Source of the DNA: a virus
Lineage: Duplodnaviria > Heunggongvirae > Uroviricota > Caudoviricetes
DNA: 32,407 nucleotides
Strand: one strand, 5' to 3'
Virus record (IMG/VR): IMGVR_UViG_2579779007_000009
Span: 1-32,407 of that record
Notes under the pieces: model-generated
Told to the model about the DNA's origin: nothing
Databases searched by the model: none
Seen by the model: the letters and a program-made list of their open reading frames with translations, nothing else
In this document: piece after piece, positions 1 through 32,407 of the stretch
How the letters are laid out: every line of letters begins with the position of its first letter
Position numbering within the stretch: position 1 is the first letter of the stretch
Position numbers and translations under genes: made by a program

Positions 1-996
1 TTATGGACGCATTATGGACATTCCTGACACCGGGTTAAGAGTCACAGCATCTTGTAAGAAATCCGGTGCAAAGTGTGCGTAGGTCATAGTTTGCTGAATG
101 TTAGAATGACCCAGGATGCGCTGCAATGTGATTATGTTACCTCCATTCATTATAAAATGTGTGGCAAATGTATGCCTCAAAACATGCACTGCCTGTCCGT
201 CAGGTAAATCGGGTTTTACTTCCCTGAGAGCGTTGCGCACTTTGTAGTAACTGGCATTAAAAAGCCTGCCTGAGTTTTTGGTCTTGATCCGTTTAATCAG
301 GTCCTGCGAAACGGGAATTGTCCTGCGCTTTCCGTTTTTAGTTTTCATAAACGTAACCATCTGGTTAATGATGTGTTCAGCTTTTAAATTAGACACTTCA
401 CTCCAGCGTCCACCAGTAGAAAGGCAGACCAGAGTCGCATTTAATTCATCACCATCGAGCATGGATAACAGCCGTGTAATCTCTTCACTGGACAAAAAAG
501 CCATTTCTGTAACAGCTTCACGTAATCGCTTAACCTCACGGAACGGGTTGTGAGAATGGTATTCACCGGCGTCAATTAACTTGGTGAACATCCCGCTCAT
601 TATTGCCAGATGCCGATTTACGCTGGCTGGTTTTAGACCATCGTTCATCATTACAACGCGATAATCAGTTATCGTTTTCTTTGTTAGCTGGTCAGCTCTG
701 GACACTCCCATTTCTGCAAATTTGGCGATTATTGTCGTCAAACGCCCCCGTTCAATATCTCCACGCTCATGTGATTTTCCGTGATATATCCACCATCTGC
801 CTAACAACTCTGTAAGAGTTCGGCGGTCGGCTGGCTTCTCCAGCCACTCTTTGTTGTGGTAGTTAACCAGTACATGACGTTCGAATGCTTGAGCTTCACC
901 TTTAGTTTTAAATTTCCGCCTGATACGTTTTCCATCTGCACCCTGCGGTCTGACGTCCACTTCATAACGACCATCATCGAGCTTTTTAATAGACAT
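1..996 (-). CDS. int: Tyrosine-type site-specific integrase (P2 Int-like), 331 aa
   Basis: Full ORF with stop at 1-3; C-terminal catalytic region with HVLRHTFATH and LGHSNIQQTMTYAHF (R/H/Y catalytic residues); position next to repressor C as in P2. Confidence 0.92.
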   Translation of the reverse strand: MSIKKLDDGRYEVDVRPQGADGKRIRRKFKTKGEAQAFERHVLVNYHNKEWLEKPADRRTLTELLGRWWIYHGKSHERGDIERGRLTTIIAKFAEMGVSRADQLTKKTITDYRVVMMNDGLKPASVNRHLAIMSGMFTKLIDAGEYHSHNPFREVKRLREAVTEMAFLSSEEITRLLSMLDGDELNATLVCLSTGGRWSEVSNLKAEHIINQMVTFMKTKNGKRRTIPVSQDLIKRIKTKNSGRLFNASYYKVRNALREVKPDLPDGQAVHVLRHTFATHFIMNGGNIITLQRILGHSNIQQTMTYAHFAPDFLQDAVTLNPVSGMSIMRP

Positions 997-1089
997 AAAG
1001 CCCTCCGATGACGCTGTTTACTTCTACTACTTGAAAATTAATGCAATTTTCTTTCGTACATTTACTGCACACATATGCTGAATAAATCG

Positions 1090-1401
1090 TCAGCCAGTCT
1101 TTTGGTCTGAGTGGTGCAAGGTTGTTGAGTCTTGCCCAATGTGCGCGAGCGCCGGGGCTATTTGTCCGCCAGCGGGATCAGTTTCATCAAACATGAACCA
1201 GTCACGGTACTTGCGAAATCTTTCTGGCTTGAAAAATTTCATGCCTGCGTCAAAAGACATCTTTACTTTTCCCTGCTCATATCCAGCATAGGTGTTGTAG
1301 TTAATTCCAGTTAATTCAGCAACTTGCTTCCTTGTCATTCTTTCTGACTCCCGAATAAGTGCGAGTTTCTCTGCTTGAGATGTGATTTGTGTATTTGACA
1401 T
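1090..1401 (-). CDS. C: Immunity repressor C (HTH, XRE-type), 103 aa
   Basis: ORF 1090..1449 trimmed to internal Met (MSNTQ...) by codon arithmetic; HTH-like RKQVAELTGINYNTYAGYEQG; divergent from cox as in the P2 switch. Confidence 0.8.
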   Translation of the reverse strand: MSNTQITSQAEKLALIRESERMTRKQVAELTGINYNTYAGYEQGKVKMSFDAGMKFFKPERFRKYRDWFMFDETDPAGGQIAPALAHIGQDSTTLHHSDQKTG

Positions 1402-1505
1402 GAATTGTCGTATCTCGTAATTTATGTTGCATGCGACACGCCAGAACAACGCAGAGCGGCTTCAAATAGCTCTGGTTGAATGGCACCAAAGTTGAGGATA
1501 TCAAA
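1402..1505. promoter_or_regulatory. Divergent immunity switch region (expected Pc/Pe promoters and C/Cox operators)
   Basis: Roughly 100 bp between divergently transcribed C and cox; assigned by synteny with the P2 lysis-lysogeny switch; individual sites not resolved. Confidence 0.5.
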
Positions 1506-1862
1506 ATGAGTATTGGATCAGAAATGAATAACGATGTTGGAGAAAAAGTATCTGATCTCACAAAAAGTAAAAAATGTGACATCAAACTTGCAGCCGCACC
1601 GTCGGATTTGCTCTCGAAAGAGGGATTTGCTCTTTACATCGGTAAGACGCCTCGTGCAGTTGCTGAAATGGCGAAAGCAGGCAAGTTACCAGCCTTTTAT
1701 ATGACGGACCCATTAAAGCCGGGCGGTCATGCTGAGTTATGGATTAATCGCCGTGAGTGGGACAAGTACGCAGCCCAACTAGTTGATGAAGCTCCGACAG
1801 AATGGCATGACTGGAAAAATCGCATTAGTTACAGCAAATCAAGACATGGCCGTGCGGCTTAA
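1506..1862 (+). CDS. cox: Cox-like excisionase / early-operon regulator, 118 aa with N-terminal extension relative to P2 Cox
   Basis: Region LYIGKTPRAVAEMAKAGKLPAFYMTDP recalls the P2 Cox HTH segment; start chosen at ATG 1506 preceded by GAGGA; start is uncertain (1476 and 1524 are alternatives). Confidence 0.65.
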   Translation: MSIGSEMNNDVGEKVSDLTKSKKCDIKLAAAPSDLLSKEGFALYIGKTPRAVAEMAKAGKLPAFYMTDPLKPGGHAELWINRREWDKYAAQLVDEAPTEWHDWKNRISYSKSRHGRAA

Positions 1863-1872
1863 GGTGGAAAGG

Positions 1873-2043
1873 ATGAACGAGCCTCGTTGTATTGCTCAGT
1901 TATTGCGTAACGAAAGCCCCAAGGCGATTGACTTCACCATCACCCACGGTAAGGGGCGTAAGGGAATCATTATCCGCACCAAAAAACAGAGTCCGTTAAA
2001 AAAGGCTCTGACCTTTCTGAAAAGCCGGAGGGTATGGAAATGA
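1873..2043 (+). CDS. Small early hypothetical protein (position of P2 orf78), 56 aa
   Basis: ATG 1873 preceded by GGTGGA; in frame with ORF 1783..2043; a longer 78-aa form starting at 1807 and overlapping cox is possible. Confidence 0.4.
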   Translation: MNEPRCIAQLLRNESPKAIDFTITHGKGRKGIIIRTKKQSPLKKALTFLKSRRVWK

Positions 2044-2540
2044 CAGTGATGACGCTCAATCTCGTTGAAAAACAGCCAGCAGCTATGCGCCGGATAATTG
2101 GTAAGCATCTTGCCGTTCCTCGCTGGCAGGATACATGTGATTATTATAATCAGATGATGGAGCGCGAACGGTTAACGGTTTGCTTCCATGCTCAGTTAAA
2201 ACAGCGTCACGCAACGATGTGTTTTGAAGAAATGAACGACGTCGAACGTGAACGACTGGTATGTGCAATTGATGAATTGCGTGGTGCATTCTCAAAACGC
2301 CGTCAGGTTGGCGCAAGTGAGTATGCATATATTAGTTTTTTAACAGTCAGTCAGCGTCGTACTTTATTTATGCATGCCGGATTGACTGAAAAAGAATTCA
2401 ACCAGCCATACTGGCGAATTAATGAAGAGTCATGTTACTGGCGTGATGCTTTATTCCGTGCATTACGTGAATTATTCAGTCTGTTTGAGTATGCACCGAC
2501 AATTCTGACGTCGGTAAAACCAGAGCAATATCTGCATTAA
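2040..2540 (+). CDS. B: Replication protein B (DnaB-helicase loading), 166 aa
   Basis: Translation MTVMTLNL...AVPRWQDTCDYYNQMMERERL matches recalled P2 gpB; GGAGGG 7 nt upstream of ATG 2040. Confidence 0.85.
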   Translation: MTVMTLNLVEKQPAAMRRIIGKHLAVPRWQDTCDYYNQMMERERLTVCFHAQLKQRHATMCFEEMNDVERERLVCAIDELRGAFSKRRQVGASEYAYISFLTVSQRRTLFMHAGLTEKEFNQPYWRINEESCYWRDALFRALRELFSLFEYAPTILTSVKPEQYLH

Positions 2541-2603
2541 GTAATTAACCAGAGTTTTTAACGCACTTAATTGTGCGGGGCTTCTTTTTGCCTGGAGAAA
2601 GTC

Positions 2604-2828
2604 ATGCATACAGTTTCTGAAAATCAGTGCGGTAAATACGCATTACTGCTGCAACAGGCCAGAACCGAAGCACAGGCCGACGCAGCGACGCGCTTTTCTT
2701 CTCATCTTGACGCCATGATTCGCCACATCACAAAGGCGGAGTTATCCCGCGTGGAGATAGTCGAGCTGCTCAGTCAGGAGTCGGAAAAATTTCACAATAT
2801 CGGATTGTCTCGCGGGGAGGTGCTTTGA
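2604..2828 (+). CDS. Small early hypothetical protein (position of P2 orf80), 74 aa
   Basis: ATG 2604 preceded by GGAGAAAG; the listed ORF begins at a TTG at 2571 with no ribosome-binding site. Confidence 0.6.
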
Positions 2829-3130
2829 TGTCCTGTTCTCGTTCAGTTGTATTACTGAATAACGCCTTAAAAATCGCCGTTATGAAAAATGGCGATTTAT
2901 CTCTTATTCAACTTGGTCTTGATAAAGAAAAACGCGAAATAACTGAGTCTGTTATCGCGATTTATCAGAACGAATTAAATCTCCTGTCTGATGTGGTCAA
3001 TTTACTTGTTAAACGCGCTGTATTTCACAAGAAAATCTCCTCCGTGGATGAACTGACAAAATTAACGACAGAAATTGCCAGCTATTGCGCTGATGAATTT
3101 AAAAAACTTAACGACAAAAGGAGCTGGTAA
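2828..3130 (+). CDS. Small early hypothetical protein (position of P2 orf81), 100 aa
   Basis: ATG 2828 overlaps the upstream stop (TGATG); GGGGAGG upstream. Confidence 0.6.
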   Translation: MSCSRSVVLLNNALKIAVMKNGDLSLIQLGLDKEKREITESVIAIYQNELNLLSDVVNLLVKRAVFHKKISSVDELTKLTTEIASYCADEFKKLNDKRSW

Positions 3131-3354
3131 TGCCGGACAACGTAGATTTTATTCAGGAACAACAGGCTGAATTACTGGAGCGTCAGATTAACGCGGCAAG
3201 GGTAAAACATTGCGGTGCTTCTGCGCTGGTTTGCGAAGAGTGTGACGCGCCAATACCTGCTGCCCGTCGTGCGGCTTATCCGTCAGCCACGCGTTGTGTT
3301 TCCTGTCAGTCAGTCTTTGAAGCAAAAAACAAACATTACCGGAGAACGGCATGA
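3130..3354 (+). CDS. TraR/DksA-family C4 zinc-finger protein (position of P2 orf82), 74 aa
   Basis: Two Cys pairs, CEEC and CVSC, in the C-terminal half of a short protein; AGGAG upstream; start overlaps the upstream stop (TAATG). Confidence 0.7.
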   Translation: MPDNVDFIQEQQAELLERQINAARVKHCGASALVCEECDAPIPAARRAAYPSATRCVSCQSVFEAKNKHYRRTA

Positions 3355-3626
3355 GTATTCGTATTGAAATTGGCGAACGTTATGTCGTTACCAGTGACAG
3401 CTTTCAGTTTATTCTCCACGAGAAAAAGAGAGCGGAAAGCGGTAAAAACGCCGGTCAGGAATGGCTGGCGGTGGTTGGTTATTACCCGAAATTAAGCCAG
3501 CTCGTTTCCGGCCTGATGCATCACGATATTCTGACCGGAAGCGCAAAATCTTTTGCTGATTTAAACGCGCAGGTTGAGCAACTCAGCAAGCGTTGTTCAG
3601 AGGCTTTTGGCTCACATGGACGTTAA
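3351..3626 (+). CDS. Small early hypothetical protein (position of P2 orf83), 91 aa
   Basis: ATG 3351 overlaps the upstream stop (ATGA); GGAGAA upstream. Confidence 0.6.
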   Translation: MSIRIEIGERYVVTSDSFQFILHEKKRAESGKNAGQEWLAVVGYYPKLSQLVSGLMHHDILTGSAKSFADLNAQVEQLSKRCSEAFGSHGR

Positions 3627-5904
3627 AGCCTCCGGGCGTTTTGTCCCTCCGTCAGCATTTGCCGCAGGCACCGGTAAGACGTTTACCGGTGCTTATGCAT
3701 GGAACGCGCCACGCGAGGCCGTCGGGCGCGAAAGACCCCTTACACGTGACGAGATGCGTCAGGTGCAAGGTGTTTTATCCACGATTAACCGCCTGCCTTA
3801 CTTTTTGCGTTCGCTGTTTACTTCACGCTATGACTACATCCGGCGCAATAAAAGCCCGGTGCACGGGTTTTATTTCCTCACATCCACTTTTCAGCGTCGT
3901 TTATGGCCGCGCATTGAGCGCGTGAATCAGCGCCATGAAATGAACACCGACGCGTCGTTGCTGTTTCTGGCAGAGCGTGACCACTATGCGCGCCTGCCTG
4001 GAATGAATGACAAGGAGCTGAAAAAGTTTGCCGCCCGTATCTCATCGCAGCTTTTCATGATGTATGAGGAACTCTGCGATGCATGGGTTGATGCGCATGG
4101 TGAAAAAGAATCGCTGTTTACGGATGAGGCGCAGGCTCACCTGTATGGTCATGTTGCTGGCGCTGCACGTGCTTTCAATATTTCCCCGCTCTACTGGAAA
4201 AAATACAGTAAAGGACAGATGACCACGAGGCAGGCATATTCTGCCATTGCCCGTCTGTTTAACGATGAGTGGTGGATTAGTCAGCTTAAAGGCCAGCGTA
4301 TGCGCTGGCATGAGGCGTTACTGATTGCTGTCGGGGAGGTCAATAAAGACCGTTCTCCTTATGCCAGTAAACATGCCATTCGTGATGTGCGTGCGCGCCG
4401 CCAGGCAAATCTGGAATTTCTTAAATCGTGTGACCTTGAAAACAGGGAAACCGGCGAGCGCATCGACCTTATCAGTAAGGTGATGGGCAGTATTTCTAAT
4501 CCAGAAATTCGCCGGATGGAGCTGATGAACACCATTGCCGGTATTGAGCGTTACGCCGCCGCAGAGGGTGATTTGGGGATGTTTATCACGCTGACCGCGC
4601 CGTCAAAGTATCACCCGACACGTCAGGTCGGAAAAGGCGAAAGTAAAACCGTTCAGCTTAATCACGGCTGGAACGATGAGGCATTTAATCCAAAGGATGC
4701 GCAGCGTTATCTCTGCCGTATCTGGAGCCTGATGCGCACGGCATTCAAGGATAATGATTTACAGGTCTACGGTTTGCGTGTCGTCGAGCCACACCACGAC
4801 GGAACGCCGCACTGGCATATGATGCTTTTTTGTCATCCACGCCAGCGTAACCAGATTATCGAAATCATGCGTCGCTATGCGCTCAAAGAGGATGGCGACG
4901 AAAGAGGAGCCGCGCGAAACCGTTTTCAGGCAAAACACCTTAACCGGGGCGGTGCTGCGGGGTATATCGCGAAATACATCTCAAAAAATATCGACGGCTA
5001 TGCACTGGATGGGCAGCTCGATAACGATACCGGCAGACCGCTGAAAGATACTGCCGCGGCTGTTACCGCATGGGCGTCAACGTGGCGCATTCCGCAATTT
5101 AAAACGGTTGGCCTGCCGACAATGGGGGCTTACCGTGAACTACGCAAATTGCCTCGCGGCGTCAGCATTGCTGATGAGTTTGACGAGCGCGTCGAGGCTG
5201 CACGCGCCGCCGCAGACAGTGGTGATTTTGCGCTGTATATCAGCGCGCAGGGTGGGGCAAATGTCCCGCGCGATTGCCAGACTGTCAGGGTTGCCCGTAG
5301 CCCGTCGGATGACGTTAACGAGTACGAGGAAGAAGTCGAGAGAGTGGTCGGCATTTACGCGCCGCATCTCGGCGCGCGTCATATTCATATCACCAGAACG
5401 ACGGACTGGCGCATTGTTCCGAAAGTGCCGGTCGTTGAGCCTTTGACTTTAAAAAGCGGCATCGCCGCGCCTCGGAGTCCTGTCAATAACTGTGGAAAGC
5501 CTGCCAGCAGTGATACTTCGTTACTGGCTCCCACGCCTTCTGAACACGCCGCAGCAGTGCTTAATCTGGTAGATGACGGTGTTATCGAATGGAATGACCC
5601 GGAGGTCGTGAGGGCGCTAAGGGGCGCATTAAAACACGACCTGAGAACGCCAAATCGTCAGCAAAGAAACGGAAGCCCGTTAAAACCGCATGAGATAGCG
5701 CCATCGGCCAGACTGACTAGGTCGGAACGAATGCAAATTACCCGTATCCGCGTTGACCTCGCTCAGAACGGTATCAGGCCGCAGCGATGGGAGCTTGAGG
5801 CGCTGGCGCGTGGCGCGACGGTAAAGTTTGACGGACGAAAGTTTATATATCCAATAAGTGGTGAGTGGAAGCAGTTTTTTAGTGGCTTTGATCTTTTTAA
5901 GTAA
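3616..5904 (+). CDS. A: Replication initiation protein A (rolling-circle nicking endonuclease), 762 aa
   Basis: Long ORF trimmed to Met at 3616 (MDVKASGRFVPPSAFAAGTGK...); contains VVEPHHDGTPHWHMMLF and YIAKYISKNIDGY, recalled from P2 gpA. Confidence 0.92.
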   Translation: MDVKASGRFVPPSAFAAGTGKTFTGAYAWNAPREAVGRERPLTRDEMRQVQGVLSTINRLPYFLRSLFTSRYDYIRRNKSPVHGFYFLTSTFQRRLWPRIERVNQRHEMNTDASLLFLAERDHYARLPGMNDKELKKFAARISSQLFMMYEELCDAWVDAHGEKESLFTDEAQAHLYGHVAGAARAFNISPLYWKKYSKGQMTTRQAYSAIARLFNDEWWISQLKGQRMRWHEALLIAVGEVNKDRSPYASKHAIRDVRARRQANLEFLKSCDLENRETGERIDLISKVMGSISNPEIRRMELMNTIAGIERYAAAEGDLGMFITLTAPSKYHPTRQVGKGESKTVQLNHGWNDEAFNPKDAQRYLCRIWSLMRTAFKDNDLQVYGLRVVEPHHDGTPHWHMMLFCHPRQRNQIIEIMRRYALKEDGDERGAARNRFQAKHLNRGGAAGYIAKYISKNIDGYALDGQLDNDTGRPLKDTAAAVTAWASTWRIPQFKTVGLPTMGAYRELRKLPRGVSIADEFDERVEAARAAADSGDFALYISAQGGANVPRDCQTVRVARSPSDDVNEYEEEVERVVGIYAPHLGARHIHITRTTDWRIVPKVPVVEPLTLKSGIAAPRSPVNNCGKPASSDTSLLAPTPSEHAAAVLNLVDDGVIEWNDPEVVRALRGALKHDLRTPNRQQRNGSPLKPHEIAPSARLTRSERMQITRIRVDLAQNGIRPQRWELEALARGATVKFDGRKFIYPISGEWKQFFSGFDLFK

Positions 5905-6131
5905 TTGTCTTAGAATACCCACGTTACCGCTTGGGAAATCTACCTAGCAATGCTCTTAGTATTAGCTTTATACAAAGGGTATAAAGGCTGCCATTGGCAA
6001 CAATGGTGCCAGCATGGAGATAATCTCATGTTAAGGTTAGTGAATGTACGACAGTACAACCGCTACCGCTTTGGGCGCTGGGAGACGGTGCGTAAGCACC
6101 GTCGTTCTTACCCGAATCGGTAATATGCGGC

Positions 6132-8339
6132 CTAAGCGGTAACATTTACCTCTTCTTCACCCATCATTGTTAAGTAATGTTTCTCATCACCAGTCATTCT
6201 GAATATTTTGTGCAAGAGTTCTAAGTATTTCTCAGGTTCAATATCGCCCATATCTGTTATGTTTATTGCGTCGGAGTGAGAGCCTCTGTTTATATATCTG
6301 TAAAAGGCACGGAAATGGCTGTTATTTTCATCATTTGTTAATTCAGTAAGCTTTGCCTCTAATGCGTCAGTTCTATGAACAAATGCAAAGTAATACTCAA
6401 GTATATTTCTCATAATATTGGGGATTATTATTTTGTTGATTTTTTTCTCTTTTGCATCTTTTAATACTTGCCAAAGGGATTGGTATTCATTTTGCACACT
6501 TTTTTTATCTATAGCACTAATGGTGCTAAATTCATTTTTGTTTATTCTGCCAAGAAAGTAGTCACGTTTAAAATTTATTCCTTTTTTAGAGGCGAGTTTT
6601 ATTAACTCATGGAAGAAATAAAGATTATGGGTGAGGATTATTATTTTTGATGAAATGCCTTTTTCAATTATGTCATGATGGATCATGGATGCTATGTCGA
6701 AAACATAGTTTTGAGATAAACTTGATATAGGATCATCTATAACTATGAGTTTATCACGCATATCAGTATCATTTTCATTTGTTTTACCCTTGCAACATTC
6801 TAAAAAATATAGAAACGTTATTAATGTTTTTTCACCTTCGCTTAATGAGCGATATACATCTTGTTTTCTATTGTTTCCATCGCGGGATATTATATACTTA
6901 TCTTTGAGTTCGGCGTGTTTATCAATGCTAAAACCAGAGATGCCAAGAAATTTAAGTCGTGAGTTTATTGCATCTATTGTTGCATCTACACTTGATGTTT
7001 TATTTCTTAGTTCATTGATTTCATTTGTGTTGATCTCTTCTTTTCTTTTTATTTCCTGCATGAAGGATGCAGCGTTTTCATATTTTTCTTGAAAGTTTCT
7101 TTCGCAGTCTGATAGTATTTCAAATTCCGCGCCACATAAGTCTCTGATTGCTGCCCACATCTTTTCGCGAATATCTATTTCGCTATTATTAAATCTTTTT
7201 ACTTTGTCATTGAACTCGTTAATTTTATTGTTGTATTGTTCTATATCTTCTAATAGTTTTTCCTCTATCGACTTTTCAAACTCCAGCACAATGCTTATAG
7301 ATGGATTCTCTATTTTATTATCCAATAGTTTAATGTTTTTTTCTGCAATAGTTTCTAATGCCTTAACATATGAAAGACTTTTATCTTTTTCGTCTTGGTT
7401 TATCACCTCACATGATAAAATGTTACTCTTTATTTCTTCATGATGATTTTTAATGGCATTATCATAAGATAGTTTTATTTGTTGTATTTGATCTACTTTT
7501 CTTGAGTATGTTTCATCAAAGATAGATTCAATGGCTTTAATAAAATTATCATCTATTGTGTCCCTTTGGCAAAATGGACAAATTTCTCCATTTAAATATA
7601 GCTCTTTGCCTTGTTTAATCCAATCAATATTTTGTAGCTCTTTTATTGCTTCAGATAAATAGCTGTTGCTAGAGTCAATAATTGGTGTGGATAATGTTTT
7701 TTGAGTTTCTTCAGATAAAACATATCCTTTATAAGGAGTTATCAGAGGTATTTCTTTTCCTTTAAACTCGAGAAGTTTGCTATAAGATTGTATTAATGAT
7801 TTTATATCAATATCAGTTTGTGGAGTATACTTTTTTAGATGGTAATAGAAAGTGGCTTTGCTTCCTATTTGACCTTTCATTAATTGTTTTAATTCTGAAC
7901 TTCTTATGTCTTTGGTCTTATTCCATATGGAATTTATGCATTCTTGCTCTTTTTTGTTTTTCGCTTCATGGAGTTTTTCGATAAATTCTTTTTTTTCTTT
8001 ATGCTGATGTGCTAGTGATTTGTTTAGCTCTTCTTTTTCAGATAGTATTTTTTCAATTTCTGCATTTTTTTGACTGAGGGTAAATATACCTTTTTGCTCT
8101 TTTGCATTATAAAAATTATCTTCTATATATTTTGAGTTGTAGACTAGGGTTCGATAATTATCGATGGGTTCGCATACACATTCCTTATAGGCGGTGTCTT
8201 TAGGATTGTAAAAATAATTTGATATGGTAGATTTTCCACAACCATTTTGTCCATACAATATGTTTATTTTTTTGGATAAATCTAACTCAGTAAAATATTC
8301 TTTATGATAGCTTGTTACGTTTTTGAGTTTTAATTTCAT
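6132..8339 (-). CDS. Cargo ABC/AAA_13-type ATPase with CxxC motif, RloC/PrrC-like candidate abortive-infection protein, 735 aa
   Basis: Walker A GQNGCGKST near the N-terminus; long charged/heptad-like insert containing CPFC; LSEGEK signature-like motif; Walker B LIVIDDP; LTHN; C-terminal RNILE plus downstream His; strongly AT-rich; AGAGGG ribosome-binding site. Confidence 0.7.
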   Translation of the reverse strand: MKLKLKNVTSYHKEYFTELDLSKKINILYGQNGCGKSTISNYFYNPKDTAYKECVCEPIDNYRTLVYNSKYIEDNFYNAKEQKGIFTLSQKNAEIEKILSEKEELNKSLAHQHKEKKEFIEKLHEAKNKKEQECINSIWNKTKDIRSSELKQLMKGQIGSKATFYYHLKKYTPQTDIDIKSLIQSYSKLLEFKGKEIPLITPYKGYVLSEETQKTLSTPIIDSSNSYLSEAIKELQNIDWIKQGKELYLNGEICPFCQRDTIDDNFIKAIESIFDETYSRKVDQIQQIKLSYDNAIKNHHEEIKSNILSCEVINQDEKDKSLSYVKALETIAEKNIKLLDNKIENPSISIVLEFEKSIEEKLLEDIEQYNNKINEFNDKVKRFNNSEIDIREKMWAAIRDLCGAEFEILSDCERNFQEKYENAASFMQEIKRKEEINTNEINELRNKTSSVDATIDAINSRLKFLGISGFSIDKHAELKDKYIISRDGNNRKQDVYRSLSEGEKTLITFLYFLECCKGKTNENDTDMRDKLIVIDDPISSLSQNYVFDIASMIHHDIIEKGISSKIIILTHNLYFFHELIKLASKKGINFKRDYFLGRINKNEFSTISAIDKKSVQNEYQSLWQVLKDAKEKKINKIIIPNIMRNILEYYFAFVHRTDALEAKLTELTNDENNSHFRAFYRYINRGSHSDAINITDMGDIEPEKYLELLHKIFRMTGDEKHYLTMMGEEEVNVTA

Positions 8340-8625
8340 TTTATCCCTCTTTTTATTCTTTTTATATTTAGCCTTAAGTGTTCGAGGTTGCCTTCCTCAA
8401 CGATAGAGATCTAACCTAACTTTTTGATTTATTCAAGAGAATTTAGTGAGTTATATGTAAAGATGTGGATGCTTAGCTATGTGGTTGGGGGTTATTTCAG
8501 TATGAATTCATTTGATGCATCATTTTGCATGTACCTGTTAGGCATTTTCTAACTTTGCAGTGTCAGAACTGGCGTACTTTAGGCCATTCATGCAAGTGCA
8601 TTAAAACCGCCCCGTGAAGCGGGCG

Positions 8626-8644
8626 GGCGAGGCGGGGAAAGCAC
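8626..8644. other. cos cohesive-end site (19 nt, GGCGAGGCGGGGAAAGCAC)
   Basis: Exact match to the recalled P2 cohesive-end sequence, located upstream of Q where the P2 genome termini lie; coordinates hand-counted, possibly off by 1. Confidence 0.75.
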
Positions 8645-8786
8645 TGCGCGCTGGCGGTGGTGCTGATTTTATTTTTTCAGCGTCTGAGCGCGTCGTGATG
8701 GCGTTTAGATTGTTCGCCGGGGCGTTGGTGTGTCTGCGGGTTGTTTTGTGCGGTGGTGAGTGTGTGAGGGCGTGATGACGTGCTGT

Positions 8787-8808
8787 AAAAAAGCCGCCCG
8801 CAGGCGGC
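8787..8808 (-). terminator. Intrinsic terminator downstream of Q (minus strand)
   Basis: GC stem GCCGCC/GGCGGC with 4-nt loop followed by a run of six U on the minus strand, just past the Q stop. Confidence 0.65.
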
Positions 8809-8813
8809 GATGT

Positions 8814-9848
8814 TCAGCCGTTGTCAGTGTCCAGTGAGTAGTTTTTAAAGCGGATGACCTCCTGACCGAGCCAGCCGTTTATTTCCCGAATTCTGTCCTG
8901 TAACGGGATAAGCTCATTGCGGACAAAGACCTTTGCCACTTTCTCAATATCGCCCAGCGACCCGACGTTTTCCGGCTTGCCACCCATCAACTGAAAGGGG
9001 ATGCGGTGCGCGTCAAGCAGGTCAGCGGCGCTGGCTTTTTTGATATTAAAAAAATCGTCCTTCGTTGCCACTTCACTGAGCGGGATAATTTTAATGCCGT
9101 CGGATTTCCCCTGCGGGGCATAGAGAAACAGGTTTTTAAAGTTGTTGCGGCCTTTCGACTTCACCATGTTTTCGCGAAGCATTTCGATATCGTTGCGATC
9201 CTGCACGGCATCAGTAACGTACATGATGTATCCGGCATGTGCGCCGTTTTCGTAATACTTGCGGCGGAACAGCGTGGCCGACTCATTCAGCCAGGCAGAG
9301 TTAAGGGCGCTGAGATATTCCGGCAGGCCGTACAGCTCCTGATTAATATCCGGCTCCAGCAGGTGAAACACGGAGCCGGGCGTGAAAGGTGTCGGCTCGT
9401 TGAAGGACGGCACCCACCAGTAAACATCCTCCTCCACCCCACGGCGGGTATATTTTGCCGGCGAGGTTTCCAGTCTGATGACCTTACCGGTGGTGCTGTA
9501 ACGCTTTTCCAGAAACGCATTACCGAACACCAGAAAATCCAGCACAAAGCGGCTGAAATCCTGCTGGGAAAGCCACGGGTGCGGAATAAACGTTGAAGCC
9601 AGAATATTACGTTTGACGTAAATCGGTGAGCTGTGATGTACGGCAGCACGCAGGCTTTTTGCCAGACCGGTAAAGCTGACCGGTGGCTCATACCATCTGC
9701 CGTTACTGATGCACTCGACGTAATCCAGAATGTCACGGCGGTCGAGTACCGGCACCGGCTCACCAAAGGTGAATGCCTCCATTTTCGGGGCGCTGGCGGT
9801 CATTGTTTTCACCGCTGGCTGCGGTGTTTTCCCTTTTTTCTTGCTCAT
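8814..9848 (-). CDS. Q: Portal protein Q, 344 aa
   Basis: Full-length ORF whose translation matches recalled P2 gpQ; start overlaps the P stop (ATGA). Confidence 0.92.
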   Translation of the reverse strand: MSKKKGKTPQPAVKTMTASAPKMEAFTFGEPVPVLDRRDILDYVECISNGRWYEPPVSFTGLAKSLRAAVHHSSPIYVKRNILASTFIPHPWLSQQDFSRFVLDFLVFGNAFLEKRYSTTGKVIRLETSPAKYTRRGVEEDVYWWVPSFNEPTPFTPGSVFHLLEPDINQELYGLPEYLSALNSAWLNESATLFRRKYYENGAHAGYIMYVTDAVQDRNDIEMLRENMVKSKGRNNFKNLFLYAPQGKSDGIKIIPLSEVATKDDFFNIKKASAADLLDAHRIPFQLMGGKPENVGSLGDIEKVAKVFVRNELIPLQDRIREINGWLGQEVIRFKNYSLDTDNG

Positions 9849-11620
9849 CAGTAAAACTCCAGAATGGTGGATGTCAGCGGGGTGCTGATACCGGCGGTGA
9901 GTGGCTCATTTAACAGGGCGTGCATGGCCGCCCAGGCGAGGTCGGCGTGGCTGGCTTCCTCGCTGCGGCTGGCCTCATACGTGGCGCTGCGTCCGCTGCT
10001 GGTCATGGTCTTGCGGATAGCCATGAACGAGCTGGTGATGTCGGTGGCGCTGACGTCATATTCCAGACAGCCACGGCGGATAACGTCTTTTGCCTTGAGC
10101 ACCATTGCGGTTTTCATTTCCGGTGTGTAGCGGATATCGCGCGCGGCGGGATAGAACGAGCGCACGAGCTGGAACACGCCGACACCGAGGCCGGTGGCAT
10201 CAATACCGATGTATTCGACGTTGTATTTTTCGGTGAGTTTGCGGATGGATTCCGCCTGAGTGGCAAAGTCCATGCCTTTCCACTGGTGACGCTCAAGTAT
10301 TCTGAATTTGCCACCGGCCACCACCGGCGGTGCCAGTACCACGCATCCGGCGCTGTCGCCACGGTGTGACGGGTCGTAACCAATCCATACCGGGCGGGAG
10401 CCGAACGGATTCGCGGCAAACGGCGCATAGTCTTCCCATTCTTCCAGCGTGTCGACCATGCAGCGTTGCAGCTCCTCGAACGGGAACACCGACGCCTTGT
10501 CGTCAACAAATTCACACATGAACAGGTTTTTAAAATCGTCGGCGCTGTTTTCACGTTTGAGCTGCTCAATGTCGAACAGCGTGCAGCCGCCTTTCAGCGC
10601 GTCCTCAATGGTGACAATCTGCCGCCACTGGCCGTCTGCACAGAGAAGCCCACCGGCAAGGGCGTTATGACTGACGTCGATTTCCACGCGTTCGGCGGCG
10701 CTGGCGCGTCCCCGGTTGAACAGTTCACCCGACCAGAACGGGTAGGCGTCGTGCGCCAGCGTGGACGGGGTGGAGAAATAGGTCGAACGCAGGTGACTCT
10801 GTGAGGCCATACCTGATGCCACCTTACGCAGTACCTGAAAATTCGGGATCCAGAAAATCTCGTCGACGTACAGGTCGCCGTTATGGCTCTGCGCGGTGTT
10901 GGAGTTGGTGCCGAGAAAAATCAGTTTTGCACCGTTATTGCCCAGGACAATCGGGTCACCGGTCAGGTCAACGTCAACCAGCCGGGCAAAGGCGATGATG
11001 TATTCGCGGAACACATACGCCTGCGTTTTACTGGCCGACAGAAAAATCTGGTTATGACCGGTTTTCAGGGCGCGCAGCAGCGCCTCGCGGGAAAAATAAA
11101 ACGTCGCGCCAATCTGGCGGGATTTCAGGATATCGCGGATGCGGTGCTCAAGCCCGGCGCGATACCAGTGCAACTGATAGTCGAAAGACTGCTCAAAGAA
11201 AATCTGCTCCAGCTTTTCGATGGCCTCGTCACTGAAAAAATTCTTTTTCGGTTTGCGCCGCCCGCCTTTGTTGCGGTTAGCGACGTTCGGATTAAGGTCT
11301 GCCTCGTTGCCGGTCTGGCTGTAGCGGTTGACCCGTGCCAGTCGTTCAATCTGGCGTCCCAGCAGGTCAATTTCCTTGAAGTCACTGCCGGTTTTCTGCG
11401 GTTTGATGATGAGCTGGGTCAGCCGCGCTTCCAGACTCATTTCGACACGGCTGATGGGGGCAACACTGTCCCAGCCGTCGCGCTGTTTCCAGCTCTGCAC
11501 CGTCGGGCGTTTCATCTGCAACATGGCGGCAATCTGCGGCACGGAAAACCCCTGCCAGTACAGCAGCGCCGCCTGACGACGCGGGTCGTGTAAAAGAGTG
11601 GTGTCTGTGGTGATGGTCAT
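9848..11620 (-). CDS. P: Terminase large (ATPase) subunit P, 590 aa
   Basis: ORF trimmed to Met (MTITTDTTLLHDPRRQAALLYWQG...) as in recalled P2 gpP; GAGGT upstream. Confidence 0.92.
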   Translation of the reverse strand: MTITTDTTLLHDPRRQAALLYWQGFSVPQIAAMLQMKRPTVQSWKQRDGWDSVAPISRVEMSLEARLTQLIIKPQKTGSDFKEIDLLGRQIERLARVNRYSQTGNEADLNPNVANRNKGGRRKPKKNFFSDEAIEKLEQIFFEQSFDYQLHWYRAGLEHRIRDILKSRQIGATFYFSREALLRALKTGHNQIFLSASKTQAYVFREYIIAFARLVDVDLTGDPIVLGNNGAKLIFLGTNSNTAQSHNGDLYVDEIFWIPNFQVLRKVASGMASQSHLRSTYFSTPSTLAHDAYPFWSGELFNRGRASAAERVEIDVSHNALAGGLLCADGQWRQIVTIEDALKGGCTLFDIEQLKRENSADDFKNLFMCEFVDDKASVFPFEELQRCMVDTLEEWEDYAPFAANPFGSRPVWIGYDPSHRGDSAGCVVLAPPVVAGGKFRILERHQWKGMDFATQAESIRKLTEKYNVEYIGIDATGLGVGVFQLVRSFYPAARDIRYTPEMKTAMVLKAKDVIRRGCLEYDVSATDITSSFMAIRKTMTSSGRSATYEASRSEEASHADLAWAAMHALLNEPLTAGISTPLTSTILEFY

Positions 11621-11793
11621 GAATACCTCGCCGTGATGAATACACGGCAAGGCTACTGAGTCGCGCCCCGCGATTCGCTAAGGTGCTGTTGTGTCAGTGA
11701 TAAGCCATCCGGGACTGATGGCGGAGGATGCGCATCGTCGGGAAACTGATGCCGACATGTGACTCCTCTAATCACTATTCAGGACTCCTGACA

Positions 11794-12648
11794 ATGGCAA
11801 AAAAAGTCTCAAAATTCTTTCGTATCGGCGTTGAGGGTGACACCTGTGACGGGCGTGTCATCAGTGCGCAGGATATTCAGGAAATGGCCGAAACCTTTGA
11901 CCCGCGAGTCTATGGTTGCCGCATTAACCTGGAACATCTGCGCGGCATCCTGCCTGACGGTATTTTTAAGCGTTATGGCGATGTGGCCGAACTGAAGGCC
12001 GAAAAGATTGACGATGATTCGGCGCTGAAAGGCAAATGGGCGCTGTTTGCGAAAATCACCCCGACCGATGACCTTATCGCGATGAACAAGGCCGCGCAGA
12101 AGGTCTACACCTCAATGGAAATTCAGCCGAACTTTGCCAATACCGGCAAATGTTATCTGGTGGGGCTGGCCGTCACCGATGACCCGGCAAGCCTCGGCAC
12201 GGAATACCTGGAATTCTGCCGCACGGCAAAACACAACCCCCTGAACCGCTTCAAATTAAGCCCTGAAAACCTGATTTCAGTGGCAACGCCTGTTGAGCTG
12301 GAATTTGAAGACCTGCCTGAAACCGTGTTCACCGCCCTGACCGAAAAGGTGAAATCCATTTTTGGCCGCAAACAGGCCAGCGATGACGCCCGTCTGAATG
12401 ACGTGCATGAAGCGGTGACCGCTGTTGCTGAACATGTGCAGGAAAAACTGAGCGCCACTGAGCAGCGCCTCGCTGAGGTGGAAACCGCCTTTTCCGCACT
12501 TAAGCAGGAGGTGACTGACAGGGCGGATAAAACCAGTCAGGCATTCAGCCGCCTGAAAAACAGTCTCGACAACACCGAAAGTCTGACCCAGCAGCGCCGC
12601 AGCAAGGCCACCGGTGGTGGCGGTGACGCCCTGATGACGAACTGCTGA
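11794..12648 (+). CDS. O: Capsid scaffolding protein O, 284 aa
   Basis: ORF trimmed to Met (MAKKVSKFFRIGVEGDTCDGRV...) matching recalled P2 gpO; divergent from P. Confidence 0.92.
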   Translation: MAKKVSKFFRIGVEGDTCDGRVISAQDIQEMAETFDPRVYGCRINLEHLRGILPDGIFKRYGDVAELKAEKIDDDSALKGKWALFAKITPTDDLIAMNKAAQKVYTSMEIQPNFANTGKCYLVGLAVTDDPASLGTEYLEFCRTAKHNPLNRFKLSPENLISVATPVELEFEDLPETVFTALTEKVKSIFGRKQASDDARLNDVHEAVTAVAEHVQEKLSATEQRLAEVETAFSALKQEVTDRADKTSQAFSRLKNSLDNTESLTQQRRSKATGGGGDALMTNC

Positions 12649-12706
12649 CCGGCGTCAGTCAGTCCGGGAAAACCTTCACGATTAACCCTTAATTTCAGGA
12701 AAAACT

Positions 12707-13780
12707 ATGCGCCAGGAAACCCGCTTTAAATTTAATGCCTACCTGTCCCGTGTTGCCGAACTGAACGGCATCGACGCCGGTGATGTGTCGAAAAAATTCA
12801 CCGTTGAACCGTCGGTCACCCAGACCCTGATGAACACCATGCAGGAGTCCTCTGACTTTCTGACCCGCATCAACATTGTGCCGGTCAGCGAAATGAAAGG
12901 GGAAAAAATTGGTATTGGTGTCACCGGCTCCATCGCCAGCACCACCGACACCGCCGGTGGCACCGAGCGTCAGCCGAAGGACTTCTCGAAGCTGGCGTCA
13001 AACAAGTACGAATGCGACCAGATTAACTTCGATTTTTATATCCGCTACAAAACGCTGGACCTGTGGGCGCGTTATCAGGATTTCCAGCTCCGTATCCGTA
13101 ACGCCATTATCAAACGCCAGTCCCTTGATTTCATCATGGCCGGTTTTAACGGCGTGAAGCGTGCCGAAACCTCTGACCGCAGCAGTAATCCGATGCTACA
13201 GGATGTGGCGGTCGGCTGGCTGCAGAAATACCGCAATGAAGCCCCGGCGCGCGTGATGAGCAAGGTCACTGACGAGGAAGGGCACACCACCTCTGAGGTT
13301 ATCCGCGTGGGTAAGGGCGGTGATTATGCCAGCCTTGACGCACTGGTGATGGATGCGACCAACAACCTGATTGAGCCGTGGTATCAGGAAGACCCTGACC
13401 TTGTGGTGATTGTGGGGCGTCAGCTACTGGCGGACAAGTATTTTCCCATCGTCAACAAGGAGCAGGACAACAGCGAAATGCTGGCCGCTGACGTCATCAT
13501 CAGCCAGAAACGCATCGGTAACCTGCCGGCGGTACGCGTCCCGTACTTCCCGGCGGATGCGATGCTCATCACAAAGCTGGAAAACCTGTCCATCTACTAC
13601 ATGGATGACAGCCATCGCCGCGTGATTGAGGAAAACCCGAAACTCGACCGCGTGGAGAACTACGAGTCAATGAACATTGATTACGTGGTGGAAGACTACG
13701 CCGCCGGTTGTCTGGTGGAAAAAATTAAGGTCGGTGATTTCTCCACGCTGGCTAAAGCGACCGCAGAGCCGGGAGCGTAA
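12707..13780 (+). CDS. N: Major capsid protein N, 357 aa
   Basis: Translation MRQETRFKFNAYLSRVAELNG... matches recalled P2 gpN. Confidence 0.93.
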   Translation: MRQETRFKFNAYLSRVAELNGIDAGDVSKKFTVEPSVTQTLMNTMQESSDFLTRINIVPVSEMKGEKIGIGVTGSIASTTDTAGGTERQPKDFSKLASNKYECDQINFDFYIRYKTLDLWARYQDFQLRIRNAIIKRQSLDFIMAGFNGVKRAETSDRSSNPMLQDVAVGWLQKYRNEAPARVMSKVTDEEGHTTSEVIRVGKGGDYASLDALVMDATNNLIEPWYQEDPDLVVIVGRQLLADKYFPIVNKEQDNSEMLAADVIISQKRIGNLPAVRVPYFPADAMLITKLENLSIYYMDDSHRRVIEENPKLDRVENYESMNIDYVVEDYAAGCLVEKIKVGDFSTLAKATAEPGA

Positions 13781-13783
13781 CCG

Positions 13784-14527
13784 ATGACGAGTCCCGCACA
13801 GCGCCACATGATGCGGGTCTCGGCAGCGATGACCGCGCAGCGGGAAGCCGCCCCGCTGCGACATGCAACTGTCTATGAGCAGATGCTGGTTAAGCTCGCC
13901 GCAGACCAGCGCACACTGAAAGCGATTTATTCAAAAGAGCTGAAGGCCGCGAAAAAACGCGAACTGCTGCCGTTCTGGTTGCCGTGGGTGAACGGCGTGC
14001 TGGAGCAGGGCAAAGGTGCACAGGATGACATTCTGATGACGGTCATGCTGTGGCGTCTGGATACCGGCGATATTGCCGGTGCGCTGGAGATTGCCCGTTA
14101 TGCCCTGAAGTATGGTCTGACCATGCCGGGGAAACACCGCCGCACCCCGCCGTACATGTTCACCGAGGAGGTGGCGCTTGCGGCCATGCGCGCTCACGCT
14201 GCCGGTGAGTCTGTGGATCCCCGCCTGCTGACGGACACCCTTGAACTGACCGCCACGGCTGACATGCCTGATGAAGTGCGCGCAAAGCTGCACAAAATCA
14301 CCGGTCTGTTTCTGCGTGATGGTGGTGATGCCGCCGGTGCGCTGGCTCACCTGCAACGTGCGACACAGCTCGACTGTCAGGCAGGCGTCAAAAAAGAGAT
14401 TGAACGACTGGAGCGGGAGCTGAAACCGAAGCCGGAGCCGCAGCCCAAAGCGGCCACCCGTACCCCGCGTAAGACCCGGAGCGTGACACCGGCAAAACGT
14501 GGACGCCCGAAAAAGAAAGCCAGTTAA
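13784..14527 (+). CDS. M: Terminase small (endonuclease) subunit M, 247 aa
   Basis: Position after N; basic Lys/Arg-rich C-terminus; synteny with P2 gpM. Confidence 0.88.
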   Translation: MTSPAQRHMMRVSAAMTAQREAAPLRHATVYEQMLVKLAADQRTLKAIYSKELKAAKKRELLPFWLPWVNGVLEQGKGAQDDILMTVMLWRLDTGDIAGALEIARYALKYGLTMPGKHRRTPPYMFTEEVALAAMRAHAAGESVDPRLLTDTLELTATADMPDEVRAKLHKITGLFLRDGGDAAGALAHLQRATQLDCQAGVKKEIERLERELKPKPEPQPKAATRTPRKTRSVTPAKRGRPKKKAS

Positions 14528-14626
14528 CAACCGAATGCGCCCCGCGCCAGGGCGGCACGCCGGTCAGTGAGGGTGAATCACCTGACACTGCACCGGCGTC
14601 CACCGCCCGACTTTTCAGAGGTAGTC

Positions 14627-15136
14627 ATGATGACGCTGATTATTCCGCGAAAGGAGGCTCCCGTGTCCGGTGAGGGTACGGTGGTCATCCCGCAACCGGC
14701 AGGCGACGAGCCGGTGATTAAAAACACGTTCTTTTTTCCCGATATCGACCCGAAGCGCGTCCGGGAACGTATGCGCCTTGAGCAGACCGTCGCCCCCGCC
14801 CGTCTGCGTGAGGCTATCAAGTCAGGCATGGCGGAGACAAATGCGGAGCTGTACGAGTATCGCGAACAGAAAATTGCCGCCGGTTTTACGCGTCTGGCGG
14901 ACGTCCCGGCGGACGACATCGACGGTGAAAGCATCAAAGTTTTTTACTACGAGCGCGCCGTGTGTGCGATGGCGACCGCGTCGCTTTATGAGCGTTATCG
15001 CGGCGTGGATGCCAGTGCGAAAGGCGACAAGAAGGCTGACAGCATTGACAGCACCATTGATGAGCTGTGGCGGGATATGCGCTGGGCGGTGGCGCGCATC
15101 CAGGGCAAGCCGCGCTGCATCGTGAGTCAAATCTGA
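14627..15136 (+). CDS. L: Head completion/stabilisation protein L, 169 aa
   Basis: ORF trimmed to MMTLIIPRKEAP...; GAGGT upstream; length matches P2 gpL. Confidence 0.88.
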   Translation: MMTLIIPRKEAPVSGEGTVVIPQPAGDEPVIKNTFFFPDIDPKRVRERMRLEQTVAPARLREAIKSGMAETNAELYEYREQKIAAGFTRLADVPADDIDGESIKVFYYERAVCAMATASLYERYRGVDASAKGDKKADSIDSTIDELWRDMRWAVARIQGKPRCIVSQI

Positions 15137-15339
15137 TGAAGACCTTTGCGCTACAGGGCGACACGCTCGACGCCATTTGTGTCCGGTATTACGGGCGCAC
15201 TGAGGGCGTGGTCGAAGCCGTGCTCGCCGCAAATCCGGGACTGGCTGAACTGGGCGCGGTGCTGCCGCACGGCACCGCCGTCGAGCTGCCCGACGTTCAG
15301 ACCGCGCCCGTGGCTGAAACTGTCAATCTGTGGGAGTAA
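15136..15339 (+). CDS. X: Tail protein X, 67 aa
   Basis: ATG overlaps the L stop; MKTFALQGDTLDAICVRYYGRTEG... matches recalled P2 gpX. Confidence 0.88.
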   Translation: MKTFALQGDTLDAICVRYYGRTEGVVEAVLAANPGLAELGAVLPHGTAVELPDVQTAPVAETVNLWE

Positions 15340-15342
15340 CGC

Positions 15343-15624
15343 ATGACAGCAGAAGAAAAAAGCGTCCTGTCGCTTTTCATGATTGGGGTGCTGATTGTTG
15401 TCGGCAAGGTGCTTGCCGGTGGTGAACCCATCACCCCGCGTCTGTTTATCGGGCGCATGTTGCTCGGTGGCTTTGTCTCGATGGTTGCCGGTGTTGTTCT
15501 GGTGCAGTTTCCTGACCTGTCACTGCCTGCGGTGTGCGGCATTGGCTCCATGCTGGGTATCGCCGGTTATCAGGTGATTGAGATTGCCATTCAGCGCCGC
15601 TTTAAGGGCAGGGGGAAACAGTAA
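15343..15624 (+). CDS. Y: Holin Y, 93 aa
   Basis: Two predicted transmembrane segments (LSLFMIGVLIVVGKVLAGG, LLGGFVSMVAGVVLV) and a basic C-terminus; sits before the endolysin. Confidence 0.88.
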   Translation: MTAEEKSVLSLFMIGVLIVVGKVLAGGEPITPRLFIGRMLLGGFVSMVAGVVLVQFPDLSLPAVCGIGSMLGIAGYQVIEIAIQRRFKGRGKQ

Positions 15625-16121
15625 TGCCGGTAATGAACACGCATCAGAATATCGCCGCCTTTCTCGACATGCTGGCCGTGTCCGAAGGGACGGCGAACCA
15701 TCCGCTGACGAAAAACCGGGGCTATGACGTGATAGTCACCGGACTGGACGGGAAGCCGGAAATTTTCACCGACTACAGTGACCACCCGTTCGCGCATGGC
15801 CGACCGGCGAAGGTGTTTAACCGTCGCGGTGAAAAATCCACGGCCTCCGGTCGCTATCAGCAGCTTTACCTGTTCTGGCCGCATTACCGCAAACAGCTTG
15901 CCCTGCCGGATTTCAGTCCGTTGTCACAGGACAGACTCGCCATTCAGTTGATCCGCGAACGCGGTGCGCTGGATGACATCCGGGCGGGACGCATTGAGCG
16001 CGCCATTTCACGCTGTCGCAATATCTGGGCGTCCCTGCCGGGTGCCGGTTACGGTCAGCGTGAGCATTCACTGGAAAAACTGGTCACCGTCTGGCGTACC
16101 GCCGGCGGCGTACCGGCTTAA
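15624..16121 (+). CDS. K: Endolysin K (lysozyme-like), 165 aa
   Basis: Translation matches recalled P2 gpK; start overlaps the Y stop. Confidence 0.9.
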   Translation: MPVMNTHQNIAAFLDMLAVSEGTANHPLTKNRGYDVIVTGLDGKPEIFTDYSDHPFAHGRPAKVFNRRGEKSTASGRYQQLYLFWPHYRKQLALPDFSPLSQDRLAIQLIRERGALDDIRAGRIERAISRCRNIWASLPGAGYGQREHSLEKLVTVWRTAGGVPA

Positions 16122-16135
16122 ACGGAGTAAACACC

Positions 16136-16561
16136 ATGAAGAAATTATCCCTTTCACTGATGCTGAACGTGTCGCTGGCGCTGATGCTGGCACTGTCCCT
16201 GATTTACCCGCAGAGCGTGGCCGTCAATTTTGTTGCTGCCTGGGCGATTCTGGCGATGGTTATCTGTGTGGTTGCCGGTGGTGTCGGCGTGTATGCCACT
16301 GAGTATGTGCTGGAACGCTACGGGCGGGAGCTGCCGCCGGAATCGCTGGCCGTGAAGATTGTCACGTCGCTGTTTTTGCAGCCGGTGCCGTGGCGCAGGC
16401 GGGCAGCGGCTCTGGTGGTGATGGTGGCGACGTTTATCTCGCTGGTCGCTGCCGGGTGGATTTTTACTGCGCTGATTTACCTCGTGGCGTCGGTGTTCTT
16501 CCGGCTGATACGTACGGCCTGCCGTCAGCGTTTTGAGGGGCGGGAACCATGTCAAAGCTGA
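16136..16561 (+). CDS. lysA: Lysis timing protein LysA (membrane protein), 141 aa
   Basis: Several hydrophobic transmembrane segments; position after K as in P2. Confidence 0.85.
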   Translation: MKKLSLSLMLNVSLALMLALSLIYPQSVAVNFVAAWAILAMVICVVAGGVGVYATEYVLERYGRELPPESLAVKIVTSLFLQPVPWRRRAAALVVMVATFISLVAAGWIFTALIYLVASVFFRLIRTACRQRFEGREPCQS

Positions 16562-16974
16562 TGATTGTGCTGGTCGTGTTGTTATCACTGGCGGTGCCGG
16601 GGCTGTTTCTGGTGAAGCATGAAAATGCCAGCCTGCGCACCTCACTGGACAGGGCGAACAGCGTCGCCAGCGGGCAGCAGACGACCATCACCATGCTGAA
16701 AAATCAGCTTCATGTTGCACTCACCAGGGCAGACAAAAACGAGCTGGCGCAGGTGGCACTGCGTCAGGAACTGGAGAACGCCGCGAAGCGTGAAGCACTG
16801 CGCGAGAAAACCATCACGAGGTTACTTAATGAAAACGAGGATTTCCGCCGCTGGTATGGCGCTGACCTGCCTGATGCTGTGCGCCGGTTGCACCAGCGTC
16901 CGGCCTGCACCGACGCCAGTGATTGTCGCCAACGCCTGCCCGAAAGTGAGCCTTTGCCCGATGCCGGGCAGTGA
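16549..16974 (+). CDS. lysB: LysB, Rz-like i-spanin, 141 aa
   Basis: N-terminal transmembrane anchor MSKLMIVLVVLLSLAVPGLFL followed by a charged coiled-coil-like region; synteny. Confidence 0.85.
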   Translation: MSKLMIVLVVLLSLAVPGLFLVKHENASLRTSLDRANSVASGQQTTITMLKNQLHVALTRADKNELAQVALRQELENAAKREALREKTITRLLNENEDFRRWYGADLPDAVRRLHQRPACTDASDCRQRLPESEPLPDAGQ

Positions 16975-17119
16975 CCCGCAGACGAACGGCGATTTAAGTG
17001 CTGATATCCGGCAGCTTGAGAACGCGCTGGCACGCTGTGCCAGCCAGGTAAAAATGATTAAACACTGTCAGGACGAAAACGATGCTCAAACCCGACAGCC
17101 TGCGCAGGGCGCTGACTGA
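16829..17119 (+). CDS. lysC: LysC, Rz1-like o-spanin lipoprotein, 96 aa, in the +1 frame within and past lysB
   Basis: Signal peptide with lipobox LMLCAGC; start at internal Met of ORF 16712..17119; embedded arrangement typical of Rz/Rz1 pairs. Confidence 0.75.
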   Translation: MKTRISAAGMALTCLMLCAGCTSVRPAPTPVIVANACPKVSLCPMPGSDPQTNGDLSADIRQLENALARCASQVKMIKHCQDENDAQTRQPAQGAD

Positions 17120-17549
17120 CGCCGTCACGGTGCTGAAAACCAGTCCCGAGATGCTGCGGATATTCGTGGATAACGGGAGTATTGCCTCCACACTGGCGAC
17201 GTCTATGTCATTCGAAAAGCGTTACACGCTCAATGTGATTGTGACCGACTTTACCGGTGATTTTGACCTGCTCATTGTGCCGGTGCTGGCGTGGCTGCGG
17301 GAAAATCAGCCCGACATCATGACCACCGACGAAGGCCAGAAAAAGGGCTTCACGTTTTATGCAGACATCAACAATGACAGCAGCTTTGATATCAGCTTCA
17401 GCCTGATGCTGACCGAGCGCACGCTGGTCAGTGAGGTTGACGGCGCGCTGCATGTGAAGAATATCCCGGAACCTCCGCCGCCGGAGCCGGTTACCCGCCC
17501 GATGGAGCTGTATATCAATGGCGAACTGGTGAGCAAGTGGGATGAATGA
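17082..17549 (+). CDS. R: Tail completion protein R, 155 aa
   Basis: Synteny and size match P2 gpR. Confidence 0.85.
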   Translation: MLKPDSLRRALTDAVTVLKTSPEMLRIFVDNGSIASTLATSMSFEKRYTLNVIVTDFTGDFDLLIVPVLAWLRENQPDIMTTDEGQKKGFTFYADINNDSSFDISFSLMLTERTLVSEVDGALHVKNIPEPPPPEPVTRPMELYINGELVSKWDE

Positions 17550-17994
17550 GTTTAAGCGTTTTGAAGACCGGCTGACCGGACTGATTGAGTCGCTGTCACC
17601 GTCAGGGCGTCGACGACTGAGTGCCGAACTGGCGAAACGTCTGCGTCAGAGTCAGCAGCGTCGGGTGATGGCACAGAAAGCCCCGGACGGCACACCCTAC
17701 GCGCCACGCCAGCAGCAGAGCGCCAGAAAAAAGACCGGTCGCGTTAAGCGAAAAATGTTTGCGAAACTTATCACCAGTCGTTTTTTGCATATCCGCGCCA
17801 GCCCGGAGCAGGCATCAATGGAGTTTTACGGCGGGAAGTCACCGAAAATCGCCAGTGTGCATCAGTTCGGTCTGTCGGAAGAAACCCGGAAAGACGGTAA
17901 GAAAATTGATTATCCGGCGCGTCCTCTGCTCGGCTTTACCGGTGAGGATGTGCAGATGATTGAAGAGATTATTCTGACTCACCTCGACCGTTAG
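17542..17994 (+). CDS. S: Tail completion protein S, 150 aa
   Basis: Synteny and size match P2 gpS. Confidence 0.85.
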   Translation: MNEFKRFEDRLTGLIESLSPSGRRRLSAELAKRLRQSQQRRVMAQKAPDGTPYAPRQQQSARKKTGRVKRKMFAKLITSRFLHIRASPEQASMEFYGGKSPKIASVHQFGLSEETRKDGKKIDYPARPLLGFTGEDVQMIEEIILTHLDR

Positions 17995-18060
17995 TTGTGC
18001 CATTCCCGACACCTCATCGTCACATTGCCGCCGGTATGACCCGGCGGCATCCTTCCCGTT

Positions 18061-18702
18061 ATGAACACTCTCGCAAATATTCAGGAAATCGCGCGCGCAC
18101 TGCGCAACATGATCCGCACCGGCATTATCGTCGAAACCGACCTTAACGCCGGTCGCTGCCGTGTGCAGACCGGCGGCATGTGCACCGACTGGCTTCAGTG
18201 GCTGACCCATCGCGCCGGACGTTCGCGCACATGGTGGGCACCTTCCGTGGGGGAACAGGTGCTGATTCTGGCCGTGGGCGGTGAACTCGACACGGCATTC
18301 GTTCTGCCGGGGATTTATTCCGGCGATAACCCCGCGCCGTCTGCGTCGGCGGATGCCCTGCATATCCGTTTCCCTGACGGGGCGGTGATTGAATATGAAC
18401 CCGAAACCAGTGCACTTACGGTAAGCGGAATTAAAACGGCCAGTGTGACGGCTTCTGATTCTGTTACTGCCACGGTGCCGGTGGTTATGGTGAAAGCATC
18501 AACCCGCGTCACCCTGGACACACCGGAGGTGGTTTGCACCAACAAACTGATTACCGGCACGCTGGAAGTGCAGAAGGGCGGGGCGATGCGCGGCAACATC
18601 GCGCATACCGACGGGAAATTCACTTCTAACGGCGTTCAGGTGGATGACCACGGTCACGGTGGTGTTAAGTCAGGTGACAACTGGACACAGGGGACAAAAT
18701 GA
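18061..18702 (+). CDS. V: Baseplate central spike protein V, 213 aa
   Basis: Synteny; size; His-rich C-terminus HGHGG typical of spike tips. Confidence 0.88.
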   Translation: MNTLANIQEIARALRNMIRTGIIVETDLNAGRCRVQTGGMCTDWLQWLTHRAGRSRTWWAPSVGEQVLILAVGGELDTAFVLPGIYSGDNPAPSASADALHIRFPDGAVIEYEPETSALTVSGIKTASVTASDSVTATVPVVMVKASTRVTLDTPEVVCTNKLITGTLEVQKGGAMRGNIAHTDGKFTSNGVQVDDHGHGGVKSGDNWTQGTK

Positions 18703-19046
18703 CAGCGCGTTATCTCGGAATGAATCGCAGTGATGGCCTGACTGTCACTGACCTTGAGCATATCAGCCAGAGTATCGGCGATATCCTGCGCACACCGGTC
18801 GGCTCACGGGTGATGCGTCGTGATTACGGCTCGTTGCTGGCGTCAATGATTGACCAGCCGCAGACCCCGGCGCTTGAGTTGCAGATTAAGGTCGCCTGTT
18901 ACATGGCAGTACTGAAATGGGAACCCCGCGTCACCCTGTCATCCGTCACCACTGAGCGCAGTTTTGACGGGCGAATGACGGTCACGTTAACCGGCCAGCA
19001 CAACGACACCGGCCAGCCACTTTCGTTAACCATCCCTGTGAGTTGA
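18699..19046 (+). CDS. W: Baseplate wedge protein W (gp25-like), 115 aa
   Basis: Synteny and size match P2 gpW; start overlaps the V stop. Confidence 0.88.
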   Translation: MTARYLGMNRSDGLTVTDLEHISQSIGDILRTPVGSRVMRRDYGSLLASMIDQPQTPALELQIKVACYMAVLKWEPRVTLSSVTTERSFDGRMTVTLTGQHNDTGQPLSLTIPVS

Positions 19047-19050
19047 AACC

Positions 19051-19959
19051 ATGCCGATTATCGACCTAAACCAGCTACCCGCACCGGATGTGGTCGAGGA
19101 GCTGGACTTTGAAACCATTCTCGCCGAACGCAAGGCGACACTGATTTCCCTTTACCCGGAAGACCAGCAGGAGGCGGTCGCCCGTACCCTGACGCTGGAA
19201 TCCGAGCCTCTCGTCAAACTGCTGGAGGAAAATGCTTATCGTGAGCTTATCTGGCGTCAGCGTGTGAATGAGGCCGCACGGGCGGTGATGCTGGCCTGTG
19301 CCGCCGGTAATGACCTTGATGTGATTGGTGCCAATTACAACACCACGCGCCTGACTATCACCCCGGCAGATGATTCGACCCTCCCGCCGACACCGGCAGT
19401 GATGGAATCTGACACCGATTATCGTCTGCGTATTCAGCAGGCGTTTGAAGGTTTAAGCGTCGCCGGGTCGGTGGGTGCCTATCAGTATCATGGTCGCAGT
19501 GCTGACGGGCGTGTCGCGGATATCTCTGTCACCAGTCCGTCTCCGGCCTGCGTCACCATCTCTGTGCTGTCACGTGAGAATAACGGTGTCGCATCCGAAG
19601 ACCTGCTGGCGGTGGTGCGTAACGCCCTGAATGGCGAGGACGTCAGGCCGGTGGCCGACCGCGTGACCGTGCAGTCTGCCGCCATCGTTGAATACCAGAT
19701 AAACGCCACGCTTTACCTTTACCCTGGTCCCGAAAGCGAACCCATACGCGCTGCCGCCGTGAAAAAACTGGAAGCGTACATCACGGCACAGCACCGGCTG
19801 GGGCGCGACATCCGTCTGTCTGCCATTTATGCCGCTTTGCATGTGGAGGGCGTGCAGCGTGTCGAGCTGGCGGCACCACTGGCCGACATCGTGCTCAACA
19901 GTACGCAGGCGTCTTTCTGTACCGAATACTGCGTCGTGACCGGAGGCTCGGATGAGTGA
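19051..19959 (+). CDS. J: Baseplate wedge protein J, 302 aa
   Basis: Synteny and size match P2 gpJ. Confidence 0.88.
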   Translation: MPIIDLNQLPAPDVVEELDFETILAERKATLISLYPEDQQEAVARTLTLESEPLVKLLEENAYRELIWRQRVNEAARAVMLACAAGNDLDVIGANYNTTRLTITPADDSTLPPTPAVMESDTDYRLRIQQAFEGLSVAGSVGAYQYHGRSADGRVADISVTSPSPACVTISVLSRENNGVASEDLLAVVRNALNGEDVRPVADRVTVQSAAIVEYQINATLYLYPGPESEPIRAAAVKKLEAYITAQHRLGRDIRLSAIYAALHVEGVQRVELAAPLADIVLNSTQASFCTEYCVVTGGSDE

Positions 19960-20482
19960 TTCGCGACTGCTGCCGACCGGCTCATCACCGCTTGAAGTCG
20001 CCGCCGCAAAAGCCTGTGCGGAAATTGAAAAAACGCCGGTCAGTATTCGTGAGCAGTGGAACCCGGATACCTGTCCGGCAAATCTGCTTCCGTGGCTGGC
20101 GTGGGCGTTTTCGGTCGACAGGTGGGATGAAAAGTGGCCGGAAGCGACCAAACGCGCCGTTATTCGCGATGCCTATTTCATCCACTGTCATAAAGGCACT
20201 ATAGGTGCAATCCGGCGTGTGGTGGAGCCGCTGGGCTATCTCATCAACGTGACGGAGTGGTGGGAAACCAGTGACCCGCCGGGCACCTTCCGGCTTGATA
20301 TTGGTGTACTGGAAAGCGGCATCACAGAGGCAATGTATCAGGAAATGGAACGGCTGATTGCTGATGCCAAACCTGCAAGCCGCCACCTTATTGGCCTGAA
20401 CATTACCCGGGACATTCCCGGCTACCTGTTCGCCGGTAGTGTGGCTTATGACGGCGATGTAATTACGGTTTACCCCGGATAA
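19952..20482 (+). CDS. I: Baseplate protein I, 176 aa
   Basis: Synteny and size match P2 gpI; start overlaps the J stop. Confidence 0.88.
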   Translation: MSDSRLLPTGSSPLEVAAAKACAEIEKTPVSIREQWNPDTCPANLLPWLAWAFSVDRWDEKWPEATKRAVIRDAYFIHCHKGTIGAIRRVVEPLGYLINVTEWWETSDPPGTFRLDIGVLESGITEAMYQEMERLIADAKPASRHLIGLNITRDIPGYLFAGSVAYDGDVITVYPG

Positions 20483-20492
20483 GTGAGGAATA

Positions 20493-22742
20493 ATGAGCAC
20501 AAAATTCAGAACCGTTATCACCACTGCCGGTGCAGCAAAGCTGGCAGCGGCAACCGCACCGGGAGGGCGGAAGGTCAACATTACCACGATGGCCGTCGGG
20601 GATGGCGGGGGTAAATTGCCTGTCCCGGATGCCGGACAGACCGGGCTTATCCACGAAGTCTGGCGACATGCGCTGAACAAAATCAGTCAGGACAAACGAA
20701 ACAGTAATTATATTATCGCAGAGCTGGTTATTCCGCCGGAGGTGGGCGGTTTCTGGATGCGTGAGCTTGGCCTGTACGATGATGCGGGAACGTTAATTGC
20801 CGTGGCGAACATGGCCGAAAGTTATAAGCCAGCTCTTGCCGAAGGCTCAGGGCGTTCGCAGACCTGCCGCATGGTCATCATCGTCAGCAGTGTGGCCTCA
20901 GTGGAGCTGACCATTGACACTACAACGGTGATGGCAACGCAGGATTACGTTGATGACAAAATTGCAGAACATGAACAGTCACGACGTCACCCGGACGCCT
21001 CGCTGACCGCCAAAGGTTTTACTCAGTTAAGCAGTGCGACCAACAGCACGTCTGAAACACTGGCCGCAACGCCGAAAGCGGTAAAGGCCGCGTATGACCT
21101 TGCTAACGGGAAATATACTGCGCAGGATGCCACCACAGCGCGAAAAGGTCTTGTCCAGCTCAGTAGTGCCACCAACAGCACGTCTGAAACGCTCGCCGCA
21201 ACACCAAAAGCGGTAAAGGCCGCGTATGACCTTGCTAACGGGAAATACACTGCACAGGATGCCACCACAGCGCGAAAAGGTCTTGTCCAGCTCAGTAGCG
21301 TCACCAACAGCGATTCTGAAACGCTTGCGGCAACGCCAAAGGCGGTTAAGACAGCGTATGACCTTGCTAACGGGAAATACACTGCACAGGATGCCACCAC
21401 CGCGCGGAAAGGCCTTGTCCAGCTCAGTAGCGCCACCAACAGTGATTCTGAAACGCAGGCCGCAACACCAAAAGCGGTGAAGTCTGCCTATGACAATGCT
21501 GAAAAACGTCTTCAGAAAGATCAGAACGGTGCGGATATTCCTGATAAAGGACGCTTCCTGAGTAACATTAATGTTTACAGCAAAGGTGAAGTGGATAAGA
21601 AAAAGGGAATGCGAAAGTATTCGTTTGCAGCCCCTGCAAATGTCGTTGCCGGGAAGTGGTATCCCGTTATCTTTCGCCGTGCTGCCAGCCTTTCAGGAGA
21701 AATGGCATCCCGCGTCGTTATTTCCACTGGTTGTTATAACAGCGATTATGTAATGAATAACTGCGAGTTTAATGGCATGGTTATGCCCGGAGGCTGGACT
21801 GATCGTGGTTCATATGCGGCAGGTTATTTCTGGACGTATCAGACTAATGAGCGTTCAATCCATTCCATTGTTACAAGCCTGAAAGATGATGATGTATGTA
21901 GTGTTTTTTATGTTGAAGCCAGAGCTTTCCCTGTGCAAATTCTTGCAGAGGAAGGGCTAACGGTTATTGTTCCGACAGAGGATTATGTCGTCGGTCAAAC
22001 GACATATAAGTGGGGGGCAACTAATCCTGCTACAGAAAGCACGAACGCACAGGCTATTCTGGATTTTAAAAATGGGCGCGGTTATTACTGCTCACATCCA
22101 TTTATTTCCAGCCTTTCGGGAAATGCTGCAACAGCAACGAAGTTAGCGAACGCAAGAAATATTAATGGTGTCAGATTTGATGGCTCTGCTGATATAAATA
22201 TTAATACACTGGTATCCAGAAACCGTGTTACTGCATTAGGTGGGAGCGTAAAGGGGACACCAGGTATTCAGATGTATGAGGCATACAACAATGGCTACCC
22301 AACAGCCTATGGTAATGTGCTTCATCTCACTGGCGTAACCGCAGTAGGAGAGGGTGAGTTACTTATTGGCTGGAGTGGAACCAGCGGTGCTCATGCTCCG
22401 GCATATATTCGCTCCCGACGAGATACCACAGATGCTAACTGGTCTGGATGGGCGCAACTATATACAACTGCTCATAAACCCTCAGCGGGAGATGTTGGTG
22501 CATACACCAAAGCTGAATCAGATTCACGTTATGTGAGAGACATGCGGCTGGGCGGTGCATCTACATATAAACCAGCAAATAATGGTACTACATGGACGCA
22601 TCAGGCTCCGTCAGGTTGCGTATATACCGGCATTATTGTTCAGGATACCGGCTCAAACTCTGCCGATAACATTGGTGGCGTATATTACAGACCGGTGCAG
22701 AAATACATTAACGGGACATGGTATAACGTGGCGCAGGTATAA
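20493..22742 (+). CDS. H: Tail fibre protein H, 749 aa, with internal tandem repeats and a compositionally distinct distal part
   Basis: N-terminus MSTKFRTVITTAGAAKLAAATA... as recalled for P2 gpH; 44-aa tandem repeats; followed by assembly chaperone G. Confidence 0.9.
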   Translation: MSTKFRTVITTAGAAKLAAATAPGGRKVNITTMAVGDGGGKLPVPDAGQTGLIHEVWRHALNKISQDKRNSNYIIAELVIPPEVGGFWMRELGLYDDAGTLIAVANMAESYKPALAEGSGRSQTCRMVIIVSSVASVELTIDTTTVMATQDYVDDKIAEHEQSRRHPDASLTAKGFTQLSSATNSTSETLAATPKAVKAAYDLANGKYTAQDATTARKGLVQLSSATNSTSETLAATPKAVKAAYDLANGKYTAQDATTARKGLVQLSSVTNSDSETLAATPKAVKTAYDLANGKYTAQDATTARKGLVQLSSATNSDSETQAATPKAVKSAYDNAEKRLQKDQNGADIPDKGRFLSNINVYSKGEVDKKKGMRKYSFAAPANVVAGKWYPVIFRRAASLSGEMASRVVISTGCYNSDYVMNNCEFNGMVMPGGWTDRGSYAAGYFWTYQTNERSIHSIVTSLKDDDVCSVFYVEARAFPVQILAEEGLTVIVPTEDYVVGQTTYKWGATNPATESTNAQAILDFKNGRGYYCSHPFISSLSGNAATATKLANARNINGVRFDGSADININTLVSRNRVTALGGSVKGTPGIQMYEAYNNGYPTAYGNVLHLTGVTAVGEGELLIGWSGTSGAHAPAYIRSRRDTTDANWSGWAQLYTTAHKPSAGDVGAYTKAESDSRYVRDMRLGGASTYKPANNGTTWTHQAPSGCVYTGIIVQDTGSNSADNIGGVYYRPVQKYINGTWYNVAQV
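21012..21500 (+). repeat. In-frame tandem repeat inside H: about 3.7 copies of a 132-bp (44-aa) unit
   Basis: Unit K-G-L/F-x-Q-L-S-S-A/V-T-N-S-x-S-E-T-L-A-A-T-P-K-A-V-K-A-A-Y-D-L-A-N-G-K-Y-T-A-Q-D-A-T-T-A-R read directly, with copies starting at 21012, 21144, 21276 and 21408. Confidence 0.9.
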
Positions 22743-22745
22743 TTT

Positions 22746-23273
22746 ATGCAGCATTTAAAAAATATTACGGCGGGTAATCCAAAAACGGTTGAACAATATC
22801 AATTGACAAAGGACTTTGATGTTGTCTGGTTTTTTTCAGAAGATGGTAAGAACTGGTACGAAGAACAAAAGTATTTTGCTGATGACACGATAAAAATAGC
22901 GTACGACAAAGATAATATCATCCACTATGTGGAAAAGGATGTGACAGCTATCAGACCGGATGGATTAAGTGTTGTTGAAGTGGCGGATATTACTGCTAAC
23001 CGACGGGCGGACATTTCAGGGAACTGGATGTTTAAGGACGGCAAAGTGATTAAACGCATTTATACGGCAGAGGAATTACAGCAGCAGGCAGAAATTCAGA
23101 AAGCCAGACTTCTTGCAGATGCTGAATCCGTGATTTTGCCGCTGGAGCGCGCGGTCAGACTGAACATGGCAACAGATGAGGAGCGTAGCCGACTGGAATC
23201 ATGGGAACGCTACAGCGTTCTGGTCAGTCGTGTGGATCCTGCAAATCCTGAATGGCCGGAAATGCCGCAATAA
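22746..23273 (+). CDS. G: Tail fibre assembly chaperone G, 175 aa
   Basis: Immediately downstream of H; size matches P2 gpG. Confidence 0.85.
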
Positions 23274-23312
23274 GTTGTATTAGCTTACATATCTATGGCA
23301 CAGAGTAAAGCC

Positions 23313-23350
23313 TAATCTGACAGTCCGCTCTGTGCCAGGAGCGGAAGTCG
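23313..23350. repeat. Left arm of an imperfect inverted repeat flanking the G-FI cargo island
   Basis: AATCTGACAGTC...GAGCGGAAGT here pairs with the reverse complement of 25584..25624; coordinates hand-counted. Confidence 0.6.
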
Positions 23351-23455
23351 ATTGATGACTCACTACTAATTCGTCTTGCTTACTCCTAATGTTGATAAAT
23401 GTGAATAAGATTAATACTATAAAGAATTATAATTTAATAGACGGCGGTTTAGGTA

Positions 23456-24382
23456 ATGGGCGAGTTCTCAAAATATGTCGGCGAGGTGGGCGAAGAGATA
23501 GTCAATGACTTTCTGAAACTCTTTGGATGGAAAAACCTATGTAGTAACAAGCAATTAGATTGCTGCGTGGGAGAACATGCTAAAAAGACACATGGAATAG
23601 ATGCTTTGTATGTCTACAACTCTATGCTTCAAAAACAATCATTAGTAAGCGTTGTTGTTTCTGCAAAGTATTCATCAGTACCTTACGATAAAGTCAAAAC
23701 TACTTTTCGCTCACATTTCAAAGACTTGGCACACACCATTGAATGTTATTCAAAATCCCAGTTTAAAAGAACCATAACAAGACAATTTCCAGGTAGTTCA
23801 AGAAAAGAAGATATTGGGGTTTTGTTTTATTTAAATAATGATGAAAGCGATTCAAATGATAATATTAAAGGTGAAATCATCAATCATAGAATCGATTCTA
23901 CCCTCAAGTTCAACGCCATACATCTCGTTGATAACGCAAGAGCAAAATTTTTATACAACTCGATAAGCTTTATCAAGAAAAAGCATGGTGAAATATCTTT
24001 TTTCTGTCTTAACACTACCTTAAATGTTTCATCTTCAACAAGACATTCTAAAATAATGCCTGTTGAATACATTACCTCTCCAATAATTCCCATTTCTGTG
24101 CCTGATGATAATGGGCGAAAATTTATATTACTTTGCGATTTTAATTACAGTAAAGAATCACTAGGGTTGGTGTATAAATTAGCTAGAAAGCTTTGTTCCG
24201 ATTTCGCAAATCATTATGAGATTTATTTCAATAAATATAATAAACTCACAGACTCCCCTTCAGTTGATGAAGTCAAAATGGCGCAAAATTTTGAAGATGG
24301 CTCTGAGGATGTCGTTGGAGATATTACATTAATCGTTGATTCTTATAATAGCACCTTCAGGAGCATTTCTGATGAAAAATGA
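23456..24382 (+). CDS. Cargo protein 1 of the G-FI island, 308 aa; possible PD-(D/E)xK-like nuclease N-terminal domain
   Basis: AT-rich ORF; N-terminal order of acidic helix (GEVGEE), HGIDALYVY strand and VVVSAK strand; no homolog recognised by recall. Confidence 0.7.
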   Translation: MGEFSKYVGEVGEEIVNDFLKLFGWKNLCSNKQLDCCVGEHAKKTHGIDALYVYNSMLQKQSLVSVVVSAKYSSVPYDKVKTTFRSHFKDLAHTIECYSKSQFKRTITRQFPGSSRKEDIGVLFYLNNDESDSNDNIKGEIINHRIDSTLKFNAIHLVDNARAKFLYNSISFIKKKHGEISFFCLNTTLNVSSSTRHSKIMPVEYITSPIIPISVPDDNGRKFILLCDFNYSKESLGLVYKLARKLCSDFANHYEIYFNKYNKLTDSPSVDEVKMAQNFEDGSEDVVGDITLIVDSYNSTFRSISDEK

Positions 24383-25529
24383 TATTGATTTCATCCCCTC
24401 CGGAGATGAACTGAAAAATCTTGTGAGCCAGCAGAACTGTAGCTCTACAATGATCAATAATCTACTTAAAGAAAGAGGGCTTTTTTGCGGAGTGTCTGAA
24501 AAATCAGGCACAGTTCCAAACTTGATCACCTCTTTACTAAGCCCTGATGAATCTTATGATTTACTAAGCAGTATTAAAACAAAGGAAAAATTAGATAAAG
24601 TAAATTTCAGGAATTTTGATCTTAAGCAAGATGTTGATTTGCTTGGTGAAGTTAGTGGGTTTGTAGATGTTAGTAAAATCACAAAAAATGGTTACATTAA
24701 TTATGAGATATCAGATTTTAGCGATTTTACATCTCTAGATGGTAGAAGTAATAATTCCGTAATAATGGAGTTCGAAATTTGCAAGACAGATATTCTAGAT
24801 GATTGGTATATAACTGAGAAGTTCTTTAAAGGATCTGTGGAAATCAAGAAAGACGTTAATGGCATCACTGGTAACTCCCAGCTTTTAATGAATGTAAAAC
24901 TAAATCACACATCTCCGGAAACTAAAGAAATAGCTGAAAATGTCATAACCTTGATAGAGGAGCATTTGGAAAGAAATAATATAATTGAACATTCGCCTCA
25001 TCGAGGTAGAGTTCTGATGGATGATTTTGAAAATGAAAACAGAGTAAAATTCCTTAATGAATTAGCATCCCTTCATATTGGATACTTATTCTACCATCAA
25101 AAAATAGATGATGTTCATTTTAATCCGGATCATTCTACTGGTTACGAAAAACAATCAGATGCTGTGACTAATTTTCTCGAAAAAGATATTGACCAGTATA
25201 GAGTCAAAGGAAATCTAGAGAATATAATATCTATCAAATGGAAACACATACACCCGTATGTACGTGTTACTAAGGTTGTCGCAAGTTACACAATTAGCTA
25301 TGAATCCTATTCAGGTGAATGTAAGGTTGCATACGAGTTTAGTGAATATGGAAGAAAAACCCCTGTTAATCCTGAATTGTGCATTACCTTTATAAATATA
25401 AAGGTTAAAGGTGCGTCGCCCTCTAAAATACATGATATTCAATCAAACATTATGCGTGAGATTGAATTACGTAAAGTAGAATTGCTTACTAAATATAGAA
25501 AAGTTGCTGATGCTGAATCAAACAGCTAA
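24372..25529 (+). CDS. Cargo protein 2 of the G-FI island, 385 aa; unknown function
   Basis: ATG 24372 preceded by AGGAG and overlapping the end of cargo protein 1 by 11 nt (operon coupling); AT-rich; no motif recognised. Confidence 0.7.
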   Translation: MKNDIDFIPSGDELKNLVSQQNCSSTMINNLLKERGLFCGVSEKSGTVPNLITSLLSPDESYDLLSSIKTKEKLDKVNFRNFDLKQDVDLLGEVSGFVDVSKITKNGYINYEISDFSDFTSLDGRSNNSVIMEFEICKTDILDDWYITEKFFKGSVEIKKDVNGITGNSQLLMNVKLNHTSPETKEIAENVITLIEEHLERNNIIEHSPHRGRVLMDDFENENRVKFLNELASLHIGYLFYHQKIDDVHFNPDHSTGYEKQSDAVTNFLEKDIDQYRVKGNLENIISIKWKHIHPYVRVTKVVASYTISYESYSGECKVAYEFSEYGRKTPVNPELCITFINIKVKGASPSKIHDIQSNIMREIELRKVELLTKYRKVADAESNS

Positions 25530-25583
25530 TTCTATGGTTATGCTCCCGATTGATTAATACCCACTATTAACACGGGAGCAAAG

Positions 25584-25624
25584 CGAACTTCCGCTCCTCG
25601 CTCAAAGCAGACTGTCAGATTTGA
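25584..25624. repeat. Right arm of the imperfect inverted repeat flanking the G-FI cargo island
   Basis: Reverse complement TCAAATCTGACAGTC...GAGGAGCGGAAGTTCG matches the left arm at 23313..23350. Confidence 0.6.
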
Positions 25625-25682
25625 TAGCATTTGGGCTATGTAAATTGTCAGGCGGAAAATGAGTGAGTACAAATCAGGACAG

Positions 25683-25708
25683 GCGGGCGAATTGCCCGCA
25701 TTTTCTTT
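25683..25708 (+). terminator. Intrinsic terminator downstream of the cargo operon, upstream of FI
   Basis: Stem GCGGGC / GCCCGC with 5-nt loop followed by ATTTTCTTT. Confidence 0.6.
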
Positions 25709-25804
25709 ATCTGTTGTTTCATCCCCTGACCAGCCAGGTCAAATAGCGTCTCATGCTCTGCACAACAGAAAATAGTTGCACCCATTAACCACGGAGTTAA
25801 ACGG

Positions 25805-26995
25805 ATGAGTGACTATCATCACGGCGTGCAGGTGCTGGAGATTAACGACGGCACCCGCGTCATTTCCACCGTATCCACGGCCATTGTCGGCATGGTCTGC
25901 ACGGCCAGCGATGCGGATGCGGAAACCTTCCCCCTCAATAAACCTGTGCTGATTACCAATGTGCAGAGCGCAATTGCAAAGGCCGGTAAAAAAGGCACGC
26001 TGGCGGCATCGTTGCAGGCCATCGCCGACCAGTCAAAACCGGTCACCGTTGTCGTGCGCGTGGAAGACGGCACCGGCGATGACGAAGAAACGAAACTCGC
26101 GCAGACCGTTTCCAATATCATCGGCACCACCGACGAAAACGGTCAGTACACCGGACTGAAAGCCCTGCTGGCGGCGGAGTCGGTAACCGGTGTTAAACCG
26201 CGTATTCTCGGTGTGCCGGGACTGGATACCAAAGAGGTGGCTGTTGCACTGGCATCCGTCTGTCAGAAGCTGCGCGCTTTCGGATATATCAGCGCATGGG
26301 GCTGTAAGACTATTTCCGAGGTGAAAGCCTACCGCCAGAATTTCAGCCAGCGTGAGCTGATGGTCATCTGGCCGGATTTCCTCGCATGGGATACGGTCAG
26401 CAGCACCACCGCCACCGCGTATGCCACCGCCCGTGCGCTGGGTCTGCGCGCTAAAATCGACCAGGAGCAGGGCTGGCATAAAACGCTGTCCAATGTCGGG
26501 GTAAACGGTGTTACCGGCATCAGCGCCTCTGTATTCTGGGATTTGCAGGAGTCCGGCACCGATGCTGACCTGTTGAACGAGTCAGGTGTCACAACGCTGA
26601 TTCGCCGTGACGGTTTCCGCTTCTGGGGTAACCGTACCTGCTCTGATGACCCACTGTTCCTCTTTGAAAACTACACCCGCACCGCGCAGGTGCTGGCCGA
26701 CACGATGGCTGAGGCGCACATGTGGGCGGTGGATAAGCCCATCACCGCAACGCTGATTCGCGACATCGTTGACGGCATCAATGCCAAATTCCGTGAGCTG
26801 AAAACAAACGGCTATATCGTGGATGCGACCTGCTGGTTCAGCGAAGAATCCAACGATGCGGAAACCCTCAAGGCCGGAAAACTGTATATCGACTATGACT
26901 ATACCCCGGTGCCTCCTCTCGAAAACCTGACCCTGCGCCAGCGTATTACTGATAAATATCTGGCAAATCTGGTCACCTCGGTTAACAGCAATTAA
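25805..26995 (+). CDS. FI: Contractile tail sheath protein FI, 396 aa
   Basis: Translation and size match recalled P2 gpFI; strong GGAG upstream. Confidence 0.92.
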   Translation: MSDYHHGVQVLEINDGTRVISTVSTAIVGMVCTASDADAETFPLNKPVLITNVQSAIAKAGKKGTLAASLQAIADQSKPVTVVVRVEDGTGDDEETKLAQTVSNIIGTTDENGQYTGLKALLAAESVTGVKPRILGVPGLDTKEVAVALASVCQKLRAFGYISAWGCKTISEVKAYRQNFSQRELMVIWPDFLAWDTVSSTTATAYATARALGLRAKIDQEQGWHKTLSNVGVNGVTGISASVFWDLQESGTDADLLNESGVTTLIRRDGFRFWGNRTCSDDPLFLFENYTRTAQVLADTMAEAHMWAVDKPITATLIRDIVDGINAKFRELKTNGYIVDATCWFSEESNDAETLKAGKLYIDYDYTPVPPLENLTLRQRITDKYLANLVTSVNSN

Positions 26996-27007
26996 GGAGC
27001 CTGACCG

Positions 27008-27526
27008 ATGGCAATGCCGCGCAAACTCAAGTTAATGAACGTCTTTCTGAACGGCTACAGCTATCAGGGCGTTGCAAAGTCCGTCACGCTGCCAAAACTG
27101 ACCCGTAAGCTCGAAAACTATCGCGGTGCGGGGATGAACGGCAGCGCACCGGTAGACCTCGGCCTTGATGACGATGCGCTGTCAATGGAGTGGTCGCTCG
27201 GGGGCTTCCCGGATTCGGTTATCTGGGAACTTTACGCCGCAACCGGTGTGGATGCCGTACCGATTCGTTTTGCAGGCTCTTACCAGCGCGACGATACCGG
27301 CGAAACGGTGGCCGTCGAGGTGGTCATGCGTGGACGTCAGAAAGAAATCGACACCGGCGAGGGGAAACAGGGAGAAGATACCGAGTCGAAAATCTCCGTG
27401 GTCTGCACTTATTTCCGGCTGACGATGGACGGTAAGGAGCTGGTCGAAATTGACACCATCAACATGATTGAGAAGGTGAACGGCGTCGACCGGCTGGAGC
27501 AACACCGCCGCAATATCGGCCTGTGA
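27008..27526 (+). CDS. FII: Tail tube protein FII, 172 aa
   Basis: Synteny and size match P2 gpFII. Confidence 0.9.
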   Translation: MAMPRKLKLMNVFLNGYSYQGVAKSVTLPKLTRKLENYRGAGMNGSAPVDLGLDDDALSMEWSLGGFPDSVIWELYAATGVDAVPIRFAGSYQRDDTGETVAVEVVMRGRQKEIDTGEGKQGEDTESKISVVCTYFRLTMDGKELVEIDTINMIEKVNGVDRLEQHRRNIGL

Positions 27527-27582
27527 TTTTCATCCGGTCAGCCTGGCTGACCGGTTAACCCCGATTCAGAAGTGAGAAAACC

Positions 27583-27858
27583 ATGAACAAAGAAAACGTC
27601 ATTACCCTGGACAATCCGGTCAAACGTGGTGAGCAGATTATCGAACAGGTCACGCTGATGAAACCCAATGCCGGGACGCTGCGCGGTGTCAGTCTGGCAG
27701 CGGTCGCGAACTCCGAAGTCGATGCACTGATTAAGGTGCTGCCGCGCATGACGGCACCGATGCTGACCGAGCAGGAAGTCGCCGCGCTGGAACTGCCTGA
27801 CCTTGTGGCGCTGGCCGGTAAGGTGGTCGGTTTTTTGTCGCCGAACTCGGTGCAGTGA
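27583..27858 (+). CDS. E: Tail assembly chaperone E, 91 aa
   Basis: Translation matches recalled P2 gpE; contains the slippery run GGTTTTTTG near its 3' end. Confidence 0.88.
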   Translation: MNKENVITLDNPVKRGEQIIEQVTLMKPNAGTLRGVSLAAVANSEVDALIKVLPRMTAPMLTEQEVAALELPDLVALAGKVVGFLSPNSVQ

Positions 27859-28010
27859 CGTTTCCGAAAAATCTCTCGGTCGATGACCTGATGGCGGATG
27901 TGGCAGTGATATTTCACTGGCCGCCATCAGAACTGTATCCCATGAGCCTGACCGAACTCATCACATGGCGCGAAAAGGCGCTCCGGCGAAGCGGAAACAC
28001 GAATGAGTAA
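27583..28010 (+). CDS. Tail assembly chaperone E+E' fusion made by programmed -1 frameshift at about 27831-27837
   Basis: Hand translation of the -1 frame after the T-run gives an open extension (...VAVIFHWPPSELYPMSLTELITWREKALRRSGNTNE) ending at a stop overlapping the start of T; matches the known P2 E/E' arrangement. Confidence 0.75.
27831..27837 (+). promoter_or_regulatory. Slippery heptamer TTTTTTG for the E/E' -1 ribosomal frameshift
   Basis: Run of six T followed by G inside the last codons of E; the -1 frame is open downstream to the T start. Confidence 0.7.
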
Positions 28011-30450
28011 CAATGTAAAATTACAGGTATTGCTCAGGGCTGTTGACCAGGCATCCCGCCCGTTTAAATCCATCCGCACAGCGAGCAAGTCGCTGTCGGG
28101 GGATATCCGGGAAACACAAAAATCACTGCGCGAGCTGAACGGTCACGCATCCCGTATTGAGGGATTTCGCAAGACCAGTGCGCAGCTCGCCGTGACTGGT
28201 CATGCACTTGAAAAGGCACGGCAGGAAGCCGAAGCCCTTGCCACACAGTTTAAAAACACCGAACGTCCGACCCGTGCTCAGGCGAAAGTGCTGGAATCCG
28301 CAAAGCGAGCGGCGGAGGACTTACAGGCGAAATATAACCGCCTGACGGATTCCGTTAAACGCCAGCAGCGGGAACTGGCCGCTGTGGGAATTAATACCCG
28401 CAATCTTGCACATGATGAGCAGGGACTGAAAAACCGTATCAGTGAAACCACCGCACAGCTTAACCGTCAGCGCGACGCGCTGGCGCGTGTCAGTGTGCAA
28501 CAGGCAAAACTTAACGCAGTCAAACAGCGTTATCAGGCCGGAAAGGAACTGGCCGGAAATATGGCCTCAGTAGGCGCTGCCGGTGTGGGGATTGCGGCGG
28601 CGGGAACGATGGCCGGAGTTAAGTTGCTGATGCCCGGTTATGAGTTTGCGCAGAAAAACTCAGAATTGCAGGCCGTGCTCGGTGTGGCAAAAGACTCCGC
28701 CGAAATGGCTGCACTACGCAAGCAGGCGCGCCAGCTCGGCGACAATACCGCCGCCTCGGCGGATGATGCAGCCGGTGCGCAGATTATTATCGCGAAAGCC
28801 GGTGGGGATGTTGATGCCATTCAGGCGGCAACGCCGGTCACGCTGAATATGGCGCTGGCGAACCGTCGCACGATGGAAGAAAATGCCGCCCTGCTGATGG
28901 GGATGAAATCCGCCTTTCAGCTTTCAAACGATAAGGTCGCTCATATCGGGGATGTTCTCTCCATGACGATGAACAAAACCGCCGCCGATTTTGACGGCAT
29001 GAGCGATGCGCTGACCTATGCCGCACCTGTGGCAAAAAATGCCGGTGTCAGCATTGAAGAAACCGCCGCAATGGTCGGGGTACTGCATGATGCAAAAATT
29101 ACCGGTTCAATGGCGGGGACGGGAAGCCGTGCCGTGTTAAGCCGCCTGCAGGCACCGACGGGAAAAGCATGGGATGCACTCAAAGAGCTTGGCGTTAAAA
29201 CCTCGGACAAAAAGGGAAATATGCGTCCGTTGTTCACCATTCTGAAAGAAATGCAGGCCAGTTTTGAGAAAAACCGGCTCGGTACTGCCCAGCAGGCCGA
29301 ATACATGAAAACCATTTTCGGGGAGGAGGCCAGCTCAGCCGCCGCTGTGCTGATGACTGCCGCGTCAACCGGAAAGCTGGACAAACTGACCGCTGCGTTT
29401 AAAGCCTCAGACGGAAAGACCGCAGAACTGGTAAATATCATGCAGGACAACCTTGGCGGTGACTTTAAGGAGTTTCAGTCCGCTTATGAGGCGGTGGGGA
29501 CTGACCTGTTTGACCAGCAGGAAGGCGCACTGCGTAAGCTCACTCAGACGGCCACAAAGTATGTGTTAAAACTCGACGGCTGGATCCAGAAAAACAAATC
29601 ACTGGCGTCAACCATCGGCCTCATTGTCGGTGGCGCGCTGGCGCTTACTGGCATCATCGGTGCCATTGGTCTTGTAGCCTGGCCGGTTATCACCGGCATC
29701 AATGCCATTATCGCGGCAGCAGGCGCAATGGGGGCAATCTTCACGACGGTTGGTAGTGCTGTTATGACGGCCATCGGGGCGATTAGCTGGCCGGTTGTGG
29801 CCGTGGTGGCCGCCATTGTCGCCGGGGCGTTGCTTATCCGTAAATACTGGGAGCCTGTCAGCGCATTCTTTGGCGGTGTGGTGGAAGGGCTGAAAGCGGC
29901 ATTTGCGCCGGTGGGGGAACTGTTCACGCCACTTAAACCGGTGTTTGACTGGCTGGGTGAAAAGTTACAGGCCGCGTGGCAGTGGTTTAAAAACCTGATT
30001 GCCCCGGTCAAAGCCACCCAGGACACCCTGAACCGTTGCCGTGACACGGGCGTCATGTTCGGGCAGGCACTGGCTGACGCGCTGATGCTGCCGCTTAATG
30101 CGTTCAACAAACTGCGCAGTGGTATTGACTGGGTACTGGAAAAACTCGGTGTCATCAACAAAGAGTCAGACACACTTGACCAGACCGCCGCAAGGACTAA
30201 TGCCGCCACGTATGGCACCGGTGGTTATATTCCGGCGACCAGCTCTTATGCAGGCTATCAGGCTTATCAGCCGGTCACGGCACCGGCTGGCCGCTCTTAT
30301 GTGGACCAGAGTAAAAACGAATATCACATCAGCCTGACCGGTGGTACTGCGCCGGGGACACAGCTTGACCGCCAGTTACAGGATGCGCTCGAAAAATACG
30401 AGCGGGATAAACGTGCGCGCGCCCGTGCCAGCATGATGCATGACGGTTAA
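28003..30450 (+). CDS. T: Tail tape measure protein T, 815 aa
   Basis: Long ORF with a coiled-coil N-terminal region and Gly/Ala-rich hydrophobic segments; position after E/E'. Confidence 0.92.
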   Translation: MSNNVKLQVLLRAVDQASRPFKSIRTASKSLSGDIRETQKSLRELNGHASRIEGFRKTSAQLAVTGHALEKARQEAEALATQFKNTERPTRAQAKVLESAKRAAEDLQAKYNRLTDSVKRQQRELAAVGINTRNLAHDEQGLKNRISETTAQLNRQRDALARVSVQQAKLNAVKQRYQAGKELAGNMASVGAAGVGIAAAGTMAGVKLLMPGYEFAQKNSELQAVLGVAKDSAEMAALRKQARQLGDNTAASADDAAGAQIIIAKAGGDVDAIQAATPVTLNMALANRRTMEENAALLMGMKSAFQLSNDKVAHIGDVLSMTMNKTAADFDGMSDALTYAAPVAKNAGVSIEETAAMVGVLHDAKITGSMAGTGSRAVLSRLQAPTGKAWDALKELGVKTSDKKGNMRPLFTILKEMQASFEKNRLGTAQQAEYMKTIFGEEASSAAAVLMTAASTGKLDKLTAAFKASDGKTAELVNIMQDNLGGDFKEFQSAYEAVGTDLFDQQEGALRKLTQTATKYVLKLDGWIQKNKSLASTIGLIVGGALALTGIIGAIGLVAWPVITGINAIIAAAGAMGAIFTTVGSAVMTAIGAISWPVVAVVAAIVAGALLIRKYWEPVSAFFGGVVEGLKAAFAPVGELFTPLKPVFDWLGEKLQAAWQWFKNLIAPVKATQDTLNRCRDTGVMFGQALADALMLPLNAFNKLRSGIDWVLEKLGVINKESDTLDQTAARTNAATYGTGGYIPATSSYAGYQAYQPVTAPAGRSYVDQSKNEYHISLTGGTAPGTQLDRQLQDALEKYERDKRARARASMMHDG

Positions 30451-30464
30451 GGAGGTGACGAAAA

Positions 30465-30944
30465 ATGATGCTCGCGTTAGGTATGTTTGTTTTTATGCGC
30501 CAGACGCTGCCACACCAGACCATGCAGCGTGAATCAGATTATCGCTGGCCGTCAAATTCCCGTATCGGTAAACGGGATGCCTACCAGTTTCTCGGTGTGG
30601 GTGAGGAAAACATCACGCTTGCCGGCGTGCTTTATCCCGAACTGACCGGCGGCAAGCTGACGATGACCACGCTCAGGCTGATGGCAGAGGAAGGCCGGGC
30701 GTGGCCGTTGCTGGATGGCACCGGCATGATTTACGGCATGTATGTCATCAGCAGGGTGAATGAAACAGGGAGTATTTTCTTTGCAGACGGCACACCCCGG
30801 AAAATTGATTTTACGCTGTCGCTCACCCGCGTTGATGAATCACTGGCCGCGCTTTATGGCGATATCGGTAAACAGGCGGAATCGCTCATCGGTAAGGCTG
30901 GCAGTATGGCGACTAAATTCACGGGTATGACGGGGGCGGGATAA
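30465..30944 (+). CDS. U: Tail protein U, 159 aa
   Basis: Synteny and size match P2 gpU. Confidence 0.88.
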   Translation: MMLALGMFVFMRQTLPHQTMQRESDYRWPSNSRIGKRDAYQFLGVGEENITLAGVLYPELTGGKLTMTTLRLMAEEGRAWPLLDGTGMIYGMYVISRVNETGSIFFADGTPRKIDFTLSLTRVDESLAALYGDIGKQAESLIGKAGSMATKFTGMTGAG

Positions 30945-32107
30945 TGCTGGATGCGCTGACATTTGATGCAGGCAGTACGCTGACGCCGGATTACATGCTG
31001 ATGCTCGACAGCAGGGATATTACCGGCAATATCAGCGACCGTCTGATGAGCATGACCCTGACGGATAACCGGGGCTTTGAGGCTGACCAGCTTGATATTG
31101 AACTGAACGATGCCGACGGGCAGGTCGGGCTGCCGGTTCGTGGCGCTGTCCTGACGGTGTATATCGGCTGGAAAGGTTTTGCCCTGGTATGCAAAGGGAA
31201 ATTCACCGTTGATGAGGTTGAACACCGGGGCGCGCCGGATGTGGTTACCATCCGCGCCCGGAGTGCAGATTTTCGCGGGACGCTCAATTCCCGCCGTGAA
31301 GGCTCATGGCATGACACCACGCTCGGTGCGATTGTTGAGGCGATAGCCTCCCGTAACAGGCTGGAAGCCAGTGTCGCGCCGTCACTGGACGGAATTAAAA
31401 TCCCGCACATCGACCAGTCGCAGGAGTCTGATGCGAAATTCCTGACCCGCCTTGCTGAACGCAACGGCGGTGAGGTGTCGGTAAAAATGGGAAAACTGCT
31501 GTTTCTCAAAGCGGGGCAGGGGGTGACGGCCAGCGGTAAAAAAATCCCGCAGATTACCATCACCCGCAGCGACGGCGACCGTCATCATTTTGCGATTGCT
31601 GACCGTGGAGCTTACACCGGCGTAACGGCAAAGTGGTTACACACCAAAGACCCGAAGCCGCAAAAGCAGAAGGTAAAACTGAAACGCAAAAAGAAAGAAA
31701 AACACCTGCGCGCACTGGAGCACCCGAAAGCGAAACCGGTCACGCAGAAGAAAGCGCCAAAAGTACCGGAAGCGCGCGAAGGTGAATACATGGCCGGTGA
31801 GGCTGACAACGTTTTTGCCCTGACCACGGTATATGCCACGAAAGCGCAGGCCATGCGCGCCGCTCAGGCGAAGTGGGATAAACTGCAACGGGGCGTAGCG
31901 GAGTTCTCCATCAGCCTGGCTACCGGTCGGGCAGATATTTACACGGAAACACCGGTTAAAGTGTCAGGCTTTAAGCGCGTCATAGACGAGCAGGACTGGA
32001 CAATCACTAAGGTGACACATTTTCTGAATAATAGCGGCTTCACGACGTCCTTGGAGCTTGAGGTCAGGCTTTCTGATGTGGAGTACGAAACAGAAGATGA
32101 TGAGTGA
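30944..32107 (+). CDS. D: Tail protein D (late control gene D), 387 aa
   Basis: Synteny and size match P2 gpD; start overlaps the U stop. Confidence 0.9.
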   Translation: MLDALTFDAGSTLTPDYMLMLDSRDITGNISDRLMSMTLTDNRGFEADQLDIELNDADGQVGLPVRGAVLTVYIGWKGFALVCKGKFTVDEVEHRGAPDVVTIRARSADFRGTLNSRREGSWHDTTLGAIVEAIASRNRLEASVAPSLDGIKIPHIDQSQESDAKFLTRLAERNGGEVSVKMGKLLFLKAGQGVTASGKKIPQITITRSDGDRHHFAIADRGAYTGVTAKWLHTKDPKPQKQKVKLKRKKKEKHLRALEHPKAKPVTQKKAPKVPEAREGEYMAGEADNVFALTTVYATKAQAMRAAQAKWDKLQRGVAEFSISLATGRADIYTETPVKVSGFKRVIDEQDWTITKVTHFLNNSGFTTSLELEVRLSDVEYETEDDE

Positions 32108-32188
32108 TGTTTTGTTTTTATCTGTTTGTTTTATAAGGGTAAATTAACTAAAATGGCACCATCAACAAAACCGGAAGAGGTGCTCGCG

Positions 32189-32407
32189 ATGTTTCATTGT
32201 CCTTTATGCCAGCATGCCGCACATGCGCGTACAAGTCGCTATATCACTGACACGACAAAAGAGCGTTATCACCAGTGTCAGAACGTGAATTGCAGCGCCA
32301 CGTTCATCACTTATGAGTCGGTACAGAGATACATCGTGAAGCCGGGAGAAGTCCACGCCGTGAGGCCGCACCCGTTGCCGTCAGGGCAGCAAATTATGTG
32401 GATGTAA
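32189..32407 (+). CDS. ogr: Late-gene transcriptional activator Ogr (C4 zinc finger), 72 aa
   Basis: MFHCPLCQHAAHARTSRYITDTTKERYHQCQNVNCSATF... matches recalled P2 Ogr; four Cys in CxxC...CxxxxC arrangement; stop at the last three bases of the window. Confidence 0.9.
   Translation: MFHCPLCQHAAHARTSRYITDTTKERYHQCQNVNCSATFITYESVQRYIVKPGEVHAVRPHPLPSGQQIMWM

Follow-up and report, generated by a model that had tools for sequence, protein, structure and literature searches.

Two questions are raised by the immunity switch of this prophage: where does its cox gene begin, and does the protein that results depart from its family? The window, meaning the whole stretch of 32,407 nucleotides that was analysed, holds a divergent gene pair at 1090-1862 that the original prediction described as a C repressor facing an unusually long Cox-like protein, in an immunity group other than that of phage P2. 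The first 4 kb follow the P2 early-region gene order when the ORF map is set against annotated P2. An integrase gene is followed by C on the minus strand and by a divergent cox, and then by homologues of P2 orf78, B, orf80-83 and A. The four genes that define the region are as follows.

1..996, minus strand: integrase, 331 aa, with Pfam Int_N and Phage_integrase matches and 53% identity to P2 Int; part of the swapped int-C-cox module
1090..1401, minus strand: C immunity repressor, 103 aa; its start codon (ATG 1401) overlaps a conserved TTGACAT block
1506..1862, plus strand: cox, 118 aa, the long or 'larger' form, Pfam Phage_Cox; the same start is used by PGAP and in pro147
1873..2043, plus strand: orf78-like gene, which marks where the swapped module ends on the right and P2-like DNA starts again

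By nucleotide comparison, identity to P2 is 98.7% across 1873-2100, and 1-1872 has no near match in P2. This border indicates that the whole int-C-cox module was exchanged. The immunity region (1000-2100) is 98-99.5% identical in phages pro147 (NC_028896), S164 (ON239131) and OU784746, and the Cox protein of these three and of E. coli prophages such as that of APEC O1 is identical to the Cox of the window. There is no substantive difference between these prophages and the window; the annotated cox start alone varies. The region is carried by 221 of 5426 complete E. coli genomes, and the exact Cox and the exact C protein each occur on at least 1000 contigs. The switch is therefore an ordinary one, governing lysis and lysogeny in a P2-like E. 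coli prophage of a common type, and it is already catalogued. We consider it highly probable, taking the best explanation as a whole, that positions 1-1862 are the int-C-cox regulatory module of a P2-like (Peduovirus) prophage with an immunity class other than that of P2.

Some observations concern the prophage and its records. The same prophage adjoins pflA in APEC O1. OU784746 is titled 'Peduovirus P2' despite an int-C-cox module unlike that of P2. The window begins exactly at the int stop codon (position 1) and ends exactly at the ogr stop codon (32407), so that the attachment site, the Int arm sites and the Cox site lie just outside it, on both sides. Two copies of a direct repeat, ATTATGGAC, span the int stop codon (TTATGGACGCATTATGGACAT; locus L006 496-520 and window 1-25), and their position corresponds to the P' arm Int-binding sites of P2.

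The repressor is recognizable at a distance. Its helix-turn-helix (HTH) matches in Pfam are marginal (HTH_3, 23.3 bits against a cut-off of 23), and comparison with the P2 C structures 2XCJ/2L49 gives E=4.7e-24, in line with the original description of a divergent 103-aa HTH repressor. Alignment to P2 C gives 47% identity. The N-terminal HTH half has diverged and the C-terminal half is conserved, with GQIAPALAH invariant. Published P2-like immunity classes group C proteins that are at least 95% identical (PMC3448106), and membership of P2's class I would take the same operator sequence as well. The window C falls outside this range, and the P2 operator half-site GTTTAGAT was not found in the switch. 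With so low an identity between the two repressors and no P2 operator in the switch, the phage is, to judge by these sequences, heteroimmune to P2. The expectation of a separate immunity group, with operators not identical to those of P2, was thus upheld. PhiECO5 of E. coli UTI89 (class IX) was considered as the matching class and rejected; it has a 173-aa Cox-family protein (L026 1561-2082), longer still than the 118-aa form, beside a 113-aa C.

The start codon of cox can be placed by comparison. We aligned 16 related loci from eight enterobacterial genera (Escherichia, Scandinavium, Pseudescherichia, Erwinia, Serratia, Rahnella, Yersinia and Pectobacterium), and the element that anchors the start is present in all of them.

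1494..1498, plus strand: cox Shine-Dalgarno sequence GAGGA, with a 7-nt spacer to ATG 1506; kept as GGAG(G/A)A in 16/16 loci

Every locus has GGAG(G/A)ATAGCAA(A) followed by ATG, with GTG replacing ATG in two, and the start lies 33-46 codons upstream of the LLSKEGF motif. Distant loci have an in-frame TAG immediately upstream of this start, and no longer form is possible there. Before the conserved core of the window gene, the only in-frame start codons are TTG 1476, ATG 1506 and ATG 1524. With no in-frame ATG, GTG or TTG from 1524 up to the core, the gene has no way of encoding a 91-aa form; a standard-length Cox from a downstream Met was the outcome that the original prediction had set against its own choice of ATG 1506. 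That choice is well supported by the sequence comparison, and we take ATG 1506 as the start.

It could still be argued that translation begins downstream, giving a Cox of about 91 aa, and that 1506-1580 is non-coding promoter or operator DNA that is open by accident. The segment is AT-rich (GC 0.34 against 0.50 in the core) and hypervariable, and it probably overlaps the upstream half of the promoter Pc discussed below. Against this, the next possible start codon after 1524 is the first Leu of LLSKEGF; it lacks a Shine-Dalgarno sequence, and starting there would remove the conserved first strand of the fold. The cox frame is open in 107 diverged homologues, where the chance of roughly 30 codons staying open is roughly 0.24 per independent sequence. 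The block of Shine-Dalgarno sequence and ATG keeps its position, the conserved motif K-R/K..[IV][KR]L precedes the point where P2 Cox would start, and dN/dS in the closest pairs is 0.1-0.26. Together these points make a downstream start very improbable.

An upstream start is more improbable still. The frame is open from 1470, and the S164 record annotates cox from TTG 1476, for a protein of 128 aa. That codon has no Shine-Dalgarno sequence upstream and falls inside a candidate Cox box. In most related loci the upstream frame is closed or the codon is missing, and both RefSeq/PGAP and the pro147 record use 1506. A comparable case is the D8-type Cox (L003 1984-2355; also L008), which is annotated from an upstream ATG as 123 aa; the clade-wide Shine-Dalgarno and spacer block indicates a GTG five codons downstream, giving 118 aa. 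With ATG 1506, the cox start is settled for a very common type of E. coli prophage on which deposited records disagree (118 against 128 aa, and 123 aa for the D8 type).

From this start, Cox is a clear member of its family. Residues 26-106 score 102 bits with Pfam Phage_Cox (PF10743; cut-off 27.5), and the profile of its clade matches the P2 Cox structure 4LHF with E=1.4e-28. AlphaFold, run on a 55-sequence alignment, predicts a core of strand, helix, helix and two strands forming a wing, followed by two helices (pLDDT 84-95 over residues 31-100). The top Foldseek match of this predicted core is again 4LHF (TM-score normalised to target 0.70). The window Cox thus shares with P2 Cox its Pfam family and its fold, a winged helix with C-terminal helices, and its gene has the same place, at the head of the early operon, facing away from C and adjacent to int. 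It differs in that core identity is only 35% and in its greater length. P2 Cox has 91 aa (L004 1915-2190) and Wphi Cox 90 aa. Residues 7-90 of the P2 Cox structure align with positions 31-112 of the long-family profile, so the long form has about 24 extra N-terminal residues.

The original prediction was right that this Cox is longer than that of P2, and the description of the added segment as charged fits, since MSIGSEMNNDVGEKVSDLTKSKKC is polar and charged, with 4 K, 2 E, 2 D and 4 S. Calling the protein unusually long was mistaken. Among 5.8 billion proteins, 137 homologues were found, and nearly all that are full-length have 116-142 aa. About 22 deposited phage records contain the long form, including isolates grown on Yersinia pestis and prophage-derived records. 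Moreover, Nilsson et al. (2011) had already recognised two groups of Cox proteins, one with P2 and Wphi and one of 'larger' proteins, that share few residues (PMC3448106). The larger 'group 2' proteins have an N-terminal winged HTH, and the window Cox, at 118 aa, fits their description, since the P2 and Wphi proteins have 91 and 90 aa. One prophage of their dataset comes from Pectobacterium atrosepticum SCRI1043, which encodes a close homologue (P0100, 120 aa; 66% identity over 85% of the window Cox). The window Cox class would probably belong to group 2. The extension of the larger Cox is not itself analysed in that paper (PMC3448106). A length of 118 aa is normal for a large, already described enterobacterial Cox clade; P2's 91-aa protein is one of several length forms of the family, and the long form makes up a large clade.

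The DNA between the two start codons carries the signals of the switch. On its early side the following elements were placed.

1395..1423, plus strand: early promoter Pe, with -35 TTGACA at 1395-1400, a 17-nt spacer and -10 TAATTT at 1418-1423; predicted transcription start near 1430
1406-1413 (plus strand), 1425-1432 (plus strand) and 1431-1438 (minus strand): candidate C operator half-sites TGTYGYAT, which flank the Pe -10; the direct copies are 19 bp apart

Pe is the top plus-strand match, at the same offset, in the window and 11 related loci. The scan used an approximate position-weight matrix with P2 and Wphi as controls, and it recovered P2's annotated Pe. A consensus promoter scan of 1300-1700 returned no site at its threshold, though Pe is obvious by eye. 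The Pe -35 overlaps the C start codon and the -10 lies at C_ATG+17 in every locus and in the P2 control. P2 Pe therefore has the same geometry as the window Pe, including the 17-nt spacer. The C-cox spacer is also of similar size, at 104 bp in the window, 102-109 bp across the clade and 114 bp in P2; that of Wphi is 152 bp and non-coding.

Three of the eight TGTYGYAT matches in the 32-kb window cluster at 1406-1438, a count to be read with the fact that the motif was defined after the sequence had been viewed, and the copies agree at only 6/8 positions. No P2-style perfect direct repeats occur around Pe at 8/10 matches. Class-specific direct repeats, 19 bp apart, are found at the same positions in loci of three other classes (L003, L008 and L014), and the spacing in the P2 control is 22 bp. 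This arrangement suggests that the TGTYGYAT half-sites around the Pe -10 are the C operators. Wphi differs from it as well: its operators are 34 nt apart (PMC1904263), compared with a predicted 19 nt here. The proposal that the architecture of 1402..1505 may differ from P2 was therefore only partly correct. Both the sequence and the spacing of the candidate operator repeats are unlike P2, whereas Pe has the P2 geometry and the spacers are of 104 and 114 bp.

Further along the spacer are the elements that may serve Cox and the opposing promoter.

1459..1477, plus strand: candidate tandem Cox boxes GCTTCAAAT-AGCTCTGGTT, TCTA-type with a 10-bp period; putative
1495..1503, minus strand: candidate Pc extended -10 TGATATCCT, antisense to the cox ribosome-binding site; predicted transcription start near 1488
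1518-1523, minus strand: -35-like TTCTGA of the candidate Pc, inside cox codons 5-6

A tandem TCTA-type block is conserved in 12 loci that belong to different immunity classes and genera. The window block GCTTCAAATAGCTCTGGTT (1459-1477) matches 16/19 bases of GCTTCAATTGGCTCTAGTT (L006 474-492), which adjoins the int stop codon on the attP side in the same type of prophage; a match of this quality is expected about once by chance in 3.9 kb without a prior location, and the box pattern was defined after the sequence had been viewed. The P2 record annotates Cox binding next to int, at a position equivalent to the GCTTCAATTGGCTCTAGTT repeat. Repeat boxes with a 10-bp period at both places, the switch and the flank of int, would correspond to the sites that P2 Cox occupies (PMC3936717); the pattern expected for this Cox type is several direct-repeat boxes spaced 10-11 bp apart at Pc and at attP. 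The P2 cox-box, TTAAA(G/C)NCA, is unlike the TCTA-type box of the window. The numbers differ too: the switch has two conserved tandem candidates, and identical prophages have three beside int on the attP side, against at least six per site in P2. Conservation of the boxes across classes would fit recognition by the conserved Cox core.

For the leftward promoter Pc, an extended -10, TGnTAT(C/T)CT, is the best minus-strand candidate in 10/12 loci by the position-weight-matrix scan, and TGCTATYCT is invariant across genera. Conservation of the part complementary to GGAGGA is explained by the ribosome-binding site alone. Wphi served as a control. It has convergent Pe and Pc, and its Pc candidate, the extended -10 TGTTACCCT near the cox start, resembles TGATATCCT. 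The Wphi element predicts a Pe/Pc transcript overlap of about 80 nt in Wphi, compared with the published 82 nt (PMC1904263); the overlap predicted for the window is about 58 nt. P2 differs, as its Pc -10 is TATAAT, 38 nt upstream of cox, while the candidate of the window is an extended -10 only 6 nt upstream. Our hypothesis is that Pc uses the extended -10 antisense to the cox ribosome-binding site. Reading the conserved motif as a -35, TTGCTA, was rejected by inspection of the alignment, since no consistent -10 follows it across the loci.

If Pc is placed in this way, the promoter reaches into the segment of cox that P2 lacks.

1506..1598, plus strand: Cox N-terminal extension (residues 1-31), of which residues 1-24 extend past the N terminus of P2 Cox; an acidic/polar disordered tail, which is followed by a K-K/R..I-K-L motif (disorder predicted)

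AlphaFold assigns pLDDT below 50 to residues 1-23, and the first 24 or so residues are accordingly predicted to be a disordered acidic tail. The variable N-terminal part has a net negative charge in 96% of the 107 homologues, and the length of the extension is held near 31 residues. A basic motif follows in the same set, with Lys at -10 in 73/107 and Arg/Lys at -9 in 88/107. It reads K, R/K, two free positions, an invariant [IV], [KR], an invariant [LI] and [SA], and then runs into the fold. The extra length is a clade-wide feature and, to judge by these comparisons, is translated. Composition also sets the segment apart, as extension GC is 0.32-0.47 against 0.48-0.57 for the core in 15/16 loci. 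By the Nei-Gojobori method, core dN/dS is 0.01-0.05. The closest pairs give 0.1-0.26 for the extension, and most pairs, which are saturated, give about 1. The values near 1 leave room for a weak or absent protein-level function of the acidic part. Judged by sequence divergence, no other segment of the switch evolves as fast as the tail.

Such rapid change could mean that the tail sets immunity specificity, by recognising class-specific DNA at Pc or by binding the cognate C, and that it co-varies with class. The hypervariable block that contains the tail is indeed bounded on one side by the conserved C-terminal half of C and on the other by the conserved Cox core. At synonymous sites the tail can be far more diverged than the core; between L008 and L010, pS is 0.14 in the core and 0.77 in the extension, where pN is 0.50. 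This contrast indicates that the extension has a history different from that of the core and travels with the exchanged immunity block. The pairing of tails with repressors argues the other way. L003 and L010 are 84% identical in the N-terminal, DNA-binding half of C and 30% in the tail; for L003 and L019 the values are 82% and 20%. The tail is therefore not coupled to C type. Its predicted disorder, and the conservation of both the candidate Cox boxes and the Cox core across classes, also speak against a role in specificity, which we regard as unlikely. We infer instead that the role of the tail is to modulate how Cox binds DNA or forms filaments, and that immunity specificity is set without it.

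There are two further ways to view the acidic part, and both involve Pc. The first treats it as a functionless by-product: the reading frame was extended 5' over DNA constrained by Pc, and only the basic arm matters to the protein. Low GC and low third-position GC fit this view, as does a dN/dS near 1 in many pairs. The first 14 or so codons fall within the RNA polymerase footprint expected for the candidate Pc, and P2 and Wphi, with Cox proteins of 91 and 90 aa, keep this DNA non-coding in spacers of 114 and 152 bp. The net negative charge in 96% of homologues, the length near 31 residues and the dN/dS of 0.1-0.26 in the closest, unsaturated pairs speak against a by-product, and we consider this account doubtful.

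The second, which we put forward as a tentative reading, is that the cox ribosome-binding site and first codons are overprinted on Pc, with the extended -10 (TGnTAyCCT) antisense to the Shine-Dalgarno sequence and the -35 and upstream region in codons 1-14, and that the product was recruited as an acidic disordered tail that, with the basic arm, tunes the formation of Cox filaments on DNA. If this reading is true, the same 90 bp or so would be under promoter, translational and protein constraints at once, and the triple constraint would explain why these 90 bp are always open and yet hypervariable. If confirmed, it would provide a small and tractable case in which three elements of a genetic switch (promoter, ribosome-binding site and disordered protein tail) share one piece of DNA. 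Beyond correct annotation the extension matters little; its modest interest lies in the function of the tail and the probable overlap with Pc.

The elements described above suggest how the switch could work. A weak leftward promoter, Pc, would produce the 103-aa C. C would repress the strong rightward Pe, most likely by way of the TGTYGYAT half-sites that flank its -10. The Pe operon begins with cox, whose 118-aa product is made from ATG 1506. The conserved core of this protein, a winged helix and two helices, probably uses the tandem 10-bp boxes at 1459-1477 as nucleation sites, together with the similar boxes beside int in attP. From these boxes Cox would shut off Pc and direct excision. The conserved basic K-R/K..[IV][KR]L arm is predicted to lead into the first strand of the winged helix, and the first cox codons probably lie inside the Pc promoter.

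Several other elements were discarded. Where the conserved Cox core begins, GGATTTGCTCT is present as two exact 11-nt copies in direct orientation (1604-1614 and 1623-1633, 19 bp apart). This repeat is probably due to chance; the copies are in different reading frames, and D8 and YpM_117 do not preserve them at synonymous sites. A hairpin resembling a terminator (1611-1624) falls within the conserved coding core and was likewise treated as chance. Rfam gave no match in window 1-4000, and the cox leader shows no significant fold (z = -1.6). Two database entries for this Cox should be read with care. The pro147 Cox (L002 1609-1965) is misannotated as 'COG0184 ribosomal protein S15P/S13E' in a note to the record. 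The Enterococcus faecium entry WP_416104578 is a partial copy of this E. coli Cox and probably reflects assembly contamination.

Follow-up and report, generated by a model that had tools for sequence, protein, structure and literature searches.

The cargo carried between replication gene A and the cos site of a P2-like prophage encodes a member of the RloC family, as judged from its sequence and predicted fold, and it is probably not a single-gene cargo, since a structured RNA with a conserved 31-aa open reading frame (ORF) adjoins the large gene and would form its second part. The best explanation of the whole, to which we give a probability of about 0.7 on sequence, structural modeling, and analogy, is a putative RloC-family anticodon nuclease with a separately transcribed RNA/peptide, serving to abort infection.

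Within the window (the whole 32,407-nt stretch of viral DNA that was analyzed), a 735-aa ORF on the minus strand (6132..8339; RefSeq WP_028132552.1, "AAA family ATPase"; PHROG 2801) takes up the interval from P2 gene A to cos, just where an earlier note on this DNA had placed it. The ORF starts with ATG, 5 nt downstream of the ribosome-binding site (RBS) GAGGG (8345-8349). Both landmarks of the locus lie outside the cargo: on the left, P2 replication gene A (3574..5904, plus strand), annotated as "replication endonuclease" in an identical record, and on the right, the P2 cos sequence GGCGAGGCGGGGAAAGCAC (8626-8644, plus strand), an exact match with 0 expected by chance, beyond which lies the portal gene (8814..9848, minus strand). 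The AT-richness remarked on in the note is borne out by a GC content of 0.27-0.32 over positions 6201-8600, compared to 0.50-0.59 in gene A and the portal/terminase genes, and an open frame of 2.2 kb in DNA so AT-rich is far beyond chance. An AT-rich region 5' of the ATPase gene (8340..8585, minus strand) also belongs to the cargo; a consensus promoter scan upstream of the gene found no promoter. The window is 100% identical over the ATPase gene to the P2-like prophage adjoining yegR in Escherichia coli STW0522-31 (NZ_AP022409.1). Likeness to other P2-like phages ends near the end of gene A and restarts at ~8586-8592, and three divergent alleles (58-64% identity) occupy the identical spot in other prophages.

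Profile searches assign the protein to the Pfam family AAA_13 over its full length (aa 16-713 against positions 9-712 of the 713-position profile; 349.5 bits, cut-off of 36). Every PADLOC model of PDC-S06 matches it, PDLC04886 with 844.6 bits over aa 2-728, and the PADLOC PrrC model covers its C-terminal half (aa 434-716, E 5.7e-16). Among the aligned homologs, all 29 match PDC-S06 and 24 match PrrC, and JGI gives the name "wobble nucleotide-excising tRNase" to two homologs with 28-31% identity. The NCBIfam search of the protein gave no specific model, neither TOPRIM nor an OLD family appeared in its Pfam, PADLOC, and NCBIfam results, and sequence searches against solved structures, queried with the full-length protein and with a C-terminal domain profile, returned nothing useful.

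Every motif that had been read from the translation is in place, namely, GQNGCGKS (aa 30-37), CPFC (aa 254-257), LSEGE (aa 499-503), LIVIDD (aa 531-536), LTHN (aa 569-572), and RNILE (aa 644-648), and their core residues are conserved in an alignment of 29 sequences that extends down to 18% identity and reaches RloC-type proteins of ~800 aa. In the Walker A/P-loop motif GQNGCGKST (aa 30-38; 8226..8252, minus strand), located by motif position and alignment, G30, N32, G35, K36, and T38 are invariant. The ABC signature LSEGEK (aa 499-504) and the Walker B/D-loop LIVIDDPISS (aa 531-540), together spanning 6720..6845 on the minus strand, keep L499-E503, I534-P537, S539, and S540 without exception; in the switch/linchpin histidine motif LTHN (6624..6635, minus strand), H571 is invariant and T570 and N572 are nearly so. 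The candidate zinc-hook motif CPFC (7569..7580, minus strand) sits inside a helical insert (aa ~91-448), with C254 and C257 invariant along with W240 and G244, and further invariant columns are N459, L462, G466, Y511, F512, and F575. The nuclease-like C-terminal domain (aa 586-735; 6135..6584, minus strand) contains R644 and E648 of RNILE (nt 6396-6410) and S687-H688 (nt 6276-6281). The note had read a histidine 27 or 40 residues after RNILE; H675 and H688 are both there, and only H688 is invariant, as are R644 and E648, while S687 just before it is nearly invariant.

The spacing of these residues, R644-X3-E648-X39-S687-H688, conforms to the published RloC signature, a C-proximal Arg-X3-Glu-X36-52-His with Ser often before the His (Davidov & Kaufmann 2008, PMC2610378). 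The protein also has all the ABC-ATPase motifs and, between Walker A and the signature, a CxxC-bearing insert, a predicted zinc hook. RloC proteins span 658-897 aa and are usually unlinked to a type I/III restriction-modification locus (PMC2610378); the present protein falls within this range at 735 aa and has no linked restriction-modification genes. The residues mutagenized in Geobacillus kaustophilus RloC are K44, C291, D572, R692, E696, and H737 (PMC2610378, PMC3458546), and K44/C291/D572/E696/H737 are nearly co-linear in order and spacing with K36/C254/D535/E648/H688 here. The domain order (ABC ATPase head, helical CxxC insert, and C-terminal nuclease domain with Arg-X3-Glu...Ser-His) is shared with the RloC proteins studied in G. 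kaustophilus and Acinetobacter baylyi (Davidov & Kaufmann 2008, Klaiman 2012, 2013), but the present protein is ~70 residues shorter and belongs to a temperate phage, where its gene occupies a defined hotspot. The link to these studied proteins is an indirect one, through common Pfam and PADLOC models and the alignment with homologs of ~800 aa. PrrC of E. coli likewise combines an ABC ATPase N-region with a C-terminal Arg/Glu/His triad, yet it is ~400 aa long, lacks the coiled-coil/CxxC insert, and always lies within a type Ic restriction-modification locus, by which it is silenced. The 735-aa protein differs on all these points: it has an insert of ~430 aa, and its gene is flanked by P2 gene A and the portal gene, with no hsd genes nearby.

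The whole-protein AlphaFold model (pLDDT of 81.5, long helices) shows an ATPase head split by a mostly helical insert of about 430 residues that holds the invariant CxxC. A plain coiled coil of two helices does not describe this insert: the CxxC is located in a non-helical stretch (aa 250-263), after a region of mixed structure (aa 142-263), and not at a tip where two long helices meet. Among solved structures, the whole model is closest in fold to Rad50, SMC heads, AriA, LmuB, and PtuA. A CxxC in a helical insert of an ABC ATPase is common to Rad50, SbcC, and Lamassu LmuB, but these proteins have no fused RNase domain and work with separate nucleases on DNA. A function outside defense, either SMC/Rad50-like DNA maintenance or a prophage replication/induction factor, would fit the closeness of the model to DNA-repair ATPases, and the study of A. 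baylyi RloC discusses a role against induction of the resident prophage (PMC3874168). We consider such a function very improbable, because the C-terminal domain lacks a counterpart in Rad50 and SbcC (PMC2610378), the gene lies in an accessory hotspot of variable content and is missing from most P2-like phages, and homologs reside in defense-type neighborhoods, those in Pseudomonas adjoining AbiH and DUF3732 genes.

The C-terminal domain is modeled as helical, and its best solved match is the HEPN protein Csx1, weakly, with other HEPN proteins lower. For the HEPN pattern R-x4-6-H, R681-x6-H688 occurs in this protein, but R681 is replaced in several homologs, whereas H688 is invariant. The protein might instead be an AAA_13-family HEPN RNase other than an RloC-type anticodon nuclease, with another RNA target (mRNA, rRNA, or tRNA sites) or a cue other than DNA ends. 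Its identity to RloC-type proteins of ~800 aa is only 18-21% (the aligned set includes an Acinetobacter pittii protein), HEPN RNases have many types of targets (PMC3710099), and the insert architecture is unlike a plain Rad50 hook. Such an activity nevertheless seems unlikely, given that in its catalytic residues, in how these are spaced, and in all of its ATPase motifs the protein agrees with RloC and PrrC, two enzymes that cut anticodon loops (PMC2610378). The RloC-like tRNase or related AAA_13 defense ATPase proposed in the earlier note is supported by both the sequence and the predicted fold.

Another ABC-ATPase sensor fused to a nuclease, P2 Old, also occupies the position between gene A and cos, and a 2026 preprint (10.64898/2026.07.10.737580) describes it as a tRNase that acts abortively and is triggered by DNA substrates. 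Its effector is a TOPRIM domain and it has no CxxC insert, whereas the C-terminal domain here is helical and HEPN-like, and the two proteins show no sequence relationship beyond the ATPase head. The combination of ABC ATPase and TOPRIM nuclease that defines the OLD family is not found in the present protein.

An RloC-like gene at the P2 hotspot is already known and is not new. A single-gene "AAA_13, RloC-like" system is the fifth most frequent cargo of this hotspot (#5), with 420 occurrences (Rousset 2022), in a locus that holds over a thousand other gene arrangements (PMC9122126); it is absent among the systems cloned in that study. The 2013 survey of HEPN proteins (Anantharaman, PMC3710099) described an ABC-HEPN clade carried by prophages, with an APEC O1 protein, "APECO1_4465", as its type; we infer from genome position that this protein is WP_000423308.1. 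Family, locus, and a single large gene are shared with Rousset #5, PADLOC PDC-S06, and the APECO1_4465 clade, and the present gene is another allele: the APEC O1 prophage gene at the hotspot is 58% identical to it, and the representative of Rousset 2022, for which 399 residues are listed, aligns at 47% over that length. All three catalogues treat the system as a single gene and report no activity assay, and its status in PADLOC is that of a candidate only.

Adjoining the ATPase gene is an unannotated structured RNA of ~221 nt (5923..6143, plus strand), delineated by RNAfold and covariation, an accompaniment of this subclade that is undescribed for RloC. Its closing stem of 13 bp pairs a 5' arm, GTTACCGCTTGGG (5923-5935), with a 3' arm, CCTAAGCGGTAAC (6131-6143), which runs across the final V-T-A codons and the stop codon of the ATPase gene, encoded on the opposite strand. 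RNAfold gives -100.1 kcal/mol compared to -64.6 for shuffles (sd of 5.05; z of -7.04). Over 35 distinct sequences, 96.3% of cells are paired versus 36-47% when the pattern is slid, and 15 pairs change on both sides versus 6.9 in shuffles. Covariation supports the closing stem and a hairpin of the small RNA, and each of the 55 distinct copies next to an RloC-like gene has the stem arms. G-U pairs are numerous on the sense strand; because the opposite strand would have A-C mismatches at these places, they point to an RNA structure and to more than a mere DNA inverted repeat such as a recombination site or transposon end, although the stem may also act at the DNA level. No target-site duplication around the element is visible by eye. 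A consensus scan detected a promoter-like site for the small RNA (5888..5916, plus strand), consisting of TTGATC, a spacer of 17 nt, and TAGAAT. Four E. coli alleles share GCTTTGAT and TAGAAT without change, and a -10-like box stands at an equal position before the closing stem in other genera.

The consensus of Rfam RT-6, a motif near reverse-transcriptase genes, resembles the first hairpin of the small RNA, but membership was rejected: the score is 23.1 bits in the window and 19-20 in two other copies against a threshold of 46.7, and only one hairpin is involved. Nothing in an Rfam scan of the window reaches any threshold, no reverse transcriptase is annotated within 7 kb in the identical record, and RT-6 is not mentioned by name in the literature searched. 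An origin of the 227-nt stretch in the P2 backbone was also rejected, as it occurs in just 60 of 5,426 E. coli genomes and one phage-collection record and is also found with the gene outside P2 prophages.

The RNA contains a small ORF of 31 aa, MLRLVNVRQYNRYRFGRWETVRKHRRSYPNR (6028..6123, plus strand), with GGAG 8 nt upstream of its ATG. The earlier statement that the large gene has no partner ORF of at least 60 aa holds literally, the largest being 57 aa (5950..6123), but this threshold hid the conserved 31-aa ORF in the structured RNA and thereby makes the single-gene description doubtful. The 57-aa frame itself was rejected as a gene, because the other three aligned E. coli alleles lack its start and have a stop in its frame. 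The 31-aa ORF is intact, with GGAG spacing unchanged, in E. coli, an Enterobacter phage, Pseudomonas, and Celerinatantimonas. It bears a coding signature: variable sites by codon position number 13/11/24 over 28 codons, and E. coli and P. caspiana differ by 13 synonymous and 6 non-synonymous codons. The peptide matches PHROG 21154, a family of unknown function (E 1.5e-9), and Pfam and NCBIfam searches with it gave no match. By direct reading, it is basic and Arg-rich (Arg/Lys 10 of 31) with no hydrophobic stretch.

In 70 loci the element adjoins an RloC-like gene, in convergent (37), co-directional downstream (31), or divergent (2) orientation, and it lies next to the 3' end of the ATPase gene in 68 of them. 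A search of viral contigs with a pattern built on the RNA only gave 29 matches, of which 8 were rejected as chance because the rest of the element is missing; the ATPase gene is present with all 21 genuine ones. The element accompanies the gene beyond P2 prophages, in the defense-type neighborhoods of Pseudomonas, it occurs with the commonest allele of Rousset 2022, and it remains 84-89% identical between prophages whose ATPase proteins share just 58-64%. Together with the promoter-like site and RBS of its own, these observations would fit a two-component system in which the RNA and/or the Arg-rich peptide would control the anticodon nuclease, be it as a labile silencer lost when a phage shuts off host expression, an activator, an RNA/tRNA-binding adaptor, or an enzyme binder. 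We hold this only tentatively, however, since the element, sought with a peptide profile beside 80 more distant homologs, was undetected at 76, so that it is dispensable for the family at large, and its changing orientation speaks against coupling through an operon or antisense RNA. In two loci (L018 and L109), moreover, the small ORF is kept beside an apparently disrupted ATPase gene, and diverged peptides lie without an RloC-like gene beside unrelated genes (pyocin, HATPase_c_3, Abi_2, and transposases) and downstream of cI in Stx2 phages.

The same scatter of PHROG 21154 peptides over varied mobile contexts would suit an independent passenger, either a selfish/addiction-type small gene or a phage accessory gene, with the nuclease working alone. 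So would the GC content of the element (~0.45-0.49), unlike that of the ATPase gene (~0.3), and its fold: a closing stem between 5' and 3' ends and a start codon and RBS buried in a hairpin, as predicted by RNAfold, recall the translationally inert fold-back mRNAs of hok-type and other type I toxins. We regard an independent passenger as rather doubtful. The strongly basic peptide is not hydrophobic, unlike typical type I toxins, no overlapping antisense RNA partner is evident, and orientation to the neighbor varies, so the element does not have the features of a type I toxin-antitoxin system; furthermore, the five E. coli prophages with the element that were inspected all have an adjoining RloC-like gene, at a hotspot with more than a thousand other gene arrangements.

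How a putative RloC-family nuclease with its RNA/peptide would abort infection can be sketched by analogy with the RloC proteins of G. kaustophilus and A. baylyi, for which an antiviral role was proposed rather than demonstrated in the RloC papers. In the lysogen, the nuclease would be held silent by its own ATPase/zinc-hook region. A cue tied to foreign or broken DNA may then, through ATP binding or hydrolysis, switch the nuclease on; the active enzyme would cut tRNA anticodon loops, translation would stop, and the infection would be aborted, which would protect the lysogen population and the prophage. The small RNA/peptide, as a best guess, would modulate or silence the nuclease.

The large gene by itself is ordinary, another allele of a family already listed for the hotspot that defense-finding tools would flag. 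What is new is the conserved structured small-ORF RNA beside it, missed by annotation and by catalogues that record a single gene. The RloC proteins studied come from Geobacillus and Acinetobacter; a native, P2-borne relative from E. coli, in which the natural trigger and real antiviral value of RloC could be approached, suits standard coliphage panels and a comparison with P2 Old, which occupies the same slot. Should the small RNA regulate the nuclease, cloning the gene without it could give a misleading picture of toxicity or inactivity. If the two-component arrangement were true, it would represent a third mode of regulation, beside the restriction-enzyme partner of PrrC and the internal zinc-hook switch of RloC, and this clade would be mechanistically unlike both PrrC and classical RloC. 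It would also give a first function to a small-protein family of P2-like and Stx2 phages and Pseudomonas islands.

The 735-aa ORF described in the earlier note is present on the minus strand at 6132..8339, with an ATG start and a ribosome-binding site (GAGGG) 5 bases upstream of it. It lies between gene A and cos, as the note had placed it: gene A, a 776-aa replication-endonuclease ORF, forms the left flank (3574..5904), and the P2 cos sequence (8626-8644) and the portal gene (8814..9848) form the right flank. Likeness to other P2-like phages breaks off close to the gene A stop codon and restarts at about 8586-8592, placing the variable cargo at about 5905-8585. The extreme AT-richness claimed for the cargo is borne out by a GC content of 0.27 to 0.32 over the ATPase gene and its upstream region, compared to 0.50 to 0.59 in the flanking genes. 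The gene is 100% identical to a copy in a P2-like prophage of Escherichia coli STW0522-31, where its RefSeq name is "AAA family ATPase." On the strand that carries the portal/terminase operon, a terminator-like GC hairpin followed by TTTT (8607-8626, minus strand) abuts cos. Leftward transcripts would end there, short of the cargo, so that the ATPase gene would need its own promoter in 8340-8606; a consensus promoter scan of this interval found none for it.

Family models agree on the assignment of the 735-aa protein. Pfam AAA_13, the domain that the note had proposed to search for, spans it from end to end with 349.5 bits (cutoff of 36); the PADLOC candidate defense family PDC-S06 matches with 844.6 bits, PHROG 2801 (unknown function) with 1,150 bits, and the PADLOC PrrC model covers aa 434 to 716 with an E value of 5.7e-16. 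A sequence search of solved structures gave no relative. The database search returned 80 relatives, including enterobacterial proteins of 729 to 745 aa with 39 to 64% identity, a group at 28 to 31% identity in which two proteins carry the JGI name "wobble nucleotide-excising tRNase," and proteins of ~800 aa with ~20% identity. All 29 of the homologs that we aligned match PDC-S06 models and 24 match PrrC, indicating that the PADLOC candidate family is in effect the RloC/AAA_13 family. The alignment has 30 invariant columns, among them G30/N32/G35/K36/T38, W240/G244/C254/C257, L499 to E503, I534 to P537, S539, S540, H571, and R644/E648/H688, plus N459, L462, G466, Y511, F512, and F575; S687 is nearly invariant.

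How well does this protein fit RloC? The definition of RloC has four features, including ABC-ATPase motifs, a C-proximal Arg-X3-Glu-X36-52-His often with a Ser preceding the His, and a length of 658 to 897 aa (Davidov and Kaufmann, PMC2610378). All the motifs read from the translation in the note (Walker A, CPFC, LSEGEK, Walker B, LTHN, and RNILE) are found where it had put them, and the C-proximal motif reads R644-X3-E648-X39-S687-H688; at the level of sequence the protein has every feature of this definition. The note had offered a His either 27 or 40 residues after RNILE; of the two, it is the one at +40 (H688) that is conserved, and the invariant R644/E648/H688 fit the spacing of the RloC triad. 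In the Geobacillus kaustophilus RloC, mutagenesis showed that R692, E696, and H737 are required for nuclease activity and that C291G in the hook makes the enzyme hyperactive (Davidov and Kaufmann, PMC2610378), and its activation requires K44 and D572 (PMC3458546). The counterparts of these residues here are K36, C254, D535, R644, E648, and H688; their order is identical, and the distances between them are almost unchanged.

An AlphaFold model built on the 29-sequence alignment (mean pLDDT of 81.5) has long helices at aa 91 to 141 and 403 to 448 with a mostly helical region between them, and the CxxC lies in a nonhelical stretch (aa 250 to 263). The best matches of the model among solved structures are Rad50, SMC heads, PARIS AriA, Lamassu LmuB, and Septu PtuA. 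Modeled separately (pLDDT of 77.3), aa 586 to 735 form a beta hairpin followed by helices; PrrC/RloC nuclease domains have been placed in the HEPN superfamily (PMC3710099), with which this predicted fold agrees, weakly on its own. Overall, the predicted fold is compatible with RloC and, together with the family models and the conserved residues, supports the reading of the protein as an RloC-like tRNase or a related AAA_13 defense ATPase.

The family has been recorded at this locus before. Rousset et al. (2022) surveyed E. coli P2-like prophages at the locus between genes A and Q, and their system 5 (Table S5B) is one gene, "AAA_13," with 420 occurrences and the annotation "RloC-like" (PMC9122126); its sequence was not found in the part of their tables of cloned systems that was accessible. 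A 2013 HEPN survey described proteins combining an ABC ATPase with HEPN, "prototyped by APECO1_4465" of E. coli APEC O1, as frequent in integrated prophages (PMC3710099). The P2-like prophage of APEC O1 encodes at the same position a protein of 738 aa, sharing 58% identity with the 735-aa protein, which we infer to be this prototype. At the DNA level the gene is detectable in 31 of 5,426 complete E. coli genomes, and a 70%-identical allele occupies the same place in another P2-like prophage. Thus, the finding of the note is correct and not new: the ATPase gene adds one more allele to a family that had been catalogued here before and, for that reason, is of modest interest alone. The part worth following up is the conserved, structured, and unannotated RNA with a small ORF beside it.

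The 227 bases between the stop codons of gene A and the ATPase gene are present in 60 complete E. coli genomes and are 84 to 89% identical between prophages whose ATPase proteins are 58 to 64% identical. The small-RNA region (5888-6143, plus strand) is better conserved between prophages than the ATPase gene, and base composition is not shared, with a GC content of ~0.45 to 0.49 there versus ~0.3 in the adjacent gene. The stretch contains a conserved, Arg-rich ORF of 31 aa (6028..6123, plus strand; MLRLVNVRQYNRYRFGRWETVRKHRRSYPNR) with GGAG 8 bases before its ATG; a 57-aa ORF in the same stretch is not conserved and was rejected as a gene. Across 13 distinct copies of the small ORF, the third position varies in 24 of 28 codons, the first in 13, and the second in 11, and the E. 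coli and Pseudomonas caspiana copies differ by 13 synonymous and 6 nonsynonymous codons. The excess of third-position and of synonymous changes therefore indicates that the small ORF is under selection as a protein. The peptide matches PHROG 21154 (unknown function), and searches of Pfam and NCBIfam gave no match.

The same peptide and ribosome-binding site adjoin the closest nonenterobacterial relatives, in three Pseudomonas loci and in Celerinatantimonas. Two of the three Pseudomonas loci have AbiH and DUF3732 genes as neighbors, not a P2 prophage. In Pseudomonas sp. 1P02AnB (locus L007), the RloC-like gene and small ORF are followed immediately downstream by an AbiH-family gene (6605-7531, minus strand), which looks like a defense-island setting. 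The small RNA is tail-to-tail with the ATPase gene in the window and is also found beside RloC-like genes in Enterobacter phage ENT4. The cargo that the note calls single-gene is probably not so, given the conserved 31-aa ORF in a structured RNA next to the ATPase gene.

A promoter-like site (TTGATC, 17 nt, TAGAAT; 5888-5916, plus strand) found by consensus scan precedes the small RNA, and the other genera have a -10-like box in the corresponding position. The RNA, ~221 nt long, is closed by a stem whose 5' arm (GTTACCGCTTGGG, 5923-5935, plus strand) is complementary to a 3' arm (CCTAAGCGGTAAC, 6131-6143, plus strand) located just past the small ORF and overlapping, on the opposite strand, the stop codon and last three codons of the ATPase gene. 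Folding of the 229-nt stretch gives -100.1 kcal/mol compared to -64.6 (standard deviation, 5.05) for shuffles (z of -7.0), and its minimum-energy structure includes the closing stem and places the start codon and GGAG inside a hairpin. Among 35 distinct copies, 96.3% of consensus-structure cells pair, versus 36 to 47% with partners slid; 15 pairs changed on both sides, versus 6.9 in shuffles, a count that none of 500 shuffles reached, and covariation is seen in 7 of 12 closing-stem pairs and 5 of 9 pairs of the first hairpin. Arms of 8 to 16 bp occur in all 55 distinct copies beside RloC-like genes. The sense strand has many G-U pairs, and this favors an RNA structure over a repeat that acts purely at the DNA level. 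Membership in the Rfam family RT-6, an RNA motif that is known only near genes for reverse transcriptases, was rejected: the first hairpin alone (5964-6035, plus strand) scores 23.1 bits against a threshold of 46.7, and the annotation within 7 kb includes no reverse transcriptase. Similar subthreshold matches occur in the P. caspiana locus L032 (1105-1136, 20 bits) and in the comparison locus L089 (7458-7491, 19 bits). L032 also has a radC RNA motif (RF01754, 65.3 bits; 4313-4446, minus strand) ~3 kb from its RloC-like gene.

How far do the small RNA and the RloC-like gene go together? In viral contigs, an RNA-only pattern matched 29 loci, 8 of them by chance; the whole element is present in 21, and an RloC-like gene is beside it in all 21. 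In metagenomes, a coding pattern matched 89 loci, of which 82 have the peptide. The retrieved loci together contain 107 peptide copies: 70 beside an RloC-like gene (37 convergent, 31 codirectional downstream, and 2 divergent), 30 uninformative because a flank is short, and 7 without such a gene despite at least 2.5 kb on both sides. That the orientation varies speaks against coupling through an operon or antisense RNA and, if the nuclease is the target, for action in trans. Rousset's commonest allele carries the peptide; a search beside the 80 more distant homologs of the ATPase did not find it at 76 of them. In two loci the small ORF is intact beside an apparently interrupted ATPase gene: in Celerinatantimonas diazotrophica (L018, 3989-6183), which has a tRNA gene ~900 bp upstream (3020-3093), the RloC-like frame is split into 3989-4972 and 5167-6183, and in L109 (2572-4772) the match is in two pieces that overlap in the query, which suggests a frameshift.

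The peptides of those 7 copies and of other long loci are more diverged, with neighbors including S-type pyocin, HATPase_c_3, Abi_2, and transposases. In metagenome contigs without an RloC-like gene (L120, L124, L126, L135, L127, L170, and L176), Abi_2, an S-type pyocin DNase, HATPase_c_3 (MORC-like), IS1/IS1595 transposases, a resolvase, and an integrase are near the diverged peptides. A more distant member of 40 aa (H0092) is found in Stx2 phage VT2-Sakai (L205, AP000422.1, 3462-3584). In Stx2 phages it comes after cI in the pRM transcript, the place that rexAB occupies in lambda; the closing stem is absent from the VT2-Sakai locus, and the adjacent ORF (H0093, 2767-3288) encodes a 173-aa protein without a Pfam match. 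In summary, one gammaproteobacterial subclade of the RloC-like family has the small RNA and peptide as its lineage-specific companion, and the peptide is part of a wider small-protein family of mobile DNA.

Taken together, the observation of the note is confirmed and its RloC-like interpretation supported. By sequence the protein belongs to the family, it conserves all of the catalytic and regulatory residues, and its gene lies in a defense hotspot and has a companion RNA and peptide. By analogy with studied RloC proteins (PMC2610378, PMC3458546, PMC3874168), the nuclease would be silent in the lysogen, held by its own hook and ATPase; infection-linked DNA ends or damage would bring about its ATP-dependent activation, and the activated enzyme would cut anticodon loops and stop translation. 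Phage P2 itself carries Old in this slot, with an ABC ATPase joined to a nuclease different from the one here. According to a 2026 preprint, Old is a tRNase that acts by abortive infection and has DNA substrates as its trigger (10.64898/2026.07.10.737580). The hotspot would thus swap analogous devices.

Follow-up and report, generated by a model that had tools for sequence, protein, structure and literature searches.

The tandem 132-bp repeats found within a tail fibre gene of a tailed phage (Caudoviricetes; IMG/VR virus record IMGVR_UViG_2579779007_000009, positions 1 to 32,407, the 32,407-nucleotide stretch analyzed here and referred to as the window) raise the question of what the repeats encode and whether, and by what mechanism, their number changes. 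A repeat search of the window revealed in-register copies beginning at positions 21012, 21144 and 21276, and Tandem Repeats Finder, applied to positions 19000-24000, detected one array only, at 21039-21494, with a period of 132, 3.5 copies, 90% matches, no indels and a score of 702. The full array, at 21012-21494, is in frame with a plus-strand ORF of 749 aa (20493-22742), translation of which placed the unit starts at aa 174, 218, 262 and 306, corresponding to nt 21012, 21144, 21276 and 21408. It comprises three full 44-aa units and a fourth, 25-aa core, equivalent to 3.5-3.7 copies. The coordinates of 21012-21500 and the ∼3.7 copies given in a preliminary description of this DNA were correct, that span corresponding to 3.7 units in the frame of the ORF.

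The ORF was identified as gene H, encoding a tail fibre protein (20493-22742 including the stop codon), on the basis of an N-terminal PF12571 domain, four matches to PF03406 and its identity to P2 gpH. Residues 1-151 (20493-20945, plus strand) constitute the N-terminal baseplate-adaptor domain (PF12571, Phage_tail_fib, E 1.5e-58). In the Pfam search, PF03406 (Phage_fiber_2, IPR005068) matched H in four stretches with a whole-protein score of 264.9 bits (cutoff 22; E 1.6e-80), the best stretch aligning H aa 170-210 with profile positions 1-41 of 42. A Pfam match to TPR_20 was below its cutoff (21.1 versus 25) and was disregarded. Beyond the repeats, a Mu S-like neck (...YDNAEKRLQKDQNGADIPDKGRFLSNINV; 21483-21578, plus strand) aligned to residues ∼140-173 of Mu tail fibre protein S (PDB 5yvq and 8ju3), and the distal tip (aa 638-747; 22404-22733, plus strand) was related to the C-terminal tip of Mu S/S′, with a phmmer match to 8ju3 residues 385-486 at a stretch E of 1.3e-16. 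This places the repeats between a P2-type N-terminal adaptor and a Mu S-like distal part.

The surroundings of the ORF are those expected of a P2-type fibre gene. Immediately upstream, gene I (19952-20482, plus strand; PF09684, Tail_P2_I, E 2.3e-55), which encodes the fibre-holding wedge protein of the baseplate, has the length and position of P2 I, and gene G downstream (22746-23273, plus strand; PF02413, Caudo_TAP, E 3e-34) encodes a tail fibre assembly protein 77% identical to P2 gpG. The window has the gene order V-W-J-I-H-G, with the ORF order and lengths of the P2 operon. That the protein carrying the PF03406 repeats is a tail fibre protein is consistent with its PF12571 domain, with gene I upstream and the Caudo_TAP gene downstream and with its Mu S-like tip; the same product is annotated as “tail fiber protein” in 41 complete Escherichia coli genomes. 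Judged from its sequence, H is a P2-type gene in which the P2 adaptor is retained, the repeat shaft is longer than in P2 and the distal module is not that of P2. PDB sequence searches returned Mu S entries as the only related sequences and no solved structure of an array with several units, matches to penicillin-binding proteins at E ∼0.5 being noise, and a literature search on PF03406 yielded passing mentions only.

Inspection of the units reveals that each consists of a conserved 25-aa core (KGLVQLSSATNSxSETLAATPKAVK) and a 19-aa linker, and that the last unit always ends after the core. All four units lie on the plus strand. Unit 1 (21012-21143, aa 174-217) begins KGFTQLSS and is matched by PF03406. 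Unit 2 (21144-21275, aa 218-261) and unit 1 are distinguished by 14 nt and 2 aa and share an identical run of at most 41 nt, and unit 3 (21276-21407, aa 262-305) is distinguished from unit 2 by 14 nt and 3 aa, with a longest identical run of 47 nt. Unit 4 (21408-21494) retains the first 25 residues, KGLVQLSSATNSDSETQAATPKAVK, as a core that extends to 21482, followed by SAYD, and is divergent beyond; the junction with the distal module is located here. The 44-aa consensus proposed previously (KGLVQLSSATNSxSETLAATPKAVKAAYDLANGKYTAQDATTAR) is identical to unit 2. The accompanying statement that the copies differ by few substitutions was appropriate for the protein, in which units 1 to 3 differ pairwise by 2, 3 and 5 residues, but not for the DNA, in which 14 (units 1 and 2), 14 (units 2 and 3) and 25 (units 1 and 3) of 132 nt differ.

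These differences fall predominantly at third codon positions of the H frame (10 of 14, 17 of 25 and 10 of 14). Within the window, 11-19% of bases differ between units, mostly at synonymous sites, with dS values of 0.36-0.82 and dN/dS of ∼0.11. The divergence at synonymous sites, together with the low dN/dS, indicates that the units are old duplicates under purifying selection rather than products of a recent expansion. The array in the window has not recently expanded.

All four H units fit the PF03406 model end to end, with no essential difference from the family. As in PF03406, units of ∼40 residues are arranged in tandem (132 nt, or 44 aa, with no indels); the period in H is 44 aa, and the last unit is shortened to its 25-aa core. 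The statement in the preliminary description that tail fibres of P2-like and related phages carry such repeats is borne out by the four matches to the Pfam family named “Phage tail fibre repeat”. Its assignment of the gene as H was likewise upheld, both by the P2 gene order, with I (PF09684) and G (PF02413) as neighbours, and by comparison with P2 gpH itself (AAD03286.1, 669 aa), which is 96% identical to H over aa 1-251, a region covering the adaptor, unit 1 and the core of unit 2. In contrast to the four cores of H, P2 gpH has two, and its sequence continues after the last core with TVMDETNKKAPLNSPALTG..., whereas H continues with the Mu S-like neck and a different shaft. Similarity between the two proteins stops after the core of unit 2 and resumes only in the last ∼65-75 aa, at 45% identity. 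In place of the distal receptor-binding part of P2, H carries a different distal module.

In a 2026 cryo-EM and AF3 preprint on the P2 particle, gpH is presented as a homotrimer ∼54 nm long, in which an N-terminal adaptor held by the C terminus of gpI precedes “two repeat domains”, extension domains, a knob and a Mu-like tip (10.64898/2026.09.14.750843). The two repeat domains agree with the two cores counted in P2 H and locate the repeats in the proximal shaft. If H is built like P2 gpH, the four units present here would form a longer proximal shaft. An AlphaFold2 model of aa 140-420 as a single chain had a mean pLDDT of 43, too low for use, which is unsurprising for one chain of an obligate trimer.

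A single copy of this repeat is present in Mu tail fibre protein S/S′ (PDB 5yvq, 8ju3 and 9ki1), and the neck that comes after it, DNAxxRLxKDxNGADIPxK, is shared with H. Mu differs from H in having only that one repeat, a different domain for N-terminal attachment and an invertible G segment accompanied by the Gin invertase. An invertible segment of the Mu G, P1 C or Min type was considered on account of the Mu S-like tip and rejected, as no comparable inverted repeats or invertase flank H. The sole inverted pair spanning distal H (20645-20664 and 23103-23122, 20 nt) is 80% complementary, which is the chance level, and no invertase was present near H, the neighbouring ORFs being G and GapS4a/b.

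The adaptor and the four-unit array of H recur in Peduovirus P22H4, in Escherichia phage 9W and in E. coli prophage alleles. P22H4 is 97.3% identical to H over nt 1-1643, and its last 600 nt differ. An E. coli prophage allele of 793 aa (WP_063611712.1) shares the distal domain of H and has a fifth unit that is a duplicate of unit 3. P2 H has 669 aa and two cores, that of fiAA91-ss 692 aa and three, that of P22H4 748 aa and four, and the H of the window 749 aa and four. The excess of 80 aa over P2 equals two extra units (88 aa) less 8 aa after the last core (419 versus 427 aa). The earlier remark that this H is longer than a P2 protein of ∼670 aa is therefore accurate and is explained by the two extra units.

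To count units among relatives, the core pattern was applied first, followed by an in-register identity test, so that units beginning VQLSS were included. Copy number ranges from 1 to 6 among relatives that share the N-terminal domain of H, with a 44-aa period throughout. Among the best 120 database proteins sharing this domain, many of them partial entries, the core occurs 2-6 times (3-6 when cores missed by the pattern are counted), a range that favours many copies because the list is ranked by bit score; gaps of 88 aa in it each represent one core missed by the pattern, the real register being 44 aa. The 76 complete IMG/VR alleles have two (n = 13), three (n = 3), four (n = 50) or five (n = 10) copies, and GTDB species representatives (Citrobacter, Salmonella, Buttiauxella, Scandinavium and others) have 1-4; the IMG/VR and protein-database counts include draft assemblies. 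When the part of H after the last core was clustered into distal classes, copy number was found to be mostly tied to distal class. Four distal classes, that of the window and three others, nevertheless each include an allele that is off by one or two whole units.

Within the distal class of the window, an H of 2250 bp was present in 41 complete E. coli genomes from unrelated sources, at 97.6-98.8% identity, and, with the same unit order, in nine IMG/VR contigs. Two complete genomes, PapRG-06-3 and SWHEFF_58, have an H of 2118 bp with three units in the order 1-3-4, and two others, EH01-18-02 and ECE228, have an H of 2382 bp with five units (793 aa, order 1-2-3-3-4). Four units are thus found in 41 of the 45 complete E. 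coli genomes of this class, and the four-unit state is its stable majority. Units 3 and 4 of the five-copy allele differ by 1 nt, which indicates a recent duplication of unit 3, and the three five-copy records have identical flanks, consistent with one event rather than three. Of 1776 flank sites, 31 differ between the two three-unit alleles, which probably represent separate lineages. The expectation that copy number would be variable is therefore confirmed at two levels, with 1-6 units across relatives and 3, 4 or 5 within one distal class.

To compare unit order, each unit of every allele was assigned to the nearest unit of the window. The order 1-2-3-4 was commonest and is common to eight distal classes. 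Other orders observed were 1-2, 1-3-4, 1-2-4, 1-2-3-3-4, 1-2-2-3-4, 1-3-3-4 and 1-2-2-4. Such variants are as would be produced by unequal crossover and gene conversion within a tandem array.

The reading favoured by these data, to which we assign a probability of ∼0.82, is that the array represents four PF03406 copies in the proximal shaft and that whole-unit changes in copy number most likely arise through unequal recombination or slipped misalignment. The four units would build the proximal shaft of a trimeric P2-type tail fibre, situated between the N-terminal adaptor, held on the baseplate by gpI, and a distal receptor-binding part that in this phage is Mu S-like and would be folded with the help of gpG. 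Occasional changes by whole 132-bp units would keep the reading frame and would lengthen or shorten the shaft, leaving the adaptor and the receptor-binding tip undisturbed. Such changes most probably arise when neighbouring units, which share exact runs of 41-47 nt, undergo unequal homologous recombination or slipped misalignment. Identity of 41-47 nt suffices for homologous or slipped-strand events in E. coli, and divergence of ∼10% should keep recombination between units rare. The rarity expected from such divergence fits the 41:4 ratio of four-unit to other genomes. We infer both this recombination mechanism and a fixed fibre length per unit.

The pattern of polymorphism within the array bears on exchange between units. 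Among nine four-unit alleles of the window's class, nucleotide diversity was 0.057 in the array, 0.018 in the N-terminal part and 0.011 in the distal part, an excess of 3-5 times over the flanks. Of 74 distinct variants in the array, 64 are at third positions. Of 65 synonymous variants, 38 carry a base found at the corresponding offset of another unit, against 22.3 expected under a null that admits synonymous alternatives only and leaves transition bias outside the model. This excess suggests exchange between units. It is also conceivable, but on the whole rather unlikely, that shaft unit number is under host-specific selection, with fibre reach adjusted to how deep the O-antigen or capsule layer is and divergence between units stabilizing a favoured length. 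Synonymous divergence might then be maintained because it suppresses recombination, and occasional gene conversion between units would account for silent diversity being 3-5 times higher in the array than in its flanks.

Mosaicism of P2-type tail fibres is textbook knowledge. DNA similarity to H ends at nt 726 of H in P2 and Wphi, at nt 854-870 in fiAA91-ss, STYP1, PSP3 and HQ103, at nt 990 in P2_AC1, and at nt 1059 in phages that have the Mu-like neck in common with H. The 25-aa cores of units 2, 3 and 4 terminate at positions 726, 854-870 and 990, respectively, which indicates that distal modules are always joined right after a core. Junctions of this kind fit the long-standing view of tail fibre genes as mosaics, and the gpH of L-413C has been summarized as a mosaic (PMC7460101). 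In P2-type fibres, the array separates the conserved half that attaches to the baseplate from the exchangeable half that binds the receptor, and the natural junctions right after the 25-aa core offer a ready-made splice point for fibre swapping.

The same junctions raise the alternative that the array is a fixed structural module and that copy number differs only through horizontal swaps of whole proximal or distal modules. In its favour, every distal junction falls exactly after a repeat core, the order 1-2-3-4 is conserved across eight distal classes and two cores are present in all 15 alleles of the P2-type distal class. Against this, one-unit differences occur within a single distal class between alleles with closely similar flanks, and the extra unit of the five-copy allele, only 1 nt from its neighbour, points to local duplication rather than import. 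We therefore consider module swapping improbable as the only source of copy-number differences.

Unequal recombination or slippage acting occasionally on old units is also to be distinguished from a hypermutable contingency locus, at which high-frequency copy switching would vary host range within a population. Copy number is indeed polymorphic, and a receptor-binding fibre is a typical target of diversification. However, contingency repeats have near-identical units and change frequently, whereas the units here diverge at 11-19% of bases, with the dS values of 0.36-0.82 given above, and the gene has the same length in 41 of 45 complete genomes of the allele. In addition, a unit length that is a multiple of 3 allows no on/off frameshift, and the repeats are in the proximal shaft and not in the receptor-binding tip. 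Contingency switching is consequently very unlikely.

An artefact of assembly, in which the four copies would reflect collapse or expansion of the repeat, is scarcely credible: many database homologues are indeed “partial” at contig ends and short-read assemblies do break in H, but the same 2250-bp gene and unit order recur in the 41 complete genomes and nine IMG/VR contigs, and ordinary reads can tell apart units that differ by 14-25 nt.

Pfam already contains the repeat family as a curated entry and the gene is a standard P2-type H, and in this respect the finding is ordinary. The polymorphism of three, four and five units within one allele and the excess silent diversity of the array are small additions. 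The practical value of the array lies in annotation and phage engineering, and no new biological question is opened. For annotation, the array accounts for differences in length between H alleles and for spurious antisense ORFs; it may also be one source of the numerous truncated “partial” fibre proteins at the ends of draft contigs.

The spurious opposite-strand ORFs attributed to the repeats in the preliminary description are represented by a 138-aa minus-strand ORF at 21023-21439, which lies wholly inside the array and is a by-product of its periodicity. That this ORF is a real gene overlapping H can be dismissed, its 138 aa free of internal stop codons notwithstanding, because it is confined to the array, where one stop-free unit yields a stop-free frame across all units, because substitutions between units are concentrated at third positions of H, and because a Pfam search with it returned no family above cutoff. 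The concentration of differences at H third positions, with dN/dS of ∼0.11, identifies H as the frame under selection. A second extra ORF, of 84 aa, is present inside the array at 21226-21480, on the plus strand in another frame.

To compare diversity within the tail fibre gene H, the in-frame array of 132-bp tandem repeat units (window 21012-21494) was set against those of eight further four-unit H alleles of the same distal class, i.e. the class defined by the sequence following the last repeat core (L015, L034, L035, L039, L047, L055, L071, and L078). Nucleotide diversity was 0.057 in the array versus 0.018 and 0.011 in the rest of H, a 3-5-fold excess. Nearly all of the array variants among these alleles were silent, and they often matched the base found at the identical offset in another unit, which suggests gene conversion between units.

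In E. coli Jnd12 (NZ_CP095820.1; locus L112, 1-2500), the IS21-family element ISEc12 (istA/istB) lies directly upstream of a truncated H. Because the match to the window begins at nucleotide 601 of H, within repeat unit 1, with ISEc12 adjoining, the fibre gene of this strain is interrupted inside the array. Among the matches listed, a substantial fraction of the nearest database homologues were labelled "partial" and stopped where their contigs did. Breaks within or close to H are evidently common in short-read assemblies, which is relevant to any copy-number census built on draft genomes.

Two ORFs spanning 23456-25529, flanked by the sheath gene (25805-26995; PF04984) and by gene G for tail fibre assembly, scored above the NCBIfam cutoffs for GapS4a (291 bits against 270) and GapS4b (324 bits against 300), families assigned to an anti-phage system. 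In P2, the corresponding position is occupied by the Z/fun locus. In E. coli EH01-18-02 and ECE228, two complete genomes with five-unit H genes of the window's distal class, the region following G is likewise annotated with this gapS4a/gapS4b pair. As mechanically called, the GapS4b ORF starts at a TTG codon and overlaps GapS4a by 47 nt (24336-24382). In the RefSeq-annotated version of this pair the overlap is 11 nt, and the NCBIfam match to GapS4b does not start until residue 20. Translation probably initiates at a codon downstream of this TTG.

The GapS4a/b cassette is exactly enclosed by an inverted repeat with 35-nt arms (23314-23348 and 25587-25621; 89% complementary). A short GC-rich hairpin (CCGCTC...GAGCGG) is present within each of the two arms, which may therefore represent terminators or cassette boundaries.

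A further candidate defence gene, on the minus strand at 6132-8339, encodes a 735-residue AAA_13 ATPase (PF13166, 349 bits) that matched the PADLOC candidate defence family PDC-S06 (E = 2.3e-254). It is flanked by a large ORF (3574-5904) on one side and the portal gene (8814-9848; PF04860) on the other, a site that corresponds to the tin/old hotspot on the P2 map.

Follow-up and report, generated by a model that had tools for sequence, protein, structure and literature searches.

The window, by which we mean the whole 32,407-nucleotide stretch of DNA analyzed here, is a P2-like prophage whose open reading frames follow the late operon order V-W-J-I-H-G, with a GAPS4 cassette and then FI downstream of G. 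The region around the tail-fiber gene H contains the following features:

20493-22742, plus strand: tail-fiber gene H (749 aa), with a PF12571 N-terminal collar domain and four Phage_fiber_2 repeats.
20493-20942, plus strand: H aa 1-150, the N-terminal tail-collar or baseplate-attachment domain (PF12571, E = 1.5e-58).
21012-21500, plus strand: H shaft repeats, 132-nt (44-aa) Phage_fiber_2 units in ~3.5 to 4 copies (TRF, PF03406).
21492-22127, plus strand: H module A, the AT-richer middle domain, aa 334-545 (GC 0.447, GC3 0.38; tblastn).
22128-22493, plus strand: H module B, a P1 Sv-type unit, aa 546-667 (78% aa identity to P1 S).
22494-22742, plus strand: H module C, the fiber tip and partner of chaperone G, aa 668-749 (matches to Mu S/S' C-termini).
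22746-23273, plus strand: G, tail-fiber assembly chaperone (Tfa, Mu U type; PF02413, E = 3e-34).
23314-23348, no strand: left arm (35 nt) of the hotspot inverted repeat, outside the H/G cassette and given for context.
23456-25529, plus strand: GAPS4 anti-phage cargo, GC 0.33 (gapS4a, 23456-24382; gapS4b, 24372-25529).
25587-25621, no strand: right arm of the hotspot inverted repeat, given for context.

The PF12571 match covers aa 1 to 151 of H and is followed by Phage_fiber_2 repeats, which, together with the position of the gene in the V-W-J-I-H-G order and its near-identical 5' part, identifies the product as a P2-type gpH. The J-I-H(5') segment shows 97 to 98% nucleotide identity in 74 of 92 Peduovirus records, and aa 1 to 150 of H are 99 to 100% identical across 80 IMG/VR loci; among the Peduovirus records, this constant N-terminal portion contrasts with a variable distal H. 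The shaft repeats form a tandem array (TRF, 21039-21494; period 132, 3.5 copies, 90% matches), which was also recovered as a direct repeat in the repeat search and in which PF03406 matches four stretches (E = 1.6e-80). Within this array, at 21183-21213, identity to P2 H falls from ~95% to ~35%, and the repeats have 64 to 69% aa identity to those of P1 S. The adjacent gene G starts 4 nt past the H stop codon and encodes a Caudo_TAP protein of ~175 aa that matches PF02413.

Base composition changes sharply along H. The core late genes (n = 19) have a GC content of 0.566 and a GC3 of 0.66, and H aa 1-150 are backbone-like in both (0.562 and 0.62). The repeats (aa 151-333) have values of 0.545 and 0.53, followed by 0.447 and 0.38 in module A, 0.473 and 0.34 in module B, 0.472 and 0.42 in the tip, and 0.446 and 0.44 in G. 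In modules A and B and in G, both GC and GC3 lie below those of all equal-length in-frame windows within the core late genes; for the 82-aa tip, GC3 lies under all core windows and GC is equalled or undercut in just 0.1% of them. The first-pass annotation had described distal H and G as AT-richer than the 5' part of H and the baseplate genes, and the measured values agree (GC of 0.45 to 0.47 versus 0.57 in the late-gene backbone; GC3 of 0.34 to 0.44 versus 0.66). The maximum-likelihood change point falls at 21489 for all bases and at 21443 for third codon positions, coinciding with the 3' end of the 132-nt array, and its log-likelihood ratio within H is 10.5, whereas 200 shuffles gave at most 8.3. 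The step had thus been placed correctly after the repeats, but its proposed start at 21540 lies ~50 to 100 nt downstream of the actual change point. Further change points, at 23351 and 25571, mark the borders of the still AT-richer cargo. Codon usage, which the annotation had named as a check, deviates as well: distal H plus G lie at a distance of 1.53 from the core late genes, compared to 0.73 ± 0.11 (maximum 0.96) for size-matched core samples, and the distance to P1 S plus U is smaller (0.90).

The same GC step is present in P2, 9W, L-413C, OU784750, and OU784549, which were compared individually, and in 75 of 76 related IMG/VR contigs that carry at least 20 different H lengths. Among these IMG/VR relatives, GC is 0.463 ± 0.014 (range, 0.438 to 0.502) in the 75 with a scorable distal H, 0.448 ± 0.007 (range, 0.416 to 0.460) in 70 G genes, and 0.574 ± 0.003 (range, 0.563 to 0.585) in J/I. 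The low GC of distal H/G, being found at the same locus in relatives, does not make a lineage-specific recent compositional island. The AT-rich step is a family trait of P2-like phages and no mark of recent acquisition. Because P2-like relatives with many H alleles share it, composition is uninformative on acquisition by this prophage, which had been read from the AT-richness. A GC step at the tail-fiber gene is the norm in this family and should not be scored as recent horizontal transfer.

The relatives of the distal part differ from module to module. In tblastn searches, module A is 98.6% identical to P22H4/9W, 61% to the lambdoid phage ev099, and 60% to a Punavirus P1 variant, with remoter matches in T5-like long tail fibers (37 to 41%) and rV5-like phages (~31%). 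At the amino acid level, module B is 78% identical to residues 488-607 of P1 S (Sv), and it also matches SSU5 (75%), D6 (75%), Goslar (72%), and P7 (70%), but its identity to other Peduovirus H proteins, 9W included, is merely 37 to 38%. It is bounded by the motifs GNAATATKL (~22110-22135) and KPSAGDVGAYTK (~22490), and nucleotide comparison places the divergence between them: identity to 9W is 30 to 50% across ~22110-22450 and back to 98% at 22484. Module B is at least 95% identical in 51 E. coli genome records, and the next identity band among E. coli genomes, at ~76% nt, is found chiefly on 90- to 100-kb plasmids, which we take to be P1-like. A recent donor of module B outside P2-like prophages was considered and rejected, as the best match below the ≥95% class is chromosomal (81%) and plasmids mostly reach ~76% nt. 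Partial matches of 88 to 91% on two plasmids of 110 to 124 kb lie outside the same-allele class.

The tip is similar to the C-terminal ends of Mu S/S' (8JU3_A, 1.9e-23; 5YVQ_A, 1.3e-13) and to the short tail fiber of phiTE (9CUY_c, 3.1e-19). Over its full 175 aa, G shares 75% identity with Mu U (PDB 5YVQ_B; E = 1.9e-84); it is 92 to 97% identical to G of 9W, P22H4, OU784750, and fiAA91-ss, and 74 to 78% identical to L-413C G, D108 U, P7 U', and the Peduovirus P2 G of NC_070904. Identity to the reference P2 G is ~75% nt, with 87 to 97% at the 3' end and 55 to 78% in the middle. Tip and G together show 92 to 98% nucleotide identity to many P2-like Peduovirus records; they represent the commonest Peduovirus type and not a foreign import. 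Across loci, G combines a variable, predicted fiber-binding N-terminal domain with a conserved C-terminal domain, and tip identity tracks aa 1-100 of G (r = 0.95) more than its last 70 aa (r = 0.34); tip and G N-terminus are <300 nt apart, so that physical linkage alone could explain this correlation, and the loci are phylogenetically non-independent. In Mu Tfa, it is the variable N-terminal domain that binds the tip of the fiber, and trimerization is the task of the conserved C-terminal domain (PMC9608196, which summarizes 5YVQ). By analogy, G may bind the H tip and be needed for trimerization of the fiber.

The modules are also found in different combinations. In IMG/VR loci, the window type of module A is followed by three arrangements, B+C+G, B'+C+G, and B'+C'+G', and the window type of C+G is joined to unrelated middle domains in H alleles that range from 621 to 772 aa. 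Distal H, with G, consists of at least three independently shuffled modules with differing relatives. These relatives support the earlier suggestion of a mosaic distal H and G with modules common to P1, Mu, and lambdoid fiber genes, but in place of the single exchanged module that had been proposed we find at least three sub-modules that have distinct relatives and reassort independently. Every module has matches of 98 to 100% in other E. coli P2-like prophages, and identity to other phage groups does not exceed 78% aa or ~76% nt. Two prophages share long tracts with the window: that of KSC207 has 0 differences over 21330-22610 (the A+B tract) and that of ECE218 has 4 differences over 22518-27543, compared to 1 to 5% divergence elsewhere. 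Because all modules match other E. coli P2-like prophages at 98 to 100%, recent exchange lies within the P2-like family, and the links between phage families are old. The annotation had regarded uniform composition and best hits in a single phage lineage as signs against its reading; the best hits do all belong to the same lineage (98 to 100%), but the composition is not uniform. As for a horizontal origin of the receptor module, mosaicism and gene flow are upheld, but an acquisition special to this prophage is not.

The strongest composition outlier nearby is the GAPS4 cassette, which occupies the Z/fun hotspot between G and FI. Its genes match NCBIfam NF047933 (291 bits; cutoff, 270) and NF047934 (324 bits; cutoff, 300), and homologs of both ORFs carry the names GapS4a/GapS4b; Pfam and PADLOC searches gave no recognition of the two ORFs, save a weak "Hp1" match for one. 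Unlike distal H/G, this cargo does qualify as a lineage-specific recent compositional island, with GAPS4 present in 3 of 5,426 E. coli genomes. The 35-nt arms of the flanking inverted repeat (23314-23348 and 25587-25621) are 89% complementary, and both are conserved in 66 of 87 P2-like loci. Homology to 9W and OU784750 stops at 23337-23348, and homology to other P2-like phages restarts at 25590. Inversion of the cargo between the arms was rejected, with 82 same-orientation and 0 opposite matches for 67 cargo segments. The arms were likewise rejected as intrinsic terminators of the canonical kind, because the stable hairpin that arm 1 forms (−19.7 kcal/mol) has no T-tract after it. The terminator scan found a minus-strand terminator-like site at 25611-25590 in the right arm and a plus-strand site at 25683-25699.

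Two further candidates were rejected. If a Mu/P1-type invertible segment had left a relic, cix/gix-like sites or inverted copies of H/G would be expected; 20000-23400 has no cixL/cixR-like sites (≤5 mismatches) and no AAACC..GGTTT core, and no inverted copies of H/G sequence were found in 20400-25900. A variable repeat of the DGR type, which would pair with a template repeat, is not seen either, as 20400-25900 has no direct repeats other than the 132-nt shaft array; among the few ORFs scanned, none matched a reverse transcriptase in the family library, and the other ORFs are P2-like in position and size.

We consider it very probable that 21490-23273 makes up the variable part of a P2-type fiber that serves receptor recognition, a cassette built of modules from a shared pool that are reassorted by recombination. 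The constant first 150 aa of H would anchor the trimeric fiber to the baseplate. A shaft of 44-aa repeats would carry modules A and B and tip C, the distal modules, which are likely to bind the receptor. The N-terminal domain of G would grip the tip, and its conserved C-terminal helices would initiate trimerization from the C-terminus, a chaperone mechanism modeled on that of Mu. The fiber/chaperone units may be drawn from a pool that also serves P1, Mu, lambdoid, T5-like, and other phages. Homologous recombination would reassort them, with putative joints in the shaft repeats, GNAATATKL, and KPSAGDVGAYTK; that the conserved motifs act as joints is suggested by a few pairwise comparisons (9W, KSC207, ECE218, and P2). 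The recent exchange partners were other E. coli P2-like prophages, with one tract that carried A+B and a second, of ~5 kb, that extends from the tip through G and the GAPS4 cassette to FI.

The abrupt drop in GC where the repeats end, the P1 S/U-like codon usage, and the identity of module B to P1 Sv (78%) and of G to Mu U (75%) could also be explained if distal H and G had recently been gained as one block from a foreign phage group of the P1, Mu, or lambda type, with a low GC that is not yet ameliorated. We regard such a gain as very improbable: every P2-like phage examined shows this step, down to an equal GC level, whichever allele it carries, the block falls into at least three modules with differing relatives, all of its pieces recur at 98 to 100% elsewhere among E. 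coli P2-like prophages, matches beyond the family reach just ~76% nt or ≤78% aa at best, and tip and G are of the commonest Peduovirus type.

The common composition can be read as the mark of a shared AT-richer pool or as the outcome of codon-usage selection in fiber genes. AT-richness might stem not from gene flow but from selection on the fiber and chaperone genes, either for amino acid composition or for rare AT-ending codons that slow translation so that an intertwined trimer can fold. A constraint of this kind could yield the uniform GC of unrelated alleles (0.448 ± 0.007 in G and 0.463 ± 0.014 in distal H), and the P1 S/U genes share these values. Yet GC drops most at third codon positions (0.34 to 0.44 versus 0.66), and amino acid composition therefore does not explain it. 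The P1 fiber genes (0.45 to 0.49), moreover, are close to their own neighboring baseplate genes (0.463), and thus no special constraint is needed in P1. The mosaic relationships directly show gene flow, with which selection is compatible, and we deem selection in place of gene flow very unlikely.

Within the favored reading of a reassorted receptor-recognition cassette, we tentatively conjecture that ~120-aa units between GNAATATKL and KPSAGDVGAYTK swap as cassettes between P1- and P2-type fibers by homologous recombination, and that tip, chaperone, Z/fun defense cargo, and sheath gene move as one tract of ~5 kb. If this were the case, gain of a defense system would drag along host-range determinants, and vice versa. 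The near-identical 5-kb tip-G-GAPS4-FI tract hints that one recombination event can exchange both the host-range and the defense repertoire. For engineering of P2/P4 particles or tailocins, the module map (N-terminal anchor, repeats, A, P1-like B, and C with G) offers natural junctions, and tip and G should be transferred jointly.

An AT-rich, mosaic H/G cassette is a long-known feature of P2-like phages, and the mosaicism of the P2 tail-fiber genes, reportedly described in 1992 (Haggård-Ljungquist, Halling & Calendar, J Bacteriol 174:1462), belongs to textbook P2 biology. The window resembles P2 in the V-W-J-I-H-G position, in an H N-terminus and first repeats that are 93 to 100% identical at the nucleotide level, in an equal GC step (0.39 to 0.47 in P2 H beyond aa 400; 0.438 in P2 G), and in a G of likewise 175 aa. 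However, P2 H has 669 aa and fewer shaft repeats, and its distal part is unrelated (25 to 45% nt in forced alignment past 21213). Phages 9W and P22H4 are closer, with 98.4% nucleotide identity over 80% of 21540-23273 and the same A, C, and G, but in place of module B they carry a unit that is unrelated to it though similar in length (38% aa; H of 748 versus 749 aa), and other cargo lies downstream of G.

The likeness to Mu S/U lies in G (75% to Mu U) and in the last 75 to 110 aa of H, which align with the Mu S/S' tips, and the two fibers probably share an assembly mechanism. In contrast to Mu, the window is without an invertible G segment, a second S'/U' pair, a gix site, and an invertase, and the remainder of its H is unrelated to Mu S. 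The S (Sc/Sv)/U genes in the Cin-invertible C segment of P1 are similar in module B (78%), shaft repeats (64 to 69%), and GC (0.45 to 0.49), but the window is without cix sites or an inversion system and has another attachment domain. Engineered fibers that join P2(1-370) to P1 S'(446-987) are functional with U' and retarget particles (PMC9942202). These P2-P1(S') chimeras and their P2-phiV10 counterparts resemble the window allele in combining a P2 N-terminus with a foreign distal part and a cognate chaperone (PMC9942202), whereas the natural allele keeps a Peduovirus tip and G and has its P1-like unit internally only.

The window is a complete P2-like (Peduovirus) prophage whose genes, as read from the ORF map and domain scans, stand in prophage order. 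The first AT-rich cargo is followed by Q/P, the head and lysis genes, V-W-J-I, H, G, a second AT-rich cargo, FI-FII-E-T-U-D and the start of ogr.

Main features of the prophage
1-996, minus strand: int (ORF map)
3574-5904: A (ORF map)
6132-8339, minus strand: AT-rich cargo ORF between A and Q/P
20493-22742: H, tail-fibre gene, 749 aa, with an N-terminal tail-collar domain (PF12571, E=1.5e-58) and four Phage_fiber_2 repeats
22746-23273: G, assembly chaperone gene, 175 aa (Caudo_TAP, E=3e-34)
23456-25529: second AT-rich cargo, between G and FI

By established knowledge and homology, the fibre is anchored on the baseplate through the N-terminus of H, its shaft consists of the repeats, and adsorption is determined by the distal modules; G aids trimerisation starting at the C-terminus.

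The 19 core late genes have a GC of 0.566 and a GC3 of 0.66, and composition falls along H as follows.

Composition of H segments and G
H aa 1-150: GC 0.562, GC3 0.62
H repeats, aa 151-333: GC 0.545, GC3 0.53
H aa 334-545 (module A): GC 0.447, GC3 0.38
H aa 546-667 (module B): GC 0.473, GC3 0.34
H aa 668-749 (tip C): GC 0.472, GC3 0.42
G: GC 0.446, GC3 0.44

Values for modules A and B and for G lie below those of all equal-length in-frame windows of core genes; the 82-aa tip is under all core windows in GC3, and its GC is equalled by only 0.1% of them. The maximum-likelihood change point (21489 for all bases, 21443 for third positions; log-likelihood ratio greater than in all of 200 shuffles) coincides with the 3′ end of a 132-nt tandem array at 21039-21494. 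Within-amino-acid codon usage of distal H and G is at a distance of 1.53 from the core genes (null 0.73 ± 0.11, maximum 0.96). Because the core-window comparison, the change point and codon usage agree, the AT-richness that the first-pass annotation had described for 3′ H and G is real, and the boundary lies within about 50-100 nt of the start it had proposed, 21540. Two more change points, 23351 and 25571, border the second cargo (GC 0.33), so that the region has three composition tiers rather than two; the two cargo loci are the strongest compositional outliers.

The same step occurs across the family. In P2, GC drops from 0.53-0.61 to 0.39-0.47 past aa 400 of H, and G has 0.438; the step is also found in the Peduovirus phages and records 9W, OU784750, L-413C and OU784549, and the distal H sequences of all five differ. 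Among 80 IMG/VR loci encoding the same H N-terminal domain, 76 carry a complete H, in at least 20 different lengths (322 to 816 aa). In these loci, GC is 0.574 ± 0.003 in J/I (minimum 0.563), 0.562 ± 0.003 in the H N-terminus, 0.463 ± 0.014 in distal H (maximum 0.502; 75 scorable loci) and 0.448 ± 0.007 in G. The compositional step is thus a constant trait of the family's fibre cassette, and can neither date nor prove an acquisition by this prophage such as the first-pass annotation had inferred. Codon usage of distal H and G is near that of P1 S and U (distance 0.90); P1 S/U have a GC of 0.45-0.49, and the P1 baseplate genes are similar (0.463).

In DNA searches, J-I-H(5′) was covered to 80% or more in 74 of 92 matched Peduovirus records, most of the 92 being 90-98% identical. 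The segment 21540-23273 reached 80% coverage in only three records (9W and P22H4, 98.4%, in two pieces), and about twenty others match only the H tip and G (22521-23273; 92-95%). We set module boundaries by three-way alignment and sliding identity. Similarity to P2 H ends within the repeat array, at 21183-21213. Identity to 9W is 98-100% to about 22100, 30-50% until about 22450 and again 98-100% from 22484 to the end of G; both junctions fall at motifs conserved among fibres, GNAATATKL and KPSAGDVGAYTK. In the shaft (21012-21500), the number of 44-aa repeats varies among P2-like phages, with four Pfam-scored repeats in the window and 9W and about two units fewer in the alignment of P2 H; a different number would alter fibre length.

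Relatives of the distal modules and G in protein searches
Module A: P22H4 98.6%; lambdoid ev099 61%; P1 variant 60%; more remotely, T5-like long tail fibres 37-41% and rV5-like about 31%
Module B: P1 Sv 78% (S aa 488-607); SSU5 75%; D6 75%; Goslar 72%; P7 70%; lambdoid mEp460 67%; Gifsy-1 62%; other Peduovirus H only 37-38%
Tip C: Mu S/S′ C-termini (8JU3, 5YVQ); phiTE short tail fibre (9CUY)
G: Mu U 75% over the whole length (5YVQ_B, E=1.9e-84); G of P22H4, OU784750 and fiAA91-ss 92-97%; L-413C G, D108 U and P7 U′ 74-78%; lambda-type Tfa, C-terminal third alone

The 76 IMG/VR alleles show how these modules combine. Module A of the window type occurs with B, C and G (749 aa, 8 loci), with a different B′ followed by C and G (748 aa, the 9W type), and, in a 740-aa form, with B′ followed by another tip, C′ (52%), and by G′ (77-78%). 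C and G of the window type also follow middle domains that are unrelated to A and B, the H alleles then being 621, 692, 709, 728, 736 and 772 aa long. How similar two tips are correlates with identity over G aa 1-100 (r = 0.95) and weakly with that over the 70 C-terminal residues of G (r = 0.34). In the Mu structure, the variable N-terminal domain of Tfa binds the fibre tip and the conserved C-terminal domain drives trimerisation (PMC9608196). The correlation fits this prediction and is supportive, not decisive, because close physical linkage gives the same pattern.

Of 5426 complete E. coli genomes, 62 have the complete allele at about 98%, and in the two checked, KSC207 and ECE218, it lies in P2-like prophages. 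E. coli records with module B at 95% or higher number 51; below them comes a band at about 76%, made up mostly of plasmids of 90-100 kb (presumably P1-like), with partial matches of 88-91% on two plasmids of 110-124 kb. Cross-family links are therefore old, or their donors are unsampled. Recent exchange is within the family. KSC207 has no differences from the window over 21330-22610 (A and B), about 4% in the 5′ part of H and about 2% in G. With ECE218, only four positions differ across 22518-27543, from the tip through G, the cargo and FI into the start of FII, and divergence is 1-5% outside this tract. Both tracts include 22518-22610, directly 3′ of the B/C motif. It seems that a single recent recombination event carried host-range and defence determinants together, in a tract of about 5 kb; the fibre allele and cargo are not fixed partners, because KSC207 has a different cargo. 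Divergence from ECE218 has local peaks in V/W (18361-18960), with 41 and 23 differences per 300 nt, and in T, where the 3′ half (29161-30360) has 15-19 per 300 nt; this suggests that baseplate and tape-measure genes contain more patches of recombination.

One recent foreign acquisition of distal H and G as a single exchanged module would account for their low GC. This explanation is contradicted by the family-wide step in the IMG/VR loci, by the independent reassortment of modules and by the 98-100% matches inside the family. Amino-acid composition as the cause is ruled out, since the drop is greatest at third codon positions; codon-level selection could still lie behind the AT-richness. Searches for the relic of an invertible segment and for a DGR were both negative.

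The cargo between G and FI occupies the P2 Z/fun hotspot, a recognised accessory and defence locus (PMC13586616), and holds two genes.

Genes of the second cargo
23456-24382, plus strand: gapS4a, above cutoff for NCBIfam antiphage_GapS4a (family named PD-(D/E)XK nuclease)
24372-25529, plus strand: gapS4b, above cutoff for NCBIfam antiphage_GapS4b

Their homologues bear the names GapS4a and GapS4b, and by these matches the cargo is identified as a GAPS4 anti-phage system, a DNase triggered by DNA breaks according to a preprint (10.1101/2025.09.07.674715). Among 5426 complete E. coli genomes, just 3 have it at 100% identity. A 35-nt inverted repeat (arms 23314-23348 and 25587-25621, 89% complementary) lies exactly at the cargo borders; both arms are kept in 66 of 87 P2-like loci, where they enclose differing cargo of 750-3250 nt. 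The left arm folds into a hairpin of -19.7 kcal/mol that lacks a T-tract, none of 67 segments showed inversion of the cargo, and a keyword search of three hotspot papers returned no mention of the repeat. At the cos-proximal old/tin hotspot, the 735-aa ORF at 6132-8339 (minus strand, GC 0.30) has an AAA_13 ATPase domain (E=6e-104); its best match is PADLOC candidate PDC-S06 (E=2.3e-254), and it resembles the C-terminal region of PrrC more weakly.

We propose that the lasting low GC reflects ongoing gene flow with an AT-richer pool of fibre modules shared between families, in which the conserved motifs would act as recombination joints. G may remain on the fibre tip, like Mu U. A shuffled fibre cassette has long been known from P2 (Haggård-Ljungquist 1992), and the allele itself is in public genomes; the anatomy, the module relatives and the recombination tracts are what this analysis shows. 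In published experiments, chimeras of P2(1-370) and P1 S′(446-987), supplied with U′, proved functional and retargeted the particles (PMC9942202).

Follow-up and report, generated by a model that had tools for sequence, protein, structure and literature searches.

The DNA between positions 23276 and 25671 is very probably a non-autonomous, transposon-like cassette with ends derived from an insertion sequence (IS) of the IS481 family (ISVvu4/ISSod13 group), comparable to a "mobile insertion cassette" (MIC). The window, that is, the whole stretch of 32,407 nt of viral DNA that was analyzed, carries this cassette between the tail genes G and FI of a P2-like prophage. As shown by comparison with relatives whose site is empty, an ancestor of the genus Peduovirus gained such a cassette between the stop codon of G and the terminator originally after G. 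The features of the locus are as follows.

22746..23273, plus strand: gene G, tail-fibre assembly protein (Pfam Caudo_TAP, E=3e-34), left backbone neighbour
23271-23273: stop codon TAA of gene G
23269..23275: left 7-bp flank AATAAGT, candidate left copy of a target-site duplication, overlapping the G stop codon
23276..25671: the whole putative transposon-like cassette, 2,396 bp, without a transposase gene (L end, GapS4 cargo, R end)
23276..23348, plus strand: L-type terminal inverted repeat (TIR); outer part TGTATTAGC..., inner part the left arm
23314..23348, plus strand: left arm; AATCTGACAGTC, then an imperfect palindrome (TCCGCTC...GAGCGGA)
23392..23420, plus strand: sigma-70-like promoter candidate TTGATA-17-TACTAT, a consensus match only, in the cassette and upstream of gapS4a
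23456..24382, plus strand: gapS4a, 308 aa, first cargo gene (NCBIfam NF047933 antiphage_GapS4a)
24372..25529, plus strand: gapS4b, 385 aa from the ATG at 24372, second cargo gene (NCBIfam NF047934 antiphage_GapS4b)
25586..25671, minus strand: R-type TIR; read on the minus strand, TGTACTCACTCATTTTCCGCCTGACAATTTACATAGCCCAAATGCTATCA, then the arm
25587..25621, minus strand: right arm, inner part of the R-type end
25672..25678: right 7-bp flank AATCAGG, candidate right copy of a target-site duplication
25683..25709, plus strand: backbone intrinsic terminator (GCGGGCGAATTGCCCGC then ATTTTCTTTA), just outside the cassette
25805..26995, plus strand: gene FI, tail sheath, right backbone neighbour (Pfam Phage_sheath_1, Phage_sheath_1C, Gp18_domIII_N)

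A repeat search of the window found the inverted-repeat arms at 23314-23348 (plus) and 25587-25621 (minus). The arms are 35 nt long, match at 31/35 positions (89% complementary) and have a spacing of 2,238 nt. The degenerate 35-mer consensus of both arms has only two sites in the 32.4-kb window, which are the arms themselves; it gave 0 matches in 100 dinucleotide shuffles, and none is expected by chance. The 12-mer AATCTGACAGTC with at most one mismatch matches the window only at the two arms (0.11 expected). The imperfect inverted repeats of about 40 bp proposed in the original prediction were thus borne out, its arm coordinates were right to 1-3 nt, and the shared blocks AATCTGACAGTC and then GAGCGGAAGT were both found in the order it gave. 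G+C is about 32% in the cargo between the arms and 50-60% in the flanking tail genes.

The similarity of the arms runs on outward with indels for about 50 nt more per side, to 23276 and 25671. This extension had been overlooked in the prediction. The arms are just the inner third of longer TIRs of roughly 87 nt, which start at 23276 (5'-TGTATTAGC) and finish at 25671 (GAGTACA-3'). Both ends of the window copy align with the consensus ends of the cassette family, the left one with the L consensus and the right one with the R consensus.

The consensus ends of the cassettes have 26/27 terminal nt in common with one end of a 1.2-kb IS. The terminal pattern TGTATTAGCTCAGRYTYRANCTGA was found in 97 stretches from many genera, and one Methylococcales MAG has many copies of it at contig ends, as expected of a repeated mobile element. 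The 1.2-kb elements with the same termini code for a 346-aa HTH + rve protein (Pfam HTH_29 and rve/rve_3). This protein scored 288.8 bits against the NCBIfam model NF033577 "IS481 family transposase" (transpos_IS481, cut-off 224), and its relatives in RefSeq are annotated as ISVvu4 or ISSod13 family. Full-length IS with the termini TGTATTAGCTCAGACCTGATCTGACAG occurred in 77/5,426 E. coli genomes. A likeness of the terminus to the left end of phage Mu and to the ends of Tn7, Tn552 and IS21 was dropped once the IS481-family transposase was identified.

The terminal 26-27 nt of the ISVvu4/ISSod13-group IS, including the 1,201-bp E. coli copies, are nearly identical to those of the cassettes (TGTATTAGCTCAGAC.TGATCTGACAG). 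TGT...ACA termini and 7-bp target duplications are common to both, and the window TIRs also end in the TGT...ACA type. Unlike the IS, the window cassette lacks a transposase, has ends of about 87 nt instead of about 27 nt, and holds 2.2 kb of passenger genes. It also has distinct L and R subterminal arms, which are absent from the autonomous IS; the terminal 26-27 nt are all that cassette and IS have in common. An end of the cassette family consists of three parts: the terminal box TGTATTAGCTCAGACTTGATCTGACA, common to the autonomous 1.2-kb IS, then a spacer, and then the subterminal segment, which is the arm and which repeats the ATCTGACAG box and adds the imperfect palindrome. In the left arm of the window, AATCTGACAGTC is the second copy of the terminus box ATCTGACAG, and this repeated box may be a second, putative transposase-binding site. 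Any role of the arms in transposition is putative, as they are not part of the autonomous IS. The box in the arm, beside the palindrome, can also be given as AATCTGACAG.

Target duplications were scored on 40 distinct insertions having both termini, and mismatched partners served as the control. Perfect 7/7 direct repeats flanked 20/40 insertions (control 0.3%), and 6/7 repeats flanked a further 8/40 (control 1.6%). The duplication length of 7 bp was set by these 20 perfect duplications among 40 related insertions; IS481 duplications span 2-15 bp according to ISfinder-based reviews (PMC10045372). The 7-bp duplications were seen at IS copies (L148, L151, L178) and also at transposase-less cassettes of 0.5-5.5 kb (L080, L085, L110, L126, L160, L208, L211 and others). 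Two E. coli IS copies that were inspected had no target duplications. Judged by their flanks, family cassettes are shown to insert with 7-bp target duplications at many unrelated places, as the IS does. The flanks of the window cassette, AATAAGT and AATCAGG, match at 5/7 positions, which is weak alone, since about 11% of the mismatched controls equal that. With flanks of just 5/7, the insertion event in P2 rests on the empty-site comparison and on the behaviour of the family, not on its own duplication.

The empty site was found in PSP3 and Midge, which belong to sister genera with the same G-terminator-PF-FI backbone. The order is G stop, terminator, FI, and the G-FI gap of about 135 nt is collinear with the window minus 23276-25671, terminator hairpin included. 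A hairpin and T-run equivalent to 25683-25709 lies directly 3' of G in both phages, which indicates that 25683-25709 is the ancestral terminator that once stood directly after G. Neither phage has a copy of the arms, nor a half-site. In the genus Peduovirus, 13/13 annotated records have the arms at the G-FI junction, bracketing cargo, as do most P2-like loci in IMG/VR; the G of the window is 92-96% identical to the G of the Peduovirus records.

Unrelated prophages, islands and plasmids, as well as other genera, also have cassettes with the same two end types. The arms were found beside integrases and other tail-fibre genes, on plasmids, and in genera without P2 sequence. E. coli genomes had a median of 1 and a maximum of 6 arm matches, all intergenic, and the ones looked at belonged to a P2-like prophage and to the leuX island. 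On these numbers, a high-copy intergenic repeat of the REP or ERIC type was rejected. The original prediction had offered the arms as either conserved backbone elements, such as a hairpin after G or a sequence before the FI promoter, or remnants of a mobilisation event. We favour the latter because of the IS481-type ends, the 7-bp target duplications and the empty sites in relatives. The backbone reading does not agree with the lack of a copy in PSP3 and Midge and with the arms in non-P2 contexts; the single copy expected in cargo-free relatives was not there at all in these two phages.

In P2-like phages, the outermost termini have decayed to 7-12 mismatches in 26. In the window, the L terminal 26-mer is degenerate, with 12 mismatches against the IS terminus, and the R terminal 26-mer has 10; the L-type TIR also has a 12-nt deletion in its outer part relative to other P2 copies. 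Because of the decayed termini and the 12-nt deletion, the window copy is probably immobile. The cassettes would presumably be mobilised by an IS481-family transposase acting in trans. In P2, the arms have remained and form the fixed borders of the defence hotspot Z/fun.

The 88 cassettes collected across all loci contain 47 different cargo clusters, and each has one L-type and one R-type end. The original prediction had proposed a check of whether the arms are kept while the cargo varies, and this is what was seen in the 13 Peduovirus records and in the cassettes at large. The cargo is for the most part defence genes. A dedicated transposase or recombinase was not found in the cargo among the Pfam matches listed (per search, the 25 families with the most matching ORFs); the 118 cargo ORFs of the other cassettes had only secondary IS hits (DDE_Tnp_1, IS66, IS110) among the matches listed. 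When P2 cassettes with differing cargo were compared, homology extended 16-49 nt into the arm before it stopped, most often at 21 or 32-36 nt. When the same cargo was found in different G lineages, near-identity extended into FI and the 3' part of G. From these comparisons, the cassettes are shown to spread among P2 lineages via ordinary homologous recombination in G and FI. New cargo probably enters the P2 site by recombination within the conserved inner ends, presumably with other cassettes of the family, and a role of the arms as anchors for cassette exchange is plausible. No identical cargo was found in both a P2 and a non-P2 context, with one 72%-identical gene (L208) as the only similarity.

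A much broader proposal is that one IS481-derived, transposase-less cassette family with composite 87-nt L and R ends is a general vehicle of accessory genes. It would establish and replenish defence hotspots in P2-like phages (all of Z/fun), other prophages, tRNA-linked islands and plasmids across Proteobacteria, and the arms would be the sites of cargo exchange, by a transposase-dependent route or by a swap at short homology. We regard this proposal as tentative and rather doubtful as a whole.

PMC8987985 cites Nilsson et al. 2004 for the inverted repeats around P2 Z/fun and for their interpretation as sites of site-specific recombination. Under such a reading, the arms would be sites of a recombinase that swaps cassettes between phages and bacterial chromosomes, analogous to integron attC or Xer pdif. 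The arms do stay fixed while the cargo differs, cargo boundaries cluster tightly at their inner edge, and each contains a conserved palindrome. However, no recombinase gene travels with the cassettes among the matches listed, no inverted cargo was found, and the empty sites have no half-site. The repeats also reach outward to the TGT...ACA termini common to IS481-family IS, and 7-bp target duplications at independent insertions are a signature of transposition, not of conservative site-specific recombination. Seen by eye, the arms are unlike the dif and attC consensus. Integron cassettes and the pdif modules of Acinetobacter are alike in being small accessory-gene units, with or without a promoter, that have short structured repeats and are exchanged between replicons, but they use tyrosine recombinases and leave no target duplication, whereas the family described here has transposon termini, duplications and no associated recombinase. 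Overall, we consider a site-specific recombinase improbable. Inversion of the cargo of the Gin, Cin or Pin type can be practically dismissed. The repeats are inverted and adjoin tail-fibre genes, and ENT90 and SopEPhi carry invertase remnants at this locus, but no cargo cluster occurred in both orientations (0 minus-strand hits of at least 300 nt when 88 cassettes were laid out from L to R), each cassette pairs one L end with one R end, which are distinct types, and the window cassette has no invertase.

It is also very unlikely that the arms are native regulatory elements of the phage (terminators or insulators in hairpin form, elements that stabilise RNA, or pieces of the PF late-promoter region) that mark the edges of a recombination-prone gap. 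A hairpin of 7-8 bp can form in each arm; across 110 arms, 82.5% of cells were paired, versus 36-46% in slid controls, and G-U-type pairs are tolerated mainly on the inward-reading strand. Yet the covariation score of the palindrome was 0.144 versus 0.146 in column shuffles; its sequence is conserved, but pairing is no better than in the column shuffles, and a selected RNA or DNA structure in the arm is not claimed. No canonical terminator was found at the arms: the left arm was undetected and the right arm, on the minus strand, fitted only a lax terminator pattern, while the actual terminator lies outside the cassette at 25683-25709. In PSP3 and Midge, the terminator and the PF-FI region are retained without arms, and the arms occur in settings without P2 sequence. 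Rfam families were searched for in the window with E values up to 10 and in four non-P2 loci with the gathering threshold, and none fell on an arm. The CTGACA in the arm was rejected as a promoter, as no suitably spaced -10 element was found by eye and scan.

An IS481-derived cassette is similar to known passenger-carrying, non-autonomous derivatives of IS, for example MIC231 of Bacillus cereus, the Tn3-derived TIMEs and mosaic non-autonomous transposons (PMC4133298). Like the MICs, it has IS-type inverted repeats around passenger genes without a transposase, duplications of the parental length and presumed mobilisation in trans. It differs from them in its parent IS family and in its long composite ends of two types. 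Its cargo consists mainly of anti-phage systems in phage contexts, and one copy is now a fixed part of a conserved phage locus and defines the hotspot there. This locus, with the same repeats and variable anti-phage cargo, is the P2 Z/fun (G-FI) defence hotspot (Nilsson, Karlsson and Haggard-Ljungquist 2004; Vassallo 2022; iLund4u preprint). Rousset 2022, Vassallo 2022, the iLund4u preprint, an NAR 2026 survey and an NAR 2024 MITE survey do not mention these repeats or IS481. The published accounts examined either present the hotspot and leave the repeats out, or take the repeats for site-specific recombination sites. The link to IS481, the extent of 87 nt, the duplications of 7 bp and the empty sites go unmentioned in them, among which Nilsson 2004 is represented by its citation elsewhere, and the IS481 and target-duplication reading of the Z/fun repeats appears to be new. 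In a survey from 2026 that covered thousands of P2 and P4 elements, transposable elements were almost absent from the hotspots, and the recombination that reloads them was said to "still need to be elucidated" (PMC13586616).

P2 Z/fun is among the best-studied phage defence hotspots. If its borders are IS481-derived ends, one transposition event, between the stop codon of G and the terminator, would account for the origin of the hotspot, and the earlier site-specific recombination reading of the repeats would need revision. There would then be a concrete, testable route for defence genes among phages, islands and plasmids, and the 87-nt ends with 7-bp duplications would be a sequence handle for more cassettes and new defence genes in any genome. 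If exchange at the arms is also true, it would answer how P2 hotspots get reloaded. The reading is an informative reinterpretation and not a new principle, since non-autonomous IS derivatives are a familiar kind of element and the repeats have been on record since 2004.

The cargo of the window is predicted by protein models to be a GapS4a/b anti-phage defence pair with its own candidate promoter. GapS4a scored 291.3 bits against NF047933 (cut-off 270), and GapS4b scored 324.1 bits against NF047934 (cut-off 300). The two genes are adjacent with an 11-nt overlap, and identical DNA in RefSeq carries the annotation gapS4a and gapS4b. In profile searches, the window cassette held GapS4a/b alone, without a transposase or invertase. 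The GapS4 homologue L239 had no arms on its readable side, and from 23391 onward the sequence of the window is conserved with this arm-less locus.

The window is a Peduovirus (P2-like) prophage, in which the sequence flanking the cargo shares 88-97% identity with many Peduovirus records. A repeat search returned a single outstanding inverted pair in it (35 nt, 31/35 complementary). The two-arm consensus matched no further site in the window and had 0 matches in 100 shuffles. The G+C content was about 32% in the 2.2 kb between the arms and 50-60% outside. Therefore, the original prediction was correct that inverted repeats surround the G-FI cargo. The features are as follows.

22746-23273: gene G, tail-fibre assembly, left neighbour of the cassette
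23276: start of the L end, three bases past the G stop
23314-23348 (+): left arm
23456-24382: GapS4a, above the NCBIfam cut-off
24372-25529: GapS4b, above the NCBIfam cut-off
25587-25621 (-): right arm
25671: finish of the R end (...GAGTACA)
25683-25709: terminator originally 3' of G
25805-26995: gene FI, sheath, right neighbour of the cassette

With fair confidence, we read the arms as the inner ends of a cassette that derives from an IS481-family IS, lacks a transposase and gave rise to the P2 Z/fun (G-FI) hotspot, and we infer roles for them in transposase binding and cargo exchange. The element is of the same kind as known non-autonomous IS derivatives, with passenger genes carried. The hotspot itself is well known. 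The repeats and their occurrence in bacterial genomes are not new either, since Nilsson et al. are cited for them by Benler and Koonin 2022, where the repeats are read as site-specific recombination sites (PMC8987985). A 2026 P2/P4 survey found transposable elements almost absent from these hotspots and left the swap mechanism open (PMC13586616). The accessible literature, which does not extend to the original of Nilsson et al., does not link these repeats to an IS, target duplications or empty sites.

At the G-FI junctions of annotated Peduovirus records, in 13/13 both arms were conserved at a constant distance from G and FI while unrelated genes were enclosed, as had been anticipated. When IMG/VR was scanned for the outer 19 nt of the arm, 119 loci came up, most of which were G-FI junctions. 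Over all loci, 88 arm-bracketed cassettes (0.9-5.9 kb) held 47 cargo clusters. Each of the 88 paired a single L-type arm (GTCCGCTCTGTGCCA...) with a single R-type arm (GTCTGCTTTGAGCGA...), and no cluster among the 47 occurred in both orientations relative to L/R. Among the matches listed, the cargo was mostly defence (Shedu, CBASS, DarT, AbiG, PD-T7-1, PD-T7-5, RES and others), with no dedicated recombinase. Cassettes outside phages also held non-defence genes, such as ClC channel, alkyl sulfatase, FadL and glycosyltransferase genes. Of 5,426 complete E. coli genomes, only 3 had DNA identical to the GapS4 cargo of the window.

In about 20 IMG/VR loci the arms were present and nothing else was shared with the window. 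The cassette lay 3' of a different myovirus tail-fibre gene in loci L022, L072 and L110, and in L085 a three-gene cassette adjoined two integrases and lambdoid genes. An arm-like sequence was found in the tRNA-Leu (leuX) island of E. coli O157:H7 EDL933 (L133 7001-7032; NZ_CP120944.1 ~4812578); it has an IS1203 copy on one side and small DUF genes on the other, and is downstream of an integrase. When the non-P2 copies were aligned, the likeness ran about 50 nt outward past the arm to a conserved terminus. Read inward, the consensus end is TGTATTAGCTCAGACTTGATCTGACAGTTTTCACTGGCAGCACACAATCA then AATCTGACAGTCTGCTTTGAGCGAGGAGCGGACATT, with the motif ATCTGACAG twice, in the terminal box and at the start of the arm. 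Compared with other P2 copies (e.g. L003 831-880), the L end of the window (23276-23313) has an internal 12-nt deletion between two GAGCT repeats (TGTATTAGCT|TACATATC vs TGTATGAGCTCTGGTGTGAGCTTACATATC), which is also found in L027, L091 and L238.

A terminal-pattern scan of one genome per species gave 97 stretches from Enterobacterales, Methylococcales, Alteromonas, Shewanella, Pseudomonas, Massilia, Acinetobacter, Bryobacteraceae and others. In many cases a contig end was about 100 nt away, as is typical of a mobile element present in multiple copies. One class of stretches, 1.2-kb units that bear this terminus of 26 nt at either end (L151, L178, L158, L148, L166), encodes a 346-aa HTH_29 + rve protein, which scored 288.8 bits against the NCBIfam 'IS481 family transposase' (cut-off 224). 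Plasmid relatives are annotated in RefSeq as ISVvu4 or ISSod13 family. Full-length copies occurred in 77/5,426 E. coli genomes, with the termini TGTATTAGCTCAGACCTGATCTGACAG and TGTATTAGTCGCGACTTGATCTGACAC. The likeness of IS and cassette is confined to the terminal 26-27 nt, and the arms are specific to cassettes. In the Methylococcales MAG TF_1, the IS terminus was on at least nine contigs, mostly about 100 nt from the contig end (L136, L139, L157, L166, L176, L182, L191, L193, L230), a sign that the autonomous IS has recently multiplied in that genome.

Target duplications were tested in 40 distinct insertions with both termini, with mismatched partners as the control. The flanks matched at 7/7 positions in 20 insertions (control 0.3%) and at 6/7 in 8 (control 1.6%). 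Perfect duplications surrounded both IS copies (L151 TATCAAA; L178 TTGTAGC; L148 CTTACTG) and transposase-less cassettes (L085 GCTAACT, where the insertion is in a terminator hairpin loop; L080 AATAATT; L211 CTTAATA; also L126, L160, L162, L208 and others). For the window element itself, the flanks AATAAGT and AATCAGG agree at 5/7 positions, which is not significant alone. The IS481 target is NCTAGN, and duplications such as CTTAATA, CATTAAA, GCTAATA and CATAAAT are a hint of a target preference recalling it. The insertion sites in L134-L230 were A+T-rich and very often at or just past a stop codon (...TAA...) or in or beside terminator hairpins (L085, L022). A length of 7 bp falls inside the 2-15 bp range reported for the IS481 family (PMC10045372). 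In a different Peduoviridae-like lineage with a sheath only 46-47% identical (L066, L078, L089, L124), a 2.1-kb cassette with GmrSD-like cargo and flanks ACTTGGA/ACTTAGA (6/7) lies about 1.3 kb upstream of the sheath gene; here a cassette has inserted independently close to a gene of the same type.

In PSP3 (Eganvirus; FI 89% identical) and phage Midge, G and FI are only about 135 nt apart, and this interval aligns with what is left of the window when 23276-25671 is cut out, in the order G stop, short spacer, GC hairpin with T-run, PF region and FI start. Hence the element is an insertion between the G stop and a terminator once directly 3' of G. On the question whether cargo-free relatives retain a single repeat copy, PSP3 and Midge lack the whole segment. 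The repeats had been read tentatively either as a mobilisation remnant or as hairpin-forming backbone elements. The former is supported by the IS481-type termini, the 7-bp duplications and the empty sites. As for the hairpin, each arm does contain an imperfect 7-8-bp palindrome, and in 110 distinct arms 82.5% of cells paired vs 36-46% with slid partner columns. Column shuffles paired equally (82.6%) and the covariation score was not raised (0.144 vs 0.146), so the palindrome is treated as conserved sequence rather than demonstrated structure. Neither window arm is a convincing terminator and no Rfam family falls on the arms, and a backbone hairpin is not supported. For the mobile cassette, the most economical reading is that the AATCTGACAG box of the arm would be a second, subterminal transposase-binding site. 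The G-FI intervals of SopEPhi (L237) and ENT90 (L235) hold other morons, i.e. a sopE cassette and DNA-invertase remnants, without IS481-type ends; thus, the gap is a hotspot by more than one mechanism.

The P2 terminal boxes are decayed (7-12 mismatches in 26), so the window copy is probably no longer mobile. Where different G lineages had identical cargo, they were also near-identical far into the 3' part of G and into FI; spread among P2 phages is therefore by homologous recombination of the ordinary kind in the genes on either side. When P2 cassettes of unlike cargo were compared, homology always spanned the outer arm and stopped 16-49 nt into it (modes 21 and 32-36). P2-specific outer ends are kept whatever the cargo, and arm variants typical of non-P2 copies (GGCCGC...) occur in some P2 cassettes; together these suggest that new cargo enters via crossovers within the inner ends; no donor-recipient pair was found among the P2 and non-P2 loci compared. 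A GapS4 homologue elsewhere is 82% identical to the window from 23391 onward and adjoins an ORF resembling the UmuC C-terminus (by eye). No arm was found upstream of it, and its downstream side is off the contig end; the module and its promoter region are thus also present in a second setting, apparently without these ends as borders.

Several irregular arrangements were seen. In L026 (2382-2521; also L051 and L102), a third, weaker inverted arm (AAGCTGACAGTCTGGTTTGGACTGTGAGTTCAAC...) lies only 100 nt past the L arm, before the real cargo and R arm, and is similar to the R-end variants seen in L080 and L049; a nearly empty cassette may have become fused to a full one here. L119 (8421-11431) has two L-type arms in direct orientation, then one R arm, and in L221 two L-type ends are separated by 600 nt (5563 and 6161); cassettes in tandem or nested in one another, or a lost R end, are suggested by these arrangements. 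Within the window cassette, a strong stem-loop (GCTCCCG...CGGGAGC, 25541-25580) directly follows the gapS4b stop; folding of 25530-25650 gave z = -3.0 vs shuffles, and it may be the cargo's own terminator, though without a clear T-run. Gene H (tail fibre, 20493-22742) has tandem-like internal repeats at about 21000-21560 and four Phage_fiber_2 repeat stretches (Pfam), and its region 21024-21500 was matched in several registers by BLAST of related loci.
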